Part shown: positions 1 through 64,000 of the stretch, in pieces
Numbering within the stretch: the first letter of the stretch is position 1
Layout of the letters: every line of letters starts with the position of its first letter
Virus record (IMG/VR): IMGVR_UViG_3300027608_000020
From: a virus
Lineage: Duplodnaviria > Heunggongvirae > Uroviricota > Caudoviricetes
DNA: 64,000 bases
Direction: 5' to 3' (one strand)
Notes under the pieces: model-generated
Database searches by the model: none
What the model was told of the DNA's origin: nothing
What the model saw: the letters and a program-made list of their open reading frames with translations, nothing else
Program-made: the position numbers and the translations under genes

Positions 1-494
1 TTGAAGTGGAAAAAACTACAGAAGGTCCAGCATGTTCTGCGTTGTTGTTTAAAGATTATATCAACAATGACCAAGAGTTAGTCATTGCCAACTGCGATCA
101 AATTATGGAATGGAACAGTAATTTATTTTTTCATAATGTGAGATTGTATGATGGTGCAGTTGTTACATATCATAGCGATACTGAAAAAAACAGTTATGTA
201 AAACTTGACCGAGAGGGTAATGCTGTACAGTTTGCAGAAAAGGAAGTTATCAGTAACGTCAGCCTGAATGGTATCCATTATTGGCATCGAGGCAGTTACT
301 TTGTTAATAGTGCCGAAGAAATGATCAAAGCAGACGATCGTGCGCCAAACGGAGAATTCTATGTTGCTACTACATATAACTACATGATTAAAGCAAACAA
401 GTCAGTGGGCATATATCATATACCTAACGAGCAACACCATGCGGTGGGAGTGCCGGTAGACCTAGAAAGATTTTTAAAATATGAAAAAACATAA
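1..494 (+). CDS. sugar-phosphate nucleotidyltransferase-like protein, C-terminal part (5' end lies outside the window)
   Basis: ORF 6..494; F-x-EKx...GIYH layout resembles the C-terminal region of RmlA/GlmU-type NTP transferases; no start context inside the window. Confidence 0.4.
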   Translation, partial: EVEKTTEGPACSALLFKDYINNDQELVIANCDQIMEWNSNLFFHNVRLYDGAVVTYHSDTEKNSYVKLDREGNAVQFAEKEVISNVSLNGIHYWHRGSYFVNSAEEMIKADDRAPNGEFYVATTYNYMIKANKSVGIYHIPNEQHHAVGVPVDLERFLKYEKT

Positions 495-804
495 ACTTAG
501 AGACTTTCATAGAGGGTGGTTCATTGGCAACTTTGATCCTGCCGTATTAAAAACAGAAAATATAGAAGTTGGGGTACTAACACATCTTAAAGGTGAGCAG
601 TGGCCAAAGCATTATCATGCCATTGCTACCGAATACAATGTATTAGTAAAAGGCCTAATGAGGGTCAACGGAGAAACATTAGTCGAAGGTGACGTGTTTA
701 TATTTGAACCAGGCGAACCAGCCGATCCGGAATTTTTAGAAGACTGTATTGTTGTGTGCGTCAAATCACCCAGTCTACCAGGAGACAAATATGAAGTTCT
801 TTAG
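481..804 (+). CDS. cupin-domain protein
   Basis: 107 aa; HYH...E...G...GD...G..P cupin-2 motif pattern; overlaps neighbours by a few codons (operon-like). Confidence 0.6.
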   Translation: MKKHKLRDFHRGWFIGNFDPAVLKTENIEVGVLTHLKGEQWPKHYHAIATEYNVLVKGLMRVNGETLVEGDVFIFEPGEPADPEFLEDCIVVCVKSPSLPGDKYEVL

Positions 805-1984
805 AACAAGAAATGAAATAGATTTAAACAAATATTATATAGCAACTTTTGAAATGAAGTCTGCTTCTACACTTAAAGATGCCGCATGGAACCTAGCTAT
901 TGGACAAAGTGTAGGTAATCCCAATGTACGTAACGAATGGGAAACCGACGAGCTGTTTGAAAACCATAGTTGTATTATTGTAGGTGACGAAGATTGGTTA
1001 GAAAATAATGTAGTGGGAAATGTTGAAATTGCATTCCCTGTAGCTAATACAGACTGGGATACTGATGGTATCAGTCACATGCTTTGCCAATTAATGGGCG
1101 GACACGTCGACATTGATATTATTACTAAATGTCGTTTGATAAAATTAGAGTTGCCCAAAACAGTAACTGACCATTTCCTTGGACCTAAGTTTGGTTTAAG
1201 CGGGTTCCGTGAGTTTACAGGACAATATAATAAGCCGTTGCTCGGTAGTATTGTTAAGCCTAAAATTGGCATTACTCCTGAAGTATTGCTAGAGATGGTT
1301 AAACAAATGGTAGACGGTGGGGTTGATTTTATCAAAGAAGATGAAATTATGAGTAACCCTGCGTGTGCCCCATTAGATCGCAGAGTAGACATCATTGCCA
1401 ACTACCTTGCTAAACAAAGTCGTAAGGTTGTGTTCTGTCATACCATTAATGCAGACCCGCATGTTATTGTAGATCGTGTAAATCGTGTACACGAACTAGG
1501 AGGCAACGGTGTACATATTAATGTGTTCAGCGGACTTGGTGTTTATAACAGTATTCGTAAAATGAATCTACCTTTGTTCCTGCATTTTCAAAAATCTGGT
1601 GATAAAGTGTTCACAGATAAAAATCATAGGTTTAGCATAGCTTGGACTGTGATTTGTCAATTAGCAACAATGATGGGTGTAGACACCATACAAACTGGAA
1701 TGATGGGCGGATATAGTAACGACGACCCTGAAGAAATTAAACAATGCCTTGAAATACTACGGGCAGGAAATACCACTCCTGCATTGAGTTGCGGATTTCA
1801 TCCTGGACTTGTAGAAAAAATTAATTCACTTGCGGGTACGGACTATCTTGCTAACGCAGGAGGGGCTGTACACGGTCACCCTGGCGGAACTATTGCAGGT
1901 GCGGGTGCAATGCGACAAGCCATAAATAGAGAATATAGCGTTGAATATCATCAGGCTATCTCTAAATGGGGTCTTATTACATAA
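791..1984 (+). CDS. RuBisCO large-subunit-like protein (RLP/RbcL family)
   Basis: RBS GGAGA 8 nt upstream of ATG 791; KPLLGSIVKPKIGIT (cf. RbcL KPKLGLS lysine loop), GGVDFIKEDE (cf. GGLDFTKDDE), C-terminal GGAVHGHPGG (cf. GGGTLGHPWG). Confidence 0.8.
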   Translation: MKFFRTRNEIDLNKYYIATFEMKSASTLKDAAWNLAIGQSVGNPNVRNEWETDELFENHSCIIVGDEDWLENNVVGNVEIAFPVANTDWDTDGISHMLCQLMGGHVDIDIITKCRLIKLELPKTVTDHFLGPKFGLSGFREFTGQYNKPLLGSIVKPKIGITPEVLLEMVKQMVDGGVDFIKEDEIMSNPACAPLDRRVDIIANYLAKQSRKVVFCHTINADPHVIVDRVNRVHELGGNGVHINVFSGLGVYNSIRKMNLPLFLHFQKSGDKVFTDKNHRFSIAWTVICQLATMMGVDTIQTGMMGGYSNDDPEEIKQCLEILRAGNTTPALSCGFHPGLVEKINSLAGTDYLANAGGAVHGHPGGTIAGAGAMRQAINREYSVEYHQAISKWGLIT

Positions 1985-2685
1985 TGAAAATTGCAATCGT
2001 GATGACTGGGCATGTAAAGGGTTGGAAGAAAACTTATGAAGGTTTACAAAACTGTGTTCTAGGTCATCATGATGTTGACCTGTATATAAGCACATGGGAC
2101 GTAGATAATGCCGGACGAAACGGCGATAAAGATAAGTTTCCCGCAGTTGAAATTGATCCTGTTATAGAACTATACAAACCTAAAAAATATTGTATAGAAA
2201 ATCATACCAAATACCACGAAAATAGATTTCCTACAATAAGTTTTGAAGATAGAGATGATGATGTGTTCAAAGTTGACGGACATGCAAAAGGCCACGGCTC
2301 ATATTGGGTTGAAAGAATGCGTGACATGTGGTACATTATTAAACAAGGGTATCTATTAATAGACAACCCGGAAGAATACGATCTAATTATGAGACTGAGA
2401 TTTGACATAGTGTTTACCAATATTGTTTTTCAATCAACAGATGTTCCGATTTTTTTATGGGTTAACCCAGAAAAAAAACACGTTTTTGATTTATTTGGTT
2501 ACGGTCCGCCAGATGCCATGAAAATATATTTCCATGTATTTGATCACATAGAGTCTATGTACAGAAATGACAATGTAAATATTGCACACTCAGATGAAAT
2601 GCTGGGCAAGTACCTAATGACCTATAATAATATCATGCCTAAACACGATCAATCTATTACACATATCGGAGCGTGGTCTAATTGA
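1984..2685 (+). CDS. hypothetical protein
   Basis: ATG overlaps the RLP stop (TAATG); 233 aa ORF. Confidence 0.5.
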   Translation: MKIAIVMTGHVKGWKKTYEGLQNCVLGHHDVDLYISTWDVDNAGRNGDKDKFPAVEIDPVIELYKPKKYCIENHTKYHENRFPTISFEDRDDDVFKVDGHAKGHGSYWVERMRDMWYIIKQGYLLIDNPEEYDLIMRLRFDIVFTNIVFQSTDVPIFLWVNPEKKHVFDLFGYGPPDAMKIYFHVFDHIESMYRNDNVNIAHSDEMLGKYLMTYNNIMPKHDQSITHIGAWSN

Positions 2686-3137
2686 AATTAATTGCCCATC
2701 GAGGACTTGTTAACGGTCCAAACAAAACTTTAGAAAACCAACCTCATAACATACGATCTACATTAGATCAAGGGTACGACTGTGAAATTGACCTTTGGGT
2801 GTTCGGTGATCGATTGTATCTAGGACACGACGGTCCACAATACAATGTTACAAACGAATTCATAGCCAATCCTAAGTTATGGATACACGCTAAGAATCTT
2901 GAAGCCTTCTATTGGCTTACTGACACACAGTTAACATATTTCTGGCATGAAAACGATAAGTTTACGCTTACCAGTAATGGATACATTTGGTCGTACCCTG
3001 AGCAGGGTCTTACAAACAAAAGTATACGACTAATGCCCGAATGGGCAGATCCGGAGTTGACAACAGTAAAAGAGAGTGTATGCTATGGAGTGTGTAGTGA
3101 TTACATTCTAAAAATAAATCAGCTACTTAGTGGCTAA
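2682..3137 (+). CDS. glycerophosphodiester phosphodiesterase (GDPD)-like protein
   Basis: N-terminal IAHRG motif with downstream E/D/H residues; apparent TTG start overlapping the upstream stop; GGAGCG 8 nt upstream. Confidence 0.5.
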   Translation: MKLIAHRGLVNGPNKTLENQPHNIRSTLDQGYDCEIDLWVFGDRLYLGHDGPQYNVTNEFIANPKLWIHAKNLEAFYWLTDTQLTYFWHENDKFTLTSNGYIWSYPEQGLTNKSIRLMPEWADPELTTVKESVCYGVCSDYILKINQLLSG

Positions 3138-3155
3138 TTTACAACACCACTGGGG

Positions 3156-3184
3156 TTGACAGAGATAAATAAACACTATATAAT
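3156..3184 (+). promoter_or_regulatory. sigma70-like promoter TTGACA-17-TATAAT
   Basis: exact consensus hexamers with 17-nt spacer. Confidence 0.55.
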
Positions 3185-3249
3185 AAATACTTAGACGGTT
3201 AGGAAAGTAAGTTGTTAAAAACTATTTTGTTCAAAAGAGCAAATAGGGG

Positions 3250-3278
3250 TTGACAACAGAACTAAATAACTGTATAAT
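3250..3278 (+). promoter_or_regulatory. sigma70-like promoter TTGACA-17-TATAAT
   Basis: exact consensus hexamers with 17-nt spacer, 70 nt downstream of the previous promoter. Confidence 0.55.
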
Positions 3279-3519
3279 TAACACATAGACAGCAATAATG
3301 CTGTTTGTGAATTTAAGGAAATTGGAAACAAAAATGCAATCATTTGTAAGTCATCAGCAATTTAATACGATGCCCAAACTGGCAGGTGTAATAGCCTGTT
3401 CTTGGTTATCGATTAATGGCGGAAGTCTATCATATGATCGTACACCAGAGATTCGCAGGGTCCGGAGGACTGTCGTGTAACACACAAGTTAACACAACAA
3501 ACTTCAAGGACCCTAGGAT

Positions 3520-3545
3520 TAAAAACCCTGGGGTTTTTTGTTTTC
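3520..3545. terminator. hairpin plus T-run (aaaaaccctggggtttttt), possibly bidirectional
   Basis: A-run / GC hairpin / T-run arrangement. Confidence 0.4.
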
Positions 3546-3556
3546 CGCAAGGAAAG

Positions 3557-3727
3557 ATGACAGAAATAGACATACGAAAACGTATTAAAGAAGCAGAGTT
3601 TACTAGACAGCATACTATTAGTCCAGAACAATTTAAAAAATTGATCGAAGACAAAATGGCTCGTGCTAAACAGTACAGCAATGCAAGGTGCAACAAAGTG
3701 GAAACGAGGTCCACGCAACACACCTAA
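3557..3727 (+). CDS. small hypothetical protein (56 aa)
   Basis: AAGGAAAG RBS upstream of ATG; part of ORF-track 3416..3727 downstream of the terminator. Confidence 0.25.
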   Translation: MTEIDIRKRIKEAEFTRQHTISPEQFKKLIEDKMARAKQYSNARCNKVETRSTQHT

Positions 3728-3920
3728 ACTAGTTGCAAACGGGCGGCGTACCGGATGGCTTATCCTTATGTGGATAAAAAAATGGTTACGTATTAAAGCA
3801 TTCTCTATCCTCCACAAGAGGTGACAAGTGGGTTCATCCATGTAGAGTGCTTTAATACACACATTCTATTTCACCTTTTGACGGTGTCAAAACGCATAGC
3901 GGAGAGTGTGTAACAATTTT

Positions 3921-4009
3921 GGGAGCCTGTTCCCCTCAGCGGACTGTAAATCCGTTGCCTTTAATTGGGGGGTGGCTGGCGGATGGTTCGATTCCTTCAG
4001 GCTCCACCA
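3921..4009 (+). tRNA. tRNA-Tyr(GTA), long variable arm
   Basis: anticodon arm gcgga-ctGTAaa-tccgt; T-arm GGTTCGATTCC; CCA encoded. Confidence 0.65.
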
Positions 4010-4015
4010 AGTTAT

Positions 4016-4090
4016 GCCGTTGTAGTCCTCTGGGAGGGCACTGGATTGTCTATCCAATTAAGGCGGGTTCGATTCCCGTCGACGGCGCCA
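4016..4090 (+). tRNA. tRNA-like, Asp(GTC)-like, atypical (weak D stem, U37)
   Basis: 7-bp acceptor gccgttg/cgacggc, T-arm gcggg-ttcgatt-cccgt, loop ttGTCta; likely a degenerate duplicate of the canonical Asp at 4746. Confidence 0.45.
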
Positions 4091-4097
4091 ATTTTAT

Positions 4098-4173
4098 TCC
4101 CCAGTAGCACAGCGGTAGTTGCACTTGACTGTTAATCAAGGTGTCGGTAGTTCGATCCTACCCTGGGGAGCCA
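4098..4173 (+). tRNA. tRNA-Asn(GTT)
   Basis: anticodon arm cttga-ctGTTaa-tcaag; acceptor tccccag/ctgggga; CCA. Confidence 0.75.
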
Positions 4174-4253
4174 ATTAATAAACATATTAGACGTCTGGCT
4201 AGTCCTTGGAGGCTAGTGGAATGTAGTTCTCCGGGCTAGTATGTTTTTTAATT

Positions 4254-4329
4254 GGGCTGGTAGTGATACTGGGGTACACGGGGCACTTGCAATGCTCAGA
4301 TTGGAGTTCGATCCTCCACCGGTCCACCA
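4254..4329 (+). tRNA. tRNA-Ala(TGC)
   Basis: loop ctTGCaa; G3:U70 pair in the acceptor stem (Ala identity); CCA. Confidence 0.7.
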
Positions 4330-4336
4330 AGTTAAT

Positions 4337-4422
4337 GGATAGTTGTGCGCTGGGCGCAAGCTGGTTTGCTAAACCGGTCTATTGTGAAAACGGTAACAGT
4401 TCGATTCTGTATCTATCCACCA
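4337..4422 (+). tRNA. tRNA-Ser(GCT), class II
   Basis: anticodon arm ctggt-ttGCTaa-accgg; long variable arm; CCA. Confidence 0.65.
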
Positions 4423-4428
4423 GTTTGT

Positions 4429-4504
4429 TGCGGGTAAGGTCTGGTCACTACTCCGGTCTCATAAGCCAGGAGCATCGTTGGTTCGAATCCAACACCCGCT
4501 ACCA
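4429..4504 (+). tRNA. tRNA-Met or Ile2 (CAT)
   Basis: loop ctCATaa; T-arm gttgg-ttcgaat-ccaac; 1:72 U.U mismatch; CCA. Confidence 0.6.
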
Positions 4505-4509
4505 ATTTT

Positions 4510-4569
4510 AGGATCAGTTCAGCAAACTTAAAAACTTTTTTATTATTCAAAAAAACCAAAGTTGATCCT
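4510..4569. repeat. array spacer hairpin, copy 1 (TTTTAGG-atca-GTTCAGCAAA...tgat-CCTGTTGTATTT)
   Basis: 7-bp stem aggatca/tgatcct enclosing an AT-rich loop; flanks conserved with the other copies. Confidence 0.6.
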
Positions 4570-4578
4570 GTTGTATTT

Positions 4579-4652
4579 CCTCTTGTAGTTAAATGGTATA
4601 ACAGTCGGCTGATAACCGGCCATTACAAGTTCGATTCTTGTCGAGAGGACCA
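4579..4652 (+). tRNA. tRNA-Ile(GAT)
   Basis: anticodon arm gtcgg-ctGATaa-ccggc; CCA. Confidence 0.75.
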
Positions 4653-4660
4653 ATTTTTAT

Positions 4661-4738
4661 GTAGGTGTGGCGGAGTGGCCCAACGCAACGGTCTGCAAAA
4701 TCGTAAAACCGTCAGTTCAAATCTGACCACCTACTCCA
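4661..4738 (+). tRNA. tRNA-Cys(GCA)
   Basis: anticodon arm acggt-ctGCAaa-atcgt; T-arm gtcag-ttcaaat-ctgac; acceptor gtaggtg/cacctac; CCA. Confidence 0.65.
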
Positions 4739-4745
4739 AGTTAAT

Positions 4746-4822
4746 GCTCCGGTAGTGTAGCGGTTTATCACGCAACCCTGTCACGGTTGAGGTCACGGGT
4801 TCGATTCCCGTCCGGGGCGCCA
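4746..4822 (+). tRNA. tRNA-Asp(GTC)
   Basis: caacc-ctGTCac-ggttg; close to E. coli tRNA-Asp; CCA. Confidence 0.8.
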
Positions 4823-4827
4823 GTTTT

Positions 4828-4877
4828 AGGATCAGTTCAGCAAACTTAAGCAACTTTCTTTTATCCAGAAACTAAAA
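4828..4877. repeat. array spacer hairpin, copy 2
   Basis: same motif and same stem (aggatca/tgatcct) as copy 1. Confidence 0.6.
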
Positions 4878-4897
4878 AGTTGATCCTGTTGTATTTT

Positions 4898-4972
4898 ACT
4901 CACGTCGTCTAGTGGCTAGGACGCTACCCTTTCAAGGTGGAGAAGCGGGATCGATACCCGTCGTGAGTACCA
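4898..4972 (+). tRNA. tRNA-Glu(TTC)
   Basis: ctacc-ctTTCaa-ggtgg; TCGTCTAG D region as in bacterial tRNA-Glu; CCA. Confidence 0.7.
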
Positions 4973-4978
4973 ATTTTT

Positions 4979-5052
4979 GCCCTTTTAGTTAAATGGTATA
5001 ACAACTGTTTTGTAATCAGTAATTGGCAGTTCGATTCTGTCATGGGGCACCA
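4979..5052 (+). tRNA. tRNA-Thr(TGT)
   Basis: loop ttTGTaa; acceptor gcccttt/atggggc; CCA. Confidence 0.6.
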
Positions 5053-5058
5053 ATTTAT

Positions 5059-5133
5059 GTATCCTTAGTGTTAACGGCAGCACGACAGTCTCCAAAACTG
5101 CTAGTGGGAGTTCAAATCTCTCAGGGTACGCCA
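5059..5133 (+). tRNA. tRNA-Trp(CCA)
   Basis: agtCTCCAAAactg as in E. coli tRNA-Trp; T-arm gggag-ttcaaat-ctctc; CCA. Confidence 0.75.
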
Positions 5134-5138
5134 TTTTT

Positions 5139-5193
5139 AGGTTGCGTTCAGCAAATTCAAAAATTCAACTTTTAATTGAAAAATAAGCAACCT
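5139..5193. repeat. array spacer hairpin, copy 3 (covarying stem aggttgc/gcaacct)
   Basis: same flanks TTTTAGG...GTTCAGCAAA...CCTGTTATTTT with compensatory changes in the 4 inner stem pairs. Confidence 0.6.
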
Positions 5194-5203
5194 GTTATTT
5201 TGT

Positions 5204-5277
5204 TGGGGCATTGTGTAATGGTAGCACAACAGACTTTGACTCTGTTAGTTTAGGTTCGATCCCTAATGCCCCTGCCA
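5204..5277 (+). tRNA. tRNA-Gln(TTG)
   Basis: acaga-ctTTGac-tctgt; weak 1:72 pair and G73 as in bacterial tRNA-Gln; CCA. Confidence 0.75.
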
Positions 5278-5284
5278 GTTTTAT

Positions 5285-5360
5285 CTCTCTTTCGGTTAGC
5301 GGCTATGCCACCTGGTTTGGGGCCAGGATTTCGTGGGTTCGAGTCCCACAGGAGAGACCA
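5285..5360 (+). tRNA. tRNA-Pro(TGG)-like, atypical D-arm
   Basis: cctgg-ttTGGgg-ccagg; T-arm gtggg-ttcgagt-cccac; D region does not fold canonically; canonical Pro(TGG) at 10540. Confidence 0.5.
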
Positions 5361-5368
5361 AGTTCTAT

Positions 5369-5444
5369 GGTGTTAGTAGTGTAGTGGTCTGCACATTGCT
5401 CTGTGAAAGCGATAGTATGGGATCGTTCCCCATCTAACACCCCA
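5369..5444 (+). tRNA. tRNA-His(GTG) with encoded G-1
   Basis: ttgct-ctGTGaa-agcga; extra 5' G opposite C73; CCA. Confidence 0.75.
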
Positions 5445-5455
5445 ATAAGTTTTAT

Positions 5456-5531
5456 GCCAAGATAGCTCATCAGGTAGAGCACCAGTTTGAAGCATTGGGT
5501 GTGGTTGGTTCGAGTCCAACTCTTGGTACCA
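5456..5531 (+). tRNA. tRNA-Phe(GAA)
   Basis: ccagt-ttGAAgc-attgg; GATAGCTCA D region; CCA. Confidence 0.75.
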
Positions 5532-5536
5532 GTTTT

Positions 5537-5647
5537 AGGATAGGTTCAGCAAATAACTTAACTACTTCTCTTGAAAAGAAAAGGAACGGTTCGACTCCGT
5601 AGCCGCAAGGTTTGGTGTAACGGTAGCACTATGTTAAAAACTATCCT
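5537..5647. repeat. array spacer hairpin, copy 4 (stem aggatag/ctatcct), enlarged loop carrying a tRNA T-arm-like fragment
   Basis: TTTTAGGATAGGTTCAGCAAA...CTATCCTGTTATTTT; loop includes ggaacGGTTCGACTCCgt and a D-arm-like tggtgtaacggtagcac that do not assemble into a cloverleaf. Confidence 0.5.
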
Positions 5648-5668
5648 GTTATTTTAAAAGGAAATCAA

Positions 5669-5797
5669 ATGGCAAATGTCAAAAAAGGTAACCTAACAGC
5701 GCCTCCACAATGGTGGAAGCATTTGAAAGATTGGAAACGAGTGTTCTGGAAATCAGAACGCCAAGCACAGAAACGTAACATTAAACAAGGAGAATGA
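5669..5797 (+). CDS. small basic hypothetical protein (42 aa) inside the tRNA array
   Basis: AAAGGAAA RBS then ATG; MANVKKGNLTAPPQWWKHLKDWKRVFWKSERQAQKRNIKQGE. Confidence 0.25.
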   Translation: MANVKKGNLTAPPQWWKHLKDWKRVFWKSERQAQKRNIKQGE

Positions 5798-5883
5798 CAT
5801 GAAACGTTCAGGTAAACGATAGTGTCATCCTAGACCCCCGTATGGTCCTGGATGGCACGTGAAAGACAATTCTTTACGATCCA

Positions 5884-5959
5884 TCCACAGCTGGCGTTAA
5901 CGGTAGCGTACTCGGCTCTTAACCGATGAGGTGTCAGTTCAAATCTGACGCTGTGGACC
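5884..5959 (+). tRNA. tRNA-Lys(CTT)
   Basis: tcgg-ctCTTaa-ccga; acceptor ccacagc/gctgtgg; T-arm gtcag-ttcaaat-ctgac; CCA. Confidence 0.6.
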
Positions 5960-5962
5960 ATA

Positions 5963-6036
5963 TGGGGGTAAAACTTTAAGGTGAAGTACCGGACTTTTAA
6001 TCCGGCTAACTCGGATCGTTACCGAGTACCCCTACC
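5963..6036 (+). tRNA. tRNA-Lys(TTT)
   Basis: ccgga-ctTTTaa-tccgg; acceptor gggggta/tacccct; CCA. Confidence 0.75.
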
Positions 6037-6113
6037 ATATAAAAACACACTGGTCTACCGCCACCGAGAGGTAGTTAAAGACAATGACAAGCAACAGCCA
6101 GTGTGTTTCTATA
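6037..6113. repeat. long hairpin H1 (about 19-bp stem tATAAAAACACACTGG / CCAGTGTGTTTCTATa enclosing about 43 nt)
   Basis: near-perfect inverted repeat starting right at the CCA of tRNA-Lys(TTT). Confidence 0.6.
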
Positions 6114-6118
6114 TGGTG

Positions 6119-6192
6119 ACTATATAAAAACACGCTCGCGGCTCCCGGGGCTGGGGGTACGTTGTACGACTACCCTAGAGTGTGTTTCTATA
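6119..6192. repeat. long hairpin H2 (ctATATAAAAACACgctc / gagtGTGTTTCTATATgg), tandem to H1
   Basis: second inverted repeat of the same sequence family with a GC-rich loop; ends at the 5' end of the next tRNA. Confidence 0.55.
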
Positions 6193-6268
6193 TGGTAACG
6201 TAGCATAGTGGCTAATGCACCACCTTCATACGGTGTTTATCGTGAGTTCGAGTCTCACCGTTACTACC
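6193..6268 (+). tRNA. tRNA-Met or Ile2 (CAT)
   Basis: cacc-ttCATac-ggtg; T-arm gtgag-ttcgagt-ctcac; CCA. Confidence 0.65.
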
Positions 6269-6273
6269 AATTT

Positions 6274-6349
6274 TGCCCCTTTCGTATAATGGATAATACA
6301 CTAGGCTACGAACCTGGGAATGGTGGTTCGATTCCATCAGGGGGCACCA
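6274..6349 (+). tRNA. tRNA-Arg(ACG)
   Basis: ctagg-ctACGaa-cctgg; D stem gtat/atac; CCA. Confidence 0.75.
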
Positions 6350-6582
6350 AGTTTTGTAAGTGTCAGCAAGTGAAGTCACGCTGTCTAGGTTTCTTCGAAG
6401 GACCAAAGCAGTAAAAGGCAAATGGGTTCAACTCCCACCCGCGGGGAACTGCGGAGGTCCGTAACGGGGACTACGCTGGATGGATCCCAAGTGATATCCA
6501 TCGTGCTCGAGGTCAGGCTAGGCGGCCGGTAAGTCCTGAATAAATCTACGATAAATGCGGCGTAGGCTTACAAATTCAATAT

Positions 6583-6658
6583 GTCCCTATCGTCTAGTGG
6601 CCTAGGACACCAGCCTTTCACGTTGGGTACACGAGTTCGAATCTCGTTAGGGACGCCA
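6583..6658 (+). tRNA. tRNA-Glu(TTC), second copy
   Basis: ccagc-ctTTCac-gttgg; TCGTCTAGTGG D region; perfect acceptor gtcccta/tagggac; CCA. Confidence 0.75.
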
Positions 6659-6674
6659 TATATAGGAGTAGATC

Positions 6675-6848
6675 ATGAAAACATTATTTTTTGAAAATGT
6701 CTTTAACAAAGAAAAATTCTATTGTAAAGACACCAAAGACATCCGTGTAATAGACGGCATAGAATATCTACGAGTTTTTAAAGATGGCACACAACGAGAT
6801 TGTCTAGTAAAGAAAGATAGTCTTAGAAAAGTACAAGAAAAGAAATAA
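6675..6848 (+). CDS. small hypothetical protein (57 aa) inside the tRNA array
   Basis: AGGAG RBS 6 nt upstream of ATG; MKTLFFENVFNKEKFYCKDTKDIRVIDGIEYLRVFKDGTQRDCLVKKDSLRKVQEKK. Confidence 0.3.
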   Translation: MKTLFFENVFNKEKFYCKDTKDIRVIDGIEYLRVFKDGTQRDCLVKKDSLRKVQEKK

Positions 6849-6849
6849 T

Positions 6850-6923
6850 GCTTCGGTAGTTTAATGGCAGAACAATGCCGTGACATGGCGTAGATGGGAG
6901 TTCAATTCTCCAACGAAGTACCA
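6850..6923 (+). tRNA. tRNA-Val(GAC)
   Basis: atgcc-gtGACat-ggcgt (cf. E. coli ccttGACatgg); CCA. Confidence 0.65.
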
Positions 6924-6928
6924 ATTAT

Positions 6929-7004
6929 GCGGGTAAGGTGTTTATGGATACACATCAGTCTTCCAAACTGAAGTAGACCGGTTCGATACCGGCTACCCGC
7001 TCCA
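6929..7004 (+). tRNA. tRNA-Gly(TCC)
   Basis: tcagt-ctTCCaa-actga; acceptor gcgggta/tacccgc; CCA. Confidence 0.75.
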
Positions 7005-7005
7005 T

Positions 7006-7094
7006 GGGGGGTTATCGGGGCTGGGCCCTGCGCTGTCTTGAAAACAGATGGACTTTTAACGAGGTTGGAGTTCGATTCTACCATCCCCCCGCCA
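7006..7094 (+). tRNA. tRNA-Ser(TGA), class II (imperfect T stem)
   Basis: ctgt-ctTGAaa-acag as in bacterial tRNA-Ser(UGA); long variable arm; 6-bp G-C acceptor; CCA. Confidence 0.5.
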
Positions 7095-7101
7095 AATTAT
7101 T

Positions 7102-7193
7102 GCCAGCGAGACTTGGAAGTCAGAGAGGTCTTATAAGCCTTTTAGCGCCAGATTAGCGTTCTTGAGAGGGTTCGATCCCCTCCGCTGGTACCA
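7102..7193 (+). tRNA. unusual 92-nt tRNA-like gene (anticodon TAT? plus a second 5-bp/7-nt-loop hairpin in the variable-arm position)
   Basis: perfect acceptor gccagcg/cgctggt, A73-CCA, T-arm gaggg-ttcgatc-ccctc; internal hairpins gaggt-ctTATaa-gcctt and agcgc-cagatta-gcgtt; short D hairpin gact-tgga-agtc. Confidence 0.45.
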
Positions 7194-7202
7194 GTTTTAT
7201 TT

Positions 7203-7277
7203 CCGGCTTTCGTATAATGGAAAATACAATAGGCTTCTACCCTGTGAATAGGAGTTCGATTCTTCTAGGCCGGACCA
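7203..7277 (+). tRNA. tRNA-Arg(TCT)
   Basis: atagg-ctTCTac-cctgt; D stem gtat/atac; CCA. Confidence 0.75.
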
Positions 7278-7286
7278 AGTTTTTAT

Positions 7287-7363
7287 GCCCCGTTACGCTA
7301 ATTGGTAGTGCGGATTCTCTCAAAAGGAGTTGGCTGTCTGTTCGAATCAGACACGGGGTACCA
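7287..7363 (+). tRNA. short-variable-arm tRNA, anticodon CAA (Leu codon UUG); family member 1
   Basis: gccccgt-TACGCTAATTGGTAGTGCGG-attct-ctCAAaa-ggagt-tggct-gtctg-TTCGAAT-cagac-acggggt-A-CCA; 77 nt. Confidence 0.7.
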
Positions 7364-7522
7364 GTTTAGGGATAGACGACACAATGAGTCCCAGATAGTC
7401 TAGCATGGCTTTGGTTGGCCATGTGACACCGCAGACGACTATAAGGTAGTATAAACTCTTGTGTTCGAGACAATCCGATGAGGCTTGCTAACAACAAGAT
7501 AGTCGGGCTCCCGCCTTATAAT

Positions 7523-7599
7523 GCCTTCGTACGCTAATTGGTAGTGCGGCTTGCCTTAGAAGCAGGTGGTTGGGGGTTCGAATCCGCCCGAAGGTACCA
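7523..7599 (+). tRNA. short-variable-arm tRNA, anticodon TAG (Leu codons CUA/CUG); family member 2
   Basis: gccttcg-TACGCTAATTGGTAGTGCGG-cttgc-ctTAGaa-gcagg-tggtt-...TTCGAAT...cgaaggt-A-CCA; 77 nt. Confidence 0.7.
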
Positions 7600-7669
7600 A
7601 ACCAGGATAGTGTGAAAGAGAACTATCGACAGTCCGTCTAGGGCCAATTGGGTGAGAAGCCCATTCAAT

Positions 7670-7746
7670 GCCCCTGTACGCTAATTGGTAGTGCGGATAG
7701 ACTTAAAATCTGTTGGTTGGCGGTTCGAATCTGCCCAGGGGTACCA
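7670..7746 (+). tRNA. short-variable-arm tRNA, anticodon TAA (Leu codons UUA/UUG); family member 3
   Basis: gcccctg-TACGCTAATTGGTAGTGCGG-ataga-ctTAAaa-tctgt-tggtt-ggcgg-TTCGAAT-ctgcc-caggggt-A-CCA; 77 nt. Confidence 0.7.
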
Positions 7747-7803
7747 TTACTTGTCCTGGCCAAGATAATAGAAATAAATAGAATGTTACCAATAAGGCTT
7801 AAC

Positions 7804-8736
7804 ATGAAAAAGAAACTCTGCTTAGTATATCAACTGTTTACAAAGTGCAATATAGGTTGCAAGTATTGTTATAATTATTTTGATCAAGATGTACGTCCTT
7901 TCAATTATTATACATCTAAAGTTGGTAAACTCTTAGAATTATACCATGATGAAACTTGTTTTGTTTTAAATGGTGGTGAGCCCTTGTTGCTTAAAGGATT
8001 TCAACATCTAGTAAATCAAGCGACTGAGAAGGCAAAAACATATACCTATACTAACGGTACTCTAAGCACATGGCACTATAAGAGATTTATTGATAGTCTT
8101 GAGCACAAAGACAAGTTTTACATGACAATCAGTTTACACTTTATGGAAGTGCTAAGAGATAACAAGTTACCGGACAAATACTTTAAAAATATTGAACTTT
8201 TTGCTAAGAATATTCCCAACTTAAAAATCAACCTAGTAGTTGATGAAGAGTTTCAAGGTGAATACTTGCAAGTGATTAGACAAACTATGAGAGAAATTAA
8301 ACAAAGAACTTCTCTTAAGAATGTTAATATTTTGATTGCAGATCACATGTATGAAGATGAATTTAAACTATTACGTGTGTTAAATCAAGATTTTATTGAC
8401 TTTGTTGAAGAAATTGACAGTAATTTTGCTTATAAAAATTGCATGTGGGACAATACCAGACAATCATTAACAGAAATGATTAAAGACATAAAAGAAAATA
8501 TTGTGCTAAAGTTAGCCGGAAAGGATTTTAAGATTCCGTATGAATATGAATTTGGACAAATATTTTTTCTAGAAAGTCCCGAAGGAATGATTGTTCAGGA
8601 ATTTTTCGGTGAAGGACGTCAAGAACATAAAATACCGTTTGATCAATTTGACGCATTTGTTGAAGATATCAAACCAAAAGTACAAAGCAAGCCTCTTAGA
8701 AAAATTACAACATTATCCTCTGTTGGAATAATCTAA
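7804..8736 (+). CDS. radical SAM domain protein (possible QueE-like)
   Basis: CNIGCKYC (CxxxCxxC) near the N-terminus and FVLNGGEPLL SAM-binding motif; start moved to ATG 7804 (TAAGG RBS) because the ORF-track 5' extension overlaps tRNA 7670..7746; no SPASM Cys cluster. Confidence 0.7.
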   Translation: MKKKLCLVYQLFTKCNIGCKYCYNYFDQDVRPFNYYTSKVGKLLELYHDETCFVLNGGEPLLLKGFQHLVNQATEKAKTYTYTNGTLSTWHYKRFIDSLEHKDKFYMTISLHFMEVLRDNKLPDKYFKNIELFAKNIPNLKINLVVDEEFQGEYLQVIRQTMREIKQRTSLKNVNILIADHMYEDEFKLLRVLNQDFIDFVEEIDSNFAYKNCMWDNTRQSLTEMIKDIKENIVLKLAGKDFKIPYEYEFGQIFFLESPEGMIVQEFFGEGRQEHKIPFDQFDAFVEDIKPKVQSKPLRKITTLSSVGII

Positions 8737-8910
8737 TCACAAATTATTGATAAAGCGAAGTGCTTTGTTGACGTTGGTAAAATATCGCACAGTTAGTTCT
8801 ATATCGTAGATATCTCGAACCATAACGATGCAGACACCCTCATGTAATGATAGATGAAAGTGTAATCCTCCGGGGGTAACGCTTTCGTATGTCTTCATAC
8901 AAATATTTAC

Positions 8911-8933
8911 CGCTTTCGTACCTAGGGGTACCA
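8911..8933 (+). pseudogene. remnant of a fourth member of the short-arm tRNA family (5' acceptor/D start fused to the 3' acceptor-CCA)
   Basis: cgctTTCGTAC-CtAGGGGTACCA vs gccTTCGTACgc... and ...cAGGGGTACCA of family members 2 and 3. Confidence 0.45.
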
Positions 8934-8939
8934 ATCATT

Positions 8940-9013
8940 GCTCTTATAGTTTAATGGAAGAACACTGTCTTGGTATGACAGGAATCGTAGTTCGATTCTA
9001 CGTTAGAGCACCA
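8940..9013 (+). tRNA. tRNA-Thr(GGT)
   Basis: ctgtc-ttGGTat-gacag; T-arm cgtag-ttcgatt-ctacg; CCA. Confidence 0.7.
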
Positions 9014-9020
9014 AAAGGTA

Positions 9021-9049
9021 TTGACAATAAATTAGATTTACTGTATAAT
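9021..9049 (+). promoter_or_regulatory. sigma70-like promoter TTGACA-17-TATAAT
   Basis: exact consensus; precedes the rpoZ-like gene. Confidence 0.55.
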
Positions 9050-9071
9050 CAATACATAAAGGAATTAAACA

Positions 9072-9311
9072 ATGGCACGTATTACAAGTCAGTTAGCAGT
9101 TGAACAAATTGGTAATAGATACGATCTAGTATTAGTTGCATCTATTCGTGCCCGGGAATTAACACGGGGACACATGCCTTTGGTAAGTAAGAAAGGTGGG
9201 CCAATTGTTACAGCCCTACGAGAAATTGAAGAAGGAAAAATCGGAAAAGATTATTTGTTAAAACTCAAAAAAGACGCAAGTAAAAATTATCGCGGGTTAG
9301 AGAAACGGTAA
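9072..9311 (+). CDS. rpoZ: DNA-directed RNA polymerase omega subunit homologue
   Basis: ARITSQLAVEQIGNRYDLVLVASIRARE...TALREIEEGKI aligns with bacterial RpoZ ([28 protein letters not shown]...IALREIEEGLI); last 21 nt overlap the fMet tRNA. Confidence 0.7.
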   Translation: MARITSQLAVEQIGNRYDLVLVASIRARELTRGHMPLVSKKGGPIVTALREIEEGKIGKDYLLKLKKDASKNYRGLEKR

Positions 9312-9364
9312 CTCACGAGTCTCATAAGCTCGAGATCCTGGTTCGATTCCGGGACCCGCAACCA
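9291..9364 (+). tRNA. initiator tRNA-fMet(CAT)
   Basis: CGCGGG...CCCGCAACCA ends identical to E. coli tRNA-fMet, including the C1.A72 mismatch; loop ctCATaa. Confidence 0.75.
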
Positions 9365-9436
9365 GTTTAGGTTAATTACAGCGATTTAAAAATGGCGACT
9401 GCTAGGTCATTAAACTAGTATTAACCTGTTGAATTT

Positions 9437-9520
9437 TGCCCCGGTGGTGTAATGGTAGCCACGCTGGTCTTAGAAGCCAGTGTCGAAAGGCGTGTCGGTT
9501 CGAGTCCGACCTGGGGCACC
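9437..9520 (+). tRNA. tRNA-Leu(TAG), canonical class II (long variable arm)
   Basis: ctggt-ctTAGaa-gccag; long variable arm; T-arm gtcgg-ttcgagt-ccgac; A73-CCA. Confidence 0.7.
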
Positions 9521-9680
9521 AATAATTGATAGCTCTCGGCAGGTATCGTATATGGACGCATATACTACACGACATCCACTGGCATGGTGCGAAGTCTAAT
9601 ATAACTGCTGTTAGATGCTTTGGAACTGTTAGCGCAGGACTCCTAAATAGACACGTTGTCATAGACGGCGAGTGCTATCA
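9521..9680. repeat. about 160-nt segment bounded by a 13-bp inverted repeat (AATAATTGATAGC / GCTATCAATTATT)
   Basis: exact reverse-complement termini between the tRNA-Leu and tRNA-Ser genes. Confidence 0.5.
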
Positions 9681-9686
9681 ATTATT

Positions 9687-9776
9687 GGTGTGGTCCTATA
9701 ATGGTATTAGAGCAGATTGCTAATCTGTCGGTCGGCGTAATCCGGCTTCTGAGTTCGAGTCTCAGTCACACCGCCA
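9687..9776 (+). tRNA. tRNA-Ser(GCT), class II, second copy
   Basis: gcaga-ttGCTaa-tctgt; long variable arm cggtcggcgtaatccggc; T-arm ctgag-ttcgagt-ctcag; CCA. Confidence 0.65.
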
Positions 9777-9795
9777 ATTTTTTTAAGAGGTAATA

Positions 9796-9981
9796 ATGTA
9801 TATTAAACCAGGTCCTAGTTACAAAATGAGTTCACAAGCAAAGCGATTTGCGGCACAAATCCTTGATCCACATAAGCGTGGAGAGTTTTTACGTAGTACA
9901 GTTCAAGCAGAACTTGCATCGTTGATTAAACCCGTCAGGGAGAAAAAGACTCGTACTGAGTCGGATGTAGGAAGTGATTGA
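9796..9981 (+). CDS. hypothetical protein
   Basis: AAGAGG RBS; 61 aa. Confidence 0.4.
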   Translation: MYIKPGPSYKMSSQAKRFAAQILDPHKRGEFLRSTVQAELASLIKPVREKKTRTESDVGSD

Positions 9982-10214
9982 TGTCTAAAGGAAGTAGACC
10001 TCGTCCATATAGTGTTAGCCAAGAAAAGTTTGGCAATAACTATGATGCAATTTTTGGAAAGAGAAATATGTCACCAAGTGTAGAAGAAATGAAAAAAGGT
10101 ACATGCGGTTGCGGCCGCAGTCCAACTGGTAATTGTTGCGGTTGGCACGGCTTGACAGAAGAACAATATCAAGCTAGACTAGCAGAATATATTGCAGAAA
10201 AAACTGACGAATAA
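9978..10214 (+). CDS. hypothetical Cys-rich small protein
   Basis: GTCGCGRSPTGNCCGWHG cysteine cluster; start overlaps the upstream stop (ATGA). Confidence 0.45.
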   Translation: MMSKGSRPRPYSVSQEKFGNNYDAIFGKRNMSPSVEEMKKGTCGCGRSPTGNCCGWHGLTEEQYQARLAEYIAEKTDE

Positions 10215-10220
10215 GATATT

Positions 10221-10295
10221 GCCTGGTTAGCTCAGGGGTAGAGCAACGCCTTTACACGGCGAAGGTCCGCGGTTCGAAACCGTGACCAGGTACCA
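10221..10295 (+). tRNA. tRNA-Val(TAC)
   Basis: cgcc-ttTACac-ggcg; T-arm cgcgg-ttcgaaa-ccgtg; CCA. Confidence 0.7.
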
Positions 10296-10300
10296 GTAGT

Positions 10301-10549
10301 ATGATAGATTACATTACAACATTTTTTGCAATTTTTTTACTTGACGTTGTGTATACTTACTATCTGCGATGTGTAGCAAATGACAATGTGCTGGGAGCAA
10401 GTTTTTGGTCAGTAGCATGTTATATATTAGGAAGCATAGCAGTTATAAATTATACAACTAACCATTGGTTGATGATTCCGGCAATGGCAGGTGCGTTTTG
10501 CGGAACTTATGTTGGAATGAAAATTAGAAAGAAGAATAACGGTGTGTAG
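10301..10549 (+). CDS. small membrane protein
   Basis: 82 aa with 2-3 hydrophobic segments; 3' end overlaps the next tRNA by about 10 nt. Confidence 0.4.
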   Translation: MIDYITTFFAIFLLDVVYTYYLRCVANDNVLGASFWSVACYILGSIAVINYTTNHWLMIPAMAGAFCGTYVGMKIRKKNNGV

Positions 10550-10616
10550 CTCAGCTTGGTAGAGCTCTGCGTTTGGGACGCAGTGGTCGCATGTTCGAAT
10601 CGTGTCACACCGACCA
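10540..10616 (+). tRNA. tRNA-Pro(TGG)
   Basis: CGGTGTGTAGCTCAGCTTGGTAGAGC...ctgcg-ttTGGga-cgcag... near-identical layout to E. coli tRNA-Pro(UGG); CCA. Confidence 0.8.
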
Positions 10617-10635
10617 TATTAATAAAGGAAATAAA

Positions 10636-10908
10636 ATGAGTCAAGTTAGAGCAAGTCATATTTTAGTGCCCACATTGGCAGAGGCAGTAGATTTAAAAGA
10701 GAAAATCTCTGCTGGGGAAGATTTTGCGGCAGTGGCCCGTAGTTTTAGTAAGTGCCCAAGCGGACAGAACGGTGGCGATCTAGGACAGTTTAGTACAGGT
10801 ATGATGGTTAAGCCTTTTGAAGATGCAACCTTTAGCCTGCCAATCGGGCATATTAGCGGACCTGTACAAACACAATTTGGATATCACATCATTCACCGTA
10901 CTGGTTAA
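10636..10908 (+). CDS. PpiC/parvulin-type peptidyl-prolyl cis-trans isomerase
   Basis: ASHILV...GGDLGQF...MVKPFEDA...GPVQTQFGYHII parvulin signature; AAGGAA RBS; ORF-track 5' extension overlaps the tRNA. Confidence 0.7.
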   Translation: MSQVRASHILVPTLAEAVDLKEKISAGEDFAAVARSFSKCPSGQNGGDLGQFSTGMMVKPFEDATFSLPIGHISGPVQTQFGYHIIHRTG

Positions 10909-11445
10909 ATGAAACCTGTATTAATGATACATGAAGTCGGAGAGGCTTTATTTGATCTTCCCTTAGAAGATTATATATTAACCTTTGACGACGGATTGTA
11001 TAGCCAATATTATTATTGGCCGCAGATTAAAAACATTAATACAGACAAGTATTTTTTTGTTAGTTCAAATATATATTGCAGAGATAGCAGGCAGAATTTG
11101 AATTTTCCCACTTGTGAAGAAGCACATGCTAAAGCAAGGGCAGGGAACTTTGAAGACTATATGACCGTTGAGCAGTTAAAAGAACTAACACTCGATCCTA
11201 ATGTAACTGTTGGTGGCCACGGTCATAATCATATTGATCTGGGCATCATACAGGGATTACAAAAGAAAATTGATGTTATAATTAGTGATACAGAGGCAAT
11301 GATGTATTGGTTTAAGTTAAATCTTGGATACTATCCACATGCCTTTTGTTTTCCATATAACAATGATGCAGATAAAGTATACACTTCTATTCTTAAGAAA
11401 AGAGGGTTTACAGAGTTGTTTGGCGGGGAAAGAAATAACCCGTGA
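10909..11445 (+). CDS. polysaccharide deacetylase (NodB / CE4 family)
   Basis: LTFDDG and GGHGHNH NodB-homology motifs; TAAATG overlap with the upstream gene. Confidence 0.7.
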   Translation: MKPVLMIHEVGEALFDLPLEDYILTFDDGLYSQYYYWPQIKNINTDKYFFVSSNIYCRDSRQNLNFPTCEEAHAKARAGNFEDYMTVEQLKELTLDPNVTVGGHGHNHIDLGIIQGLQKKIDVIISDTEAMMYWFKLNLGYYPHAFCFPYNNDADKVYTSILKKRGFTELFGGERNNP

Positions 11446-11898
11446 TCCCGTACACGTAATAAACGGGGGTAGGGCAGTTACCATAGAGAGTGCTAGGTGT
11501 TCAGTGCATTGACCATCCGAGCTCATGATAGAGTCACCGGGAACGCATTGGGTGAGGCATAACACCTTTCCAAAAGAAGAAATGTTATGGACAGAGTAAC
11601 CGCTCAGTCTAGGGCTCATGTGGTGTGAGTAGCTAGACACTTTATTAAAATATACTTTCGTCTACGTTGCCCAAACCCGGGGGAGCCTCGCAAAGGAAAT
11701 GTGCATAGCACACGGTACAACAAGCATAAGACACTTGTTGGAAGTATATTTTAATAAAGTTATTTTATAAATGCTTTCTGTAGTAGCTACAATGGAACAC
11801 CGAAATACTTGTCAATGTCGACCATGTACAAGGACCGGCCATGAAGAGCAGGGCTACCGTGGATTCAAGCGCCGCAGAGAGCACCTATAAAGTGAATT
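11446..11898. other. about 450-nt non-coding region, locally GC-rich, containing a 20-bp long-range inverted repeat
   Basis: no ORF over 60 aa with start context; IR CTTTATTAAAATATACTTTC (11641-11660) / GGAAGTATATTTTAATAAAG (11741-11760). Confidence 0.4.
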
Positions 11899-12393
11899 AT
11901 GGAAATACAAAAACCTAACTTGGCCAAGGGTCGAAACAGCTATGATTCGACCAGCACGGGATCTATAATTCCTTTTTTCAATAGGAATGTTACTCCCTAT
12001 GCCACCGAAGCGGGCGGACCAAAGTTTGAAATGGTCCCTGTTGAAAAACAAAAAGACCTAATGATTAATCATGCTAGGATGTATGCCCAGCAAGAATACG
12101 ATCGCATTATGGAATTAGTTGCTGTTCTAGAAAAACAGGCACTCCAAATCAAACGTAGATTAGAAATTACCGATGCTGTACACGGAGCGGTATATGCTTT
12201 TCAACCGGTAATGGGTAACGCATATTGGATAGTTTGGGATGAAAGAAAGCAACATACTTTGCTTACACAGAACGGACCTCTAGATTGGTCATCTAGTCCT
12301 CCTGTCGATTATAAGTATATGGCGCATGTAAAATACATGGGCGACCATACTTGGTTAGAAATAGACGAAAACGGAAATCCAACAAATGACTAA
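11899..12393 (+). CDS. hypothetical protein
   Basis: 164 aa ORF. Confidence 0.5.
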   Translation: MEIQKPNLAKGRNSYDSTSTGSIIPFFNRNVTPYATEAGGPKFEMVPVEKQKDLMINHARMYAQQEYDRIMELVAVLEKQALQIKRRLEITDAVHGAVYAFQPVMGNAYWIVWDERKQHTLLTQNGPLDWSSSPPVDYKYMAHVKYMGDHTWLEIDENGNPTND

Positions 12394-13180
12394 ACGAATT
12401 TTAATTATGGGCCTGCCGGGCGCAGGCAAAACTTATCTAGCACAACATATTGTAGAACATCTACAAGCAGAAAAGAAACGTGTAGGTTGGCTTAACGCTG
12501 ACGATGTACGCAAAAAGTACGATGACTGGGATTTTAGTGAAGCTGGACGTATTCGTCAAAGTAAACGTATGCGTGATCTAGCAGATGCTATAACAGACAT
12601 TGACTATGTTATCTGTGACTTTGTTGCACCCTTAGTTGAGATGCGTAATAATTTTAAAGCAGATTGGACTGTATGGGTTGACACTATCCGTGAAGGTCGC
12701 TATGCAGATACAAATGCCATGTTTGTAGAACCTGAAGTTTATGACTTCCGTATTACAGAACAAAAAGCAGAAAAGTGGGGTGAGTTTATTGCCGCACATA
12801 TTATAGATAATCGTAAGCGACCCGTATTCGATTGGAAGAAAGAAACAGTACAGATGCTAGGTCGTTGGCAACCGTGGCATGATGGACATCGTGCCTTGTT
12901 TGAACGATTGCTTGCTAAGACTGGTCAAGTTATTATTCAAGTACGTGATGTGCAAGGATGGCAAGGCAGTAATCCTTTTGAAGTAGCTAGAGTTAAAAGT
13001 TTTATCAAACGTGACCTAGATCCCTTATACCAAGGACAGTATGAAATACAAGTTGTTCCTAACATTGTACACATTGGTTGGGGCCGTGGTGTAGGGTATA
13101 CTGCCGGCGAAGAGTCATTTGACGAAACAATAACTGATATTAGTGCTACTAAGATTCGAAAAGAATTAGGACTAAAATGA
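12386..13180 (+). CDS. two-domain protein: P-loop kinase (ribosylnicotinamide-kinase-like) plus HxGH nucleotidyltransferase (NMN adenylyltransferase-like)
   Basis: Walker A GLPGAGKTY at the N-terminus; C-terminal GRWQPWHDGH (cf. NadM/NadR GRFQPFHxGH) ... ISATKIR. Confidence 0.55.
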   Translation: MTKRILIMGLPGAGKTYLAQHIVEHLQAEKKRVGWLNADDVRKKYDDWDFSEAGRIRQSKRMRDLADAITDIDYVICDFVAPLVEMRNNFKADWTVWVDTIREGRYADTNAMFVEPEVYDFRITEQKAEKWGEFIAAHIIDNRKRPVFDWKKETVQMLGRWQPWHDGHRALFERLLAKTGQVIIQVRDVQGWQGSNPFEVARVKSFIKRDLDPLYQGQYEIQVVPNIVHIGWGRGVGYTAGEESFDETITDISATKIRKELGLK

Positions 13181-13626
13181 AGCAGAAATTAGTCAATGCT
13201 TATATGCAGACTGCAAAAACGTTTGCAGAACTTAGTCATGCTCGTAGATTACATGTTGGGGCTATTGTGGTCAAGGATGATAGAATTATTAGTATTGGCT
13301 ATAACGGTATGCCGGCTGGTTGGGATAACAATTGTGAAGATGAAGTTGTTGTTGGTTTAGTCGATGGAGTGCCCCAGCGAGAAATAAAAGAACTTAAAAC
13401 TAGACCAGAGGTATTACATGCAGAAACTAATGCGATTGCTAAATTGGCTAAGTCAAACGAATCTGGCCTTGGCAGTGATATGTTTATTACTCATAGTCCT
13501 TGTTTGGATTGTGCCAAATTAATTTATCAAAGCGGAATAAAACGTGTATGGTACGGGGAAGCATACAGAAATACAGACGGTGTAGAATTTTTAACCAAGA
13601 GTGGTATAGAAGTAAATAAAGTGTAA
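13177..13626 (+). CDS. dCMP (deoxycytidylate) deaminase
   Basis: HAETNA ... PCxxC zinc-binding cytidine/dCMP deaminase signature. Confidence 0.8.
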   Translation: MKQKLVNAYMQTAKTFAELSHARRLHVGAIVVKDDRIISIGYNGMPAGWDNNCEDEVVVGLVDGVPQREIKELKTRPEVLHAETNAIAKLAKSNESGLGSDMFITHSPCLDCAKLIYQSGIKRVWYGEAYRNTDGVEFLTKSGIEVNKV

Positions 13627-13627
13627 T

Positions 13628-13701
13628 GCGGGATTGGTGAAGTGGTATCTCGAAACCTTGCCAAGGTTTAGTGACGAGTTCGATTCTCGTATCCCGCTCC
13701 A
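13628..13701 (+). tRNA. tRNA-Gly(GCC)
   Basis: aaacc-ttGCCaa-ggttt; acceptor gcgggat/atcccgc; CCA. Confidence 0.8.
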
Positions 13702-13715
13702 ACTTTAAAGGTTAT

Positions 13716-14135
13716 ATGGAAAAAATTAAAAAGGCTTTTTGGTTTACACTGGGCATGATTTGCCTAGGTATTGCCTACATTGGAGTAGTAACACCTGGTA
13801 TACCCTGGAGTACACCTACTGTGGGTGCCGCGTTTTGTTTTGCTAAAAGCAGTGACCGCTGGCATAACTGGATTATGAATCACAAATTGTTTGGACCATT
13901 TCTTCGTAATTGGTCTGAAAAACGTGTGTTCCCTACGTATGGCAAATGGGCCATGGTAATCACTATGGACATCAGTTTAATTATTCTTTGGTTTACTACA
14001 GGGAACTGGAAACTGGTTGCAGGAGTTGGCCTAGGTATGTTATTATGTGCTGTATGGGCGTTACGGTATCCTAGCAGTCCGGAAGAATATGAGCGCCGTA
14101 AACAAGCTGGAGAAAAAATAGGATGGTTCAAGTAA
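13716..14135 (+). CDS. DUF454/YbaN-family inner-membrane protein
   Basis: GIPWSTPTVGAAFCFAKSSDRWHNW pattern typical of YbaN; AAAGG RBS; start moved downstream of the tRNA. Confidence 0.55.
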   Translation: MEKIKKAFWFTLGMICLGIAYIGVVTPGIPWSTPTVGAAFCFAKSSDRWHNWIMNHKLFGPFLRNWSEKRVFPTYGKWAMVITMDISLIILWFTTGNWKLVAGVGLGMLLCAVWALRYPSSPEEYERRKQAGEKIGWFK

Positions 14136-14320
14136 CATTACCCAAAGACGGAAGCAGATGGTCTGGAAACGATAGTAAGATCTTTTTTGTAATTCGAACT
14201 ATCGATCTTCCCGATGGACACACATGGGTCCATTACAGAGAAAAAAGCAATACTGAGCCAAGAGAATACAGTTGCTATGTAGAAAGCTTCCTCCAACGTT
14301 TTAGAGAGTTACCAGAATGA
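14123..14320 (+). CDS. hypothetical protein
   Basis: 65 aa; overlapping starts and stops in an operon-like run. Confidence 0.4.
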   Translation: MVQVTLPKDGSRWSGNDSKIFFVIRTIDLPDGHTWVHYREKSNTEPREYSCYVESFLQRFRELPE

Positions 14321-14673
14321 GATTAGAAGGTTTTGTTAAAAAGGGTTGGGGTTCTGAATTAATTTGGGCCACCAATGACAAGTACTGCGGAAAATTGATG
14401 CGATTTAATACTGGTGCAAAGTTTAGTCTGCACTTTCACAAAGATAAAGAAGAAACGTGGTATGTATTAGATGGCTTATTTTTTGTCAAGTGGATCGATA
14501 CTACTACCGCTGAAGAATACACAACATATCTCAAACCGGGAGATACATGGCATAATGAACCATGCAAGCCTCATCAATTAATTTGCCAAGAAGAAGGTAC
14601 AATAATTGAAGTTAGTACTCCGGATTCGGTTGAAGACAACTATCGTGTGGGTAAAGGCGATAGTCAAAAATGA
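14317..14673 (+). CDS. cupin-domain protein
   Basis: GWGSE...HFHKDKEETWYVLDG cupin motif. Confidence 0.55.
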   Translation: MRLEGFVKKGWGSELIWATNDKYCGKLMRFNTGAKFSLHFHKDKEETWYVLDGLFFVKWIDTTTAEEYTTYLKPGDTWHNEPCKPHQLICQEEGTIIEVSTPDSVEDNYRVGKGDSQK

Positions 14674-15089
14674 CCACGGTGATGGTGAATGGTACATTTG
14701 ATGTACTTCACCCGGGGCATATTGCGTTGTTAAACACCGCACATAGTTATGGTGACTATCTTATTGTTGCCATTGACACAGATCGTCGTGTTCGAGAACT
14801 TAAGGGCAATAGTCGACCTATCAATAATCAAAACGATCGCAGGATCATGCTATCTGCTCTTAAAGCAGTAGACATTGTTGAATTATTTGATAGCACTGAA
14901 GATTTGATTGGTTTGATGAAACGTTACCAGCCAGACGTATATGTCAAAGGCAGCGACTGGAAACAGGATAAAAAATCTACAGCACACGAATATTGTAACA
15001 AAGTAGTATATTTTGACAGGATTGAAGAATATTCTTCTACAGATATCATAGCCCGCTGTAGTTCAATGGATAGAACGGGGTCCTCCTAA
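14670..15089 (+). CDS. cytidylyltransferase-family nucleotidyltransferase (RfaE domain II / TagD-like)
   Basis: NGTFDVLHPGHI (HxGH) ... RVRELKG...RPI ... SALKAVDIV; 3' end reads into tRNA-Arg. Confidence 0.7.
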   Translation: MTTVMVNGTFDVLHPGHIALLNTAHSYGDYLIVAIDTDRRVRELKGNSRPINNQNDRRIMLSALKAVDIVELFDSTEDLIGLMKRYQPDVYVKGSDWKQDKKSTAHEYCNKVVYFDRIEEYSSTDIIARCSSMDRTGSS

Positions 15090-15126
15090 GACTCAAATCC
15101 AGGTTCGATTCCTGGTGGTGGGACCA
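15052..15126 (+). tRNA. tRNA-Arg(CCT)
   Basis: gggtc-ctCCTaa-gactc; D stem gttc/gaac; T-arm ccagg-ttcgatt-cctgg; CCA. Confidence 0.65.
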
Positions 15127-15130
15127 TATA

Positions 15131-15179
15131 TGGCCAAACTCACTGTGGCGTAGACCATACAGTTTGGTTTTCTTTTAGG
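15131..15179 (+). terminator. hairpin (ccaaact...agtttgg) followed by a T-run
   Basis: inverted repeat then ttttctttt immediately after the tRNA. Confidence 0.4.
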
Positions 15180-15208
15180 TTGACTTATGGTAAAACCAGC
15201 GTTATAAT
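15180..15208 (+). promoter_or_regulatory. sigma70-like promoter TTGACT-17-TATAAT
   Basis: near-consensus hexamers, 17-nt spacer. Confidence 0.5.
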
Positions 15209-15214
15209 AGTGGT

Positions 15215-15442
15215 ATGTATAAAATAATAGGAAAAGAAGAAACACTCAAAGTTCTTACACTTGCCGAAGCAATGAACGTTGCTAAGTGCATGAACGAATT
15301 TGTAAGAATCGTTGGAACAGATTTTGAAATCGTTGGGATGTTTGGTGTGGACGCTGTGAAGAACGGACTATGCCCAGACGGTGTTGCCTACGATTGGAAT
15401 AAGGCATCACGTATTGGTCGTGTTAAAAAGGAACGAGTGTAA
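15215..15442 (+). CDS. hypothetical protein
   Basis: 75 aa. Confidence 0.45.
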   Translation: MYKIIGKEETLKVLTLAEAMNVAKCMNEFVRIVGTDFEIVGMFGVDAVKNGLCPDGVAYDWNKASRIGRVKKERV

Positions 15443-15648
15443 TGGCAATATCAAGAGCAGAACAAAGTGTTACTAAGTATAATCTAGAACAATATCGGTT
15501 GGATCAGGCTCGTTTGGGGAAACAAAGAACCGATGATTACAGCAAAAAGATTGAAGAGCGTAGGCTTGATCAAATCATAGCAGAACGAGTAGCAAGAAAT
15601 ATTCGTTTAGATTTAGACAAAGGTCGACACATTGACATTGAATGTTAA
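15442..15648 (+). CDS. hypothetical protein
   Basis: 68 aa; ATG overlaps the upstream stop. Confidence 0.4.
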   Translation: MAISRAEQSVTKYNLEQYRLDQARLGKQRTDDYSKKIEERRLDQIIAERVARNIRLDLDKGRHIDIEC

Positions 15649-15658
15649 GGAGGCAATT

Positions 15659-16216
15659 ATGCCATGGATTCAAAACGTTGCACTAAGCGACATCAAAAAA
15701 GGGTTTCATTTTGACCCCGGAGTTAATGCCATGCTGATTCAGATTGTGGATCCGCCTGGTGATTTTCCTGTACCAAAATATACGTTCAAAGAAGTTCATC
15801 AGTTTGAATTTTTAGACATTGAAGAAAAGGATTTTGCACTTGAAGAATCTATGCGTTGCAGTCACGAGCAGGCCGCCGAGCTTGTTCGATTATTGCAACA
15901 TGCATTAGAGAATAGGATGAACGTCATTGTGCATTGTGTAGCAGGTGTATGTCGTAGCGGTGCAGTTTGCGAGCTTGGTGTCATGATGGGGTTTGATGAT
16001 ACTGAAGTTTTTCGTAGTCCCAACCTGTTAGTCAAGCATCGCATGATGAAACACCTAGGATGGACCTATGATGAAAATGAGCCGCACTCTATTAATGGGG
16101 TGACACTCGAGTCAGGTTTGATCATTCCTAAGAAAGCAATAGACTGGACCAATGACAATGAGAAAGTTTTTACATTAGCGGCTGAGAGACGAGAACGTAG
16201 AAAATTAATACCTTGA
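15659..16216 (+). CDS. dual-specificity / tyrosine protein phosphatase
   Basis: HCVAGVCRSGA (CX5R P-loop); AGGAGG RBS before ATG 15659. Confidence 0.7.
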   Translation: MPWIQNVALSDIKKGFHFDPGVNAMLIQIVDPPGDFPVPKYTFKEVHQFEFLDIEEKDFALEESMRCSHEQAAELVRLLQHALENRMNVIVHCVAGVCRSGAVCELGVMMGFDDTEVFRSPNLLVKHRMMKHLGWTYDENEPHSINGVTLESGLIIPKKAIDWTNDNEKVFTLAAERRERRKLIP

Positions 16217-16241
16217 CAGACTCTGTGTCTGATGTTATAAT
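16213..16241 (+). promoter_or_regulatory. sigma70-like promoter TTGACA-17-TATAAT
   Basis: exact consensus. Confidence 0.55.
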
Positions 16242-16268
16242 ATTACATTAAACAGTGAAAGGCATATA

Positions 16269-16439
16269 ATGGCTGGCAAAGCAAAATCAGTTTATCTCAC
16301 AGTAACTACCTTGGATCACAAAACAGTTTTCCATCGTATGTTTTTTGATGCAAAGCACTATAACGATTACGTCAAGACTGAAGAGTTTAAAGCAAAGTAT
16401 CCGACAACAGAATTTAAAATTGTAAAAGAGACATATTAA
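16269..16439 (+). CDS. small hypothetical protein (56 aa)
   Basis: AAAGG RBS; fills the gap between annotated ORFs. Confidence 0.3.
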   Translation: MAGKAKSVYLTVTTLDHKTVFHRMFFDAKHYNDYVKTEEFKAKYPTTEFKIVKETY

Positions 16440-16454
16440 AGAAAGGAGGGCAAG

Positions 16455-17060
16455 ATGCCTAGTGTATTTTTAGTTAGCGACACGCATTTCGGACATACCG
16501 GCGTCTGCCGCTTCACTCGTAACGATGGTGTTACAAAATTACGTCCATGGGACTCTGCTGAGGAAATGGACGAAGCAATGGTCAAGGCGTGGAACGAAAG
16601 GGTAAAACCCACTGACAAGGTCTACCATTTAGGTGACGTAGTTATTAACCGTAAGGCTTTAAGTACCTTAGCCCGTTTAAACGGCGACAAGGTTTTGATT
16701 CGCGGCAACCACGACATCTTCCGCGATGACGAGTACAGGATATACTTTAGAGAATTACGTGCATATCATGTTATGGACGGAATGATCTTAAGCCATATTC
16801 CGTTACACTCAGATTCAATGGGGCGATTTGGCACTAACATTCACGGACATACTCATGCAAATCGTGTGAAGAAGGCTCGTGGTGTTGATGCTAGAACTGG
16901 AGAGGTTTTATACAGCGATGAGAACGATGTACGGTATCATTGCGTTTGCGTAGAACAAACTCCGGACTTTGCGCCTATCTTGTTTGAAGATGTTAAAGGG
17001 CGTATTAAGGAAGAAGGCGGTAGTATTGACTTTAGGAACGGAAACGGTCCTACAATGTAA
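16455..17060 (+). CDS. calcineurin-like metallophosphoesterase (Ser/Thr phosphatase-like)
   Basis: DTHFGH, GDVV, GNHD, GHTH metallophosphatase motifs. Confidence 0.7.
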   Translation: MPSVFLVSDTHFGHTGVCRFTRNDGVTKLRPWDSAEEMDEAMVKAWNERVKPTDKVYHLGDVVINRKALSTLARLNGDKVLIRGNHDIFRDDEYRIYFRELRAYHVMDGMILSHIPLHSDSMGRFGTNIHGHTHANRVKKARGVDARTGEVLYSDENDVRYHCVCVEQTPDFAPILFEDVKGRIKEEGGSIDFRNGNGPTM

Positions 17061-17690
17061 TTAGGCTATTTCTACTATAGGATGTAGTTTAATGGTTGGA
17101 TGGTCTAGTAGTGGTGTATAATCATAACTGACCATCCAACCCCAACTTTCATCTTTACGTAATTTGCTAGAATCAGCTTTTGGTCTAACAGCCCAGGGTA
17201 AGGCTCCATTCATCATATGGAATCGTGCTACTGGGTCTTTTTTATTGAATATGTATTCTTGTACTTCTTCAATACCGGGATTCTTTTTAAAGTTTTTACG
17301 AAGACTAGGTATTGGGCTTAATGTAATAAACTTTGAAATTCCTACATATCTTTTTTGTAGGTCTGCGGCGGCCTCAAATATTAATTCTTTTACAGACCCC
17401 TTGGCATTGTCTGCACCGGGTAACCGGAATACGGAATAAAACACAGCATAGTTAAAATCTACATCTTCCCGTTTATTCCAAAGTTCATTTGCAGTAGTGG
17501 GGCATTTATTTTTGAGCGCCACCTGAAGCATGGCACAAGGTTTGCCGTCCATGATAAGAGTATAAATGAGTCTATCATTTCCCAATCTTCTCATTAAATT
17601 CTTTTTTTCGTCCGTTGGATGTACCGGATCTAATTTGATTAAATCAATCCAGTTTGAATCAAACTCAGGTTGAAGATTGCACATGACCAT
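17061..17690 (-). CDS. malonyl-CoA decarboxylase (MCD) C-terminal catalytic-domain-like protein
   Basis: ITLSPIPSLRK (cf. MCD STLSPIPGF) and ARFHMMNGA (cf. RFHLGNGA). Confidence 0.55.
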   Translation of the reverse strand: MVMCNLQPEFDSNWIDLIKLDPVHPTDEKKNLMRRLGNDRLIYTLIMDGKPCAMLQVALKNKCPTTANELWNKREDVDFNYAVFYSVFRLPGADNAKGSVKELIFEAAADLQKRYVGISKFITLSPIPSLRKNFKKNPGIEEVQEYIFNKKDPVARFHMMNGALPWAVRPKADSSKLRKDESWGWMVSYDYTPLLDHPTIKLHPIVEIA

Positions 17691-17779
17691 GTTATTACTC
17701 TCTCATAACGCTATTTATAACGGTAGTTAATTTACTCACAATTACTTGACTTAAATACAATAACATGTTAAAGTTAACT

Positions 17780-17887
17780 GTGGCTGTAAGCGAAATTGGC
17801 ATAGCTCCGAAAAACCCGCCAAAGGTTTCAGGGATAGGTTTGAAGCCTAGCTTCACCTTGTAGGTTCAAGTCCTACCAGCCACACCA
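17780..17887 (+). tRNA. unusual 108-nt tRNA-like gene (two internal 7-nt-loop hairpins; TGA-type loop tttgaag in the second)
   Basis: perfect acceptor gtggctg/cagccac, A73-CCA, T-arm gtagg-ttcaagt-cctac; hairpins aaacc-cgccaaa-ggttt and tagg-tttgaag-ccta. Confidence 0.4.
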
Positions 17888-17894
17888 TTTTTAA

Positions 17895-17969
17895 GGGTCC
17901 TTAGTTCAACGGATAGAATGCCATGCTTCGAACTTGGCGATGTGGGTTCGATTCCTGCAGGGCCCGCCA
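17895..17969 (+). tRNA. tRNA-Arg(TCG) (one anticodon-stem mismatch)
   Basis: ccatg-ctTCGaa-cttgg; acceptor gggtcct/agggccc; CCA. Confidence 0.55.
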
Positions 17970-18031
17970 TATTATATACAAATATAATGGAAAGTTTTTT
18001 TAGGATAATTACTGATATATAGGGTAAGATC

Positions 18032-18760
18032 ATGAAAAAAGACGCCGCTTTTGACTGGTTCCAATTGGATAGAAAAACTCTTTTTGATATTTTATATCAA
18101 ACTCATGACAAAATAGTCAATCAACAACTTACGCCCGAGCAAATCCAGCGTAAGTTTAAAAATCAAATTAACCAATATATTCCTATTAGGTTTAGAAAAC
18201 TTTATTCAACTAAAGTAGATCCGGGAAAAGTTTGGATCGGTGGTGCATACTATAGTGACTTTGATGCAGAATATAAAAAATGCATTGAAATTAATTTCAA
18301 TTATCATAATAAAACAAAACCTGTAAAATTAAGTCCTAGAATGTTCTCTAGAATATGTTCAACATTTGCCGATACTGTGCTACATGAAATTATACACATG
18401 AGACAACACCGCCGTAGGAACTGGAAAACAACACCAGAGTTTCCTAGTACGGCCAGTAGAACTAAGCAAAGAGAAGAGCAGGGTTACCTAGGATGTAGAG
18501 ACGAGATTGATGCGTATGCATTTAATACTGCCTGTGAATTACATGAAATGTTTAACGGCAAAAAAACAAAGATTATAAACTACATAAATCAAAATCACAA
18601 AGGTAGATATACAAAAAATTGTTATATCATGTATCTAAAAGCATTTGGACACGATCACGGTCATCCTATAATAAAACATTTTAAGAAAAAAATAGTCAGT
18701 TATCTACCGCAAGCAGAAGTTGGGAAACCATATAAAAATAGCGAGTGGATTAATCATTAA
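18032..18760 (+). CDS. hypothetical protein with an HExxH (zinc metallopeptidase-like) motif
   Basis: VLHEIIHMRQ. Confidence 0.45.
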   Translation: MKKDAAFDWFQLDRKTLFDILYQTHDKIVNQQLTPEQIQRKFKNQINQYIPIRFRKLYSTKVDPGKVWIGGAYYSDFDAEYKKCIEINFNYHNKTKPVKLSPRMFSRICSTFADTVLHEIIHMRQHRRRNWKTTPEFPSTASRTKQREEQGYLGCRDEIDAYAFNTACELHEMFNGKKTKIINYINQNHKGRYTKNCYIMYLKAFGHDHGHPIIKHFKKKIVSYLPQAEVGKPYKNSEWINH

Positions 18761-18854
18761 TCTGACAGGGGCATTTCTGCATAGCAGATAGCAGTAGGTG
18801 AGAGGCCTATCAATCTAGTCGGAGGAACCACACGCCCTGCGGAGTCCGACAAGG

Positions 18855-18883
18855 TTGACAACATTCCTTAATTGTTGTATAGT
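18855..18883 (+). promoter_or_regulatory. sigma70-like promoter TTGACA-17-TATAGT
   Basis: consensus -35, 17-nt spacer. Confidence 0.5.
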
Positions 18884-18917
18884 ATAAGTTATTGCTGTAT
18901 GAAGCAGAAGGAAAGTT

Positions 18918-19019
18918 ATGTTAGGTTTATGTTTATTTTTAGCATTTTGGGTAGTATTTGGTATAGGTTATCTAACTAGAGATAAATCCAAAGACGAAGA
19001 AAAAACTTCGATCTTTTGA
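18918..19019 (+). CDS. small membrane peptide (33 aa)
   Basis: AGGAAAG RBS; MLGLCLFLAFWVVFGIGYLTRDKSKDEEKTSIF. Confidence 0.25.
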   Translation: MLGLCLFLAFWVVFGIGYLTRDKSKDEEKTSIF

Positions 19020-19025
19020 CCACTG

Positions 19026-19379
19026 ATGTCAGACTATCAGTTGGTCTGTTCTTTGATTAAAACTCAAGAACAAGTTGTTTACGATTACACCAAAAATAAA
19101 TGCAGTCTTATATTCACTGTATCCGTAATTAAAAACAAAGTTCGGTCTAAAAAAATCTCCACAGCAGTTTTCAAGTATGATAGAGATAACAAATGGTATC
19201 CGCATCACATTGAAGTATATTCCGGTTACAAACGAACGGGTGTTGCCACGGTGATGTACGACATTGTGCAAAGTGAGATTGACGGAGTACTAGTTCCAAG
19301 CGATGAACAAAGCGATGCGGCCCGAGAGTTTTGGCGTAACAGGTTATTGACAACTCCTCTGAATAAATATATACTGTAG
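19026..19379 (+). CDS. hypothetical protein (possible GNAT-like fold)
   Basis: 117 aa; RTGVATVMYD resembles the GNAT motif A region (weak). Confidence 0.4.
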   Translation: MSDYQLVCSLIKTQEQVVYDYTKNKCSLIFTVSVIKNKVRSKKISTAVFKYDRDNKWYPHHIEVYSGYKRTGVATVMYDIVQSEIDGVLVPSDEQSDAAREFWRNRLLTTPLNKYIL

Positions 19380-19394
19380 GTTATTGCTGTATGA

Positions 19395-19446
19395 AGCAAA
19401 GAGAAAAGTGTTCTGGACGGGGGTGCGAATCCCCCCATCTCCACCA
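19395..19446 (+). ncRNA. ssrA: tmRNA (ssrA) acceptor piece of a permuted two-piece tmRNA gene; 5' boundary uncertain
   Basis: tGGACgggggTGCGAATcccccCATCTCCACCA matches the canonical tmRNA 3' end (GGAC, T-arm, acceptor 3' strand, A73, CCA). Confidence 0.7.
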
Positions 19447-19516
19447 TAAGCATACTAGGTCGTTGAGTTAAAAAGTCGCATGTGATGCGCTCAGACTAAA
19501 ATAGTATGCTTTTGAT

Positions 19517-19722
19517 GGGGATGCATAGTTTCGACAGGGCAACAAGTAAATGAGTGGACAGCTCGGGAAAGCAGAACCCGTAGGATTGGGGTAACTCGGT
19601 CGTAGAAGCACAACACGTAAACGCAAACGACGAACAGTTCGCATTGGCCGCCTAACAGCCGCCTAGGGTAGGAAATACCTCGTAACAGAAACCACCAAGC
19701 CCACTTCGGTGGGCTTTTTTTT
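19517..19722 (+). ncRNA. ssrA: tmRNA coding piece (5' acceptor strand GGGGATG with G3.U70; tag ORF GCAAACGACGAACAGTTCGCATTGGCCGCCTAA = (A)ANDEQFALAA*)
   Basis: GGGGATGCATAGTTTCGACAGGG parallels E. coli GGGGCTGATTCTGGATTCGACGGG; tag 19623..19655 ends in ALAA and stops at UAA; ends at terminator 19697-19722. Confidence 0.7.
19697..19722 (+). terminator. rho-independent terminator (aagcccac-ttcg-gtgggctt plus T8)
   Basis: GC hairpin followed by a T-run. Confidence 0.7.
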
Positions 19723-19754
19723 GACTAAATAGCAGATAACAAGGATAAAATATC

Positions 19755-20483
19755 ATGGGAAGACCACTAAAAAAACGACTATTTGGCAACACCAACTTTG
19801 GGCTAGCGAGTACCACCACTGACGACGGACTAGGGGGCGGCAGAATTGCCAGTATAACAACTCAGGTCAAAGGCAGCCCCAACGTGACTGGCACACTCAC
19901 TGTGACCATACCTGCACCCACAGAACCAGGTGGTGTGACTGCAACTGCTACAGCCACAGTCACAAGTGGCAATGTTACCTTTGTAATAACCAATCCAGGA
20001 TCGGGCTACAGATCCGTCGTATTGCCCACAGTTACCAGCACCAGCGGACAAGACGTTGGCGATGACGAGGGTGGGTTGGGCTACCGTTTTAACGCAGTGG
20101 TAACTGGTGGTGTGGAACACATTAGAATCACAGCCAACATACTGGGGCTGACTAATAACACAGCTGACATTGTGAGACAGATGAGCAGCCGTAAATTCCT
20201 AGTTAAAAACGCCAATGGTGTGGCAGCGGCTCGACTGCATCCCGCAGGCATATACTACCATAGCAACTTGCCCGCAGGCTTCATGATCTTTTATGCAACA
20301 GACAATGCGTCAGCTAGATATGTGGTATCAAAGATCACAGCACATAGAGTGACCATAGTACGAGATCCCACAAGTAGCGGATGGTTGTTTGCGTCAGGTA
20401 CCAGTGTGCGGTGGCGCAGAAACAGTGGAGCAGACGGCGCTAGAACCAACGCTGATGTCTATCTAGACACACTATTGAACTAA
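19755..20483 (+). CDS. hypothetical Thr/Gly-rich protein (possible structural protein)
   Basis: 242 aa; GC content higher than the surroundings. Confidence 0.5.
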   Translation: MGRPLKKRLFGNTNFGLASTTTDDGLGGGRIASITTQVKGSPNVTGTLTVTIPAPTEPGGVTATATATVTSGNVTFVITNPGSGYRSVVLPTVTSTSGQDVGDDEGGLGYRFNAVVTGGVEHIRITANILGLTNNTADIVRQMSSRKFLVKNANGVAAARLHPAGIYYHSNLPAGFMIFYATDNASARYVVSKITAHRVTIVRDPTSSGWLFASGTSVRWRRNSGADGARTNADVYLDTLLN

Positions 20484-20560
20484 TTTTAGTCAAATAGACT
20501 TTAGTTCAAATATAATACAGACTGTAACACTAGTGTAATCGATTTTGCGTTAAATAGTTA

Positions 20561-21445
20561 ATGCAAAAAACTTACCGTAGTATTTTTGTGAGTGATGTCC
20601 ACTTGGGTACAAAAGACTGCAAGGCGGAACAACTCAATAATTTTCTCAAGCATAATTCATGCGATACTCTCTACCTCGTTGGTGATATCATCGATGCGTG
20701 GAAGATACAACAAAACAAATGGCGATGGAAACAAAGCCATACCAATGTAGTACGCAGAGTACTGGGACACGCCAAGCGTGGCACTAGAGTTGTATTCATA
20801 GCAGGCAATCATGATGAATTTTTAAGACCTATGATACCATATGGTTTTAGTTTTGGTCTGATTGAGATAAAAAATCAAACAGAACACATAGGCGCAGATG
20901 GTAAGCACTATCTGGTCACACACGGTGACTTATTTGACGGCATAACTCGTCTGGCACCCTGGATAGCTTTCTTAGGAGATAAAGCATATGACATTGTTCT
21001 TACAGTCAACAATAAGTTTAATTGGATTCGTCGCCGCATGGGTTTTGGGTACTTTAGCCTTAGCAAGTATCTTAAGTACAAGGTTAAAAAAGCAGTAGAC
21101 TTCGTGTTCAAGTTTGAAGAGAACTTGGCCAACTACTGTAAGAAGCGCGGCTTTGATGGAGTCATATGTGGACACATACATCACGCTGAGATAAAAGAAA
21201 TCAACGGTGTGATGTACATGAATGACGGCGACTGGGTCGAAAGTTGTACAGCACTTGTGGAGCATCACGATGGCCGTTGGGAGATAATTATATGGACCAA
21301 GGAGAAGGACGATGTGGATAATGTTATTGTTAGCGATACATTCAAACAATCCAAACGACATTCCCGGAAGGATAAGTCTGTTGTTTCCGGACCAGAAATC
21401 GTGCGAATTGACTCTGAAGACAATGTCATATCAACTAAAGTTTGA
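20561..21445 (+). CDS. LpxH-like calcineurin-type metallophosphoesterase
   Basis: SDVHLG, GDIID, GNHDE, THGD, GHIHH, DGDW motifs. Confidence 0.65.
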   Translation: MQKTYRSIFVSDVHLGTKDCKAEQLNNFLKHNSCDTLYLVGDIIDAWKIQQNKWRWKQSHTNVVRRVLGHAKRGTRVVFIAGNHDEFLRPMIPYGFSFGLIEIKNQTEHIGADGKHYLVTHGDLFDGITRLAPWIAFLGDKAYDIVLTVNNKFNWIRRRMGFGYFSLSKYLKYKVKKAVDFVFKFEENLANYCKKRGFDGVICGHIHHAEIKEINGVMYMNDGDWVESCTALVEHHDGRWEIIIWTKEKDDVDNVIVSDTFKQSKRHSRKDKSVVSGPEIVRIDSEDNVISTKV

Positions 21446-21466
21446 AAGTTTTAAGGTAGTAGGCGA

Positions 21467-22483
21467 ATGCAAAAAACAATCCTAATTGTTACAGATAATT
21501 TACCGGAGCAGATCAATGGTGTGGTTACAACCTACAAAAATATTGAGGCGTGTGCGGTTCGGGACAACTATCGTGTTGTATATCTTGATCCCAGGAGGTT
21601 CCGCTATGTTGATTGCCCTGGCTACAACGAAGTCAAGATTGCCTTTCCCTGGAAAATGGGCCAGATATTTGAGGAGATCAATCCGGATCATATCCACATC
21701 GCCACAGAGGGTCCTATGGGTTTGTGTGCTAGACAATATCTTGACAAACACGGTTATCGCTACAACACTGCTTATCATACTAAGTTTCCAGAAGGAATTA
21801 GAAAGCTGTTTGGCGTACCTGAGGCCCTTACTTGGCCTTTAGTACGTTGGTTCCACAAACACAGTGGTAAAGTATTAACCACTACAGATTCTATGGTAGC
21901 AGAACTTAAAGAACACGGGTTTGACGGAGAATTAATTTCATGGACTCGCGGAGTCGATCGTGATATATTCAATCCAAGTCAGCGTACAGGCACAGTAGTA
22001 AATGGCCCTATACTAGTATGTGTTAGCCGTGTGAGCAAAGAAAAGAATCTAGAAGCGTTCTTTGAAATGCCCTATGCGGGTGTTAAGTTCATGGTAGGTG
22101 ATGGTCCTATGTTGGAAGAGTACAGAACGCAGTATCCCGATGTAAAGTTTGTGGGTGCCAAGCGTGGTCAAGAACTAGCCAAATACTTTGCCATGGCAGA
22201 TGTATTTGTATTTCCCAGCCGTTGGGAAACATTTGGTATTGTTATGATTGAAGCAATGGCTTGCGGAACTCCTGTTGCCGCATATCCCGTACAAGGACCC
22301 TTGGATGTTATCGAACAGGGAGTAACTGGATTTATGGAAGAAGATTTAGCCACTGCTGTATATCGTTGTATGGGACTTAATAGAGACACAGTATTAGCAG
22401 GTAGCCAGAAATGGTCATGGCAGAGAGCTTGGGAGATATTCCGAGATAATTTAGTAGAAAAAGAAAAATTGGCTGCAAATTAA
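21467..22483 (+). CDS. glycosyltransferase, GT4 (GT-B) family
   Basis: ETFGIVMIEAMACGTPV (E-x7-E region) and the general GT4 layout. Confidence 0.7.
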   Translation: MQKTILIVTDNLPEQINGVVTTYKNIEACAVRDNYRVVYLDPRRFRYVDCPGYNEVKIAFPWKMGQIFEEINPDHIHIATEGPMGLCARQYLDKHGYRYNTAYHTKFPEGIRKLFGVPEALTWPLVRWFHKHSGKVLTTTDSMVAELKEHGFDGELISWTRGVDRDIFNPSQRTGTVVNGPILVCVSRVSKEKNLEAFFEMPYAGVKFMVGDGPMLEEYRTQYPDVKFVGAKRGQELAKYFAMADVFVFPSRWETFGIVMIEAMACGTPVAAYPVQGPLDVIEQGVTGFMEEDLATAVYRCMGLNRDTVLAGSQKWSWQRAWEIFRDNLVEKEKLAAN

Positions 22484-22504
22484 GCAATAATAAACCAATA
22501 TCTG

Positions 22505-22535
22505 TTGACATTGTAGTTAACGCGGATATATAATA
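22505..22535 (+). promoter_or_regulatory. sigma70-like promoter (TTGACA ... TATAAT); 15-mer ATATCTGTTGACATT repeated at 23449
   Basis: consensus -35; overlapping TATATA/TATAAT candidates 17-19 nt downstream. Confidence 0.5.
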
Positions 22536-22575
22536 GAGAATGATTTTATAAATCATCTTTTAAAAGGAAATATTA

Positions 22576-23133
22576 ATGAAGAAGTTTATCGTAATGGCCG
22601 CATTGTTGGCCGCAGGTACTGCCTTTGCAGGTGGGTTTGGCGCTGTTGAATACAGTAGCCGTGATGGTGTAGACAGTACCGCAGACGCTCGTGCTACTAA
22701 AGTAACAATGGGCACAGACCTAAATCAGACATTCAAAGCTGATTTTAGCCTGCGTCAAAAGACTGATACTAGTAGCAACCTTAGCGACACCCGATTTGAA
22801 GGTGGCTTAACCGGCACAGTTCCAACTGCGGTAAAAGGCCTAAGCGTTTATGGCCGCGGTGCTGTTGGTGAGAAGTTCAAAACTGCAACTAACTATACCT
22901 ACTACTCAGTAGAGCCGGGCGTCAAGTATGCCGTGACTCAAGACTTGAGTGTTAAGGCAGGGTACCGTTATCGTGCCGCAACTGACAGCGTTAATGCTGA
23001 CACTACTCGCGCATATCGTTTAGGTGCTGAGTATGCACTGACCAAGAACTACTTTGTTGGTCTAGGCTACGATCAAGTTCGCGGTGACAGCCAGTACAAT
23101 GCTACTAACGTCAGCGTTGGCTTTAAGTTCTAA
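22576..23133 (+). CDS. outer-membrane beta-barrel protein with signal peptide
   Basis: MKKFIVMAALLAAGTAFA signal; alternating amphipathic strands; C-terminal ...VGFKF (terminal Phe). Confidence 0.6.
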   Translation: MKKFIVMAALLAAGTAFAGGFGAVEYSSRDGVDSTADARATKVTMGTDLNQTFKADFSLRQKTDTSSNLSDTRFEGGLTGTVPTAVKGLSVYGRGAVGEKFKTATNYTYYSVEPGVKYAVTQDLSVKAGYRYRAATDSVNADTTRAYRLGAEYALTKNYFVGLGYDQVRGDSQYNATNVSVGFKF

Positions 23134-23182
23134 TTAAATCGTCCGCAAAGATTGAGCGGTGCCGGAACTCGTAACCGGCAGA

Positions 23183-23210
23183 AAAAAGATCTTCGGATCT
23201 TTTTTTTTTG
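23183..23210 (+). terminator. rho-independent terminator (aaagatc-ttcg-gatcttt plus T9)
   Basis: hairpin followed by a T-run after the OMP gene. Confidence 0.65.
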
Positions 23211-23327
23211 ACTGTAAGTAGTAACACTAAGTCAAAACAATGATTTTCACTATATGATTTAGACTATTTTTACTGTATCATAAGGATACATACTACTGTA
23301 GTATGCTAACTTAAAAGGAGAATTATT

Positions 23328-23402
23328 ATGAAATGGACAACACCACAAGCAAGCGACATGCGTTTCGGTTTTGAAATCACAATGTATATTGCTAACCGTT
23401 AA
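23328..23402 (+). CDS. pqqA: PqqA-like peptide (24 aa; PQQ precursor peptide family)
   Basis: AAAGGAG RBS 7 nt upstream; MKWTTPQASDMRFGFEITMYIANR vs Pseudomonas PqqA [23 protein letters not shown] (about 15/23 identical, E-x-T-x-Y core conserved); terminator right after. Confidence 0.6.
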   Translation: MKWTTPQASDMRFGFEITMYIANR

Positions 23403-23414
23403 TCATACACACAG

Positions 23415-23441
23415 AAAAAAAAGGCCTACGGGCCTTTTTTA
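23415..23441 (+). terminator. rho-independent terminator (aaggcc-tacg-ggcctt plus T6)
   Basis: A-run / hairpin / T-run. Confidence 0.65.
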
Positions 23442-23457
23442 TTTGGCTATTATATCT

Positions 23458-23486
23458 GTTGACATTGACCGGTATTTCTCATATAC
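23458..23486 (+). promoter_or_regulatory. sigma70-like promoter TTGACA-17-TATACT
   Basis: near-consensus hexamers, 17-nt spacer. Confidence 0.5.
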
Positions 23487-23515
23487 TAGTGCTATGAATA
23501 ACAAATGGACTAATC

Positions 23516-23929
23516 GTGCTTGATTGCTTAATTTTAGGAGATAGTATTGCTGTAGGTACACACCAGTTTAAACCGGAATGTACTATAGTAGCCAAAGGTG
23601 GGATTAATTCTCAGCAATGGAATAACAATTATTCAAAAGATTTAAGGTTGAAGCCAGCAAAGACTGTTATTATTAGTTTGGGCTCAAATGACCACAGTGG
23701 TGTGAATACATTCAAAGAACTGCTAACAATGCGTCAACGAGTTGATGCTAAACATGTTTTTTGGATCATGCCAGCAATTAAACCAAACGTACAAGATGTA
23801 GTTCAGATCATTGCTAAAAACTTTGGCGATACTGTATTGCCAATAACACGATTACAACCAGACAAGATCCATCCTAGTTGGGCTGGATACAAACAATTAG
23901 CAGAGAGTACAAAAAATGAAACTAAATGA
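23516..23929 (+). CDS. SGNH/GDSL-family hydrolase
   Basis: LGDSIAVG (block I), GSNDHS (block III), DKIHPS (block V). Confidence 0.65.
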   Translation: MLDCLILGDSIAVGTHQFKPECTIVAKGGINSQQWNNNYSKDLRLKPAKTVIISLGSNDHSGVNTFKELLTMRQRVDAKHVFWIMPAIKPNVQDVVQIIAKNFGDTVLPITRLQPDKIHPSWAGYKQLAESTKNETK

Positions 23930-24569
23930 TGTTATTACAGCCGCAGGTGCAAGAGTGAGCGGCGGCGATCCATATATGTGGAAATGCTATGGCGACAATG
24001 CTAACTTTATTGAATTTCGAGATACTGATGGGCAGTCGTATGCTCATGCTATATACGATACAGAAAACTATACTGTATATGAAGTTCATGTAGAAGTTCC
24101 CGGACAGGAGCAGGCATTTCGTTGGCTGAATCCAGATTTTAAACAAGCATACTACACAGAAGCTGCCACCATGGGAGTTGATCCAAATGCGGCATGGGAT
24201 GATGTAGGTTATACACATGTAGACACAGAAGAACTAATGTTAGAATATCTTAAAGATATTGGAGAAACTTACTACGACAATCTACCGATTATCAAAAGTA
24301 AAAGTGAATCATTCACTATGCCTATGCCCGGCACACTAGGCGGTGCCACAATTACATTTAAAGAAAACGATATGAACACTTACATGGTAAACCTCGATGT
24401 CCGTCACCTCCTTGAAGTTAAAGCATCTTCAATGGATGAGGCAATTGAAAAAGCAACTCACTTCCAAGAAACTATGCCCAAGGGATGGGGCGACCACGAC
24501 AATTTTGATGTCTGTTGGGTTGATACTTACATTGTTAAAGAATCAGCTGAACGCGATATCAATATTTAA
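23916..24569 (+). CDS. hypothetical protein
   Basis: 217 aa. Confidence 0.5.
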   Translation: MKLNDVITAAGARVSGGDPYMWKCYGDNANFIEFRDTDGQSYAHAIYDTENYTVYEVHVEVPGQEQAFRWLNPDFKQAYYTEAATMGVDPNAAWDDVGYTHVDTEELMLEYLKDIGETYYDNLPIIKSKSESFTMPMPGTLGGATITFKENDMNTYMVNLDVRHLLEVKASSMDEAIEKATHFQETMPKGWGDHDNFDVCWVDTYIVKESAERDINI

Positions 24570-24619
24570 TTATCCTGGTACTTAATAAAGATAACTATAA
24601 AAAACCAACAAGGATCATA

Positions 24620-25432
24620 ATGAACAAAGGTAAACTTAACATCCCAACTAAGCAAACTATTCCGGACCGCAGGCCCGTACCGCAAGGCGCCCCAATGGGA
24701 GCCCCACAGACACCCCTGTCAAACTTTAACCCGTTCCCTAAGGGTCAACCTCCTGCACCAACCCCTAACAATCAAAATAATCCGTTTGTTCCTAATCCAG
24801 GTAAACAACCCAGTATTATGATTGCTGTTCCAGCAATGGAAATGGTTAATGCAGAATTTGCACAACACCTAGCCATGGCGGCAGCTAATATGGTTGCCAA
24901 TGGTATTAAAATCAACTGTGCATTTAACATTGGATCAGTAATCACTATTGCTCGAAGAAATCTTGCAGATATCTTTATGAAGAGTGATTTTGATTACATC
25001 TGGTGGGTAGACAGTGATATGAAATTCCCGATCGATGCTCCTATTCGATTGTTAAATCGTAAGGTGCCAATTGTAGGTGTCAACTATCGCCGACGACGAT
25101 TCCCCAATCCTAACTTTACAGGTATGATGGGTGCGGCAGGACAATATACCGAATTCCACACAACAGATCAAAGCCCTTCGATGGAATTGATTGATGTGTT
25201 ACCACATGGATGTGTACTTGTACATCGTTCAGTGTATGAAAAAATTCAGGGACCATTCTACTTACAAGAATATATTCCTGAATTGAATCTAGAGATTGGA
25301 GAAGATATATTCTTCTGTCAACAGGTTCAAAAGGCTGGCTACCAGATTTGGTGTGACCAGGATTTAAGCCGTGAAACTGCTCACATTGGTATTTTCCACT
25401 TTAATTACAATTTGAGCGTTCCACAACAATAA
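24620..25432 (+). CDS. putative glycosyltransferase (DxD motif) with Pro-rich N-terminus
   Basis: WWVDSDM DxD-like motif; Pro/Asn-rich linker. Confidence 0.4.
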   Translation: MNKGKLNIPTKQTIPDRRPVPQGAPMGAPQTPLSNFNPFPKGQPPAPTPNNQNNPFVPNPGKQPSIMIAVPAMEMVNAEFAQHLAMAAANMVANGIKINCAFNIGSVITIARRNLADIFMKSDFDYIWWVDSDMKFPIDAPIRLLNRKVPIVGVNYRRRRFPNPNFTGMMGAAGQYTEFHTTDQSPSMELIDVLPHGCVLVHRSVYEKIQGPFYLQEYIPELNLEIGEDIFFCQQVQKAGYQIWCDQDLSRETAHIGIFHFNYNLSVPQQ

Positions 25433-25441
25433 GGGACTAGT

Positions 25442-25609
25442 ATGTTTGAATCGATAGAAATCCGTAAGGTACAAAATGGTGTTATCGTCACTTTACGAAG
25501 TGATGATAATGACGATCAGGAATATGTATATGATACTGACCGTAAGGCCGTTAAGTTTGTAAAAGATTTGCTGGATTCTAAATCGAAAGAAAAAGTACCT
25601 GCCGAATAA
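25442..25609 (+). CDS. small hypothetical protein (55 aa)
   Basis: AAGGGA RBS. Confidence 0.3.
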   Translation: MFESIEIRKVQNGVIVTLRSDDNDDQEYVYDTDRKAVKFVKDLLDSKSKEKVPAE

Positions 25610-25702
25610 GATGATGGCAATGAAACAGTTTGCCATTATCTTTTTTGTTAAAAATTACAATAGATTATTGTTAAGCACAGTTAGTTAACGGAACTAAATA
25701 AA

Positions 25703-26068
25703 ATGGAATCAGTATTTTTACTTTTAATCCTCCTACAAATAAAACATTGGTATATTGACTTTGTTAATCAATCAATAAAGGAAGTGCATAGTAAAGCAAT
25801 ATATGGTAATTATCACGGTATTAACCATAGCGCAAAACAAGGTATTGGCACAATGTTTGCCATTGTATGTGTAACTGGATTCCCCTACATTGCCTTTGCG
25901 GCAATACTAGGATTATTAGATTCTTTAATTCATTACCATATTGATTGGGCCAAAATGAACTACGGAAACCGCGATATTCAAAATCCTGTATTCTGGAATC
26001 ATCTAGGACTGGATCAAATGGCCCACCAAATAACTTACATAGGTATTGCATACCTAACAATAACATGA
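25703..26068 (+). CDS. membrane protein
   Basis: 121 aa, multiple TM segments. Confidence 0.45.
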   Translation: MESVFLLLILLQIKHWYIDFVNQSIKEVHSKAIYGNYHGINHSAKQGIGTMFAIVCVTGFPYIAFAAILGLLDSLIHYHIDWAKMNYGNRDIQNPVFWNHLGLDQMAHQITYIGIAYLTIT

Positions 26069-26553
26069 AAACAGAATATAATATTAAGGATCAAGTTTGG
26101 ATCCATATGGGCGAACAAAGCCTAGTACAAGGTAGAGTTGTAGAAATTATTACACTTGACCACTTAAACGAAAATCATAAAGAAGGTCACGAGTTGTATG
26201 TGCTTGAAATTAAAACAGGCATCGACGATATATATGAAGTACGTGAGTTTGATCAAATTAGCCCAGATGCTAAAGGACCAATCATGTGCTATCGTAATAT
26301 GGATATGAAACTAGCAGGCCGTTATCTAAAGAAAGTTGGAATTAAAATTCCTGTAAATGCTCATGTAAGTAGCACAGATAATCCAATTGATTTTCCAACA
26401 GAAGACGAACCTACTTCGGAACAAATTCATGCCGCAATAGAGCGAGCAGAACATGCAAAAAATCAACCTTTCAATGTACGACCTGCCGGTAAACGACCTG
26501 CAAAGAAAAGAACGTTTACCAAACGAAAGAAAGCAGATGTCGGTAACACTTGA
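26065..26553 (+). CDS. hypothetical protein with basic C-terminal tail
   Basis: ATG overlaps the upstream stop (ATGA). Confidence 0.45.
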   Translation: MKTEYNIKDQVWIHMGEQSLVQGRVVEIITLDHLNENHKEGHELYVLEIKTGIDDIYEVREFDQISPDAKGPIMCYRNMDMKLAGRYLKKVGIKIPVNAHVSSTDNPIDFPTEDEPTSEQIHAAIERAEHAKNQPFNVRPAGKRPAKKRTFTKRKKADVGNT

Positions 26554-26860
26554 ACAGGCTCTTGATAAGTTAGATCATGTAATAAAGGGTTGGGTAAATA
26601 TGATTGAAGATCCAACTATTAGACCTGTTTTAAATAAAAAACATAAAGCATGGACATTGTATCTAGAAGAAGTGTGGCCTCCCGAAATAATTAATAAAAG
26701 TTCTAGTAGTCACGCATTAGACACTAGGGTTGATTGGGTAGTAAATGAGTTGTCCAAATGGAACGGAGTTCGACGAACAGCATGGGATACCTGGGCATTC
26801 GACGACAAAAAAGATGGTGAGAAGTTTTTAACGTTGTATCACTTGATATGGACAAAGTGA
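26537..26860 (+). CDS. hypothetical protein
   Basis: in-frame ATG downstream of the overlap. Confidence 0.4.
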   Translation: MSVTLEQALDKLDHVIKGWVNMIEDPTIRPVLNKKHKAWTLYLEEVWPPEIINKSSSSHALDTRVDWVVNELSKWNGVRRTAWDTWAFDDKKDGEKFLTLYHLIWTK

Positions 26861-27156
26861 GATGTCGTGAATATGACAAAGACGGCTATCGTTGTGTAGA
26901 AGAAATACACAAAGTAGTTGTACATAAATTCAGTATGGGTGATGTTGAAGATCCGGACTTATATGCCGCACAACCACTCTGGGAATGGCAAGAAAGCGAA
27001 GCAGGCAAGTTTGTTATGGAACATGCTATTGAAACTCCAATTTGGCACAGGCGGGCCGATCCATACAATTATGGACATCAATATGTAATTGTTGCAGAAT
27101 TGGAAAAGAAAAAGTTGTCAGAATTTTATTTAAGATTTGACAAAGTTAAGATTTGA
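26848..27156 (+). CDS. hypothetical protein
   Basis: 102 aa. Confidence 0.45.
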   Translation: MDKVRCREYDKDGYRCVEEIHKVVVHKFSMGDVEDPDLYAAQPLWEWQESEAGKFVMEHAIETPIWHRRADPYNYGHQYVIVAELEKKKLSEFYLRFDKVKI

Positions 27157-27188
27157 CTGTATAATTACTATATTAAGAAAGAAACATC

Positions 27189-28028
27189 ATGCGAGCACAC
27201 TACTGGACTTGTTCAAAATTCGCCGATTGGCTTCGAGGCACCGCCAAACTTAAGGCAGGTACTTCTGAAGAATGGGACGACTGGACTAATACTGCAAAAA
27301 TGAAACATAACTTTCGTTATTGGTTGGCGGAAGACGGCCTGGACTATATTCAAAAGTTTGTTTACTACATACCGGACCGGCTAAATGACATACGCTATTA
27401 TATTAACAATCGCTGGGTTTCTCACAGCCATGCTCTTACAGCCCATGCTCGCGACATACAACCGGGTTCTTGGTGCGATGTTGGCAATCGTTTTCTTCCT
27501 TGTATGTTCAATGAGCTTGTGGACTTTGTGGAAATAGAACAAGCATGGCATCACTGCATATGGAGTGATGAGGCTAAGACTGAATTTGAAGTGCCTTGGT
27601 ACCGTAAGGGTTGGTTACGACTACGTACATGGCGCAGTCCAGAAGCCGGTATGGCTTACTTAACTTGGGCAAGTGGACTTACTGTTGACGAAAACATGGG
27701 TGCTGAACCAGGAAGCAAAGGATTCGGTGAACCTACATATCAGGCCAAATCTGCTAAGGAAATTATCGAGCTTTACACTTGGTGGACCGTTACCTATCGC
27801 AATCGTCCAGATCCGTATGAAGCAAGTGGTTGGTCAGCTCACTGCGATGCTATGCGTGTTAAGTACCCAGGTAGCTTTTTCTCAAGCCTAAATAGCAAAG
27901 ACGCAGAAGATAAGAAATCTAGCGATAAAGCTCATAAACTTCTTACCAAGATTGAAAAGGCTTATGAAGCAGAAGATGAAGCTATGATGATTCGCCTTAT
28001 TAAAATTCGTGAAAGCCTATGGACTTAA
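27189..28028 (+). CDS. hypothetical protein
   Basis: 279 aa. Confidence 0.5.
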   Translation: MRAHYWTCSKFADWLRGTAKLKAGTSEEWDDWTNTAKMKHNFRYWLAEDGLDYIQKFVYYIPDRLNDIRYYINNRWVSHSHALTAHARDIQPGSWCDVGNRFLPCMFNELVDFVEIEQAWHHCIWSDEAKTEFEVPWYRKGWLRLRTWRSPEAGMAYLTWASGLTVDENMGAEPGSKGFGEPTYQAKSAKEIIELYTWWTVTYRNRPDPYEASGWSAHCDAMRVKYPGSFFSSLNSKDAEDKKSSDKAHKLLTKIEKAYEAEDEAMMIRLIKIRESLWT

Positions 28029-28124
28029 CTAGTACACTTTGCTGTCAAGCACCAAAAAACTATTCGGAAGAGCATGACTGTTACTATTGTCAGCCTTGTA
28101 ACATCTGGGTAGAAGACAAGTGCG

Positions 28125-28409
28125 ATGATCCAACTTGTGAATATTGCATCAATAGACCTAACACTCCAAATAAAAATGACTGAACAAAAACGTACAATTA
28201 CATTTGCGCCCGGATGCTTTGATAGCTTCGAGGGTACACAAGAAGAACTTAACGAACTTCAAGCAGAAATCACGCGGTTAGTTGAATCTGGCGAATTTGA
28301 AGGAAAATCTCGCCCGGTTGACATTGATGAATTGCTTGAGGAAGATCCTGAGTACGCAGAAAAAGTACTTAAAAGTTTGTCTGACGATAATCAAAGAACA
28401 TTACAATGA
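28125..28409 (+). CDS. hypothetical acidic protein (true start may be ATG 28176)
   Basis: 94 aa ORF. Confidence 0.4.
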   Translation: MIQLVNIASIDLTLQIKMTEQKRTITFAPGCFDSFEGTQEELNELQAEITRLVESGEFEGKSRPVDIDELLEEDPEYAEKVLKSLSDDNQRTLQ

Positions 28410-28759
28410 AAGCACAAACTCCTGCTGAAGGTATTCTATTACATAAAGATTTCGGCGATGCTAAGTCTTATACAGTACCTTGTGACTGTGGTGACACCAA
28501 TCATACCCATAACGTCTGGATTGAATCAGACGAGTGCGGAGTCACTGTTACCACATATACCACACAAAAAACAAAATGGTGGGAACTTAACCGATGGCAA
28601 GTTATTTGGACATTACTTACCAAAGGCTATGTTGAATATGAAGCTTCGCTCATAATGTCTAAACAGCAGGCTTTTAATTATGCAGAAACCTTAAAGAAAG
28701 CATCTAATGATGTTGAAATCTTCCGTACACAAAGAAAGTCCGTTTCAACAGTGGCTTAG
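28406..28759 (+). CDS. hypothetical protein
   Basis: 117 aa. Confidence 0.45.
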   Translation: MKAQTPAEGILLHKDFGDAKSYTVPCDCGDTNHTHNVWIESDECGVTVTTYTTQKTKWWELNRWQVIWTLLTKGYVEYEASLIMSKQQAFNYAETLKKASNDVEIFRTQRKSVSTVA

Positions 28760-28863
28760 AGCAAAATGGTTTGAGCATCTAGAAGAATTAGATGCTTGGA
28801 ACATGCCTAGGCCGCAATATGGTCCCGATAAATATTTTCAAACGTATAAATGGTGGTTAAAAC

Positions 28864-29427
28864 GTGAGTACCGATTCCAAAATAAACAGCAGTCCTGAAC
28901 GCAATACCTTTCAATTGGAATGTGCAAGAGAACGGGCTAAAGAAGATGGCAAGGAAGTTCCGGAGTATTATGAAAACTTTTGGAAGTCGGCCAAACAGCA
29001 AGATGAAGAAAATCTTGTAGATCCAAAATGGCAAAAAGATAATATGGAGTATGATCTCCGTAGTACCAAATGGATTTGTGACAAGGTCAAGGCAAATGAC
29101 AATTATGCTCAAAACTTGTACGCGGCCATGTGCAATATGCAGTTTATCAAATTGGATATTATACCTATACTAAAGGACCAACGCTGGAGTGCCAGTTGGC
29201 GTCATAGTGGAGGAATAGTTGCCGACATGCGTGAACAGGGTGACTATATTGATTGGTACTGTAGTGGTATTGGCAATAAAGAAGCTGGATTTGGACTAGA
29301 TGGTTTTACCCCCACACCCGATCCGGACGGACGTGACTATGTGCCAGAAAGTGTAGTTACCGAAGAAATTCGAGAAGATTTAAAAAAACTAGGCTGGGTT
29401 GCAGTCGAATGGGATGATGAGGATTAA
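28864..29427 (+). CDS. hypothetical protein
   Basis: 187 aa. Confidence 0.5.
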   Translation: MSTDSKINSSPERNTFQLECARERAKEDGKEVPEYYENFWKSAKQQDEENLVDPKWQKDNMEYDLRSTKWICDKVKANDNYAQNLYAAMCNMQFIKLDIIPILKDQRWSASWRHSGGIVADMREQGDYIDWYCSGIGNKEAGFGLDGFTPTPDPDGRDYVPESVVTEEIREDLKKLGWVAVEWDDED

Positions 29428-29671
29428 TATGGATATGGATCGAGCGGCAGTATTTTTAGCAGGAAGTATTTTAACAATGATGGGGTTTATAGTTATAGTT
29501 ATTGGGCTTGTTGTTGCTAACAATATCATTAACAAATATTGGAAACCTGTACGTATTTTTACATTGGACAGCTGGAATATGAATCCGACCGGACGATTTA
29601 TACAAGAACACGATCCCCAAATGACTAGAGAAGAACCAAAAGTAGAAGAAATTGGTAAAACCAAGTCTTGA
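29399..29671 (+). CDS. small membrane protein
   Basis: hydrophobic core VFLAGSILTMMGFIVIVIGLVVA. Confidence 0.4.
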   Translation: MQSNGMMRINMDMDRAAVFLAGSILTMMGFIVIVIGLVVANNIINKYWKPVRIFTLDSWNMNPTGRFIQEHDPQMTREEPKVEEIGKTKS

Positions 29672-29696
29672 CACAGAGCCAAAATGGTGCTATACT
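29668..29696 (+). promoter_or_regulatory. sigma70-like promoter TTGACA-17-TATACT
   Basis: drives the downstream tRNA-like gene. Confidence 0.5.
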
Positions 29697-29708
29697 ATAA
29701 GTATAGTT

Positions 29709-29782
29709 TAAACAAAAAGCGGGATTAGTTTAATGGTAAAACGAGATCCTTCCAAGTTCAAGTCAGCGGTTCGATTCCGCTA
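29709..29782 (+). tRNA. tRNA-Gly(TCC)-like with a defective anticodon stem (3/5 pairs)
   Basis: acceptor gcgggat/atcccgc identical to tRNA-Gly(GCC) at 13628; loop ctTCCaa; T-arm agcgg-ttcgatt-ccgct; CCA. Confidence 0.5.
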
Positions 29783-29808
29783 TCCCGCTCCACACTAAAG
29801 GCACCAAA

Positions 29809-30990
29809 ATGGTTACTAAACTCAAAACAGCATCAATTGCACTTCGTCAAAACGCAAAACGCGACCACAGTCCAAAGTGGGACGATATTGAAGGGCTCAC
29901 AGCAGAGCAATTTACACGGAGGTTCCGCCAGGCAATGGATTGGTACCGTTTGGAAAGTTCCGGCAAAGAACTAAAGCCAAAGGTTATTGACTGGATGGGT
30001 CGTAACGGATACGACAAGGTCACAATCCAAAGTTTCAAGAAAACAAAAGACAATCGTTGTAGTCCTACTGTAGGTGCTATTGCCGCCTGCTTGATTAAAG
30101 GCATGCCTGAAAAACGTTCTGGGTTTAATCAAGATCGTAATGTTGCAGAATGGTTACGAAATGAAATTACCAATATCATTGTTGAAGGCAAGAACGATAA
30201 AGACGACAGCGAAGCTGTTGTAGATACAAAGCCTGTAATTGCACCGCCGAGTATTCAAGACCGGTTGCGTGAAACCGCAGGAGACATGGGCGAAGAACTT
30301 GACTACGCTATTGACAGTTGGATCACTGATCCAGAAGCATTTGATCCAAAAGCATTCAAAGTTGTAAACTTACTTAAAGGTAAGGGTGCCAAGGCCGCTC
30401 ATGCTCGAATAATCAAACAATACTTCCAACGTGGATTGGATGAGCTTCATGAACTTGCCAGCGGTAATGCAGATGAACAGTTGAGAGAAGCATACAAACA
30501 TGTTAGTCGCAAGAATGTTAAAAAACTAATAGACTTCTACGAAAGTATTGGTGCCGCGTGTGAGCAGATTGCCGCAGAGCAAAAAGTTCTTAAGAAGCCA
30601 CGTGCTACAAAAGTTAAGCCGGCAGAAGAATTGGTTAAGAAAATGAAGTTTATGCTAAGTGATCCTAAACTTGGTATTACTTCAGTGCCACTGGCAGGTC
30701 TAATTGGCGCTCAACTAGCAATTGTTTACAATACTAAGACTCGTAAAATTGGTGTCTATGTTCCTAAAACAAGTGCAGGCCTGGGTGTCAAAGGTACTAG
30801 CATTACGGAGTTTACTGACAAGAGCTTTCAAAAGACTTTGCGTAAGCCAGTAGAACAACTTAAAGAGTTTAAAGAACAAAATACACAGAAGCGTGTTGAG
30901 GCTTGGTTTGTTAAAAATGTTAAGACTACAGAAACATTACTTAACGGACGTATGAGTGAAGATATTGTATTGTTGAAAGTGTACAAATGA
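29809..30990 (+). CDS. hypothetical protein
   Basis: 393 aa. Confidence 0.55.
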   Translation: MVTKLKTASIALRQNAKRDHSPKWDDIEGLTAEQFTRRFRQAMDWYRLESSGKELKPKVIDWMGRNGYDKVTIQSFKKTKDNRCSPTVGAIAACLIKGMPEKRSGFNQDRNVAEWLRNEITNIIVEGKNDKDDSEAVVDTKPVIAPPSIQDRLRETAGDMGEELDYAIDSWITDPEAFDPKAFKVVNLLKGKGAKAAHARIIKQYFQRGLDELHELASGNADEQLREAYKHVSRKNVKKLIDFYESIGAACEQIAAEQKVLKKPRATKVKPAEELVKKMKFMLSDPKLGITSVPLAGLIGAQLAIVYNTKTRKIGVYVPKTSAGLGVKGTSITEFTDKSFQKTLRKPVEQLKEFKEQNTQKRVEAWFVKNVKTTETLLNGRMSEDIVLLKVYK

Positions 30991-31457
30991 CAAAAAAGAT
31001 TTATTACGAAAAGGTTGGACGTAGTTATAAACCCGTGTCTGAATATGACAGCAAGTACTTGGACAGTTTTCCAAAAGGTGATCATTTAGTAAGCGTGTAT
31101 CCGGGAGGTAGCAGTCGTAGGTTCAAGATTACTCCGGCGTATGCTCCTATGATTGCCGCGGCTCGAATTGCCGAAGATGCTATCAGCAAAAGCATTATGG
31201 ATGCCAGTGCTTTGCGTGTTCCCAAACGTGATGAGCCATTGACTCCTGCTCAGTTGAAAGCATGGAAGGCTTTGGCCAAAGCATTTGGCAAGGATCAGTA
31301 TGCCCTTGAATGGTGTAGCTATAGAGAAGCCGCGGAAGCAGGTGCCAAAGCCATGCAAGTGGAAGCAGACAAGCTCTTGGCTCACGAATCTGTACGCAAA
31401 GCGTATGATCATTTTTTATTGTTGTGTGAACTTACAAAGGAGAACTCCTATGATTAG
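30987..31457 (+). CDS. hypothetical protein
   Basis: 156 aa. Confidence 0.5.
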   Translation: MTKKIYYEKVGRSYKPVSEYDSKYLDSFPKGDHLVSVYPGGSSRRFKITPAYAPMIAAARIAEDAISKSIMDASALRVPKRDEPLTPAQLKAWKALAKAFGKDQYALEWCSYREAAEAGAKAMQVEADKLLAHESVRKAYDHFLLLCELTKENSYD

Positions 31458-31626
31458 ACTTTGGTTAGCTTTTGCTATACTTGCAATTCTTATTCACTTT
31501 GGCATTACTGCCTGGAGAAATCTCAACGGTAGGGAACGTTGGACGTTGACAAAATCTATCGCATATAGTATAATTGTTTCATTATTAGCTATTCTAGTAA
31601 TGACCGTGATCGTAATTTTATTTTAA
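31450..31626 (+). CDS. small membrane protein (58 aa)
   Basis: AAGGAG RBS; two TM helices. Confidence 0.35.
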   Translation: MIRLWLAFAILAILIHFGITAWRNLNGRERWTLTKSIAYSIIVSLLAILVMTVIVILF

Positions 31627-31634
31627 GGAAAACC

Positions 31635-32435
31635 ATGAAACGTATTTTGACTTTATCCGTTCTTGCCGCGGCTGTGCTGGCAACAGGGTGTACTCGTATT
31701 GAAACTGGAGAAGTTGGTCTCCGTGTGGGCTTTGACAAACAGGTTAGCACCGGTGAACTGCTACCTGGCTCGTTTAATCAGACTATCATTGGGAACGTTA
31801 TTACATTCCCAATCAAAGAGATTAGTGTCAAAGTTGAAGACATGACTCCATTGGCCAAAGACAACAGCACAATGAAAGACTTTGACACATTGGTTACCTA
31901 CAACATCAATCAAGCACAGGTGGCTGAGATTTACAATGCCAAGAACCGTAGCTTTCACGCTGTTCACGATGGCGATGTCTATTTGATGTACAATTACATC
32001 TTCAATGCCGCACGTAACGCTATCTATAAGGCCGCACGTAAGTATGAAGCATTGGAAATGGGCGATGCTCGTCAGGCGATGGAAACTGAAATCAAAGAAC
32101 AGATTGTACGCACCTTGGCTGAAGAAAAGTTGGACGGTACTATCGTTATTGGTCAAGTATTGATTCGTAACATTATTCCAGCAGACTCTGTTGTAGCCAG
32201 TGCTAACGAATTAGTCAAAGCCAAGAACGAATATAAGACTGAAGAAGTCAAAGTAGCCACCGCTAAAAAGCGTAACGAAAGTATGCAAGCCAACCCAATG
32301 GCAATTCCTTTGCTCAAAGCCGAAGCCGAAGCCGAAGCCATGCGTCAACTGCCAGTTGCAATTGCCAACTTCAAAGGTCAGACCTTGGTCATCAATGGTG
32401 TTGTAACTCCAACAGTACAAACCAACGGAAAATAA
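31635..32435 (+). CDS. SPFH/band-7 (prohibitin/HflK-like) domain lipoprotein
   Basis: lipobox LATGC; SPFH-like core; AEAEAEA coiled-coil segment. Confidence 0.6.
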   Translation: MKRILTLSVLAAAVLATGCTRIETGEVGLRVGFDKQVSTGELLPGSFNQTIIGNVITFPIKEISVKVEDMTPLAKDNSTMKDFDTLVTYNINQAQVAEIYNAKNRSFHAVHDGDVYLMYNYIFNAARNAIYKAARKYEALEMGDARQAMETEIKEQIVRTLAEEKLDGTIVIGQVLIRNIIPADSVVASANELVKAKNEYKTEEVKVATAKKRNESMQANPMAIPLLKAEAEAEAMRQLPVAIANFKGQTLVINGVVTPTVQTNGK

Positions 32436-32557
32436 GATGGGCTTACTAGAAGTCGTAGTCTACGGTTTCTTTACTGCCTTTGGGTGGTGGGGTGCCAATC
32501 ATTATGTGATTGAACCCTACTTTCCTCCACCTATTGAACGTAAGGAAGAAAAGAAAA

Positions 32558-32767
32558 ATGAAAAATGAATTTATTCAAGATGAGTATGGTAATAAACCAG
32601 TAGAACCCATGGTGGTTAATCTTACTCGAGCTCATATTAAACAGATGGCAGAAATGGCAGAACACTTTAGCGAGATAGGTGATTTTGAATTACATATCGA
32701 AGGAGATCAAAAAACTCTTAGATTTGTTCTGGCATTAGATAACGAGTCCAAAGGAAAAATAAAATGA
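32558..32767 (+). CDS. hypothetical protein
   Basis: start moved to an internal ATG with RBS. Confidence 0.35.
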   Translation: MKNEFIQDEYGNKPVEPMVVNLTRAHIKQMAEMAEHFSEIGDFELHIEGDQKTLRFVLALDNESKGKIK

Positions 32768-33030
32768 CATTGCCTGATGAACGATATCGTGCAGTAGTGC
32801 AAACTATACGATTCCTAACAGACTTGCAGTCCTCGACGGTATATCCTAGGGTGCCTAAACAAGTTAGGAAAGATGCTCTTAGTTTGTTGAGACATTATCC
32901 CAGTGCTTGGGATATGAAAGCGGCTAGTGAACTAGCACCGCATGTATTCCAAGAACGGATGGAGCCGTTGTATAGAATGGTTAAACAATACGATATGGAA
33001 AAGAAAGAACAAAATGAAAATCGGTCTTAG
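32764..33030 (+). CDS. hypothetical protein
   Basis: 88 aa. Confidence 0.4.
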   Translation: MTLPDERYRAVVQTIRFLTDLQSSTVYPRVPKQVRKDALSLLRHYPSAWDMKAASELAPHVFQERMEPLYRMVKQYDMEKKEQNENRS

Positions 33031-33445
33031 TTACAGTCGGTGTATTAAAGACATTGTTGACGGCAAGGTTGATATCGATGATGTCCTAATACTAATTACT
33101 CGTACAGATTTTGATCCGCACAACGATGACCAGTGGACTGGTATTTGGGAAGGTTACGGTGGTGGGCAGACATTTGGAAGCCCGTTTAGTAATCCGGAAT
33201 GGATTGATCATCCTGTTGAAGATGAGAGTAAGTTCCGCGAAGTCAGTATTAAACTATATGATTCTGGAAAGATGCATCAGCCTCGCCAGTTTGGAGCTCG
33301 TCCGCAACGCCGTCCTGAGATTTGGCTAGAAACAGTTCTGCCAAGTAGTGAGCTGATTACAAATCCAGCCGCTAAGAAAGCGTGGGACACTTTCCAAATA
33401 GTTGCAGGTCTTACAAATACAAGACTTGATAAGGAATATAAATGA
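33014..33445 (+). CDS. hypothetical protein
   Basis: internal ATG after the overlap. Confidence 0.45.
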   Translation: MKIGLSYSRCIKDIVDGKVDIDDVLILITRTDFDPHNDDQWTGIWEGYGGGQTFGSPFSNPEWIDHPVEDESKFREVSIKLYDSGKMHQPRQFGARPQRRPEIWLETVLPSSELITNPAAKKAWDTFQIVAGLTNTRLDKEYK

Positions 33446-33924
33446 AACAAGAACTAGATTCTTTGTTGTGCGAGAAGTATCCAAAGATGATGGTTAACCG
33501 CAACAAGGACATGATGGAAACTTGTATGTGTTGGGGTTTTGAATGTGGCGATGGCTGGTTCAATATCTTAGATCAGCTTATGGGAAATATCCAACATCAC
33601 ATTGACTGGAAGGAAAAACAGCGTGGCTGGGCAATTACTTTTAATAGTACAGCTTCGCTAGAAGACATGCGGCCAGTTCCGGATGCTATTCCGCAGGTAA
33701 CGCTAGACCAAGTTAAAGAAAAATTCGGTACACTACGTTTCTACTATACAGGTGGAGATGACTATATCAGCGGACTAGTTGCAATGGCCGAAGCTATGAG
33801 TGGTGTTACTTGTGAATCATGTGGTAACCCCGGTAAGAGTACAGGTGGTGGGTGGATCAAAACTATCTGCGAGCCATGTGAGGAAGCACGGCTACATGGA
33901 AAATTAATAAATGAAATTCTTTGA
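33442..33924 (+). CDS. hypothetical Cys-rich (zinc-finger-like) protein
   Basis: CMCWGFECGDGW ... CESCGNPG ... CEPCEE. Confidence 0.45.
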   Translation: MKQELDSLLCEKYPKMMVNRNKDMMETCMCWGFECGDGWFNILDQLMGNIQHHIDWKEKQRGWAITFNSTASLEDMRPVPDAIPQVTLDQVKEKFGTLRFYYTGGDDYISGLVAMAEAMSGVTCESCGNPGKSTGGGWIKTICEPCEEARLHGKLINEIL

Positions 33925-34318
33925 GCCATTACGTGATGACCTAATGGTACAGCAACAGATAGCCAATAGTTGGGAACATATGGTGGGTGTTATCATGTTG
34001 AACCAAACTGGTCGCAAACCTGTGAAACTGACCTTACCGGAATTCCTCTACTGGTTTCCCACACCACACGCATTGATTGCGGCAGATGAAGAATTTGTTA
34101 AAAGCATTATCAAACCCCTGGGTATGAACAATATTAGATATAAGCGATTGGTAGGTATGAGTTGCGACTACCTAACATGGGATGGAAATAATGCTACCGA
34201 TCTATACGGAATTGGTAAGTATGGTAGTGATAGTTATGAGATTTTCTTTAAGCAGAACTATTCAGTAACTCCAACAGATAAAGAATTAATAAGATATTTA
34301 AAAAAGGAAATAGTATGA
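33911..34318 (+). CDS. hypothetical protein
   Basis: 135 aa. Confidence 0.45.
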
Positions 34319-34905
34319 ATTTAATCCCAATGGTCATTGAAAAGACCAGTACAGGCGAACGTGCCTTTGATATTTACAGTCGGTTACTTAATGAGCGTAT
34401 TATCTTCTTAAATGGCCCAGTAGGCGATGAGAGTGCGGCTACTATTGTTGCACAATTTTTGCATTTAGAGAGTGCCGATTGCGACAAAGATATTCACTTT
34501 TATATCAATAGCCCGGGTGGTGTAGTAACATCTGGCATGGCAATCTACGATGTAATGCAGTTTGTTAAACCCAATGTATGTACCTATGTTATGGGACAAG
34601 CCTGTAGCATGGGAAGTTTACTTGCCACTTCTGGTGCTCCTGGTAAACGCTATATGCTACCAAACGCTCGTCATATGATTCACCAACCTAGTGGCGGTGC
34701 CGGTGGACAGGCTACTGACATGGAAATTCAAGTTGCTGAAATTGTAAAGATGAAAAAGACCCTCACTCAGATCTATGTGGATCATAACAGCAAGGGCAAG
34801 ACATATGATCAGTTAATTATGGACATGGAAAGGGATAAATTCATGAGCGCCTCGGAGGCCCTTGAATATGGACTTATTGATCAAATTGTTAAAAAACGCA
34901 ATTAA
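34315..34905 (+). CDS. clpP: ATP-dependent Clp protease proteolytic subunit ClpP
   Basis: FLNGPVGDE...INSPGG...GQACSMGS (catalytic Ser)...HQP (His); 196 aa. Confidence 0.85.
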
Positions 34906-35725
34906 TGCTCTACTTATTGTAGCGGTGTTATCCACATCTGCGTTTGCAAAACAAAACAAAAAATCAACAATACGTCCCCAGAACGGAATCTTAGCAACAA
35001 ATTATATTGTTAAAGATCTCGATACTGGGGAAGTTTTTAAAGAAAAAAACAGTCAAGAAATAAGAAGCATTGCTTCTATTACTAAACTAATGACTGTGGT
35101 AGTGGTTTTAAATGCCCATCAAAAGCTAGATGAAGTTTTAACCATCAACAAAACTAAGGGAATTCATTCTAGACTTCCCAATGGCACAAAAATAACTAGA
35201 TCTGATTTATTATTGTTGTCCTTGATGAGCAGTGACAATGTTGCCGCAAAAGTCCTGGCTCAAAATTATCCTGGGGGAGAAGAATCGGCCTTGGCCGCGA
35301 TGAATGCTACTGCTGACTCATTGGGTATGCACAATACAAGATTTGTCGATCCTACAGGACTGTTTGAAGAGAATGTTAGCACAGTTATTGATCTGGCTAA
35401 GTTAATAGACTATGCTTACGCATTTGACATTATTAGGAATTTTTCAACAAAAACCAGCAAAAGAATACAAGTTCCCGGCCGAAAGAAATCGTATTTTGTT
35501 GATTTCCGTACAACAAATTCCCTGGTTGTTAAAGACACTAGTATAGGCCTTAGTAAGACAGGCTGGATACAAAAATCTGGTGGTTGCTTGGTTATGATTA
35601 TAAAGGACCGAGGACGTAGGCTTGCCGTAATCCTGCTAAATAGTAGGAACACCCATACTCGGATACGAGACGGTGCATTACTTACGGAATACGACAATGT
35701 CAGAAATAACAGGAATTTTAGATAA
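34862..35725 (+). CDS. D-alanyl-D-alanine carboxypeptidase (S11 / PBP5-DacA family) with signal peptide; start uncertain
   Basis: SxxK (ASITK), SxN (SSDN), KTG (SKTGW) motifs. Confidence 0.65.
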
Positions 35726-36620
35726 CACCACTCAACAAGTACTCGTTTTAAATGATGATCACGTTATTCTTCGTGGAAACGTTAAAATACACGGAGTGCT
35801 TGACGTAGGACTTGTACGCACAACTGAAATCATATCAGATTCTAGATATGAAAAGAAGTTTCTTGTTTTTGCGGCACCTGAAGGTACACAACTTGCCGGT
35901 ACAGGGTTGTTATGGCAAGATAAAATACAAAACAAGCAACTTGTTTATAGAACAAACCCTGATTGTTTCTTCCTTTCAGAGCATGTCGACTTACCCAATG
36001 AAAAAGCATATCTAATTGGTGGGCAACCTGTTATAACTGCTACCGAATTAGGTGCATCTATTACCAAGAGTAATCTAAGAAATATAGGAACACTCGATAA
36101 ACTAAATGTAGCAGGTAATGTTAACTTCGGAGATTTTGTATTTTCCACAAGACAAAGATTTAGTATCGGAAGAGAAGACGGCGATGCTGTGTTTTCAGTA
36201 TTCGACGAACCTAATAATGTTCAAATTATTTTAGAAGGCAATGAAGACGGACGAGCTAAAATTGGAACATTCAATAACAAAGGTGTTGATATTGTTGTTG
36301 GCAATCAAACTCGATTAACTGTAGGTACTAACGGAAATATTGTTCTTGGTCGTGAATCAAATTCAAATACATTGATTAATCTTTATGGCAAAGTAGGTGT
36401 TAATGTTAAAAACCCAAGTGAAGAATTTGAAGTATCAGGAAATATTAAATTCCAAAATAAACTATTTGCTGTAGGAGATCGAGCACCAACTGTTGGATCA
36501 TATCAAGTAGGTGATATTGTTTGGAACAGCGGTCCTATGATTAGTAACTACATTGGTTGGGTTTGCACCATGGGCGGCTCGCCAGGTACTTGGGCACCCT
36601 TTGGTCAGATCGTAGGATAA
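35697..36620 (+). CDS. hypothetical protein (possible structural or fibre protein)
   Basis: in-frame ATG after the overlap; Gly/Asn-rich. Confidence 0.45.
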   Translation: MSEITGILDNTTQQVLVLNDDHVILRGNVKIHGVLDVGLVRTTEIISDSRYEKKFLVFAAPEGTQLAGTGLLWQDKIQNKQLVYRTNPDCFFLSEHVDLPNEKAYLIGGQPVITATELGASITKSNLRNIGTLDKLNVAGNVNFGDFVFSTRQRFSIGREDGDAVFSVFDEPNNVQIILEGNEDGRAKIGTFNNKGVDIVVGNQTRLTVGTNGNIVLGRESNSNTLINLYGKVGVNVKNPSEEFEVSGNIKFQNKLFAVGDRAPTVGSYQVGDIVWNSGPMISNYIGWVCTMGGSPGTWAPFGQIVG

Positions 36621-36679
36621 ACTACTAACAAAAATTCGTAAGTGTTCAGAGTAAATATATTTACTCAGGGGGAAACATT

Positions 36680-37009
36680 ATGGAAAATCAAACTCAAATT
36701 CAAACTCAAATTCAAACTTTAAGGCAATTCGAAAAGCAACGTAAATTATGGATGGCTCTTAGCGCAATAGTACTGGTATCAGTATTAGGCATCATTTTTG
36801 ATTGGGCAACAATATATCAATATAAACTAGAATGGTTAGTAGGAGCAGGTGGCTTGCTGTTAACTATAGTATGGTGGTATTGGACTATGCGAATCACTAA
36901 AGAACTGATTACTATCAAAATTAACGATAGAGAAATCTTACAAGATATCATTGAAGATATAAAGCATATAAGAAAAGAAATACTAAGAACTTTACCCAAT
37001 AGGGATTGA
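36680..37009 (+). CDS. membrane protein with an N-terminal tandem repeat (QTQIQTQIQT)
   Basis: 12-nt DNA repeat aaactcaaattc x2.5; two TM segments. Confidence 0.4.
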   Translation: MENQTQIQTQIQTLRQFEKQRKLWMALSAIVLVSVLGIIFDWATIYQYKLEWLVGAGGLLLTIVWWYWTMRITKELITIKINDREILQDIIEDIKHIRKEILRTLPNRD

Positions 37010-37034
37010 CAAGTTAAATAGTAGTCTATATAAT
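37006..37034 (+). promoter_or_regulatory. sigma70-like promoter TTGACA-17-TATAAT
   Basis: exact consensus upstream of the QueD-like gene. Confidence 0.55.
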
Positions 37035-37123
37035 AAGTCATCAGCGGACTTTTCACGTCATTCATCCCGCTTTATAAACTCTGCATGTCGTCAAACTTGC
37101 TACCTTAATAAAGGAGACTAGAG

Positions 37124-37573
37124 ATGGCAAAATATTTCTCAACAAAACATTACGGACACAACATTGGTCTGTCGGCGGTATTTCGTCAACCTAATGCAGA
37201 TCACAGTCATTGTCACCTGCTACACGGTTACAGTCTAGCGTTCACATTCACATTTGGGTGTGACTCATTAGACAATAAAAACTGGGCGGTGGATTTTGGC
37301 GGACTCAAACCGCTGAAAGCATGGCTAGAAGATAACTTTGATCACAAGATGGCCTTAGACAAGACAGATCCCCATCTGGCCAAGTTTCGAGAACTAGAAG
37401 CATTAGACCTAGCAGAGATCCGTATCTTTGACGGAGTTGGTGTAGAGAAGTTTGCTGAACATGCTTTTAACTTTGCTGACCAATTGATACGTGAAAAGAG
37501 TGGTGGTCGTTGTCATTGTGTACGAGTTGAGTGTGCTGAACACGGCGCCAATTCGGCAACTTACGAAGCTTAA
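37124..37573 (+). CDS. queD: 6-pyruvoyl-tetrahydropterin synthase family protein (QueD/PTPS)
   Basis: [10 protein letters not shown] (CxxxHGH) motif; size about 150 aa. Confidence 0.65.
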
Positions 37574-37794
37574 TGAATAGAGATATGTACATGAAATTCA
37601 AATTAGGCGATTTAGTTAAAAAAATATCCGGGTCGCAATGGCACGGAACTGTTGTCGGTACATACTCAACGGAATTAACTCCAGAAGGTTATGCTGTTGA
37701 GAGCTCTACCGAAAAGGGATCTGTGCAGATCTATCCTGCAAAGGCTCTTGAGCTATGGAACGCTAATGAAACAACTTTGGCGGCTTTGGGCTAA
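37573..37794 (+). CDS. hypothetical protein
   Basis: 73 aa. Confidence 0.4.
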
Positions 37795-38059
37795 AGCATT
37801 GGGTGAAAAATCAGGCAGTACGGATGTAGAAGCGGACAGAATCGCTTTTATTCGTACTGCTATTGTGTTATGCTATATAATAACAAACTGCTTTATTATA
37901 GCAAGTGTAATCAGGCATTGGAATTAAAATGATAGATAAAGATTGGTTAGAAAGAGTAATCACAGCATACAAAGCGTACCCGTATCCAAACGTAGAAATT
38001 GAACATTTTTTAAATTGGTTATATTCTCAGTACGGCATTGTCCCACCAAAAGGAAAAGA

Positions 38060-38992
38060 ATGAAAAAAGTTTTAGTAACCGGCGGTGCCGGGTTTCTCGG
38101 TAGTCACTTATGTGATAGATTGGTAACCGAAGGACATCATGTTCTTTGCGTAGATAATTATTTTACAGGTGCAAAGAAAAACATCGAACATTTACTCGAA
38201 TATAAAAACTTTGAAGTAATTCGTCAAGATATTTGTTTTCCGTTATATGTAGAAGTAGACGAGATCTATAACCTAGCATGTCCTGCTAGTCCTCAGGCAT
38301 ATCAGTGGGACCCTATTCATACGATGAAAACAAATGTTTTAGGCGCCTATAATTTATTAGGCCTTGCTAAAAGAACAGGTGCTAGAATCTTACAGGCTAG
38401 CACCAGCGAAGTTTACGGTGATCCCAAAGTACATCCACAGCCCGAAGAGTACTGGGGGAATGTAAATCCAATTGGTATACGTAGTTGCTACGATGAAGGC
38501 AAACGTGCCGCCGAAACATTATTTTACGACTATTATAGAGTACATAACGTAAATGCAAAGATTGTTCGTATCTTTAATACATACGGGCCCCGTATGGCTA
38601 CTGATGATGGTCGTGTAGTAAGTAACTTTATTGTACAAGCATTGCGAGGAAAAAACATAACAGTATACGGAAGTGGTCAACAAACCCGTAGTTTCTGTTA
38701 TGTAGACGATCTTATTGACGGAATGATGGCTATGATGAATACGGATGACGAAATGATTGGTCCGTTGAATTTAGGAAATCCTGGAGAGTTTACAATGTTT
38801 GATTTGGCCGAGATGGTTATTAAACTTACAGGAACAGAGAGCCAAATACTGCAAATGCCGTTGCCGCAAGATGATCCAAAACAACGACAGCCAAATATAA
38901 ACAAAACAAAAAAAGTTTTACAATGGGAACCAAAAATTGATTTAGAAACTGGATTACAAAAAACGATTGACTATTTCCGAAAAATAGTGTAA
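38060..38992 (+). CDS. UDP-glucuronate decarboxylase (UDP-xylose synthase) / ArnA-C-like SDR
   Basis: [10 protein letters not shown] Rossmann motif; [10 protein letters not shown]; CYDEGKR (YxxxK); FNTYGPRM; AAGGAAAAG RBS before ATG 38060. Confidence 0.85.
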
Positions 38993-39001
38993 AATAATAC
39001 T

Positions 39002-39484
39002 ATGGAACATAATTATACACCTCCTTTGTTAGATTTTGCCGATAGCGACTTGCCCGTTGATGCTCGTTATCAAATGATTAAATCTATGCTTGCAGAACAC
39101 GAATGTATTGTAGACTTTAAAAAAGTAAATGGTGAAGTTCGAACATTACCATGCACATTACGAGAAGATTTACTGCCTGCGGCAAGCCGTGTGATAAGTG
39201 AAGATATTATAGACGTTCCACCCAATGATGGTCTGATCACAGTATGGGCAACCGATGTGCAGGCATGGCGGGCTATGCGTACTATGAATGTTATTTCTGT
39301 TAAACTGCCTCCAATAAAATATCTACTTACTGTAGAAGAAGATCCAGAGACTGGAGAATTAATCCTTCCGTTTACTCCCGAGATGCTAGCCCAAATGGGA
39401 TGGAAAGAAGGTGACACCCTGAGCTGGGATGACAACGGCGACGGTTCTTTTATGCTTTCAAAGAAAGACAAATCTAGTGACTAA
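39002..39484 (+). CDS. hypothetical protein
   Basis: 160 aa. Confidence 0.45.
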   Translation: MEHNYTPPLLDFADSDLPVDARYQMIKSMLAEHECIVDFKKVNGEVRTLPCTLREDLLPAASRVISEDIIDVPPNDGLITVWATDVQAWRAMRTMNVISVKLPPIKYLLTVEEDPETGELILPFTPEMLAQMGWKEGDTLSWDDNGDGSFMLSKKDKSSD

Positions 39485-40505
39485 ACGAATTGGTTTTGCC
39501 TGCAAGTGGATTGATCACGCAGGACAAGTTAATGGTATCGACGCTAAGGACGATGCTAAGAAATATAATACTGGCTCCACTACTGTTGCATGGTTAAATA
39601 GACAGAGCAAAGAAGTCGCAGAGCAAAGACTTTGGGACTTAATGGTAGGTAACATTGAGTCTACTCGGTTGCTCGTCGAACGTGTAGGAGCACTAGATGA
39701 AAATCTTAGAATGGTACGACTCTCAAGCGATATACTGCCTGTATATACTCAGCGTGATTGGGCTGGGTTTTGGCGGACTAGCAACGTTAGAACATATCTC
39801 GAAAGAGAATTTAGAACCGTGGGAGATGCGGCTCGCAAGAACGGTGTTCGGTTGTCTATGCATCCTGGCCAGTTTACTGTGCTGGCAAGCGATAACCCAG
39901 GTATTGTTGAAAGATCAATAGAGGAGTTTGAATATCATGCAGATATGGCCAGGTACATGGGTTACGGTAAATCATTTCAGGACTTTAAAATCAACGTCCA
40001 CATCTCGGGTAAACAAGGTCCCGAAGGTATTCGATCTGCCTACAAAAGACTTACCCCCGAAGCAAGAAATTGTATCACAATTGAAAACGAAGAAAACTCC
40101 TGGGGCTTAGATGACTGCCTTACTATTAGCGATATCGTTCCTATTGTGCTTGACATTCACCATCACTGGATACGTGAGGGGGAATATATCAGTAACCAAG
40201 ATAGTCGTGTTATTCGTGTCCTGGACAGTTGGCGTAGTATGCGCCCTACTTGTCATTATTCAGTATCTCGGGAAGATTATCTCGTGGATCATGACACTAA
40301 CATAATGCCCCATCATCACACGTTACTAACTGCCGGATACAAAAAACAAAAGCTCAGAGCACATTCTGATTTCTACTGGAATACAGCAGTTAACGAATGG
40401 GCTTTGAGCTTTCTCAATACGCACGATATTATGTGCGAATCAAAAGGCAAAAATATTGCCTCGTTTGCCTTGCACGATAAGGCTAAAGAATTACGCCTTC
40501 TTTAA
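39429..40505 (+). CDS. uvdE: UV DNA damage endonuclease (UvdE/UVDE family); start uncertain
   Basis: VRLSSDILP, RLSMHPGQF, INVHISG, LDIHHHW, C-terminal RAHSDFYWN (cf. UVDE AHSDYI). Confidence 0.65.
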   Translation: MTTATVLLCFQRKTNLVTKRIGFACKWIDHAGQVNGIDAKDDAKKYNTGSTTVAWLNRQSKEVAEQRLWDLMVGNIESTRLLVERVGALDENLRMVRLSSDILPVYTQRDWAGFWRTSNVRTYLEREFRTVGDAARKNGVRLSMHPGQFTVLASDNPGIVERSIEEFEYHADMARYMGYGKSFQDFKINVHISGKQGPEGIRSAYKRLTPEARNCITIENEENSWGLDDCLTISDIVPIVLDIHHHWIREGEYISNQDSRVIRVLDSWRSMRPTCHYSVSREDYLVDHDTNIMPHHHTLLTAGYKKQKLRAHSDFYWNTAVNEWALSFLNTHDIMCESKGKNIASFALHDKAKELRLL

Positions 40506-40763
40506 AGTAGTAGGTTTCTTAACTACAGCTTTTTTAGCGGCTGGCTTCTTAGTGGCCGGCTTCTTAGCAGCCGAGGTAGCAGGAGTAGCACGTGGTTTAC
40601 GTACTTTCTTTACTACTTCTTCAACTACTGCTTCAACCGCCTTAACTTCTTCAACTACAGCTTTTTCTACAGCTTTAACTTCCTCGATTACCTCGATCTG
40701 TTTTCTGTTAAGAAAAAAGAACGCTACTAAGGCAATAAAAATAACACCAATGATATATTCCAT
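40491..40763 (-). CDS. membrane-anchored protein with a Lys/Ala-rich basic tail (histone H1/AlgP-like low complexity)
   Basis: minus-strand ORF with AAGGA RBS; N-terminal TM, then EEVKAVE repeats and a KKPATKKPAAKK tail; convergent with uvdE. Confidence 0.5.
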   Translation of the reverse strand: MEYIIGVIFIALVAFFFLNRKQIEVIEEVKAVEKAVVEEVKAVEAVVEEVVKKVRKPRATPATSAAKKPATKKPAAKKAVVKKPTTLKKA

Positions 40764-40880
40764 TTTAAGATTTCCTTATAAAAATGTATGTGTTTATTTA
40801 CCCGCGAATAAATACTTCATCAAGAAATTGATTAGCACATAAAGGAGGACCGGCGATCGATCATAGTATGATCATAATTT

Positions 40881-40909
40881 TTGACAAGAGAGTTTGAAAC
40901 CTTTATAAT
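40881..40909 (+). promoter_or_regulatory. sigma70-like promoter TTGACA-17-TATAAT (SufC-like gene may be leaderless)
   Basis: exact consensus; the -10 ends 7 nt before ATG 40917. Confidence 0.5.
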
Positions 40910-40916
40910 AAAAACA

Positions 40917-41648
40917 ATGCTAACAATAAAAAACGTGTCTGCGGTAGTTGATACTAAAGACCTACTAAAAAATATATCAATAAACATCAAACAGGGCGAG
41001 ATTCATGCAATCTTGGGCCCTAAACATTCTGGCAAAAGCAGTCTTGCTCATTTAATTGCCGGGCATCCTTCAATAATTCAAACTGAGGGATCGATTACTT
41101 TTAAACATAAAAACATAACTAGATTAGATTGTGAGGATAGGGCAAAGTTAGGTATACACACAACTTTTCAAAATCCTCCAGAAATCTACGGGCTTAGAAA
41201 CATAGACCTAATTAAAGCTATGATGAAAGCCAAGAAAGATACTCGTTCCGAAAACGAATTAGAAAAAGATTATAAGGTATTGTGTACTATGCTCGAATTA
41301 CCATCAGGGCATGGGGATGCGATGATGGATTACGATTTTATGAATCTATCAGAATTTAAGAAAAACGAAATTCTTCAGATGTTGATGTTAGATCCAGATT
41401 TTGTCATTATAGATGAAATAGATTCTAATTTAGAGGAAGAAGACCTACAGATATTAGGCGCCGTTTTAAACAGCTATGTAGATGGTAAAAAATCAATGGC
41501 CGTAATTACAAATAATCAACAATTTTTAGACATGATTGTTCCTACCCATGTGCATGTTATTGTAGACGGGGAAATTAAAGAACATGGTGGTCCAGAATTA
41601 TATAAAAGGATAATAGAAGATGGCTATTCACAGTTTTCTCAAAGCTGA
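40917..41648 (+). CDS. sufC: SufC-like ABC ATPase with a degenerate signature motif
   Basis: Walker A ILGPKHSGKSS; NLSEFKKNEILQM in place of FSGGEKKRNEILQM; Walker B IIDEIDSNLE; parallels E. coli SufC throughout. Confidence 0.65.
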   Translation: MLTIKNVSAVVDTKDLLKNISINIKQGEIHAILGPKHSGKSSLAHLIAGHPSIIQTEGSITFKHKNITRLDCEDRAKLGIHTTFQNPPEIYGLRNIDLIKAMMKAKKDTRSENELEKDYKVLCTMLELPSGHGDAMMDYDFMNLSEFKKNEILQMLMLDPDFVIIDEIDSNLEEEDLQILGAVLNSYVDGKKSMAVITNNQQFLDMIVPTHVHVIVDGEIKEHGGPELYKRIIEDGYSQFSQS

Positions 41649-42444
41649 AAAAGGCGACCCAGATTGGCAATATTCCCCAGAAAAATATTTTGGTAAAGAG
41701 TTTAAAGTTGTTGAGGCTAGCACCGTTGAGCTTGCAGAAGGTCACAGCAATACTATGGTACTGCGGCAAAATCCTACAGAAAAGGAATTGTTAGCAAAAC
41801 ATATTAAGATTCAAGTTAAGCCCGAGGGTAAGTTGGATTTAATTGTAATTAACGAAGCAGATCATAAACTACAACAGGTATTTTTGTACGATATTCATGT
41901 AGCGGAAGGCGCTGGAATCAATTTTGGAATGTTTGTTAAAAACGGAAAATTCAACAAACACATTATCCAAGTATATTTAGAAGAAGGTGCTGAATTTAAT
42001 TCGTATGGTCTTATGATGAATACCGTGGGCGGCGACACTGAAATTATTACAAAGATTATTCATCAACATATTGATTCTAGTAGTAATCAGATTATTCTTG
42101 GAGTTGCCGGAAAGGACAGTCAAACAGTATTTCAAGGGATGACTGTTCTCGATAAAGGGTCAGAGGGTAGTGAAGCACACATTGAAAGCGGAAACTTTAT
42201 AATAGGAGAAAACGGTAGATGCCGCAGTAGGCCTGACATTTACACCGATTGCAACGAGGTTGTATCTTCCTTAGGTTCCACAACAGATCACTTAAATCTC
42301 GATAAACTTTACTATCTGCAAAGTAAAGGACTTGATATATTAACTGCTACTAAAACTATTTTAGATAGCTTCCAAAATCAAGCAATTAACATTGTACCGT
42401 ACGATGATGTTCGAGAAGAAGTAAAAGAATTGTTTGCTATTTGA
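41620..42444 (+). CDS. sufD: SufD/SufB-family protein (Fe-S cluster assembly scaffold component)
   Basis: C-terminal beta-helix region GNFIIGENGRCRSRPDIYTDCNEVVSSLGSTTDHLNLDKLYYLQSKG. Confidence 0.6.
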   Translation: MAIHSFLKAEKGDPDWQYSPEKYFGKEFKVVEASTVELAEGHSNTMVLRQNPTEKELLAKHIKIQVKPEGKLDLIVINEADHKLQQVFLYDIHVAEGAGINFGMFVKNGKFNKHIIQVYLEEGAEFNSYGLMMNTVGGDTEIITKIIHQHIDSSSNQIILGVAGKDSQTVFQGMTVLDKGSEGSEAHIESGNFIIGENGRCRSRPDIYTDCNEVVSSLGSTTDHLNLDKLYYLQSKGLDILTATKTILDSFQNQAINIVPYDDVREEVKELFAI

Positions 42445-42519
42445 TCCTATTTAAAGGTTTACTATTTTAGGTAAATACCTTTATGATTTCAAAATGTAGA
42501 TATTTTTGGTGGGTGAAAT

Positions 42520-45500
42520 ATGTCGTTTAATCCCTCTCATTCATTTTCAGGTAACGGCGTACCTGGTCAATTAACTGTTACATATACAACAGGGTCAACA
42601 TCCTGGAATATTGTTACACAAAGTTTACCAGGGCTTGCTACTTACGGCACCTTTCCTAATACACTAAACGCCAATACTATACAAACCCAAGGATTTAACT
42701 ATGCTTGGCCGTATAGAGGTGGTAAAAATCTGCCAACGTCCGGAACAAACTCTAAGGTACCATATGGTATATTAGGTGTTAGTACTATAGGTGTTGTATT
42801 TTTTAGCCCAAACGCAGGAATTAGCACTGGGGGAAGCAATGGCACAACCTGGACCGTAAACTTTGTTGACGCAGAAATATTTGGCGAAGACTCTAGCAGT
42901 GGAAGCCCAAATATCTCAGGCATATACCATTATGTCGATACAAGATTTATCAATGACGATTCTTGGGGTGCTATTTCTAATAGAACTTCCGGATATGTCG
43001 AATCAGATGGTCATAGCAAAATATTAGGTTGGGCGTTAGACGGATACCCTATCTACGGTCCATACGGATATTCTAATCCAGTAAGTGCTTCTAGTACAGC
43101 AACACTAATGGTTTCGGGTTACAGGACTACATCTAAAGTTAATCGGCCTGCCGCAAGAACACTAGTTGTTAACGGAACAGTAACTTCGGCTACATCATTC
43201 TTAGTTTATAGTGTATCAGGTATAGTGCCGGGAATGTCCATAACCGGCAATTCTATCACAACTGCCACTAAGGTTACAAAAATTATTGGTGCCAATATAT
43301 ATACTAACACTCCCGTGTCAATTGGTACAGGTGAAGTTATTAATGCATCGTTTGATTTAGGAACATTAGTCGAAGATTGGGATTATTTAACAAGCAACAC
43401 CGTTACCCTAGATCTATACAATGGAAGATATTGTGTAACTCCGGACTATCCTTTAGGCACCTATGCATATTTTGCCACACAAGATTCTAACGGTACTCCA
43501 ACCTTTCCATATTTGGTTGGTCCTTATTTTTATGGGGCGTTAACTGCGGATAGCAATAACTCATCTCTATCATCGCTAACTGCAAGTGCTGGGACGTTTT
43601 CCCCTACTTTTAATTCAACTATAACAAATTATCTATTAACGGTAGGTAATCTTACTACTAGTTTAACATTTACTCCTGTTTCGGCAAGTATATATTCTAC
43701 TATCCTGTTTAATACATCAACAACAGTAACATCCGGATCTGCAACACCAGTTGTACAATTACCCGTTGGATACACTACTAGTACCATTAGGGTAACTTCT
43801 CAATACAGAACAACTAGTACATATACTATAAGTATCAACCGAGTAAAAAGTCCCGACAATGCTTTACAAAGTTTATCATTTAATGCAGGCACATTATTTC
43901 CTGCATTTAGAAGCACAGTAACTACCTATTCATTAACTGTTGATACAGCAGTTAGCAAATTAGGAATAACTCCAATAATATCAAACCAATTTGCTTCAAT
44001 TGCCATTAACGGAAATACTGCAACTTCTGGTCTTGTCTATCTTGAAGATCTAGTTTATGGAAGAAATGTTGAAACTATTGTTGTTACTGCACAGGATTTA
44101 ACTACTCGAACTTATACTATTAACGTTTCTAGATTAAGTAATATTTCATTATTATCAGCTCTTTCGATTAGTGTAGGATCGTTTACTGCAAGTTTCAATA
44201 GTAACACATTTTTCTATACAGCATATCTTGCCAATACCATAACCACTGTTAGAGCTAATGCAACTTCGATTGATACCGCTGGAACTATATACATCAACGG
44301 AATATTGGCACAGTCAGGAATATTATCACAACCTATTAATTTAAAATTAGGTGTTAATGCAATTGATGTTAGAATTATTTCTTCAGACCAATCAACCACG
44401 CACTTTTATAGAATAACTATTAATAGAGGATTTAGCAGTACAGCAACATTAAGTTTTCTGTTACTTTCATCAGGTACACTTGCTCCGGCGTTTAGTTCAA
44501 CTATAACAAACTATATTGCTACTGTAACTAACTTCATATCAACTATAAACGTAACTCCTACAGCTTCTCAGGAATATTCGTATGTGGTAGTTAATGATCG
44601 AAATGTACCTCCGGGGCGCACGTCAGAACCTATTAATCTACTAGTTGGTAATAACAATATAGTTATTGCGGTTACCGCACCAGATAATGTTACACAAAAT
44701 ATTTACAATGTGGTTGTTAGAAGGTTGGGCAGTTCTAACTCTCGTCTTTCTAATTTTGTAACAAATGCAATATTAACTCCGCAGTTCCAGTCATTGGTCA
44801 CAAGTTATTCTGCAAATGTTGGTTATACAATATCATCGTTAAAAATTACTCCCACAGTAGAAGAAAGTAACGCCACTGTCACTGTTAATAATATATCTGT
44901 ACTGTCCGGCCAATCAACTGGTTCAATTCCTTTATCTATAGGAACTAACACTATACGAACTGTAGTACTTGCTCAAGATAGTATAACTACTTCTACATAT
45001 AGATTAACTGTTAATCGTTCTGCTAACTACGATAATTCATTATCTGTTGTTGATATAACCTCGGGTATATTGTATCAGAGTCCTACTCTCCAAGAAGGAT
45101 TTGTTCAAGATATAAACACGTATACCAGCTATGCCTCGCACTTTACCACATCAACAGATATATTTGTTGTGGCAAATGACGTAGGAGCTACATTAAAAAT
45201 TAACGGATCAACAGTACTTTCAGGTGCAACTACTACTGTGCCACTTATAGGTTATAACTACGTTAACTCTCTCACAAATAAAATTGAATGGGTTGGTAAT
45301 AACACTATCAGTATTGTCTGTACTGCGGCTGACCCGTCCTATGTTAATACAACAACATTATATATTACCAGGGTTGGTAGCAATATTTCAACTCTTACTA
45401 ATTTAATATTAAATGTAGGTACATTAGACCCTGCATTTAGTTTTAATATTAATGATTATTTTATTGGCCTTCCATATAATTTCACAACTCCATTCCAATT

Positions 45501-48351
45501 TAAACCTTTTGTAACAGATCCAACTTCAACCGTGTCAGTTAACAATGTTGGAGTAGCGTCCGGTACTTTCTCTGATCCTATTACAATACCTGTAGGTCTT
45601 ACTCGTATACCAATTGTTGTTAGAGCAAACTCGGGAGATAGTGTTACTACCTATAATGTGTTTATTGGGCGGGCGGCCGAAGGGTTCAGCACTTCTACCA
45701 ATCTAACTAGTATAGAACTAAGCACCGGATCTTATTACCCTGCATTTAATTCAACGGTAACTGTTTACAATTCTAATTTTACATACGATGTTTCTTCTAT
45801 AAAGATTAAACCGTTCAAATCGTCTACACGGGCAACTATCAAAGTTAATGGTGTGAGCGTTACATCGGGCGAATTTTCACAAGATATTCCTGTAGTAGTG
45901 GGCAATTCAACTGCTACTATTACAATAACCGCAGAAGATTTAATTACTAAACAAAGTTATTATATAAATCTTTCAAAGACAGGTAGCGCAAATTCGTATC
46001 TAAAAAACATCCATGTAAATTCAGGATTTTTAGAACCGTCATTTAACAAAGATATAACACAATATGTTGTAAACATTCCGAGCTCAGTAAGTACTGTTGC
46101 TATTAAATCGTTTGTTGATAATATTCAGGCTCAAGTTAGCATCGATACATTAGGTATAGTTCCGGAAAATTGGTCATTTCCTATCACTGTTCAAACAGGA
46201 AGCAATATTGTAAAAGTAGTTGTGCTTGCAGGTGACCTAATTTCAAGAACAATTTATCAAATTAACTTTATTAAAGGTAGTGAACAATTTACTGCACCGA
46301 TTGTTGCTCCACAACAACCACTTCCAACTCCTGTATGGACCACACCTCCTGGGTTTATCTATACTGCCACTGAATTAGTTTATTCTAGCAGAACTATTAA
46401 TGCATCAGGAGATAATATAGCTTACCGACTAATTTCTGGATCATTACCTAGTGGTATGTCATTGACTACGTCGTCGGGAAACATTGCCGGAATTCCAACA
46501 TCTGTATATCAAACTACAAATTCAACATTTGTTATTCGAGCACAAAATACCCATGGTGTAGCTGACCGAAAATTCTATATCGACGTTAATGGCCCAACAG
46601 CGCCAGTTATAACAACACCGGGACCAAAACCTACAATTGGGCCGAGTGGGGAACGCTTTCTAATCAATGGACAGTTTGTTAATTTCCAATTTACAGCAAC
46701 ATACGATGTATTGGCTCCAAATAAACCAATTGTGTTTTATATTGAAGACGGTGAAGGACAATTACCGCCTGGACTAACTCTTAGTCAAACAGGACACTTA
46801 TACGGACAAGTTCAAGATTCTCTTACTTTATTTTATAGGGCCGGTTCCAACGGAACCTATGATGCCGAAGGGTATGATATTAATCCTTACGAACACGAAA
46901 GTCAACAGGCATTTGGTGTAAGTGGACGTTATGTTAATAAAGTATATCAATTCTCCTTAACTGCGGCCAACGGATCTGCTAAGGTTAAAGCACAATATGC
47001 CATAGATGTTAATGATCCAACAACACTAATACCTAACGGAACTTATCCCGTGCCGCCGCAATGGATGACTCCGGCTAATTTGGGATCAGTACGATCAGGA
47101 ACATATCAAGTTATACAATTAGAAACATACGACTGCGATCCTGGTGCAGGAACAATTACCTATGATTGGAATATTGTTAATCAAAATAACTCCAGTATAT
47201 TACCGCCCGGATTAGAATTAAATCCAACAACCGGCGGCATAAGCGGTCGCATACAATATTCTCCTACGTATAGTACAACATACACATTTAAAGTTAGAGT
47301 TTCTAAATATAATATTCTTAAGAACCAAACACAATTTAGAGATAGAACATTTAGTCTAACAATTTTAGGAGCTGTACTGAGCAAAATGACATGGGTCACT
47401 AATGACATTGTCGGTGCAGTATATCCAGGCGAACAATCAGAATTAAGCATAAAATCAGTCCATGAAGATACCTACTTAAAAATCACATACGCATTACAAT
47501 CAGGAACATTACCTCCGGGATTAACATTTACTACAGATGGTGCTATTCAGGGTAAAGTAGTTTACGGAACTTCGGCAGGAACATATACGATTACAGTTAG
47601 AGCAACTGACAGTAATTCATCGAGCCAACTGGTTAAAACATTTAAGATTAATGTTTTGGCATACACTGGATCTCGATATACACAAATATTATTTCAACCA
47701 TTGTTGTCTAGTGCAGTTCGAGACCAATTTAATACATTTATCACTGACCAATATATATTCGATCCTAATTTATTATATAGACCGTACGATCCAGAATTTG
47801 GCGCACAATCTAAAATAGAGTTTGTGTTTGAATACGGAATAGAGCAACTTAATCTAGGTGATTATGTAGCGGCTATGCAAAATTATTTTTCTAGAAGAAA
47901 ACTTTATTTTGGTAAATTAACATCGGCGTTTGCTCTAGATAATACCGGAAATAAAATATACGAAGTTGTGTACGTTAAATTAACCGATAACATGATTAGC
48001 GATTCTGGACAAACTGTTAGCGAATCGGTAGAATATGACAATACTACTTTATATCCAAATAGTATAGATAACATGCGGGGTGCTTTAGAATCAATTGCAG
48101 ATGTAGACGAATATCTATTGCCAAAATTCATGAGAACTGTACAAGATTCTTCGGGCATCCCGTTAGGAAGAATATTATGCATGCCGTTGTGTTATTGTTT
48201 GCCCGGAAATAGCCAGACAATAATTAGAAGAATTGAAGCATATGGCATCGATTTTAAAACAATTAACTTCGATATTGATAGGTTAATTGTATTAAACACC
48301 CTGGACAATTCTGTTGCTAAATATTTGCTATTCCCCAATAGAGAGGTATAA
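42520..48351 (+). CDS. giant fibre/adhesin-like protein (1943 aa) with an N-terminal YHYH-like domain, at least 8 cadherin-like beta-sandwich repeats and He_PIG Ig-like repeats
   Basis: GIYHYV; repeated L..L.(S/N).G.L.P.F.S.(I/V)T.Y modules about 95 aa apart; LPPGL(T/E)(L/F) repeats. Confidence 0.7.
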   Translation: MSFNPSHSFSGNGVPGQLTVTYTTGSTSWNIVTQSLPGLATYGTFPNTLNANTIQTQGFNYAWPYRGGKNLPTSGTNSKVPYGILGVSTIGVVFFSPNAGISTGGSNGTTWTVNFVDAEIFGEDSSSGSPNISGIYHYVDTRFINDDSWGAISNRTSGYVESDGHSKILGWALDGYPIYGPYGYSNPVSASSTATLMVSGYRTTSKVNRPAARTLVVNGTVTSATSFLVYSVSGIVPGMSITGNSITTATKVTKIIGANIYTNTPVSIGTGEVINASFDLGTLVEDWDYLTSNTVTLDLYNGRYCVTPDYPLGTYAYFATQDSNGTPTFPYLVGPYFYGALTADSNNSSLSSLTASAGTFSPTFNSTITNYLLTVGNLTTSLTFTPVSASIYSTILFNTSTTVTSGSATPVVQLPVGYTTSTIRVTSQYRTTSTYTISINRVKSPDNALQSLSFNAGTLFPAFRSTVTTYSLTVDTAVSKLGITPIISNQFASIAINGNTATSGLVYLEDLVYGRNVETIVVTAQDLTTRTYTINVSRLSNISLLSALSISVGSFTASFNSNTFFYTAYLANTITTVRANATSIDTAGTIYINGILAQSGILSQPINLKLGVNAIDVRIISSDQSTTHFYRITINRGFSSTATLSFLLLSSGTLAPAFSSTITNYIATVTNFISTINVTPTASQEYSYVVVNDRNVPPGRTSEPINLLVGNNNIVIAVTAPDNVTQNIYNVVVRRLGSSNSRLSNFVTNAILTPQFQSLVTSYSANVGYTISSLKITPTVEESNATVTVNNISVLSGQSTGSIPLSIGTNTIRTVVLAQDSITTSTYRLTVNRSANYDNSLSVVDITSGILYQSPTLQEGFVQDINTYTSYASHFTTSTDIFVVANDVGATLKINGSTVLSGATTTVPLIGYNYVNSLTNKIEWVGNNTISIVCTAADPSYVNTTTLYITRVGSNISTLTNLILNVGTLDPAFSFNINDYFIGLPYNFTTPFQFKPFVTDPTSTVSVNNVGVASGTFSDPITIPVGLTRIPIVVRANSGDSVTTYNVFIGRAAEGFSTSTNLTSIELSTGSYYPAFNSTVTVYNSNFTYDVSSIKIKPFKSSTRATIKVNGVSVTSGEFSQDIPVVVGNSTATITITAEDLITKQSYYINLSKTGSANSYLKNIHVNSGFLEPSFNKDITQYVVNIPSSVSTVAIKSFVDNIQAQVSIDTLGIVPENWSFPITVQTGSNIVKVVVLAGDLISRTIYQINFIKGSEQFTAPIVAPQQPLPTPVWTTPPGFIYTATELVYSSRTINASGDNIAYRLISGSLPSGMSLTTSSGNIAGIPTSVYQTTNSTFVIRAQNTHGVADRKFYIDVNGPTAPVITTPGPKPTIGPSGERFLINGQFVNFQFTATYDVLAPNKPIVFYIEDGEGQLPPGLTLSQTGHLYGQVQDSLTLFYRAGSNGTYDAEGYDINPYEHESQQAFGVSGRYVNKVYQFSLTAANGSAKVKAQYAIDVNDPTTLIPNGTYPVPPQWMTPANLGSVRSGTYQVIQLETYDCDPGAGTITYDWNIVNQNNSSILPPGLELNPTTGGISGRIQYSPTYSTTYTFKVRVSKYNILKNQTQFRDRTFSLTILGAVLSKMTWVTNDIVGAVYPGEQSELSIKSVHEDTYLKITYALQSGTLPPGLTFTTDGAIQGKVVYGTSAGTYTITVRATDSNSSSQLVKTFKINVLAYTGSRYTQILFQPLLSSAVRDQFNTFITDQYIFDPNLLYRPYDPEFGAQSKIEFVFEYGIEQLNLGDYVAAMQNYFSRRKLYFGKLTSAFALDNTGNKIYEVVYVKLTDNMISDSGQTVSESVEYDNTTLYPNSIDNMRGALESIADVDEYLLPKFMRTVQDSSGIPLGRILCMPLCYCLPGNSQTIIRRIEAYGIDFKTINFDIDRLIVLNTLDNSVAKYLLFPNREV

Positions 48352-48356
48352 TAACA

Positions 48357-49223
48357 ATGACCAGCCAAATCGACCCTAGTAAAATTGACACCACTTATCC
48401 AATCCCAGGAAGAGACAACGATAGTCAAGGATTTAGAACTAATTTTAGCTCAATTAAGCAGGGACTAACTCAGGCAGCAAGTGAAATTAGTATACTGCAA
48501 GCACAAAAGGCAGACCTGCGTGAACCTAGCATTTTTGAAAATCAGACTCAAGCATATTCAACACTAACCGGTGCGTTGGTAACTTGGGGTGGTGTTGGTA
48601 TCGGACAAGACTTGTTTGTTGGTGGCAATGTATATGTTTCCGGAAGAATGGTTTCTAGTGGGACTGCTGTTTTGACTACTGGAACTATTGCTCCTACAGC
48701 GATAACAACTACATCGGACATAACATTTAGTGGAACATACGGACAGCCTAACTTCACCCTTACGGCTCTTATCCCAGGTCATAAAACTTTTAGGAATTCT
48801 CTTTCGGTTGGCGTAACAAATCGACAAACAGGAACATCGTTAGTATACATAGGAACAACTGTAACTAATCAAACAGGAATCTATATAAGAGCAAACGGTG
48901 TTAATAACGGAACTGCATTAATATTAGATACAGCAAGTGATACAGGCGCCGGCCTCGGTAGCCCTGATTTTTCTTATATCAAATTCAACAAAAGTCCCTC
49001 AGGAGTAACTGCAACGATAGCAACCATTATATTAGATGATGCTACTTCTTCAGTAAAAACAACTGGCAATTGGATTTTCTCAGGCAATCTTAGGGTTGCC
49101 GGTGACATTCCGGCCAGTGCAACCGCTACTGGCAGTATTGGTACTATTACCGCCGACTCTAGATATTTCTATATATGCACAGGCACAAACATGTGGAGTC
49201 GAATTTCATTAGGCGCATGGTAA
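48357..49223 (+). CDS. hypothetical structural (fibre-associated?) protein
   Basis: 288 aa, Thr/Gly-rich, directly downstream of the giant gene. Confidence 0.5.
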   Translation: MTSQIDPSKIDTTYPIPGRDNDSQGFRTNFSSIKQGLTQAASEISILQAQKADLREPSIFENQTQAYSTLTGALVTWGGVGIGQDLFVGGNVYVSGRMVSSGTAVLTTGTIAPTAITTTSDITFSGTYGQPNFTLTALIPGHKTFRNSLSVGVTNRQTGTSLVYIGTTVTNQTGIYIRANGVNNGTALILDTASDTGAGLGSPDFSYIKFNKSPSGVTATIATIILDDATSSVKTTGNWIFSGNLRVAGDIPASATATGSIGTITADSRYFYICTGTNMWSRISLGAW

Positions 49224-49224
49224 T

Positions 49225-49467
49225 ATGTATCATCCGTTATTAGCTGATCCGTCAACTTTAAAAGATTCCGAATTAGAAAATAAAATAATCGATCTTTCTC
49301 AAAAGTATCATACGGCGGCTCGATTTGGTCAAGGTATTATGTGTGATCAAATTGTTGTTATCTTAGATTCACTTAGACAAGAACAACTAAAAAGAAGTCA
49401 TGCTCTTCTTACAAAAACCAGAAACAATCAAAATAAAGATCTCGGCGATCTAATCAAAGTTAATTGA
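49225..49467 (+). CDS. hypothetical protein
   Basis: 80 aa. Confidence 0.4.
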   Translation: MYHPLLADPSTLKDSELENKIIDLSQKYHTAARFGQGIMCDQIVVILDSLRQEQLKRSHALLTKTRNNQNKDLGDLIKVN

Positions 49468-49492
49468 CCTTGCTCAAATAACCTGTTATACT
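49464..49492 (+). promoter_or_regulatory. sigma70-like promoter TTGACC-17-TATACT
   Basis: near consensus. Confidence 0.4.
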
Positions 49493-49498
49493 GTCAGT

Positions 49499-50020
49499 AT
49501 GGATATTGACAAATACGGTAATGTAATTTTAGACAGCAAAGAAGCATTTGAGTCTTTGTATTCCGGACGACTACAAGATTTTGAAAATATCTTTTTACAA
49601 AATACATCCGATGTAGTGCAGTTCAATTCGTCTGTGAGTACTAATGCAGATCATATTCCAAAAATCCATCAATATACTGAGCCTAATTATACCATGGAGT
49701 TTGCTGATAGTCTTAGACAGGATATCTGGTATATGCCCGAAAACTATAAAATATTTGATATTAAAAATTGGGTTTTAGAGCAGGCTCCGGATATTGTTGC
49801 ACAGATTAGGGTAAAAGAAGAACTAGACCTATTTGCCCAACATAATATGATCACGTTGTTAAAGTACCTTAAATACTTAGTTGACACAATGCGTGAAAAC
49901 AAAATAGTATGGGGCGTAGGGCGAGGCAGTAGTGTAGCCAGTTACGTGCTATACCTAATAGGTGTTCATAAAATAAACAGTATCAAATACGAGCTAGATA
50001 TTAAAGAATTCCTAAAATAA
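49499..50020 (+). CDS. hypothetical protein
   Basis: 173 aa. Confidence 0.45.
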   Translation: MDIDKYGNVILDSKEAFESLYSGRLQDFENIFLQNTSDVVQFNSSVSTNADHIPKIHQYTEPNYTMEFADSLRQDIWYMPENYKIFDIKNWVLEQAPDIVAQIRVKEELDLFAQHNMITLLKYLKYLVDTMRENKIVWGVGRGSSVASYVLYLIGVHKINSIKYELDIKEFLK

Positions 50021-50029
50021 GGAGAAATT

Positions 50030-50326
50030 ATGAAACGAATTTATAAAACAATGCAGGGTAAAGAAATTGACATGGAAGCATTAATGGCCAAACACGAGAC
50101 CATGCCCGCAGTAGGTAATGTACGTGTTAATGCTCGAGGCGATGAACTAGGCCCAGATGGTAAAATTATTAAAACTAGAGAATCTGTTTTGGCAGAATAT
50201 TATGACAATGATCCTAGGACAGTATCCGACGAAGAACTGTCATTAAGTCAAGTAAAAATTAATACCCCTAAACGTCCAACTATAGAACCTGCACAACCTA
50301 AAAGTAAAATTAAGGAAACAAAATGA
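50030..50326 (+). CDS. hypothetical protein
   Basis: 98 aa. Confidence 0.4.
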   Translation: MKRIYKTMQGKEIDMEALMAKHETMPAVGNVRVNARGDELGPDGKIIKTRESVLAEYYDNDPRTVSDEELSLSQVKINTPKRPTIEPAQPKSKIKETK

Positions 50327-50700
50327 CTGTAAAAGGAACTATCAGGCCGTTAGGAAATAAGGTACTTATTTCTGATATGAATTTCGGCATGGATAAAACA
50401 AAAAGCGGTATTTTGTTACAGAGCGATGATGGTAAAAGTTCAGGTATTCATCCTCGCTGGGGGAAAGTGTTTGCTATTGGACCAGATCAAACAGATGTTG
50501 AAGTGGGCCAATGGATTCTTATGGAACACGGTCGTTGGAGTAGAGGACACAAGTACGAGGCCGAAAACGGCGAAATTATAGATATACGATTAGCCGATAA
50601 TAATGCTATACTGTGTGTAAGCGATGAAGCGCCTGACGATGCAATGCGTGTTAAAATTGGCGCCCTTAACTTGAATGTATCCGATGCACAACCAAATTGA
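50323..50700 (+). CDS. GroES-like co-chaperonin (Hsp10 / T4 gp31-type)
   Basis: IRPLGNKVLIS...KSGILL...GKVFAIGPD...VEVGQWILM matches the GroES mobile-loop and roof layout. Confidence 0.6.
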   Translation: MTVKGTIRPLGNKVLISDMNFGMDKTKSGILLQSDDGKSSGIHPRWGKVFAIGPDQTDVEVGQWILMEHGRWSRGHKYEAENGEIIDIRLADNNAILCVSDEAPDDAMRVKIGALNLNVSDAQPN

Positions 50701-51121
50701 TTTAAACAAATACAAAGATTTTGTAGAAGCCGTTACCAGCAAAGAAAGCAACGACCTTACCACATTCATGAACCGTATGGATGAAGTGGATGGGAATTAT
50801 ATTGGCGAAGGAGAACACGGTCCCGATACTAATGTTCCGTTGTTAATTACTGCATGTCTCGGGCTTGCGGCCGAAGCAGGGGAATTTATTGAAATTCCTA
50901 AAAAGATACTGTTTCAAGGAAAACCATTTACTGAAGAAAATCTCTTTCATATGAAAAGAGAGTTAGGTGATGTAATGTGGTATTGGATCAATGCATGCCG
51001 TGCTTTAAATCTAGATCCCAATGATGTTATTGCAGAAAATGTTAACAAACTTAAAGCTCGATATCCGGGTGGAGAGTTTGATGCCTTTTATTCAGAAAAT
51101 CGCAAAGACGGAGATCTATAA
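50675..51121 (+). CDS. MazG-like nucleotide pyrophosphohydrolase
   Basis: LGLAAEAGE ... KRELGDVMWY MazG motifs. Confidence 0.65.
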   Translation: MYPMHNQIDLNKYKDFVEAVTSKESNDLTTFMNRMDEVDGNYIGEGEHGPDTNVPLLITACLGLAAEAGEFIEIPKKILFQGKPFTEENLFHMKRELGDVMWYWINACRALNLDPNDVIAENVNKLKARYPGGEFDAFYSENRKDGDL

Positions 51122-51585
51122 TGCCAACTGCTTATATATTAGTTGGCATCCCTGGTAGCGGAAAAACTACGTGGGTTGGACATAGAAAAACTGATTGGGA
51201 TACAACAGTCTTTGTAAGTACTGATAAGTTTGTTGACCAAGAAGCATCTAACCAAAATAAAACCTATTCAGAAGTGTTTAACGACTCAATGCAGGCCGCA
51301 TTAACTAAAATGATTAATGATGTTATTGATGCTAGAAGCGCCGGCAAAGATATTATTTGGGATCAAACTAGTACTACCATTCAAAGTCGTAAACGCAAAT
51401 TCAATATGTTGCCCGACTATAAAATGATTGCTGTAGTATTTCGTACTCCAGAACAAGAAGAATTACAGCGCCGATTGAACAGCAGACCTGGAAAAGTTAT
51501 ACCAGATGATGTTGTGCAGTCTATGATTAACAATTTCGAAGAACCTACTAAAGAAGAAGGATTTGACGAAATCATTTATGTGTAG
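51121..51585 (+). CDS. P-loop kinase (AAA_33 / polynucleotide-kinase-like)
   Basis: ILVGIPGSGKTT Walker A; about 150-aa kinase fold. Confidence 0.55.
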   Translation: MPTAYILVGIPGSGKTTWVGHRKTDWDTTVFVSTDKFVDQEASNQNKTYSEVFNDSMQAALTKMINDVIDARSAGKDIIWDQTSTTIQSRKRKFNMLPDYKMIAVVFRTPEQEELQRRLNSRPGKVIPDDVVQSMINNFEEPTKEEGFDEIIYV

Positions 51586-51588
51586 TAT

Positions 51589-51831
51589 ATGGGACACAAA
51601 TATAAAATTGACATAAACTCGATCGCCGGCCAGATCAATTCAGCCGCATACGAATCGTGCAGTCCTTATAACGACGGTTTTGTAGGTTGGGGATATAAAC
51701 AAGACCTATATAGACTAAAATGGATTTTAGAAGATGCATTAAATCGTTGTTCAAAGTATGCTCCAGAAGAAGAATGGCTTCGAGAACACGATAAAAAGAA
51801 AGTTATAAAATATCTATCCAAAAAGGACTAA
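51589..51831 (+). CDS. hypothetical protein
   Basis: 80 aa. Confidence 0.4.
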   Translation: MGHKYKIDINSIAGQINSAAYESCSPYNDGFVGWGYKQDLYRLKWILEDALNRCSKYAPEEEWLREHDKKKVIKYLSKKD

Positions 51832-51832
51832 C

Positions 51833-52003
51833 ATGAAAGACTTAACAAAATTACCAGACCCAACAAAACACCTATACATTAGCCTAATAAAAAGCGTTAT
51901 CCGGATTAGCGCAGGGGGTTGTTTAATGATTGGCAACATATTCTTTGCAGGCTTTTTATTAATTTTTGCCGAAGCATTGGGCATTCTCGAGGAATTGGTA
52001 TGA
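51833..52003 (+). CDS. small membrane protein (56 aa)
   Basis: AAGGA RBS; hydrophobic C-terminus; stop overlaps the next start. Confidence 0.3.
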   Translation: MKDLTKLPDPTKHLYISLIKSVIRISAGGCLMIGNIFFAGFLLIFAEALGILEELV

Positions 52004-52191
52004 TTGATAAAAACGCAGTGGCAAGGCGTATGGAAGAACTAATGGCTCCTGTAGAACAACAAATTATGATGTGTGACACCAGAGAAGAGTTACTAATGAT
52101 GGCATGTGCCATGATGCAACGCACACATGAAATATTTGTACATGAACTAGGCAAAGCTGGTTCCAAACAAATGTACAAGGATTACGTATGA
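52000..52191 (+). CDS. hypothetical protein (63 aa)
   Basis: GAGGA RBS; internal ATG of ORF 51919..52191. Confidence 0.35.
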   Translation: MIDKNAVARRMEELMAPVEQQIMMCDTREELLMMACAMMQRTHEIFVHELGKAGSKQMYKDYV

Positions 52192-52652
52192 TTTTTAATA
52201 AAATAAAAGAATTAAAAGAGTCAGGTAAAAAAGTAGGCATTACATTTTCAACATTTGATTTATTCCATGCTGGGCATGTTGCTATGCTTAGTGAAGCAAA
52301 GAACCACTGCGATTACTTAATTGCCGCATTGCAAACTGACCCAACTATTGACCGCCCAGGTAATAAAAATCCTCCAATCCAAAGTATTGTAGAAAGACAA
52401 ATTCAACTAAGCACAAATCGTAATGTGGACGAAGTTGTTGTTTATCAAACTGAAAAAGACCTAGAAGACCTATTGCTTATTCTACCTGTAGATGTTAGAA
52501 TATTAGGTGTAGAATACGCAGACAAAGAGTTTACAGGTAAACAAATCTGTATTAGTCGAGGAATTGAAATTGTTTATAATGGACGAGATCATTCTTTTAG
52601 TAGTTCAAGTTTGCGTAAACGTGTAGCAGAAGCAGAAGGAAAAAAGAAATGA
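52188..52652 (+). CDS. cytidylyltransferase (TagD / glycerol-3-phosphate cytidylyltransferase-like)
   Basis: GITFSTFDLFHAGH (HxGH). Confidence 0.7.
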   Translation: MIFNKIKELKESGKKVGITFSTFDLFHAGHVAMLSEAKNHCDYLIAALQTDPTIDRPGNKNPPIQSIVERQIQLSTNRNVDEVVVYQTEKDLEDLLLILPVDVRILGVEYADKEFTGKQICISRGIEIVYNGRDHSFSSSSLRKRVAEAEGKKK

Positions 52653-53011
52653 GTCAATACGGACAAGTACACGCAACCGCTAAAATGTCAAGTTCAAGGA
52701 ACGTAGCACGATTGGAAAAAAAACTTATGAGGAAAAGAACATTAAAACAAAGATTTAAAGAATGGTTATTTGATGATGGATCTGATTCTTCCCCTAACGA
52801 AATTCGTATAGACGAAGACAGCGTTCAACTGTCTAGGGAAACTAGTGTTCGCTTTGAAATACATCAAGCCGCAGGTGGACGAGTTGTACAAACTCGTCGA
52901 TACGACCAACGCAAAGATCGTCACATGGAAGGACTGTATATTATTACACCCGACCAAGACTTTGGCAGAGAAATTGATAAAATTATTACAATGGAAGCGT
53001 TGAAAGCATGA
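52649..53011 (+). CDS. hypothetical protein
   Basis: 120 aa. Confidence 0.4.
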   Translation: MSQYGQVHATAKMSSSRNVARLEKKLMRKRTLKQRFKEWLFDDGSDSSPNEIRIDEDSVQLSRETSVRFEIHQAAGGRVVQTRRYDQRKDRHMEGLYIITPDQDFGREIDKIITMEALKA

Positions 53012-53256
53012 ATGAAAATGTAAAAGCACTAGTAGATACGGTAGGAACAGACATCAGTGGAAAATGGATTAGTGCCGAAAAACTTGAAACATTTGCAAAA
53101 GATGTTATAGTAGAATGTCTAAAACAAATAGAAATAGCAAATTCACAACATTGTGCGTATACTACTTTTGATTTAGGCATAGTTAATTGTGCAAAAGAAA
53201 AAATTACCGATCATATTAAAGAACATTTTAACGTAACAAGCATTGAGGTATTTTAA
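53008..53256 (+). CDS. hypothetical protein
   Basis: 82 aa. Confidence 0.4.
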   Translation: MNENVKALVDTVGTDISGKWISAEKLETFAKDVIVECLKQIEIANSQHCAYTTFDLGIVNCAKEKITDHIKEHFNVTSIEVF

Positions 53257-54185
53257 TGATAGAATTATGGGTAGAAAAATATCGGCCGAAAACAACAAAC
53301 GAATATGTATTTCGAGATGAAAATCAAAGAAAACAAATTACCACGTGGATTAAAGACAAAAGTATTCCGCATCTGTTGTTAAGCGGCAGTCCGGGTATTG
53401 GTAAAACTACCCTTGCTAAAATGTTGATTGGTGAAATTGGCATTGAAGAATATGATGTTCTTGAAATGAACGCAAGTCGAGAACGTGGTATTAAAGAAGT
53501 ACAAGAACGTATTACTAACTTTGTCAGTATGATTCCGTTTGGTCCATTTAAGGTTGTACTGTTAGATGAGGCAGATTATCTAACACCAGAAGCACAGGCG
53601 GCCCTGCGTGGCGTTATGGAAGAGTTTTCAGGTACTAGTAGATTCATACTAACCTGCAATCATCCTAATAAGATTATTCCAGCAATTCATAGTCGATGCC
53701 AAAGTATGCATTTTACCAGCATTGACCAAACAGAGTTTACTGCTCGTGTTGCTACAATTTTAGTAGAAGAAAATGTAGAGTTTGATTTAGACACGCTCGA
53801 CACTTATGTTAAAACAACATATCCCGATCTACGTAAATGTATTAATTTTGTACAACAAAATGTACAAGACGGATCTTTGATTGGGGCCAATAGCAGTGAT
53901 GCAGGACAAGCAGACTATAAAATTGCTATGGTTGAATTGTTTAAGAAACAAAAGCTACAAGAAGCTCGTAAATTGATATGTTCGAGTGCAAGACCTGAAG
54001 AGCTCGGCGGCGTGTTCCGCTGGATGTACGATAATATAGATTTGTTTGGCGCAGATGAAGAAACAAAAGATAGTGCTCTATTAATCATCAAACAAGGATT
54101 AGTTGATCACGGATTAATTGCAGATCCAGAAATTAACTTATCTGCTACACTGGTAAAACTGGGAAGATTAGTTCGAGGACAATAA
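53256..54185 (+). CDS. AAA+ sliding-clamp loader small subunit (RFC small / gp44-like)
   Basis: WVEKYRP; SGSPGIGKTT; VVLLDEADYLT; SRC; RFC boxes in order. Confidence 0.8.
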   Translation: MIELWVEKYRPKTTNEYVFRDENQRKQITTWIKDKSIPHLLLSGSPGIGKTTLAKMLIGEIGIEEYDVLEMNASRERGIKEVQERITNFVSMIPFGPFKVVLLDEADYLTPEAQAALRGVMEEFSGTSRFILTCNHPNKIIPAIHSRCQSMHFTSIDQTEFTARVATILVEENVEFDLDTLDTYVKTTYPDLRKCINFVQQNVQDGSLIGANSSDAGQADYKIAMVELFKKQKLQEARKLICSSARPEELGGVFRWMYDNIDLFGADEETKDSALLIIKQGLVDHGLIADPEINLSATLVKLGRLVRGQ

Positions 54186-54261
54186 CAAAACCGCGTAACA
54201 ATTTCTGATGCAGGTCGGATTGTTACGCGGTTTCTCTCGAGTTTAGTTAGGTATTATGTTG

Positions 54262-55062
54262 TTATTCGGACTCCTTGTAGATCGATAAAACTTCCTTAAC
54301 AACTGGGTGACGCTCAACGTCTCTTGTTTCAAACCTTGCCATGGCAATCATACGATACTCACCTCCTTGTCCGTATAAATTGCAAAATTCTAGCAATCCG
54401 TTTTCCCTAGGTCGGTCTGCTTGATTCAAGTCTCCAGTAACTACCATACGACTATTGTTGCCTAGTCTGGTTAATAACATCTTCATCTGTGAGGGTGTGG
54501 CGTTTTGCATTTCGTCTGCAACAACAAATGCATTTTTAAAAGTGCGGCCACGCATATAAGCAAGAGGCGATATTTCTATCACATTATCTTCTAGCATTGC
54601 GGCAATTTCTTTTGGATGATAGTATTCTTCAAATACATCCATAATAGGTCTTGTCCACGGCTCCATTTTTTGATTTAATGTACCGGGTAAAAACCCGTGC
54701 TCTTCATCTACACTTACAGCCGGCCTTGTGATAATAATTTTGCTAATCACTCCCTCCTGGTAAAGTTTAATGGCCATCTGTACACCCAGCATAGTTTTAC
54801 CCGTGCCAGCTGGCCCGATTGCAAAAACTATGTATTTTCTGGGATTTTTCAACAGTTCGAGATAGGTTTCTTGTGCAAGATTCCTTGGAACTATTTGGAC
54901 TTGCGGCTTCTTTCTTTGAAATTGTTTAATTTCAATTAAGTTTTCGCCACGTTGATCAATACGTTGATCACGTTCTTTTCTACGTACTCTAGACAAATTA
55001 TGCCCCTTTTTTAAGAACGACCTGCAACAATATTTACATCCAATTTGAAAAAAGGCTTTCAA
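54262..55062 (-). CDS. phoH: PhoH-like ATPase (start uncertain; possible TTG at 54996 with AAGGGG RBS)
   Basis: FAIGPAGTGKT ... VVTGDLNQADRP PhoH signature on the minus strand. Confidence 0.75.
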   Translation of the reverse strand: MKAFFQIGCKYCCRSFLKKGHNLSRVRRKERDQRIDQRGENLIEIKQFQRKKPQVQIVPRNLAQETYLELLKNPRKYIVFAIGPAGTGKTMLGVQMAIKLYQEGVISKIIITRPAVSVDEEHGFLPGTLNQKMEPWTRPIMDVFEEYYHPKEIAAMLEDNVIEISPLAYMRGRTFKNAFVVADEMQNATPSQMKMLLTRLGNNSRMVVTGDLNQADRPRENGLLEFCNLYGQGGEYRMIAMARFETRDVERHPVVKEVLSIYKESE

Positions 55063-55119
55063 ATAGGGAGTTTTTGTATCAGCGAATCAAAACATAAATA
55101 ATGCATTAAGAGACTATTC

Positions 55120-55665
55120 ATGCACGATATAATCGACGTTATTAAAAATCTAGAAACACTAACTGTTAACGACAGCGCCTTTAAAGTATTAAAAGACTTT
55201 GAAAGAGTTCTCGATGAATTGGATATCTATGTTTTTCCTAATTGGGAAGAAGGCGAATTAGTGACCGGCCCAGAAATGAGCAGATATACAGTTGCTTGTA
55301 AATTCATGTGGCCCTATGAAAATATGCCAGATCCTATGGGCGGCGCCAGGTTAACTGATTATGGTTGTAAAGTAGGCTATGCAAAAGATCATGTGCTAAT
55401 TCCGCGTAAGATACACGACCCCAGCGACTTCCGTCCTGGCACAAAGAAAGGCAAGATAGATGCACATCCAGTTTGGATCGTTACAGTTACTATGCCAACA
55501 AAATTAATGCAAGATATCTTCCAAGGTTATCTTGACAAAGAGAACGCAGCCAATTCAGACTTAATGAGATACAAAGGCATAGACGATCAAATGACCGATG
55601 CAGAACCTCAACAGGAGATCCCAGCAGATGATACCGCAACACAAGAACCAGCACAGCAAGCCTAA
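55120..55665 (+). CDS. hypothetical protein
   Basis: 181 aa. Confidence 0.45.
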   Translation: MHDIIDVIKNLETLTVNDSAFKVLKDFERVLDELDIYVFPNWEEGELVTGPEMSRYTVACKFMWPYENMPDPMGGARLTDYGCKVGYAKDHVLIPRKIHDPSDFRPGTKKGKIDAHPVWIVTVTMPTKLMQDIFQGYLDKENAANSDLMRYKGIDDQMTDAEPQQEIPADDTATQEPAQQA

Positions 55666-55702
55666 ATTGTTTGAAGGTCTAAGGTCTGGAGATCTCGTTG
55701 AT

Positions 55703-56401
55703 ATGGTTTCTCCTACGTTTAGTCTTGATCAATTTAAAAGTAAAATGGGCAAAGACAAAGATGTAGTTGTCATGTCTTTTAAAGTTAAAGAAAAATTACC
55801 TGCAACCGACCTAATGGAATTTATTGAAAAAGGTTATCAGTTTGCATTAGATGCTGATATGAGTACAGGCGAAGAACGCGACGGACAGTATAGCGTGTTT
55901 GTTGAACTTGAAAGAACTCAAGATGTACCTAGACAGATTATGGAAATACTTAACGGAGTAGGATTATTGTGTGATTGTAAAGAGTGGAATTTTAGATATT
56001 TCAAAGATATGAATTTATACGATGCCACCGAACATGCTCTTTCAGAACAACTACCATTAACTGAAGTTGACTACTCTAATAAAATGTTAACTTTAAAACA
56101 GGAAAAAGTTACCGAGTTTTTTAATCAAGGTGCTATTGATAGCGCAGATATAGATGAAGCAAATAACTTAGCAATTCACAAACCGTATGCAGAAACTTTA
56201 AATCTTAAACTACTAGCACTAGGTGAATATAATACAATTAAAGAAAGTATACAGGGCGGTATACAATTAGATGATAACAGTAGAAATCAAACTGTCTATC
56301 TTGAAAAATATTTAGGAAATTACGAAATCCATAAACTAGATAATAAGTTTCTAATTAAGAACGGAGATAATGCAATCATAGTGCAAAAGGAAGGTTGGTA
56401 A
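55703..56401 (+). CDS. hypothetical protein
   Basis: GGAG RBS before an internal ATG; avoids the 67-nt overlap. Confidence 0.45.
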   Translation: MVSPTFSLDQFKSKMGKDKDVVVMSFKVKEKLPATDLMEFIEKGYQFALDADMSTGEERDGQYSVFVELERTQDVPRQIMEILNGVGLLCDCKEWNFRYFKDMNLYDATEHALSEQLPLTEVDYSNKMLTLKQEKVTEFFNQGAIDSADIDEANNLAIHKPYAETLNLKLLALGEYNTIKESIQGGIQLDDNSRNQTVYLEKYLGNYEIHKLDNKFLIKNGDNAIIVQKEGW

Positions 56402-56402
56402 A

Positions 56403-56903
56403 ATGTGGATGTTGCATTTTATTCCAGATAGCTTGCTACTCTGGGTAATACATGGTATGCTGATTGCTGGGGTAGTGGGATTTCTACTATCCTTTTTTCT
56501 TTTGAATCGCTTATTGCGTTGGTTCCCACAACTTGCACCAATACATTTATTACTACAAATATTAAGCATAGTATTACTTGTCGGCGGGGTATATTTTAAA
56601 GGTGGATACAGCACCGAAGCAGAATGGAGAGCTCGAGTTGCAGAAATGGAACAAAAGATCGCAGAAGCTGAAGCAAAGAGTCAACAAACTAATACAGTAA
56701 TTAAAACTAAAATAGTTAACAAAATTAAAACAGTTAAAGAATATCAAATAGTATATCAAGATAGAATAAAAGAAGTTGAGAAAATAATTGATGCAGAATG
56801 CAAGGTTGCCCCCGAAGCAATTATAATACTTAATGATGCGGCAAGATTAAGAAAAGGCACAGTTATAGTAAGTCCAGTAACCTCAGTAGAGGTCAACAAA
56901 TGA
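56403..56903 (+). CDS. membrane protein with periplasmic coiled coil (i-spanin-like)
   Basis: N-terminal TM segments plus EAEAK coiled coil; immediately upstream of a lipoprotein gene with overlapping stop/start. Confidence 0.4.
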   Translation: MWMLHFIPDSLLLWVIHGMLIAGVVGFLLSFFLLNRLLRWFPQLAPIHLLLQILSIVLLVGGVYFKGGYSTEAEWRARVAEMEQKIAEAEAKSQQTNTVIKTKIVNKIKTVKEYQIVYQDRIKEVEKIIDAECKVAPEAIIILNDAARLRKGTVIVSPVTSVEVNK

Positions 56904-57184
56904 AATTAATTAAATTATTTGTCCTTGTAATTTTTATCATACTTGCATTTTTAATTACAGGATGTTCTTCAACAGCGCCTGTAAAAAGAAACTTTCCTAG
57001 CGTACCTGAAGAACTATTGGTATCCTGCCCAGAATTAAAAGAAGTACCCGAAACAGTTAAATTAAGCGAAGTAATTAGTGTAGTGGTTGATAATTATGGA
57101 CAGTATCATCAATGTGCAATTAAATCCGAAGGATGGATTGAATGGTACAAATCACAAAAAGAAATATTTGAAAGTGTAAAATGA
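56900..57184 (+). CDS. small lipoprotein (o-spanin-like)
   Basis: lipobox LITGC; 94 aa. Confidence 0.45.
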   Translation: MKLIKLFVLVIFIILAFLITGCSSTAPVKRNFPSVPEELLVSCPELKEVPETVKLSEVISVVVDNYGQYHQCAIKSEGWIEWYKSQKEIFESVK

Positions 57185-57594
57185 AAAAATTAATATTATT
57201 GTCATTGATAGTAACACTAACTGGATGTGCATCTTTTGCAGATTTAAAAGAAGCATACCTAATGAAATACGATAGTAACGAATATTATCAAATATCAGAC
57301 ATTAGAACTAGTGCTTACTATGCCAAACAGAATTGTAGCAACCATGACGAATCAAAACAGCAGGCGGGAATTATTTCTAAAAAGACATTAGCATTTAAAA
57401 ACTTTGTAGAACATTTACCTAATAATAGTAAAGTTATTACAGCGTCAGTTAATCTTGACGGTATTGCACAAGGGCTAAAAGATCAATATCAAAAAAATGA
57501 TAAAGTAAGTGCTGTATTTTGTAAAATTAAGTTTGAATCTATAGAAACATCTGCAGAAACAATGCAAAGAACAATAGGAGCTAAACCCAAATGA
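57181..57594 (+). CDS. lipoprotein
   Basis: lipobox TLTGC. Confidence 0.45.
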   Translation: MKKLILLSLIVTLTGCASFADLKEAYLMKYDSNEYYQISDIRTSAYYAKQNCSNHDESKQQAGIISKKTLAFKNFVEHLPNNSKVITASVNLDGIAQGLKDQYQKNDKVSAVFCKIKFESIETSAETMQRTIGAKPK

Positions 57595-57845
57595 GTATAG
57601 AGTATCATCAAAGTCTGTTATCAGGTATACAAAGCCACGATCCTGAGTTTATGCAGGCTGCACAATCTATAAATGAATTAACCGAAATGTGTAAAGAAGG
57701 AAATGTAAGTCCTCAAGAATATGCAGAGTTACTAAGAGACATCCAACGAAAGATTAATATTAAACAAAGTATGTCTGAATTAGAAAACTTATCAAAATTA
57801 AATACCGCTATAAATGGATTAATATCTATTGCCGGTGCTGTCTAA
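57591..57845 (+). CDS. hypothetical protein
   Basis: 84 aa. Confidence 0.35.
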   Translation: MSIEYHQSLLSGIQSHDPEFMQAAQSINELTEMCKEGNVSPQEYAELLRDIQRKINIKQSMSELENLSKLNTAINGLISIAGAV

Positions 57846-57964
57846 GAAAAATTATGCATATTGAAGAATGTCCGCTATGCGGCGGCAAACACCCTAAGAA
57901 GTAAACTACCAACTTAATCTTAAAAAGTCATCCATTAAATACTAACAGAAACAGGAGGTTTTTA

Positions 57965-58588
57965 ATGTCTGACTTTATTCTATCTAAAGCTCAATTAGCA
58001 GAAATCATCAAGGGAAATCCTTACATCGATCACTGGCATGGGGCTTTAGCACAAGCATTACCCGATTACGATATTAACACGCCAGAGAGAGTTGCGGCTT
58101 TTATGGCGCAAACTGCTCACGAGAGTGGCGAATACAGAGCAATTAAAGAAAACTTAAATTACAGGGCCGCAAGCCTACGTAAAGTTTTTCCTAAATATTT
58201 CCCAACAGACGAGCTAGCTGCCGCATACGCACAAAAGCCAGAAAAGATTGCTAACAGAGTCTATGCCAACAGAATGGGAAATGGTCCAGAGGAGTCCGGT
58301 GACGGTTATCGTTACTGCGGAAGAGGATTAATACAACTAACTGGAAAAAACAACTATCAAGCATTTGCAGATAGCATTGAAATTACTCCAGAAGAAGTTT
58401 CAGAATTCTTAGCAACATTCGAAGGTGCTGTACAAAGCGCCTGCTGGTTCTGGGAAGCAAACAATCTTAACCAATGGGCAGACAAAGGTGATATCGTAAC
58501 ATTGACCAAGCGTATCAACGGCGGTACCATTGGCCTTGAAGATCGTATTAAACATTATAATCATGTATTACATGTATTAGGAGTATAA
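57965..58588 (+). CDS. GH19 (chitinase class I-like) endolysin
   Basis: AQTAHESG ... YCGRGLIQLTGKNNY catalytic region of GH19 lysozymes; AGGAGG RBS. Confidence 0.8.
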   Translation: MSDFILSKAQLAEIIKGNPYIDHWHGALAQALPDYDINTPERVAAFMAQTAHESGEYRAIKENLNYRAASLRKVFPKYFPTDELAAAYAQKPEKIANRVYANRMGNGPEESGDGYRYCGRGLIQLTGKNNYQAFADSIEITPEEVSEFLATFEGAVQSACWFWEANNLNQWADKGDIVTLTKRINGGTIGLEDRIKHYNHVLHVLGV

Positions 58589-58590
58589 AC

Positions 58591-58734
58591 ATGTTAGAAA
58601 CATTATTTTGGATTTTTGTTGGAGCATTTGTTGGATGGAATTTTCCTCAACCCGACTTTGCAAGGAACATACAAACCAAGTACTTACAAAAGTACATTGA
58701 CAAGTTAAAAGTTATTTTATTTTTCTGGAAGTAA
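58591..58734 (+). CDS. small TM protein (47 aa), holin candidate
   Basis: AGGAGTA RBS; single TM; directly after the endolysin. Confidence 0.3.
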   Translation: MLETLFWIFVGAFVGWNFPQPDFARNIQTKYLQKYIDKLKVILFFWK

Positions 58735-58744
58735 GGAGTAAACA

Positions 58745-59308
58745 ATGTCAATGATTGATTCAATATTAAACTTAGTTACAAAACAACCTAAAGATGCAGA
58801 TGCAGTCAAGCATCCAGTAGGTTCACGTTCAGAGCGTGAAGCCAAAATCAAAGACAAAGCAGGTATGGTTATCTCCATCTTTGCTTTGTTGTTGGCAGTG
58901 AATGCCTGGTACGGCGGCAAGTTAGGTAGCACAGTATTAAACAATACACTAGGTGCTAACAACACATGGGCACAGTATCAAGCCAAAGCAGGTCGAGGTG
59001 TTACCTACGAAATTGCGGCAAAGACCTCAACTGATCCAAAACTAAGAGCAGAATTCCAAGCTGAGAAAGAACGCATGGATGTAGACAAGAAAGAACTTGC
59101 TGTTAAAGCAAAAGAACTAGAAGCAGTTCGTGAAGAAGCCAAGAAGTCTAGCCCATGGATTGGTTATGCATCGACTGCTTATCAACTAGCAATCGTTGTT
59201 CTATCAGCAAGTATTTTAGCAGTTAGCATGGCCATGTTCTGGGGAAGTTTTGTAGTAGCAGGATTTGGATTGTTATTGAGTCTTAACGGTCTGTACCTCT
59301 GGTTCTAA
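58745..59308 (+). CDS. membrane protein
   Basis: AAGGAG RBS; 2-3 TM segments. Confidence 0.45.
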   Translation: MSMIDSILNLVTKQPKDADAVKHPVGSRSEREAKIKDKAGMVISIFALLLAVNAWYGGKLGSTVLNNTLGANNTWAQYQAKAGRGVTYEIAAKTSTDPKLRAEFQAEKERMDVDKKELAVKAKELEAVREEAKKSSPWIGYASTAYQLAIVVLSASILAVSMAMFWGSFVVAGFGLLLSLNGLYLWF

Positions 59309-59321
59309 AGGAGCTAGCGGT

Positions 59322-59936
59322 GTGGACCCAATTACAATAGGACTTGCATTTACGGCCGCACAATCTGCTGTAAGTTATATTAAACAAGCCGTTGCACTGG
59401 GCAAAGACATCAATAGTCTTGCAGGACAATTTAGTAAGTTTTTTGAAAGTTCAGATGCTATTCATCGTGAGCGATCAAAGGTAAAAGCCAAGGCGCAACG
59501 TCTTGGTAAAACTGATGCCGAGCTAGGGCATGAAGCTCTGCAGATTGCCATGCACAGTGATGCTCTAAGACAAGCAGAGCGTGATCTTAAAGATATGATT
59601 CTCTGGCAGTTAGGCAAGCCACAGATTTGGGAACAGATGATTGCCGAGCGTACCAGACTATTTAAAGAACGTGCAGAAGCGGAGCGTGAAGAAGCGGAAC
59701 GCCAACTAGCGCATAAGAAGAAAATGGCAGACATGTTTATTTTTGGTATGTATTTTATTGCAGGTGCAGTTATTTTATTTGCAGTTGCTATGGGTGGTGT
59801 TGGCGTATACGGAGCCATGGAAGAAAAAAGAATATATGAACAAAAGGTAGCAACTCGCAACGCACTTATCCGGCAGCAACAAAAAGAACGCGAAGCTCGT
59901 GAAAAGAAAGAACGAGAAGACTACGCTAAAAATTAA
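59322..59936 (+). CDS. membrane-anchored coiled-coil protein (paralogue of 60219..61001)
   Basis: shared MDP(I/L)T(I/L)...A.SAV N-terminus; C-terminal TM. Confidence 0.45.
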   Translation: MDPITIGLAFTAAQSAVSYIKQAVALGKDINSLAGQFSKFFESSDAIHRERSKVKAKAQRLGKTDAELGHEALQIAMHSDALRQAERDLKDMILWQLGKPQIWEQMIAERTRLFKERAEAEREEAERQLAHKKKMADMFIFGMYFIAGAVILFAVAMGGVGVYGAMEEKRIYEQKVATRNALIRQQQKEREAREKKEREDYAKN

Positions 59937-60218
59937 AGGATAAGTCATGTACTTCAACATAATCATCACCACAAATGACCTAATATTCTTTTTATCTATG
60001 ATACCTTTATTAATGGTGTTTGGAGTCATGTTTAAAGATTGGTACAATGACAAGGACAGATATTAACACACTATGTTTGAATGGATCTTAATATTTGCAC
60101 TAGCCAAAGAACCAGATGTTAAAAAATGGCCCGAGTGGGAGTGTGTGCGATGGACATGGACCGGGGACGTTTATAATCGCACAGTGATATGTTTAGAATG
60201 GCGTAAGAGGACAAACAG

Positions 60219-61001
60219 ATGGATCCCTTAACACTCTTTGCGTTAGCTAACGGAGCAGTCTCCGCAGTTAAGGCTGGGTGTAAACTCTATAAAGATATCA
60301 AGGGTGCAGCCGGTGATGTCAAAGATGTATTAAAAGACATCGATGCACAGTTCCAAAAACTTCACCCTCCTGAAAAACCAGCCACAGTAGAGCAACGTAA
60401 TCAATACATTCGTACAAAAAACGAAGTTGTCGAGTTAAACAAAAAGGCTAACTCGGGCGAGCATACCGGTGTTTACACAGAGATTGGTAATCATCTTGGC
60501 GCATATTACGATAACTTAAACAAATGCATGGCAATTTTTGCTGAAGAAGAACGCCGTAGTAAAACACAATTATATACAGGAGATGATAGTCTAGGTAAAC
60601 GTGCGCTACAACGTGTTCTAATGCGTAAGCAATTAGAACAAATGGGTACTGAATTACGTGAGATAATGGTGTATCAAAGCCCTAAAGAATTGGGTGCGCT
60701 TTATACAGAAGTAGAAGAAATGATGCGTGAAATGGGTAAAGAACAAAAAGTTCTCATCATCAAACAAATGAAAATTCAAGAGGTACAGGATCGTAGACGT
60801 GCGGCCCGTATGAAACAGCTGAGAGAAGAGTTGATCATCGGTGTAGCGATTATAATAATAATATTTGTTATGGGCGGAGTGTTCATGTGGGTAGCATACG
60901 ATAGACAACAAAAATACCCACAATACGGTGACGGATTATTCCCTAAAAGCGAAGAAAAACGCCGAGCTGAAGCTGAACCCAAGATATATGTTGGACGATA
61001 A
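60219..61001 (+). CDS. membrane-anchored coiled-coil protein (paralogue of 59322..59936)
   Basis: MDPLTLFALANGAVSAV N-terminus; C-terminal TM IIGVAIIIIIFVMGGVFMWV. Confidence 0.45.
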   Translation: MDPLTLFALANGAVSAVKAGCKLYKDIKGAAGDVKDVLKDIDAQFQKLHPPEKPATVEQRNQYIRTKNEVVELNKKANSGEHTGVYTEIGNHLGAYYDNLNKCMAIFAEEERRSKTQLYTGDDSLGKRALQRVLMRKQLEQMGTELREIMVYQSPKELGALYTEVEEMMREMGKEQKVLIIKQMKIQEVQDRRRAARMKQLREELIIGVAIIIIIFVMGGVFMWVAYDRQQKYPQYGDGLFPKSEEKRRAEAEPKIYVGR

Positions 61002-61028
61002 TAAATAATTGCACACTAGGAGCGAAAT

Positions 61029-61571
61029 ATGGCAGAAGAAGTTAAAAGCGAGAGCGAACAGAAAAAAGAAGATTGGATGAATTCAAAATGGCGTCCAATG
61101 ATGGGCTGGATGTATATGTTGGTTTGTACTACGGATTTTGTAGTATTTCCTATATTATGGAGCCTGTTACAATCCATAAGTCATGGCGCAGTAAATGTAC
61201 AATGGCAACCAATAACATTACAGGGAGCAGGATTATTCCATATTGCTATGGGTGCCGTTATTGGTATCAGTGCATACGGTCGAACTCAAGAAAAATTAAG
61301 TGGAGCAAACAATGGCGGACTTACCTTACCAACAGGCGGCACAACATATACTCCGCCAGCACCAATTGCAGGCGCCGGATTTGGCGGCGGCACAACACCT
61401 CCGGCAAGTAGCGTTAGCGGAGGCAGCTTTGGAAGCTCATCTACAGCGCCAACAGGCTTTAATAGTGGTTCAGGATTTGGAGCACCAGCGCCTACAACAT
61501 CGACCCCCTCAGTAACAAGCGGATTTGGAGGCAAACCTGCTCCAGCTCCACAAGTAGATCCAGTACTATAA
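61029..61571 (+). CDS. membrane protein with a Gly/Thr/Pro-rich C-terminal tail
   Basis: 2 TM segments; low-complexity tail. Confidence 0.45.
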   Translation: MAEEVKSESEQKKEDWMNSKWRPMMGWMYMLVCTTDFVVFPILWSLLQSISHGAVNVQWQPITLQGAGLFHIAMGAVIGISAYGRTQEKLSGANNGGLTLPTGGTTYTPPAPIAGAGFGGGTTPPASSVSGGSFGSSSTAPTGFNSGSGFGAPAPTTSTPSVTSGFGGKPAPAPQVDPVL

Positions 61572-61580
61572 GGAAAACAA

Positions 61581-61784
61581 ATGAAAAAATTATTAGCATT
61601 ATTACTTGTTGGATTTTTGACAACCAATGTGTATGCAGGTGGTGAAACCAAAGAAGTATGTCATGACAAATTAGATAAGGCCGGCAAGCCTGTCAAAAAT
61701 AAAGACGGTTCCGTAAAACAGGACTGCAAGAAGATTAAAGTTCATAAAAAATTAGAAGGTACAAAAGTACCAGAAAAGAAATAA
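61581..61784 (+). CDS. small secreted protein
   Basis: signal peptide MKKLLALLLVGFLTTNVYA. Confidence 0.4.
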   Translation: MKKLLALLLVGFLTTNVYAGGETKEVCHDKLDKAGKPVKNKDGSVKQDCKKIKVHKKLEGTKVPEKK

Positions 61785-61788
61785 AAAC

Positions 61789-61817
61789 TTGACTCCCAGG
61801 GGAAGGTATAGTATAAT
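61789..61817 (+). promoter_or_regulatory. sigma70-like promoter TTGACT-17-TATAAT
   Basis: near consensus upstream of dnaJ-like gene. Confidence 0.5.
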
Positions 61818-61846
61818 TAATTGTACTATACCTTTTTTCAATTATT

Positions 61847-62713
61847 ATGCTAACAGACCATTACTCAACACTAGGCGTCCAAAAAGACGCTTCATACGAA
61901 GATATAAAAAAAGCCTATCGAAAGTTGGCTGGGCAACATCATCCCGATAAAGGTGGTGATGGCGAAATATTTAAAAATGTGCAAATTGCATACAGTATCT
62001 TAAGCGACCCTACTAGACGTTCAGAATATGATCGAAATCCGCGAGGATCAGATCCCTGGTTTGAAAATCAAAGAGCGCACCAGGCATATAACGGTATGCA
62101 TGTAAATCCAGAAGAAATGTTTGCACATTTTTTTAACCGGCCTCCAGACGTTGATCCATTTTCATTTTTTAGACAACGACCGCAACAGCCTAGAAACTTA
62201 TCAATTAATGTACAGACAAATATTACATTAGAAGAAGCGTTCTATGGTAGAGATTGGTTAGCGGAAGTAACACTACCTAGTGGAAGAAACCAAACTATCA
62301 ATATTAAAATACCAGCAGGTATTCAAGACGGTACCATGTTAAAGGTACAAGGACTAGGTGACGATTCACACCCTCATGTTCCAAGAGGAGACATTCATTT
62401 AACTGTGTCAGTTGCCGCACATAGAGGATTTGTAAGACAAGGCGACGATCTTGTTAAACAAATAAATGTTATGTGTGTCGAGGCAATACTGGGATGCAAA
62501 TTATCAATTGATACAATCGACGGTCGAACATTGGAAGTAACAATTAATCCGGGAACACAGCACGGACAGATACTAAGTGCGGCCGGATATGGTATGCCTA
62601 ATATTAACGACAACAGATTCAGAGGCAGAATGTTGATGCCTATTAATATTGAAATACCCACACAATTAACTCCCGGTCAAGTAGAGTTACTAAGTAAGTT
62701 TCATCAATCATAA
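61847..62713 (+). CDS. DnaJ-family co-chaperone (J domain plus DnaJ C-terminal domains, no zinc finger)
   Basis: J domain with HPD ([10 protein letters not shown]); CTD layout. Confidence 0.8.
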
Positions 62714-62721
62714 ACAATAAT

Positions 62722-63228
62722 ATGTATAAAGTAGTTAAATTCCCCAATGAAATTCTGCGAGAAAGGATGCCTGATTTTGATTTCAGTAATCCTATTGTAG
62801 ATCCAAAAGAGTTAGAAAAAGAAATGATCGAGACTATGATAGCTAATGATGCTATTGGTCTTGCCGCGAATCAAGTCGGTATTAAAACTAGAGTGTTTGT
62901 TATGGGTTCTAAAGAACATCCAGATAATGCTGTAGGAATTTTTAATCCGGTAATCATCGAATCCGGCGGTGATTCAATGGTTGATGATAGTGAAGGTTGT
63001 TTGAGTTTCCCAGGAATATTTGCTAATATAAAACGCCCCAAAGTTATTAAGGCGCAATGGCAAAATAGTTCGGGTGAAACATTAACAACCGAAATAGAAG
63101 GGTACACCGCTAGATGTTTCCTACACGAATTTGATCACCTTGAAGGTATTGTATATCAAGATCGTATTAGTCCCCTAAAATGGGCAATGGCAGTAAAAAA
63201 ATCAACTAAAACTAAAAGGAAATATTGA
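62722..63228 (+). CDS. def: peptide deformylase
   Basis: GLAANQ, EGCLSFPG, HEFDH motifs. Confidence 0.85.
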   Translation: MYKVVKFPNEILRERMPDFDFSNPIVDPKELEKEMIETMIANDAIGLAANQVGIKTRVFVMGSKEHPDNAVGIFNPVIIESGGDSMVDDSEGCLSFPGIFANIKRPKVIKAQWQNSSGETLTTEIEGYTARCFLHEFDHLEGIVYQDRISPLKWAMAVKKSTKTKRKY

Positions 63229-64000
63229 TGTTAGAACCAGATAAAAGTTTAACTGTAATCTTTGAACGAGCTGTAGAATTAGCTACAAAGTATAAACACG
63301 AGTTTCTTACACTAGAACATTTTTTGCATAGTCTATTAGAAGATGAAAAGTTTAAAGAACTTTTAACAAGTTACGGATCCGAAGTTAGTTTACTACAGAA
63401 AGATATCGAAATCTTTCTAAATAAAGAACTAAAAGAAATTATTAATGCAGAATTTGATGATAAACCAAAGAAAACACATTCTATGGAAAGAATGTTGAAT
63501 AGAGCATTTACACAAGTATTGTTTAGCGGACGATCTAAGATTGAACCTATTGATTGTTTCCTTAGCATATTCAGTGAAAAGAAAAGCCATGCATTGTATT
63601 TTATGCGTAAAGCTAAAATTGATAAAGACAAGTTTATTGATTTTCTAAACAAGGAAGGATCTAATACAGATGATATAGATTCCGAAGAAGTTAGTAACAG
63701 ACATTTAGAAAAAATCATTGTGCAATATTGCACAAGTCTAACTGCTAAAGTTAAGGCTAAACAAATAGATCCGGTAATTGGCCGTGAAAAAGAAATTGAA
63801 GAAATTACTCTTGTTCTTGCACGTAGAACCAAGGCTAATGTTATGATGATCGGAGATCCTGGTGTAGGTAAGACTGCTATTGCAGAAGGTCTAGCACGTA
63901 GGATTGAAGAAGGCAACGTTCCTAAGTTTATTAAAGATCATACAGTTTATAGTTTGGATATTAGTGCCATGCTTGCCGGAAGCAAGTATCGTGGAGACTT
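63228..64000 (+). CDS. ClpA/ClpB-family AAA+ chaperone, N-terminal part (3' end outside the window)
   Basis: ATG overlaps the def stop (TGATG); Clp N-domain LTLEHFLHSLL; IDPVIGREKEIEE...GDPGVGKTAIAEGLARRI...GSKYRGD. Confidence 0.75.
   Translation, partial: MLEPDKSLTVIFERAVELATKYKHEFLTLEHFLHSLLEDEKFKELLTSYGSEVSLLQKDIEIFLNKELKEIINAEFDDKPKKTHSMERMLNRAFTQVLFSGRSKIEPIDCFLSIFSEKKSHALYFMRKAKIDKDKFIDFLNKEGSNTDDIDSEEVSNRHLEKIIVQYCTSLTAKVKAKQIDPVIGREKEIEEITLVLARRTKANVMMIGDPGVGKTAIAEGLARRIEEGNVPKFIKDHTVYSLDISAMLAGSKYRGD

What the first reader, a model, noticed from the sequence alone, without database searches (positions are those of the whole stretch)
1..3137. RuBisCO large-subunit-like protein embedded in a sugar-nucleotide-type gene cluster on a phage
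ORF 791-1984 carries the RbcL family hallmarks: KPLLGSIVKPKIGIT (activator lysine loop), GGVDFIKEDE (metal ligands) and C-terminal GGAVHGHPGG. It is translationally coupled to a cupin (481-804), an upstream sugar-phosphate nucleotidyltransferase fragment, a downstream hypothetical gene and a GDPD-like phosphodiesterase. This neighbourhood is unlike the methionine-salvage (YkrW) or CBB contexts. It suggests an RLP working on a phosphorylated sugar or sugar-nucleotide intermediate, for example in glycan or nucleotide hypermodification. RLPs are rarely if ever reported on phage genomes.
Basis: partly seen in the sequence, partly recalled or inferred. Interest (0 to 1): 0.7.

Follow-up and report, generated by a model that had tools for sequence, protein, structure and literature searches.

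The report
RuBisCO-like enzyme in phage sugar-activation module
A large phage carries a non-CO2-fixing relative of RuBisCO that, across hundreds of phages, SAR11, Legionella and tiny archaea, almost always sits next to a sugar-activating enzyme, so it probably makes an unusual activated sugar for surface glycans; the reaction is unknown.

Summary
Window 791-1984 encodes a 397-aa RuBisCO large-subunit homologue (Pfam 2.6e-35; AlphaFold pLDDT 95; TM 0.9 to form III RuBisCO). It lies in a five-gene overlapping operon: nucleotidyltransferase, cupin, RLP, GT-A-like transferase, short GDPD-like phosphodiesterase. The host genome is a PA5oct-like jumbo phage.

It is not a carboxylase. The Mg/carbamate core is kept (K175, K177, K201, D203, E204). 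E60, T65, N123, H294 and K334 are replaced, invariantly across its clade (G, N, G, Q, Y). It falls far below every curated family cut-off (form III, MtnW, OiaX).

It belongs to a monophyletic clade (93% NJ bootstrap). That clade matches the divergent phage "form IV-like" RLPs reported by Jaffe et al. 2019, so phage RLPs are not unreported.

I found no report of the following. In 86 of 90 fully flanked loci (IMG/VR phages, SAR11, Legionella, CPR, DPANN) the RLP lies within 3.5 kb of a 4EVW-type sugar nucleotidyltransferase, usually directly adjacent. GDPD-like (58), cupin (52) and GT-A-like (40) genes, or LicD in Legionellales, are frequent partners.

Best reading: an enolising isomerase or epimerase of a phosphorylated keto-sugar that feeds an NDP-sugar for glycan decoration. 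Substrate and step order remain inferred.

The parts
1..494 (+). C-terminal two-thirds of a 240-aa sugar-phosphate nucleotidyltransferase (NDP-sugar pyrophosphorylase type, PDB 4EVW-like). The gene starts upstream of the window.
   Evidence: The full gene is on L001 8982-9704, with an N-terminal IIPMAGVGSRF...PKPLI loop. L001 is 100% identical to the window over 3862 nt. The family profile A3 hits 4evw at 3.2e-37 and RmlA/GlmU/ManC-type enzymes at 1e-11 to 1e-8. It is found near the RLP in 86 of 90 loci.
481..804 (+). Small (107 aa) single-domain metal cupin.
   Evidence: Pfam Cupin_7 and Cupin_2 are sub-threshold. Family alignment A4 has G12, H44, E51 and N53 invariant and H46 nearly invariant, forming an HxH...E metal motif. 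The profile gives weak hits to quercetinase, a 113-aa 'mannose-6-phosphate isomerase' cupin (7zvm) and KdgF. It is present in 52 of 90 loci. It overlaps both neighbouring genes by 14 nt.
791..1984 (+). RuBisCO-like protein (397 aa) of the divergent phage/SAR11/CPR/DPANN clade. The Mg2+/carbamate core is retained and the carboxylation residues are replaced.
   Evidence: Supported. Active-site table: K175, K177, K201, D203, E204, S379, G381, G403 and G404 are kept. The changes are E60G, T65N, N123G, H294Q, R295K, H298D, H327Q, K334Y and G380C. The clade is monophyletic in 56 of 60 NJ bootstraps.
1984..2685 (+). GT-A-fold transferase-like protein (233 aa) of a family related to DUF7796. It is the likely user of the activated sugar.
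   Evidence: It has no Pfam or NCBIfam hit itself. It matches the family HMM at 3.7e-37, and 7 of 29 family members hit DUF7796. The AlphaFold2 model has pLDDT 90.5. The top 50 Foldseek PDB hits are all GT6/GT8 GT-A enzymes (alpha-1,3-GalT, BoGT6a, glycogenin), best E 1.7e-7, TM about 0.5. The family is in 40 of 90 loci. It is fused to a GDPD-like domain in L087 8206-9276.
2682..3137 (+). Short (151 aa) GDPD-like phosphodiesterase; TTG start overlapping the previous stop codon (TTGA).
   Evidence: Alignment A2 has H6, R7, N19, E35, D37, H49, H69, K71 and D92 invariant. The profile hits glycerophosphodiester phosphodiesterases 3i10 (4.7e-5) and 7e0v (7e-4) over the HRG...ExD...HD segment. It is present in 58 of 90 loci. 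It is about 100 residues shorter than canonical GDPD domains.

Best explanation
The gene encodes a non-carboxylating RuBisCO-like protein. It uses the conserved carbamylated-lysine/Mg2+ centre (K182 = K201, D184, E185, with K156 and K158) to enolise a phosphorylated, polyhydroxylated keto-sugar. It releases an isomer of that sugar (epimer, carbonyl-shifted or 1,3-isomerised product) rather than adding CO2. It works as one step of a compact pathway. The adjacent 4EVW-type nucleotidyltransferase turns the sugar phosphate into a nucleotide-activated donor (NDP-X or CDP-X). The small metal cupin and the short GDPD-like phosphodiesterase are optional tailoring or feeding steps. A transferase then puts the product on a glycan or glycolipid: the GT-A-like protein in this phage, LicD in Legionellales. 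On the phage the five overlapping genes form one operon inside a larger glycan-gene island, so the product most likely decorates a host or virion surface glycan during infection. What is shown: homology, fold, the residue pattern, the gene linkage and its breadth. What is inferred: enolisation chemistry, a sugar-phosphate substrate, whether the RLP acts before or after nucleotidylation, and the glycan destination. My favoured specific version (about 0.2) is that the RLP, with or without the cupin, substitutes for a phosphomutase. It would move the carbonyl along a ketopentose phosphate, as the Rhodospirillum rubrum RLP does, to give the phosphate ester that the nucleotidyltransferase accepts.
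For: (1) It is a superfamily member with high-confidence fold. (2) The metal/carbamate and proton-transfer core is invariant in all 22 clade representatives (K175, K177, K201, D203, E204, S379, G381, G403), which argues for an active enzyme. (3) The carboxylation-specific residues are replaced in nearly every member: E60G 22/22, N123G 21/22, H294Q 22/22, K334Y 22/22, T65N 21/22. This points to a different but conserved reaction. (4) The positions of the distal pocket stay polar or charged (R295 becomes K/R; H327 is H in 19/22; H298 is D/E in 15/22). In MtnW the same positions are P, L and S. That argues for a hydroxylated or anionic distal end rather than a methylthio or deoxy group. (5) Gene linkage. 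By tblastn the NTP-transferase is found in 76/80 viral and 44/50 genomic loci, usually within tens of nt on the same strand, in either order. By HMM it is within 3.5 kb in 86/90 loci that have at least 3.5 kb on both sides. It is within 1.2 kb in 36/40 RLP clusters dereplicated at 70% identity. RLP and NTP-transferase distance matrices correlate at r = 0.75, with 0 of 999 Mantel permutations reaching that value. One RLP-NTP_transferase single ORF exists (P0122). (6) Paralogues of this nucleotidyltransferase are fused to beta-phosphoglucomutase-family HAD domains in cultured cyanophages (S-CAM9 gp067), in Pelagibacter and in other phages. So this subfamily is normally fed by a sugar-phosphate-rearranging partner. 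(7) Downstream users are present: a GT-A-fold protein here and LicD, a CDP-X phosphotransferase family, divergently adjacent in four Legionellales genomes. The loci are rich in NAD-epimerases, glycosyltransferases, WavE, and FkbM and other methyltransferases. (8) Precedents. An RLP and a cupin act consecutively in the R. rubrum MTA-isoprenoid shunt (PMC6302742). A nucleotide-activated ketopentose, CDP-D-xylulose, is a known capsule precursor (bioRxiv 10.64898/2026.05.22.727167).
Against: There is no biochemical datum for any clade member. The substrate, the nucleotide and the order of steps are all inferred. Adjacent genes in glycan islands can be linked by co-transfer without acting in one pathway, and the Mantel correlation is partly expected from shared ancestry. 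The fusion evidence is thin. P0122 is a single 2.5 kb contig. The apparent GDPD-RLP (P0151) and X-RLP (P0156) fusions sit on contigs where the RLP is split, which suggests frameshifts. No role can be assigned to the GDPD-like protein. It is about 100 residues shorter than a full GDPD barrel. The cupin, GDPD-like and GT-A-like genes are each missing from a third to a half of the loci. A GT-A glycosyltransferase (glycosyl donor) and LicD (phospho-X donor) imply different linkage chemistry, so the product may not be used in the same way everywhere. The window protein has Q at H327 where most of the clade has H.
Confidence: 0.6

Rival explanations
1. It is a genuine CO2-fixing RuBisCO (form III-like) carried as a phage auxiliary metabolic gene. 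It would carboxylate ribulose-1,5-bisphosphate, for example in a nucleotide-salvage (AMP) pathway.
For: The best structural matches are form III RuBisCOs. The best NCBIfam model is rubisco_III. K175, K177, K201, D203 and E204 are conserved. CPR and DPANN organisms that carry clade members are known for the AMP pathway (PMC6389311).
Against: The loop-6 lysine K334 is Y in 22/22 members, H294 is Q in 22/22, N123 is G in 21/22, E60 is G in 22/22 and T65 is N in 21/22. By established RuBisCO enzymology these residues are required for carboxylation and C-C cleavage. The rubisco_III score is 168 bits against a cut-off of 497. The clade separates from the form III-like representatives with 93% bootstrap. 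The conserved module contains no phosphoribulokinase, e2b2 isomerase or AMP phosphorylase.
Confidence: 0.02
2. It is a sulfur- or SAM-by-product salvage RLP. It would be either a DK-MTP-1-P enolase (MtnW) or a Rhodospirillum-type 5-methylthioribulose-1-P (or 5-deoxyribulose-1-P) isomerase. It would work with the cupin as a methylsulfurylase to yield DXP-like products, which the transferase then cytidylylates.
For: The top PDB sequence hit is an MtnW-type RLP, 4nas. An RLP followed by a cupin is exactly the pairing of the MTA-isoprenoid shunt. In the MEP pathway a cytidylyltransferase (IspD) acts shortly after DXP (textbook knowledge).
Against: MtnW models score 153 and 119 bits against cut-offs of 409 and 514. 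The MtnW catalytic lysine at the N123 position is Gly in 21/22 members. The distal pocket is polar or charged, not hydrophobic as in MtnW. No mtnA, mtnK, mtnP, mtnB or dxr genes are in the conserved neighbourhood. The cupin is absent from 38 of 90 loci, whereas the transferase is nearly universal. The cupin family profile finds only generic cupins in the PDB. The partners are glycan transferases.
Confidence: 0.07
3. The RLP acts after activation. The nucleotidyltransferase first makes an NDP-sugar, or an NDP-keto-sugar arises from it. The RLP, and the cupin in the manner of RmlC/FdtA, then epimerises or isomerises the nucleotide-linked keto-sugar by enolisation.
For: Cupins that enolise NDP-4-keto-6-deoxy sugars are standard in deoxysugar pathways (established knowledge). 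NAD-dependent epimerase/dehydratase genes are the next most frequent neighbours, in 44 of 130 loci. Retained basic and His residues at the 295 and 327 positions could bind a diphosphate. The tight RLP-transferase adjacency fits either order.
Against: No characterised RuBisCO-superfamily enzyme uses a nucleotide-linked substrate (my knowledge of the family). A 4,6-dehydratase is not part of the conserved core; Legionellales and DPANN loci have only the RLP plus the transferase. HAD-mutase fusions of the transferase paralogues point to a partner that acts before nucleotidylation.
Confidence: 0.2
4. The module modifies nucleotides or DNA (hypermodification), or it degrades or mimics immune signalling nucleotides as an anti-defence function. 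It would then have nothing to do with glycans.
For: The gene sits on a jumbo phage next to a tRNA array. ThyX is a neighbour in about 10 loci. A phosphodiesterase plus a nucleotidyltransferase could in principle act on nucleotide-derived molecules. Another RLP group is fused to TIR domains (P0168).
Against: None of the five proteins hits PADLOC. The same module lies in the chromosomes of SAR11, Legionella, Verrucomicrobia, CPR and DPANN within glycan islands. The partners are GT-A-like, LicD, WavE and other glycosyltransferases. No DNA glycosylase, transferase or kinase typical of hypermodification is conserved with it.
Confidence: 0.05

Closest known systems
Phage-encoded 'form IV-like' RLP clade with Beckwithbacteria sequences (Jaffe, Castelle, Dupont & Banfield 2019, Mol Biol Evol; PMC6389311)
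   Same: Both are divergent RLPs on large myovirus-like phage contigs from many environments, with only part of the key residues kept. Both group with Beckwithbacteria (CPR) sequences. Here a Beckwithbacteria MAG locus (L101, 50% identity) carries the same module.
   Different: That paper left the function 'unclear' and did not describe the gene neighbourhood. The conserved nucleotidyltransferase/cupin/GDPD-like/GT-A module and the wide cellular distribution (SAR11, Legionella, DPANN) are additions from this analysis.
Rhodospirillum rubrum RLP (5-methylthio-D-ribulose-1-phosphate 1,3-isomerase) plus cupin MTXu-5-P methylsulfurylase (MTA-isoprenoid shunt)
   Same: Both are RuBisCO-superfamily enolising isomerases that act on a ketose phosphate and work next to a small cupin.
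   Different: The RLP clade is different: DeepYkr-like representatives lie outside the 93%-supported clade. The distal pocket here is polar. There is no methionine-salvage context. The universal partner here is a nucleotidyltransferase, not the cupin.
MtnW/YkrW 2,3-diketo-5-methylthiopentyl-1-phosphate enolase (PDB 4nas, 2oek)
   Same: It is the best PDB sequence hit (about 28% identity). It has the same fold and Mg/carbamate core and also lacks K334.
   Different: The window protein scores far below the equivalog cut-offs. The catalytic Lys at the N123 position is Gly. R295 and H327 equivalents are retained here but lost in MtnW.
OiaX/OiaT-type RLPs of D-apiose and acid-sugar catabolism (3-oxo-isoapionate-4-phosphate decarboxylase and transcarboxylase/hydrolase; PDB 3nwr-like)
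   Same: It is the second-best PDB hit. These RLPs act on a phosphorylated keto-sugar acid and keep basic residues at 295 and 327.
   Different: The OiaX model scores 149.5 bits against a cut-off of 700. OiaX-like representatives keep E60, N123, H294 and K334. They occur in catabolic operons with kinases and dehydrogenases, not with nucleotidyltransferases (my knowledge of Carter et al. 2018; not re-read here).
Form III RuBisCO (Thermococcus/Pyrococcus; PDB 3a12, 2d69)
   Same: These are the closest structures (TM 0.88-0.90). K175, K177, KCX201, D203 and E204 are identical.
   Different: Sequence identity is 24-26%. The carboxylation residues K334, H294, N123, E60 and T65 are all replaced.
CDP-ribitol / CDP-D-xylulose / CDP-D-arabinitol and Lic (CDP-choline) pathways that feed LicD-family phosphotransferases
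   Same: Both combine a small nucleotidyltransferase that activates a non-anomeric phosphate ester with a LicD transferase. CDP-D-xylulose shows that ketopentose phosphates can be nucleotide-activated. LicD lies next to RLP-NTPtr in Legionellales.
   Different: Those pathways use reductases or kinases, never an RLP. The transferase here is 4EVW/RmlA-like rather than IspD/TarI-like. The phage has a GT-A-like protein in place of LicD.

Membership tests
RuBisCO large-subunit superfamily (Pfam PF00016 and fold) | Catalytic-domain HMM above the gathering score. | tested here: met
   122.6 bits against a cut-off of 30.1, E 2.6e-35.
RuBisCO large-subunit superfamily (Pfam PF00016 and fold) | N-terminal alpha/beta domain plus C-terminal (beta/alpha)8 barrel. 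| tested here: met
   AlphaFold2 pLDDT 95.3. Foldseek TM 0.88-0.90 over about 420-440 aligned columns to form III RuBisCO.
RuBisCO large-subunit superfamily (Pfam PF00016 and fold) | Carbamylatable Lys plus Asp/Glu metal ligands (K201, D203, E204), together with K175. | tested here: met
   The motif GGVDFIKEDE and KPK are present and invariant in 22/22 clade members. Carbamylation itself cannot be tested here.
Bona fide RuBisCO (forms I-III) | Loop-6 Lys334. | tested here: not met
   Tyr in the window protein and in 22/22 clade members.
Bona fide RuBisCO (forms I-III) | His294, Asn123, Glu60 and Thr65. | tested here: not met
   Gln, Gly, Gly and Asn respectively, nearly invariant in the clade.
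Bona fide RuBisCO (forms I-III) | Curated model cut-offs (TIGR03326 form III; NF003252; NF010002). | tested here: not met
   168.4 against 497, 158.5 against 438, and 95.7 against 489 bits.
Bona fide RuBisCO (forms I-III) | RuBP carboxylase activity. | not testable with these tools
   This needs an enzyme assay.
MtnW/YkrW DK-MTP-1-P enolase | Equivalog cut-offs (NF007095, TIGR03332). | tested here: not met
   152.9 against 409 and 118.7 against 513.6 bits. A true MtnW representative (P0200) scores 606.
MtnW/YkrW DK-MTP-1-P enolase | Catalytic Lys in the N-domain at the N123-equivalent position (FGK motif). | tested here: not met
   MtnW (P0200) has K at this position; the window protein has G.
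MtnW/YkrW DK-MTP-1-P enolase | Methionine-salvage gene context (mtnA, mtnK, mtnB, mtnX, mtnD). | tested here: not met
   None is among the recurrent neighbour clusters in 130 loci. The annotation of neighbours was only partial.
OiaX 3-oxo-isoapionate-4-phosphate decarboxylase | Equivalog cut-off (NF042437). | tested here: not met
   149.5 against 700 bits.
Phage/Beckwithbacteria form IV-like RLP clade (Jaffe et al. 2019) | Encoded on myovirus-like phage contigs; divergent key residues; clusters with Beckwithbacteria RLPs. | tested here: inconclusive
   All described properties match: phage context, the residue pattern and a Beckwithbacteria homologue at 50% identity.
Sugar-phosphate nucleotidyltransferase (window 1-494, full length on L001) | N-terminal G-x-G-x-R...K loop and an NTP_transferase fold. 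| tested here: met
   PMAGVGSRF...PKPLI is present, and G12, K25, G85, D109, E156 and K157 are conserved. The profile hits 4evw at 3.2e-37 and RmlA at about 1e-10. The precomputed Pfam hits are only weak.
Glycerophosphodiester phosphodiesterase (window 2682-3137) | Catalytic HRG...E-x-D...HD residues. | tested here: met
   H6, R7, E35, D37 and H49 are invariant. The profile hits 3i10 at 4.7e-5.
Glycerophosphodiester phosphodiesterase (window 2682-3137) | Pfam or NCBIfam model above threshold and a full-length TIM barrel (about 230-250 aa). | tested here: not met
   No Pfam or NCBIfam hit. The protein is 151 aa and only the first ~108 profile positions align. No structure was predicted.
GT-A glycosyltransferases (window 1984-2685) | GT-A Rossmann-like fold. 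| tested here: met
   The top 50 Foldseek hits are all GT6/GT8 enzymes, best E 1.7e-7, probability 1.00, TM 0.45-0.53.
GT-A glycosyltransferases (window 1984-2685) | DxD metal/nucleotide motif. | tested here: inconclusive
   D141 is invariant, and R139 and D169 are nearly invariant, across the broad family, but there is no canonical DxD. The structural equivalence of these residues was not checked.
Cupin superfamily (window 481-804) | Cupin motif 1 with metal ligands (HxH...E) and a beta-barrel. | tested here: inconclusive
   H44 and E51 are invariant and H46 nearly so. Pfam scores 17.6 and 16.2 bits against cut-offs of about 27. The profile hits cupins at 2e-5 to 6e-3. No structure was predicted.

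The most novel reading that the evidence does not exclude
This clade would be the first branch of the RuBisCO superfamily devoted to anabolic nucleotide-sugar biosynthesis. It would catalyse a so-far undescribed enolisation-driven rearrangement of a keto-sugar phosphate, possibly replacing a phosphomutase. The product would be nucleotide-activated and built into surface glycans. The pathway would be shared by abundant SAR11 bacteria, Legionella, CPR/DPANN symbionts and hundreds of jumbo phages, implying a widespread and still unidentified sugar in aquatic microbial and viral glycans.
Probability: 0.45. Interest if true: 0.8.

Novelty: new variant of a known kind. Interest (0 to 1): 0.62.

Why it matters
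RLPs are a classic case of functional divergence from the world's most abundant enzyme. Only a handful of RLP reactions are known, and all are catabolic or salvage reactions. The large phage-associated RLP clade was noticed in 2019 but left without a function. This analysis shows three things. The clade is tied almost obligatorily to a sugar nucleotidyltransferase and often to a cupin, a mini-GDPD and a GT-A or LicD transferase. It has its own invariant active-site signature (GQS[IV]GNP, Q294, Y334, SCG). It also lives in cultured bacteria (Legionella nautarum, L. drozanskii, L. maceachernii, Azospirillum oleiclasticum, Nonomuraea rosea). Together these turn an orphan family into a directly testable hypothesis. 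If confirmed, it would add a new reaction type to the superfamily and reveal an unknown sugar in SAR11 and phage glycans, which bears on phage-host recognition in lakes and oceans. It would also caution against counting such genes as viral 'carbon-fixation AMGs'.

Tried and rejected
1. No match to deposited phage genomes: megablast of 1-3400 and tblastn of the RLP against INPHARED both found nothing. The RLP is therefore absent from those genomes. BFVD likewise holds only generic TIM barrels.

2. I first read H294 as retained and R295 as lost, from the pairwise 4nas alignment. A 113-sequence MAFFT alignment anchored on form III-like sequences corrected this to H294Q and R295K.

3. The upstream genes on L001 (TPP enzyme, SDR, AroB-like TIGR04425, HpcH-like, RfbH, GT34, methyltransferase) looked like one large pathway with the RLP. 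I rejected this because they co-occur with the RLP in only 0-7 of 80 viral loci.

4. My first clustering suggested 'long GDPD-like' proteins. This was an artefact of single linkage through one fusion protein. They are the GT-A-like family.

5. The Rosetta-stone fusions P0151 and P0156 are downgraded: the RLP is split on those contigs. The 706-aa 'fusion' ORF in Azospirillum is a spurious overlapping frame in high-GC DNA.

6. The first NJ bootstrap run had undefined distances for very divergent pairs. I repeated it with capped distances.

I used a narrower alignment, A6, instead.

8. Literature searches for RLP with nucleotidyltransferase, cupin, cytidylyltransferase, jumbo phage or IV-GOS found nothing on function. 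Tabita 2007 and Wang 2012 were not held.

9. The defence or anti-defence idea: no PADLOC hits.

10. I could not assign the nucleotide (CTP or another) or any role to the GDPD-like protein.

Full report
**1. What is in the sequence**

Five same-strand ORFs fill window 1-3137:
- 1-494, cut by the window edge
- 481-804
- 791-1984
- 1984-2685
- 2682-3137

Each start overlaps the previous stop, by 14, 14, 1 (TAATG) and 4 (TTGA) nt. An AGGAG lies 6-7 nt before the RLP start codon. This is one translationally coupled operon.

Two perfect TTGACA-17-TATAAT promoters follow it, at 3156-3184 and 3250-3278. After them come an array of 37 tRNA genes and a tmRNA.

The rest of the window carries phage genes:
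- a baseplate-wedge/virion structural protein, 42520-48351
- a clamp loader, 53256-54185
- an endonuclease, a radical-SAM protein, an NDP-sugar epimerase and a glycosyltransferase

The clamp loader is 53.6% identical to that of the ~287 kb Pseudomonas jumbo phage PA5oct group. The phage assignment is therefore sound.

**2. The RLP is real**

- ORF 791-1984 matches Pfam RuBisCO_large at E 2.6e-35.
- It matches 99 distinct PDB RuBisCO/RLP sequences. The best are 4nas (an MtnW-type RLP, 9.9e-38), 3nwr, and the form III enzymes 2cwx and 8dht.
- An AlphaFold2 model built on 21 clade sequences has pLDDT 95.3 and pTM 0.92.
- The model superposes on form III RuBisCO with TM 0.88-0.90 and E about 1e-33.

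**3. It is not a carboxylase and belongs to no curated RLP family**

I aligned 113 superfamily representatives and mapped the canonical sites through a form III-like sequence. The motif-to-number mapping is standard knowledge: AAE-SS-GTW, GN, KPK, KDDE, HxHRAMH, LHxGT..GK, SGG, GGG.

For the window protein and 21 clade representatives:

| Site | Result in the clade |
|---|---|
| K175, K177, K201, D203, E204, S379, G381, G403 | retained, 22/22 |
| G404 | retained, 20/22 |
| E60 | G, 22/22 |
| T65 | N, 21/22 |
| N123 | G, 21/22 |
| H294 | Q, 22/22 |
| R295 | K 15, R 7 |
| H298 | D 12, E 3, I 5 |
| H327 | H 19, Q 3 (Q in the window) |
| K334 | Y, 22/22 |
| G380 | C, 20/22 |

K334, H294, N123 and the E60/T65 pair from the partner subunit are needed for carboxylation, hydration and cleavage (established RuBisCO enzymology). 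CO2 fixation is therefore excluded for practical purposes. The intact carbamate/Mg2+ core and the strict conservation of the replacement residues argue for an active enzyme with a different, conserved reaction.

NCBIfam scores lie far below every cut-off:
- rubisco_III: 168 against 497
- MtnW: 153 against 409
- OiaX: 150 against 700

The MtnW catalytic lysine position is Gly.

**4. Phylogenetic position and prior art**

A HMMER search of 1.84 billion 50%-identity representatives gave 1394 superfamily hits. The scores fall steadily from 58% to about 32% identity (P0121-P0159). Ordinary RuBisCO/RLP sequences then follow at about 30%.

In a neighbour-joining tree of 112 representatives these 22 sequences form one bipartition in 56 of 60 bootstraps. 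Groups outside it were labelled with NCBIfam as form III-like, OiaX-like, MtnW and DeepYkr-like. Deeper branching is unresolved.

The 90%-identity database holds 2830 clusters with E <= 1e-10. The best 120 are 80-96% identical and sit on contigs of up to 361 kb. The identical protein occurs on more than 22 metagenomic contigs.

Jaffe et al. 2019 (PMC6389311) already reported:
- about 80 non-redundant, highly divergent form IV-like RLPs on phage contigs, including a curated ~200 kb phage
- Myoviridae-type terminases on those contigs
- two Beckwithbacteria sequences grouping with them
- function 'unclear'

The present protein fits that description. A Beckwithbacteria MAG carries a 50%-identical homologue with the same neighbours. 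So the statement that phage RLPs are unreported is wrong.

None occurs in 50,697 deposited phage genomes or in the BFVD viral structure set.

**5. The wider locus**

L001 is 100% identical to the window over 3862 nt and extends it 9.2 kb upstream. It contains:
- a 591-aa ThDP enzyme
- a FabG-like SDR
- an AroB-related putative cyclising phospholyase (TIGR04425, 394.6 bits against a cut-off of 400)
- an HpcH/HpaI-like protein
- RfbH, the CDP-4-keto-6-deoxyglucose 3-dehydrase (434.5 bits against a cut-off of 423)
- a GT34 glycosyltransferase
- two unknown 267-aa proteins
- a 371-aa methyltransferase
- the complete 240-aa nucleotidyltransferase

These upstream genes are not conserved with the RLP.

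**6. The conserved module**

I collected 80 IMG/VR loci, chosen from 381 relatives, and 50 loci from GTDB species genomes.

tblastn with the L001 proteins gave these counts:

| Gene | Viral loci (of 80) | Genomic loci (of 50) |
|---|---|---|
| Nucleotidyltransferase | 76 | 44 |
| GDPD-like | 66 | 23 |
| Cupin | 58 | 16 |
| TPP, SDR, AroB-like, HpcH, RfbH, GT34, methyltransferase genes | 0-7 | 0-4 |

Details of the linkage:
- The transferase is usually on the same strand, within tens of nucleotides or separated only by the cupin. It can lie on either side of the RLP.
- HMMs applied to the 90 loci with at least 3.5 kb on both flanks find, within 3.5 kb of the RLP: transferase 86, GDPD-like 58, cupin 52, GT-A-like 40, LicD 4.
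- After dereplication at 70% RLP identity, 36 of 40 clusters keep the transferase within 1.2 kb.
- RLP and transferase pairwise distances correlate at r = 0.75, with 0 of 999 permutations reaching that value. Part of this is expected from common descent.
- A single-ORF RLP-NTP_transferase fusion exists (P0122), but only on one short contig.
- Two other apparent fusions are probably frameshift artefacts.

Carriers include:
- a complete Candidatus Pelagibacter chromosome and many SAR11 single-cell genomes
- a Verrucomicrobiae chromosome
- Legionella nautarum, L. maceachernii and L. drozanskii, plus Tatlockia
- Azospirillum oleiclasticum, Nonomuraea rosea and Turneriella
- Beckwithbacteria and Saccharibacteria
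- Woese-, Nano-, Pace- and Micrarchaeota

**7. The partners**

*Nucleotidyltransferase*
- It has the G-x-G-x-R...K loop.
- As a family profile it hits the uncharacterised Vibrio cholerae NDP-sugar pyrophosphorylase 4evw (3e-37). RmlA, ManC and GlmU follow at 1e-11 to 1e-8.
- Paralogues at 41% identity occur in cultured T4-like cyanophages.
- In those cyanophages, in Pelagibacter and in other phages, the paralogues are fused to a beta-phosphoglucomutase-family HAD domain.
- This subfamily is therefore typically fed by an enzyme that rearranges sugar phosphates.

*Cupin*
- It keeps an HxH...E metal motif.
- It resembles only generic small cupins, including a 113-aa 'mannose-6-phosphate isomerase' and KdgF.

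*GDPD-like protein (151 aa)*
- It keeps all catalytic residues of glycerophosphodiester phosphodiesterases.
- It is about 100 residues short of a full barrel. Its role is unresolved.

*'Hypothetical' ORF 1984-2685*
- It belongs to a family found in 55 of 130 loci that partly matches DUF7796.
- It models at pLDDT 90.5 as a GT-A fold. Its nearest structural neighbours are GT6/GT8 glycosyltransferases.

*Other neighbours*
- In the four Legionellales genomes none of these accessories is present. A LicD-family phosphotransferase (Pfam 1e-42, nearest to the Mf1 cholinephosphotransferase) lies divergently next to RLP-transferase.
- Other frequent neighbours are NAD-epimerases/dehydratases, FkbM and other methyltransferases, WavE, glycosyltransferases, DegT aminotransferases and radical-SAM/SPASM proteins.
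- These loci are glycan islands.

**8. Mechanistic reading**

Every characterised member of the superfamily uses the carbamate-Mg2+ site to stabilise an enediolate formed from a phosphorylated 2- or 3-keto compound. This is established for RuBisCO, MtnW, the R. rubrum isomerase and OiaX/OiaT.

The clade keeps that machinery and the backbone phosphate cradle (G381, G403, G404). It keeps a basic residue at 295 and usually His at 327, with Asp or Glu at 298. In MtnW the same positions are P, L and S. I infer a polyhydroxylated or doubly anionic keto-sugar phosphate as the substrate, not a methylthio or deoxy compound.

The near-obligate transferase partner and the GT-A or LicD users imply that the product ends up as a nucleotide-activated donor for a glycan or glycolipid.

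Two precedents make this plausible:
- An RLP and a cupin act in successive steps in the R. rubrum MTA-isoprenoid shunt.
- CDP-D-xylulose is a natural capsule precursor.

My favoured specific version has low confidence. In it the RLP, with or without the cupin, replaces the HAD mutase seen in the paralogous system. It would move the carbonyl or phosphate register of a ketopentose phosphate so that the transferase can use it.

The alternative order, with the RLP acting on an NDP-keto-sugar, cannot be excluded.

**9. Rivals considered**

- A true carboxylase is excluded by the residue pattern and the scores.
- Methionine or SAM-by-product salvage is unlikely. The catalytic Lys is missing, the distal pocket is polar and there is no mtn gene context.
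- DNA or nucleotide hypermodification and anti-defence roles lack support. There are no PADLOC hits, the homologues are chromosomal and lie in glycan islands, and the partners are transferases.

**10. Novelty and limits**

The protein is a member of an already noticed phage RLP clade. The points I found in no paper of the searchable library (CC-licensed PMC and bioRxiv only) are:
- the conserved transferase/cupin/GDPD-like/GT-A (or LicD) module
- the invariant active-site signature
- the presence of the clade in cultured bacteria

No experiment exists. The substrate, the nucleotide, the step order, the role of the GDPD-like protein and the glycan target are all inferences. The tree is neighbour-joining on representatives only. 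The habitat of the source samples was not checked.

Noticed in passing
window 3156-3184 and 3250-3278: Two perfect sigma-70 consensus promoters (TTGACA, 17 nt, TATAAT; 12 of 12 matches) sit directly after the RLP operon and ahead of the tRNA array.
   Followed up: partly
window 4016-17969 and 29719-29792; tmRNA 19333-19746: There are 37 tRNA genes, most in a dense array, plus a tmRNA with tag ANDEQFALAA. Its best Rfam clan model is the betaproteobacterial tmRNA, and it also matches the permuted tmRNA model. This hints at a betaproteobacterial host.
   Followed up: partly
window 7648-8736: A radical-SAM protein (PHROG radical SAM/QueE-like hits) is embedded in the tRNA array. The longest ORF's 5' end overlaps tRNA-Leu 7670-7746, so the real start is probably near 7789.
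   Followed up: no
L001 1-9000 (9.2 kb immediately upstream of the window; same genome): A second sugar-tailoring set lies here: a 591-aa ThDP enzyme (YerE-like architecture by my recollection), a FabG-like SDR, an AroB-related TIGR04425 putative cyclising phospholyase, an HpcH/HpaI-like protein, RfbH (E1 3-dehydrase, above its NCBIfam cut-off), GT34, two unknown 267-aa proteins and a 371-aa methyltransferase. It suggests a branched or 3,6-dideoxy sugar, or a cyclitol pathway. It is not conserved with the RLP.
   Followed up: partly
P0168 (583 aa): This protein is a TIR domain (residues 3-134) fused to a complete RLP of a different RLP group. The TIR part weakly matches Thoeris ThsB and Argonaute-TIR defence models. 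It may be a defence-associated RLP.
   Followed up: no
P0157 (726 aa) and P0177 (742 aa): These are IF-2B/e2b2-type (ribose-1,5-bisphosphate isomerase-like) domains fused to form III-type RuBisCO. They are single-polypeptide versions of two AMP-pathway steps.
   Followed up: no
L142 4344-5729 (Synechococcus phage S-CAM9 gp067); also L085 13554-14951, L094 2758-4128, L079 6762-8126: Beta-phosphoglucomutase-family HAD domains are fused to the same 4EVW-type nucleotidyltransferase in cultured cyanophages, in Pelagibacter and in uncultured phages. They lie inside glycosyltransferase clusters.
   Followed up: partly
window 21467-22483 and 38015-38992: The same phage window holds further glycan genes: a glycosyltransferase-like protein and an NDP-sugar epimerase/dehydratase (PHROG 540, 4e-67).
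   Followed up: no
window 3298-4015: About 700 nt lie between the promoters and the first tRNA with no convincing ORF, tRNA or Rfam hit. They contain only overlapping short ORFs on both strands and a terminator-like hairpin at 3937-3957.
   Followed up: no
L129 12592-13920 (Nonomuraea rosea): An S-adenosylhomocysteine-hydrolase-like NAD-binding protein lies about 0.7 kb downstream of the nucleotidyltransferase gene of the GDPD-like/RLP/transferase set in this actinomycete. ORF calling in this high-GC DNA is uncertain.
   Followed up: no

What the first reader, a model, noticed from the sequence alone, without database searches (positions are those of the whole stretch)
4505..5650. Four-copy spacer element in the tRNA array with covarying stem (TTTTAGG-NNNN-GTTCAGCAAA ... 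NNNN-CCTGTTRTATTTT)
Four copies start at 4506, 4824, 5135 and 5533. Each copy has conserved flanks and a 7-bp stem. The outer 3 bp (AGG/CCT) are fixed. The inner 4 bp differ between copies but stay complementary (atca/tgat twice, ttgc/gcaa, atag/ctat). This is textbook covariation supporting a conserved RNA hairpin. The loops are AT-rich, about 45 nt, and carry the invariant GTTCAGCAAA. Copy 4 has a 97-nt loop containing tRNA T-arm- and D-arm-like fragments. The copies may be processing signals for the polycistronic tRNA transcript, small RNAs, or miniature mobile elements that have captured tRNA fragments.
Basis: seen in the sequence. Interest (0 to 1): 0.6.

Follow-up and report, generated by a model that had tools for sequence, protein, structure and literature searches.

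The report
Phage Y-RNA-like small RNAs among tRNAs
The four repeats are real and belong to a large, uncatalogued family of phage small RNAs that share a stem-plus-CAGCAA "handle", carry tRNA-like parts, and in related phages sit directly in front of a gene for a Ro60-like RNA-binding protein, which makes them probable viral counterparts of Y RNAs.

Summary
Four + strand copies fill inter-tRNA spacers. I also found a diverged fifth copy (9365-9436) and a ~220-nt relative (6354-6573).

The 5' half-pattern alone finds at least 132 sites in viral contigs, and 128 of them have the complementary 3' half, with 23 different inner tetrads. In 596 Gb of prokaryotic genomes, 2 of 89 sites do.

The family has a constant handle: UUUU-AGG-N4 / N4-CCU-GUU stem, an adjacent NNN-CAGCAA-N, and an A-rich 3' connector. 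The cargo varies. Copies 1-3 carry an anticodon-arm-like hairpin. Copy 4 carries a circularly permuted tRNA-like module (V hairpin, T arm, capped acceptor stub, D arm), which is the YrlA topology.

Elements are co-oriented with tRNAs (262 of 267). Of 74 loci chosen only by a ~475-aa DUF2828/DUF7788 protein, 72 have one to four elements directly upstream. That protein's AlphaFold model matches Ro60 over its full length (Foldseek E 4e-8). The same handle and gene pairing occurs in E. coli Felixounavirus HY02 and Listeria phage A511.

Best reading: Y-RNA-like partners of a phage Ro60-like protein, released from the tRNA transcript.

Caveats: no such gene lies in this 64-kb window, there are no expression or binding data, and no Rfam family reaches threshold.

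The parts
4506..4578 (+). Copy 1, short type. UUUU leader 4506-4509; stem P1 4510-4516 with 4563-4569 (AGGATCA/TGATCCT); GTTCAGCAAA 4517-4526; central U6/A6 hairpin about 4535-4553; tail GTTGTATTT 4570-4578. Lies between tRNA-Met (ends 4504) and tRNA-Ile (starts 4579).
   Evidence: CM R1 76.3 bits, E 1e-15
4824..4897 (+). Copy 2, short type. P1 4828-4834 with 4881-4887 (AGGATCA/TGATCCT); GTTCAGCAAA 4835-4844; central hairpin CUUUC...GAAA(C). Lies between tRNA-Asp (ends 4822) and tRNA-Glu (starts 4898).
   Evidence: CM R1 77.9 bits
5135..5203 (+). Copy 3, short type. P1 5139-5145 with 5187-5193 (AGGTTGC/GCAACCT); GTTCAGCAAA 5146-5155; anticodon-arm-like hairpin 5164-5180 (UUCAA-CUUUUAA-UUGAA: 5-bp stem, 7-nt loop, U33/A37-like positions). 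Lies between tRNA-Trp (ends 5133) and tRNA-Gln (starts 5204).
   Evidence: CM R1 83.5 bits; Rfam RF01414 30.9 bits, below threshold
5533..5655 (+). Copy 4, long type. P1 5537-5543 with 5641-5647 (AGGATAG/CTATCCT); GTTCAGCAAA 5544-5553; V hairpin about 5565-5584; T arm 5586-5600 (ACGG-UUCGACU-CCGU); GNRA-capped acceptor-like stub 5601-5612 (AGCC-GCAA-GGUU); D arm 5615-5629 (GUGU-AACGGUA-GCAC). This is a circularly permuted tRNA-like module in the YrlA arrangement. It follows tRNA-Phe (ends 5531). A small ORF starts at 5670, 22 nt after the stem.
   Evidence: RNAalifold on 10 homologues including E. coli phage HY02: 16 of 29 pairs have compensatory changes
9365..9436 (+). Copy 5, diverged and not in the original finding. 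P1 9369-9375 with 9421-9427 (AGGTTAA/TTAACCT); motif TTACAGCGAT 9376-9385; tail GTTGAATTT. Lies between tRNA-Met (ends 9364) and tRNA-Leu (starts 9438). The same cargo subtype is seen in L007.
   Evidence: (24.5 bits, E 0.004)
6354..6573 (+). Large-cargo relative with the same handle design: UUGUAAG-UGU-CAGCAA-G ... CUUACAA-AUUCAAU. The cargo is about 200 nt and contains a T-arm-like GGGUUCAACUCCC. It lies between tRNA-Arg and tRNA-Glu and is conserved in at least 7 other viral loci. Membership of the family is tentative because the stem is invariant, so it shows no covariation.

Best explanation
The repeats are genes for small structured RNAs of a widespread phage family best described as Y-RNA-like.

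Shown here:
- Each RNA has a constant handle: a 7-bp stem joining its 5' and 3' ends (AGG-N4 / N4'-CCU), flanked by a 5' UUUU and a 3' GUU-R-U-rich tail. A single-stranded NNN-CAGCAA-N sits immediately 3' of the 5' stem strand, and an A-rich connector sits 5' of the 3' strand.
- Each RNA has a variable tRNA-derived cargo. Copies 1-3 carry an anticodon-arm-like hairpin. Copy 4 carries a permuted tRNA-like body (V hairpin, T arm, capped acceptor stub, D arm).
- Elements have the same orientation as the tRNAs.
- In related phages, one to four such elements lie in tandem directly upstream of a gene whose product is a structural homologue of Ro60.

Inferred:
- The RNAs are transcribed as part of the tRNA polycistron. 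They are set free by the enzymes that cut out the flanking tRNAs: RNase P at the downstream tRNA 5' end, and RNase E/Z plus trimming at the upstream tRNA 3' end.
- The handle is the docking site for the ring-shaped Ro60-like protein.
- The tRNA-mimicking cargo presents an anticodon arm or a tRNA elbow to a second partner such as an exonuclease like PNPase, tRNA repair or modification enzymes, or a host tRNA-targeting defence nuclease. The RNA would then act as tether, gate or decoy in RNA quality control or counter-defence during infection.
For: Reality of the family: the 5' half-pattern gives 128/132 sites with a complementary 3' half in viral contigs against 2/89 in genomes. A CM built on 42 short elements finds 261 hits in 100 loci. 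There are 496 unique elements with 148 different stem strands, and G-U-U follows about 80% of them although it was not required.

Central hairpin: it was not used for selection, yet it is 90% paired with compensatory changes at 4 of 5 pairs, and 0 of 500 shuffles reach the observed covariation score. 128 of 170 short cargos have a 5-bp stem with a 7-nt loop, with U at loop position 2 in 91% and A at position 6 in 75%.

Copy 4: RNAalifold independently predicts P1, V, T, AS and D helices, and 16 of 29 pairs covary. A homologous 116-nt element in L120 gives a full-length sub-threshold hit to Rfam YrlA (32.6 bits).

Strand: 262 of 267 elements are co-oriented with the nearest tRNA.

Protein link: DUF2828+DUF7788 is the most frequent neighbouring protein (37/119 loci). 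Of 74 loci selected by the protein alone, 72 have at least one element within 700 nt upstream on the same strand, and 0 have one antisense.

Ro60 homology: the AlphaFold2 model has pLDDT 89 and pTM 0.89. The top 9 Foldseek PDB hits are all Ro60/Rsr, full length, with E 4e-8 to 4e-6. The profile against PDB has Ro60 as its top hit, and hhalign gives E 0.0014. Depositors annotate the protein as 'Ro-like RNA binding protein', and it falls in PHROG 850, 'RNA-binding protein'.

Same pairing in cultured phages: Felixounavirus HY02 has four elements in the tRNA array next to the gene. Listeria phage A511 has three elements directly upstream of gp57.

Literature: Bas63 gp130 is Ro60-like, lies next to the tRNAs, and counters the ppl defence; the authors guessed that some 'tRNAs' are Y RNAs (PMC11482910). 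In phage CKA15 the most transcribed regions lie less than 2 kb upstream of the Ro-like gene (PMC12282133). Thermus phage phiLo Ro60 binds two upstream Y-like RNAs and PNPase (PMC12135203). YrlA has V-T-AS-D modules closed by a terminal stem (PMC4201824).
Against: No DUF2828/TROVE gene is present in the 64-kb window: tblastn, hhalign, Pfam on about 30 ORFs, and an HMM against the six-frame translation give a best E of 0.78. For this phage the partner is therefore elsewhere in the genome, host-encoded or absent. There are no expression, end-mapping or binding data for any CAGCAA element. The handle does not resemble the canonical Ro-binding helix, and the YrlA model's terminal stems do not align to it. 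Rfam YrlA does not hit any window copy even at E <= 10. Copies 1-3 lack T and D arms, so 'tRNA mimic' rests on an anticodon-arm-like hairpin in AU-rich sequence. The T stem of copy 4 has only 4 clean pairs. Genetic linkage to the protein could also reflect cis-regulation of that gene. The loci come from related phages, so synteny inflates the counts, although the Proteobacteria/Firmicutes recurrence argues against pure synteny.
Confidence: 0.6

Rival explanations
1. The elements are cis-acting processing or insulator modules of the tRNA polycistron. The hairpin with its U-rich flanks would guide RNase E/P/Z cleavage or protect neighbouring tRNAs, and would have no function once released.
For: The elements fill inter-tRNA spacers exactly and are flanked by the same RUUUUA-type spacer sequence as ordinary junctions. 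About half of all elements abut tRNAs on each side.
Against: Most tRNA junctions in the window and in the loci do without them. Elements also occur in tandem, upstream of a protein gene, and behind their own promoter in A511. The cargo carries conserved, covarying tRNA-like structure that a cleavage signal would not need. The invariant CAGCAA is not a known RNase E/P determinant (own knowledge).
Confidence: 0.1
2. The elements are tRNA-anticodon-arm decoys or sponges that act without a Ro-like protein. They would titrate host anticodon nucleases or other tRNA-binding defence or modification proteins.
For: The short cargos look like anticodon stem-loops. The commonest loop is CUUUUAA (Lys-UUU-like, 33 of 128), followed by UGU, UAU and UCU. 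The window has elements but no Ro-like gene. Phage tRNA arrays are linked to evasion of tRNA-cleaving defences (PMC7824862).
Against: This does not explain the invariant handle or its tight linkage to the Ro60-like gene. The loop preferences may partly reflect AU-rich composition. There are no data on nuclease binding.
Confidence: 0.1
3. The elements are DNA-level miniature mobile elements or recombination cassettes that insert into AT-rich tRNA spacers and carry variable cargo.
For: There is clear presence/absence polymorphism at orthologous spacers between related phages. The elements have conserved ends with variable interiors. HNH and GIY-YIG homing endonuclease genes are frequent in the same arrays.
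Against: Orientation is fixed relative to transcription (262/267). The inverted-repeat arms vary in sequence but keep pairing, which indicates selection on a folded strand rather than on a transposase site. No consistent target-site duplication was seen. No transposase is linked. tRNA genes themselves show the same gain and loss pattern in these arrays.
Confidence: 0.07
4. The elements are translational or autoregulatory operators. The handle would be bound by the Ro-like protein mainly to control expression of the gene downstream, and the dispersed copies would be by-products.
For: The last element ends 17-26 nt before the DUF2828 start codon in 38 of 72 loci. Copy 4 ends 22 nt before a small ORF.
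Against: Copies 1-3 and 5 are followed by tRNAs, not ORFs. In HY02 the elements are downstream of the gene. Tandem sets with elaborate cargos are unnecessary for an operator.
Confidence: 0.05
5. The elements are decayed tRNA pseudogenes or chance AT-rich palindromes.
For: The cargo is tRNA-derived. Thermodynamic z-scores are unremarkable.
Against: Chance is excluded by the viral versus genome contrast. Pseudogenes would not keep a non-tRNA handle with covariation across phages of Proteobacteria and Firmicutes.
Confidence: 0.02

Closest known systems
YrlA / bacterial Y RNAs (Rfam RF02553; Chen et al. 2014, PMC4201824)
   Same: Both are small RNAs whose 5' and 3' ends form a terminal stem closing a module that mimics tRNA in the order V hairpin, T arm, acceptor-like hairpin, D arm. 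This applies to copy 4 and the ~115-nt elements. Both are encoded next to a Ro60-type gene, often several in tandem and processed from one precursor. The tRNA-like part of one element aligns full-length to the YrlA model (32.6 bits).
   Different: The terminal stem and handle are unrelated in sequence to the YrlA or Y RNA Ro-binding helix. No element reaches the Rfam threshold of 69 bits, and the window copies give no hit at all. Most members are 55-75 nt with only an anticodon-arm-like hairpin. Copies are dispersed inside tRNA arrays. The partner protein is the divergent DUF2828/DUF7788 branch, not an annotated TROVE protein.
Yrl1/Yrl2 of Thermus phage phiLo with phiRo60 (PMC12135203)
   Same: Both are phage-encoded, lie upstream of a phage Ro60 homologue on the same strand, and have more than one copy. 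Binding to the protein and a PNPase complex has been demonstrated for phiLo.
   Different: The phiLo RNAs were defined by a CGAA motif in a large internal loop, and its protein is a TROVE-annotated Ro60. My DUF2828 profile matches it only weakly (E 0.4). No CAGCAA handle has been reported.
Dictyostelium Class I RNAs (Rfam RF01414; PMC7919456)
   Same: The architecture is the same: a short terminal stem starting with G, a conserved single-stranded motif directly 3' of the 5' stem strand (CCUUACAGCAA versus NUUACAGCAA / GUUCAGCAAA), an AU-rich variable region that often forms a hairpin, a 3' end reading ...C-UG, and a length of 42-65 nt. This is the best non-tRNA Rfam match for the short elements: 24-34.5 bits, full length, in the window and in 7 elements from 9 loci.
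   Different: All scores are below the Rfam gathering score of 41.5. Class I RNAs are eukaryotic Pol-transcribed genes with a DUSE promoter, are reported only in Dictyostelia, and their known binder is the RRM protein Rnp1A. No link to Ro60-like proteins is known. The resemblance may be convergence in a very simple, AU-rich design.
Functional RNAs cut from tRNA transcripts, such as the E. coli 3'ETS-leuZ sponge and the phage T4 stable RNAs C/D in the tRNA cluster (own knowledge, not tested here)
   Same: These are non-tRNA RNAs embedded in tRNA operons and released by the tRNA-processing machinery.
   Different: They have no shared sequence or structure, and they are not tRNA mimics with a conserved handle.

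Membership tests
Y RNA / YrlA (RF02553) | Encoded adjacent to a Ro60/Rsr (TROVE + vWA ring) gene | tested here: inconclusive
   Met for the family: 72 of 74 protein-selected loci have elements directly upstream, and the protein is a Ro60 structural homologue. Not met for this window: no such gene lies within 64 kb. The rest of the genome was not available.
Y RNA / YrlA (RF02553) | 5' and 3' ends pair into a terminal stem that closes the RNA | tested here: met
   The 7-bp P1 shows extensive covariation.
Y RNA / YrlA (RF02553) | Canonical Ro-binding helix sequence in the terminal stem | tested here: not met
   The YrlA model's stem positions are mismatched in the alignment. The handle here is instead AGG-N4 + NNNCAGCAAN.
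Y RNA / YrlA (RF02553) | tRNA-like module with T arm, acceptor-like hairpin and D arm | tested here: met
   Met for copy 4 and its homologues. Copies 1-3 and 5 have only an anticodon-arm-like hairpin.
Y RNA / YrlA (RF02553) | Score at or above the Rfam gathering threshold (69 bits) | tested here: not met
   No hit in the window at gathering threshold or at E <= 10. The best relative scores 32.6 bits.
Y RNA / YrlA (RF02553) | Physical binding to the Ro60 protein | not testable with these tools
   Requires RIP, EMSA or cryo-EM.
Dictyostelium Class I RNA (RF01414) | Short terminal stem plus a conserved 11-nt motif next to the 5' stem strand | tested here: inconclusive
   The architecture is the same, and 7-10 of 11 motif positions are shared.
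Dictyostelium Class I RNA (RF01414) | Score at or above the Rfam gathering threshold (41.5 bits) | tested here: not met
   Scores are 24.3 and 30.9 bits in the window and 27.2-34.5 bits in the loci.
Dictyostelium Class I RNA (RF01414) | Dictyostelid gene with an upstream DUSE promoter | tested here: not met
   The elements lie in phage tRNA arrays. The DUSE criterion is from PMC7919456.
tRNA (RF00005 / ARAGORN) | Cloverleaf with an aminoacyl acceptor stem stacked on the T arm, and a 3' CCA or discriminator end | tested here: not met
   None of the copies is called by ARAGORN or Rfam tRNA. In copy 4 the acceptor is a capped 4-bp stub, and the RNA ends lie at the opposite side of the fold.
MITE-like mobile element | Sequence-conserved terminal inverted repeats, target-site duplication, both orientations, and a cognate transposase | tested here: not met
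   The arms covary rather than being conserved in sequence. There is no consistent duplication. Orientation is fixed. No transposase appears among the neighbours.
Known self-cleaving ribozymes / riboswitches / CRISPR repeats (Rfam 15) | Match to any curated model | tested here: not met
   No such hits at E <= 10 apart from noise.

The most novel reading that the evidence does not exclude
The stem-plus-CAGCAA handle may be the universal recognition element of the DUF2828 branch of Ro60-like proteins. This branch is also present in plants and mimivirus-like sequences (bioRxiv 10.1101/033464). If so, the enigmatic Class I RNAs of dictyostelid amoebae, which have a terminal stem, CUUACAGCAAU and a 3' CUG, would be eukaryotic members or descendants of the same RNA class. 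That would give them a candidate protein partner and a Y-RNA-like mode of action. It would also imply an ancient or horizontally transferred RNP shared by phages, giant viruses and eukaryotes.
Probability: 0.12. Interest if true: 0.9.

Novelty: new variant of a known kind. Interest (0 to 1): 0.7.

Why it matters
Ro60 and Y RNA particles are known from animals, some bacteria and one Thermus phage. The divergent DUF2828 Ro60-like proteins, by contrast, have no defined RNA partner. They occur in at least 702 GenBank phage records and in thousands of metagenomic clusters.

This finding supplies a concrete, searchable candidate: a handle motif and a modular tRNA-mimic architecture. It is present in tractable phages, including FelixO1-like coliphages and Listeria A511/P100. 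In those systems a Ro60-like gene has already been tied to counter-defence (PMC11482910), and unexplained, very abundant transcripts have been seen next to it (PMC12282133).

The finding would also improve phage annotation, because the elements are currently unannotated or called tRNA, pseudo-tRNA or hypothetical ORFs. It turns 'what do phage Ro60-like proteins bind and do?' into a directly testable question.

Tried and rejected
- **Thermodynamic support:** MFE z-scores of single copies are not significant, so structure claims rest on covariation.
- **Sigma-70 promoter or terminator reading:** the scan finds none at the copies. My by-eye -35/-10 reading of TTCAGC-17-TATTAT holds only for copy 1.
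- **Close relatives in GenBank phages:** megablast and blastn of the region find only tRNA matches.
- **Integron attC, K-turn, extension of P1 by the N3 triplet, and pairing of CAGCAA with the 3' tail:** I inspected these by eye and none fits consistently.
- **mRNA target idea:** the complement TTTGCTGAAC occurs three times in 37451-37541, but that stretch lies inside a QueD-like ORF and looks coincidental.
- **Window ORF 29809-30990 as a divergent Ro-like gene:** weak tblastn E of 0.04, rejected by hhalign at probability 0.2%.
- **First AlphaFold run with a shallow alignment:** pLDDT 56, unusable.
- **Shallow-profile PDB search:** nothing found.
- **One Rfam scan:** swamped by tRNA rows, so it gave no information on the elements.
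- **afdb50 fold search for eukaryotic DUF2828 homologues:** library not installed.
- **Cluster look-up of long homologues:** returned no names.
- **Burroughs & Aravind 2016:** not held in the paper library.
Full report
**1. The observation**

The window carries a dense + strand array of 37 tRNA genes and a permuted tmRNA. Reading 3500-7000 confirms four copies of TTTTAGG-N4-GTTCAGCAAA...N4'-CCTGTTRT at 4506, 4824, 5135 and 5533. Each fills the entire spacer between two tRNA genes.

With up to three mismatches the 21-nt 5' pattern gives five matches, against 0.41 expected. The four exact ones are the copies.

The inner four base pairs differ between copies and stay complementary. Loops are 46, 46, 41 and 97 nt.

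Single-sequence folding always forms the terminal stem, but the energies are not better than shuffles. Any claim of structure therefore has to come from comparison.

Rfam at gathering thresholds sees only tRNAs and the tmRNA. GenBank phages contain no close relative of the region.

**2. Is it more than chance?**

I scanned IMG/VR with only the 5' half of the element (TTTTAGGNNNNGTTCAGCAAA).
- Of 132 sites, 128 have the exact reverse complement of their own N4 followed by CCT within 260 nt. Twenty-three different N4 are represented.
- The same pattern in 596 Gb of bacterial and archaeal genomes gives 89 sites, about the number expected by chance for 17 fixed bases.
- Only 2 of those 89 have the complementary half. 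One is a phage-like contig in a Neisseriaceae MAG that carries the same cargo as window copy 4.

This shows that the stem is real, that it is under selection for pairing, and that the element is essentially viral.

**3. Anatomy of the family**

An alignment of 42 non-redundant short elements (A2) shows the terminal stem P1 and a central hairpin.
- The hairpin played no part in selecting the sequences.
- It is 90% paired, four of its five pairs show double changes, and 0 of 500 shuffles reach the observed covariation score.

A covariance model built on this alignment (R1) gave two results.
- In the window it finds copies 1-3 at 76-84 bits and a diverged fifth copy at 9365-9436. This copy reads TTACAGCGAT instead of GTTCAGCAAA and lies between tRNA-Met and tRNA-Leu.
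- In 100 viral loci it finds 261 hits.

A looser scan required only a 7-bp stem, three nucleotides, and then CAGCAA. It collects 496 unique elements with 148 different stem strands.
- About 80% have UUUU before the stem and G-U-U after it, although neither was required.
- About 60-70% have A at each of the six positions before the 3' strand.

The constant part, or 'handle', is therefore (CCA-R)-UUUU | AGG-N4 | (G/U)UU | CAGCAA | A ... AAAAAA | N4'-CCU | GUU-R-U-W-UU.

Element sizes fall in three groups: about 55-70, 90-120 and 140-280 nt.

**4. The cargo is tRNA-derived**

*Short type.* In 128 of 170 unique short elements the cargo is a 5-bp stem with a 7-nt loop.
- Loop position 2 is U in 91% and position 6 is A in 75%. 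This is the signature of an anticodon loop.
- CUUUUAA is the commonest loop.
- Window copy 3 is a clean example: UUCAA-CUUUUAA-UUGAA at 5164-5180.

*Medium type.* Some medium elements hold a D arm, anticodon arm and T arm in normal order but without a proper acceptor stem (L012, L016, L017, L070). Others, including window copy 4, hold them in permuted order.

For ten such elements, including one from E. coli phage HY02, RNAalifold predicts five helices without guidance: P1, a V hairpin, a T arm with the invariant GGUUCGAWUCC loop, a variable capped acceptor-like hairpin, and a D arm. Sixteen of the 29 predicted pairs show compensatory changes.

This is the arrangement described for YrlA, the tRNA-mimicking bacterial Y RNA (PMC4201824). 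A 116-nt element in locus L120 gives a full-length but sub-threshold match to Rfam YrlA (32.6 bits against a threshold of 69). The T, AS and D parts align, while the YrlA terminal stems do not.

**5. Context**

*Orientation and neighbours.* Elements are co-oriented with the nearest tRNA in 262 of 267 cases. About half abut a tRNA on each side. Others are tandem to one another.

*Gain and loss.* Related phages show clean presence/absence at orthologous spacers. There is no consistent target duplication, and tRNA genes in the same arrays come and go in the same way.

*The neighbouring protein.* Clustering all ORFs of the 119 loci shows that the most frequent neighbour, in 37 loci, is a ~475-aa protein with Pfam DUF2828 and DUF7788. 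In 34 of those 37 loci, one to four elements lie in tandem immediately upstream on the same strand, inside the tRNA array.

*Removing the selection bias.* I fetched loci by the protein alone.
- Of 74 loci with enough upstream sequence, 72 have at least one strict element within 700 nt upstream on the sense strand. None has one on the antisense strand.
- In 38 loci the last element ends 17-26 nt before the start codon.
- An NCBI contig found through the protein (L120) has four elements of 224, 114, 116 and 61 nt followed by the gene.

**6. What the protein is**

Sequence evidence is weak but specific.
- A profile of 57 diverse homologues has Xenopus and human Ro60 as its best PDB matches (E 0.03-0.07), and phage phiLo Ro60 at E 0.4.
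- hhalign against human Ro60 gives E 0.0014 over 157 columns.
- Pfam gives a faint vWA_Ro60 hit.

Structural evidence is decisive.
- The AlphaFold2 model has pLDDT 89.4 and pTM 0.89.
- Foldseek against the PDB returns only Ro60/Rsr chains as its top nine hits: E 4e-8 to 4e-6, probability 1.00, full-length alignments, TM about 0.55-0.6 for the eukaryotic Ro60 chains and 0.38 for the Deinococcus Rsr chain 2nvo.
- After those come vWA-only matches at E >= 3e-3.

Database and literature context:
- PHROGs files the protein under 'RNA-binding protein'.
- Mycobacteriophage annotators call it 'Ro-like RNA binding protein'.
- It occurs in 702 GenBank phage records.
- Bas63 gp130 is reported as Ro60-like, adjacent to the tRNAs and needed against the ppl defence. 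The authors guessed that some 'tRNAs' are Y RNAs (PMC11482910).
- In the P100-like Listeria phage CKA15, the most highly transcribed regions of the genome lie within 2 kb upstream of the Ro-like gene (PMC12282133).
- Thermus phage phiLo Ro60 binds two upstream Y-like RNAs and forms a complex with PNPase (PMC12135203).

**7. The pairing recurs in distant, cultured phages**

In Felixounavirus HY02, the tRNA array next to the Ro-like gene contains four elements with the handle AGACC(AA/GT)-N3-CAGCAA-N ... (TT/AC)GGTCT-GG. One of them carries the permuted tRNA-like cargo. The region is conserved in 260 records, where it is annotated only as tRNAs or hypothetical proteins.

In Listeria phage A511, three elements lie behind a promoter-like TTGACA and directly upstream of gp57, the DUF2828 gene. 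They read AGGAATC-TAA-CAGCAA..., AGAGAGC-TAA-CAGCAA... and AGGAAGC-ACA-CAGCAA..., and each closes with the complementary strand followed by GU.

The handle therefore travels with this protein across phages of Proteobacteria and Firmicutes. Shared synteny among freshwater phages cannot explain that.

**8. Interpretation**

*Shown:*
- A conserved, strand-specific, covarying RNA fold with a constant handle and modular tRNA-like cargo.
- Tight genetic linkage of the family to a Ro60 structural homologue.

*Inferred:*
- The RNAs are released from the tRNA precursor by the tRNA-processing enzymes.
- The handle is the protein's docking site.
- The cargo recruits or decoys a tRNA-binding partner.

*Weaknesses for this particular window:*
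- No Ro60-like gene occurs in its 64 kb.
- Rfam YrlA does not see copy 4.
- Nothing is known about expression or binding for any CAGCAA element.

I put 0.6 on the Y-RNA-like partner model. The remainder is spread over pure processing signals, Ro-independent anticodon-arm decoys, mobile DNA, translational operators and decay products.

**9. Comparison with known families, and novelty**

The elements work like Y RNAs or YrlA but fail membership of RF02553 on score and on the Ro-binding helix.

The best non-tRNA Rfam match of the short elements is, unexpectedly, the Dictyostelium Class I RNA model.
- Scores are 24-34.5 bits, full length, in the window and in seven further elements.
- The shared features are a terminal stem, a (C)UUACAGCAA(U) motif next to its 5' strand, an AU-rich variable part and a 3' ...C-UG (PMC7919456).
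- All scores are below the 41.5-bit threshold.
- I treat this as a lead, not a membership.

Nothing in the searched literature defines the CAGCAA handle or these elements, although two groups have guessed that Y RNAs might lie near phage Ro-like genes. I therefore rate the finding as a new variant of a known kind.

Noticed in passing
window 6038-6193: Two adjacent copies of a different spacer hairpin (ATATAAAAACAC...GTGTGTTTCTATATGGT, with a stem of about 11 bp) lie between tRNA-Lys(ttt) and tRNA-Met. It has no CAGCAA handle and its nature is unknown.
   Followed up: no
window 3921-4006 and 7006-7090: Two tRNA-like genes with long variable arms were missed by ARAGORN. The Rfam tRNA-Sec model scores them 29.3 and 43.2 bits, both below its threshold. 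3921-4006 has a CUGUAAA loop, so it is probably tRNA-Tyr(GUA).
   Followed up: partly
window 19333-19746: A phage-encoded, circularly permuted (two-piece type) tmRNA with tag ANDEQFALAA matches the betaproteobacterial model. This suggests a betaproteobacterial host, consistent with the Neisseriaceae MAG contig L174 carrying the same element.
   Followed up: no
window 749-1984: An ORF of 411 aa matches the RuBisCO large-chain catalytic domain (Pfam E 3e-35). This is unusual for a phage and may be a RuBisCO-like protein.
   Followed up: no
window 7798-8736, 12386-13180, 15632-16216, 16455-17060, 20561-21445, 37124-37573: Several enzyme genes are interleaved with or near the tRNA genes: a radical-SAM enzyme, a P-loop kinase (APS-kinase/KTI12/AAA_33-like), a dual-specificity phosphatase, two metallophosphoesterases and a QueD-like ORF. 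This gene set is suggestive of RNA end-healing and 7-deazaguanine metabolism. The same kinase and phosphatase families recur near the elements in other loci.
   Followed up: partly
window 5670-5798: A small ORF (MANVKKGNLTAPPQWWKHLKDWKRVFWKSERQAQKRNIKQGE) starts 22 nt after copy 4. This is the same spacing as between the last element and the Ro60-like gene in other phages.
   Followed up: no
window 4174-4253: An 80-nt spacer between tRNA-Asn and tRNA-Ala has no recognisable element or tRNA. It was not analysed.
   Followed up: no
L290 4391-4625 (Citrobacter phage Ci1, OR515478.1): Downstream of its DUF2828 gene, the record annotates a 114-nt 'tRNA-Pseudo', and Rfam calls a 115-nt tRNA. This may be another tRNA-like partner RNA mis-annotated as a tRNA.
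   Followed up: no
L011, L022, L045, L084, L111, L120 (e.g. L120 1058-1281): The first element upstream of the Ro60-like gene is often a ~220-nt RNA with a conserved, clearly structured cargo (…GGAGGGACCACCGUAAGGUG…GGAAAGACAG…). It has no Rfam match and its fold is unknown.
   Followed up: no
loci L003, L019, L021, L044, L059, L072 etc.: A recurrent 100-190-nt cargo class ends in GAGUUUCGAWUUCUC (a T-arm-like hairpin) followed by AAAAAGUAGAMAA. It was not characterised.
   Followed up: no
PMC12282133 (phage CKA15): The Ro60-like protein CKA15_055 was detected by mass spectrometry in purified virions. This hints that the RNP or the protein may be packaged.
   Followed up: no
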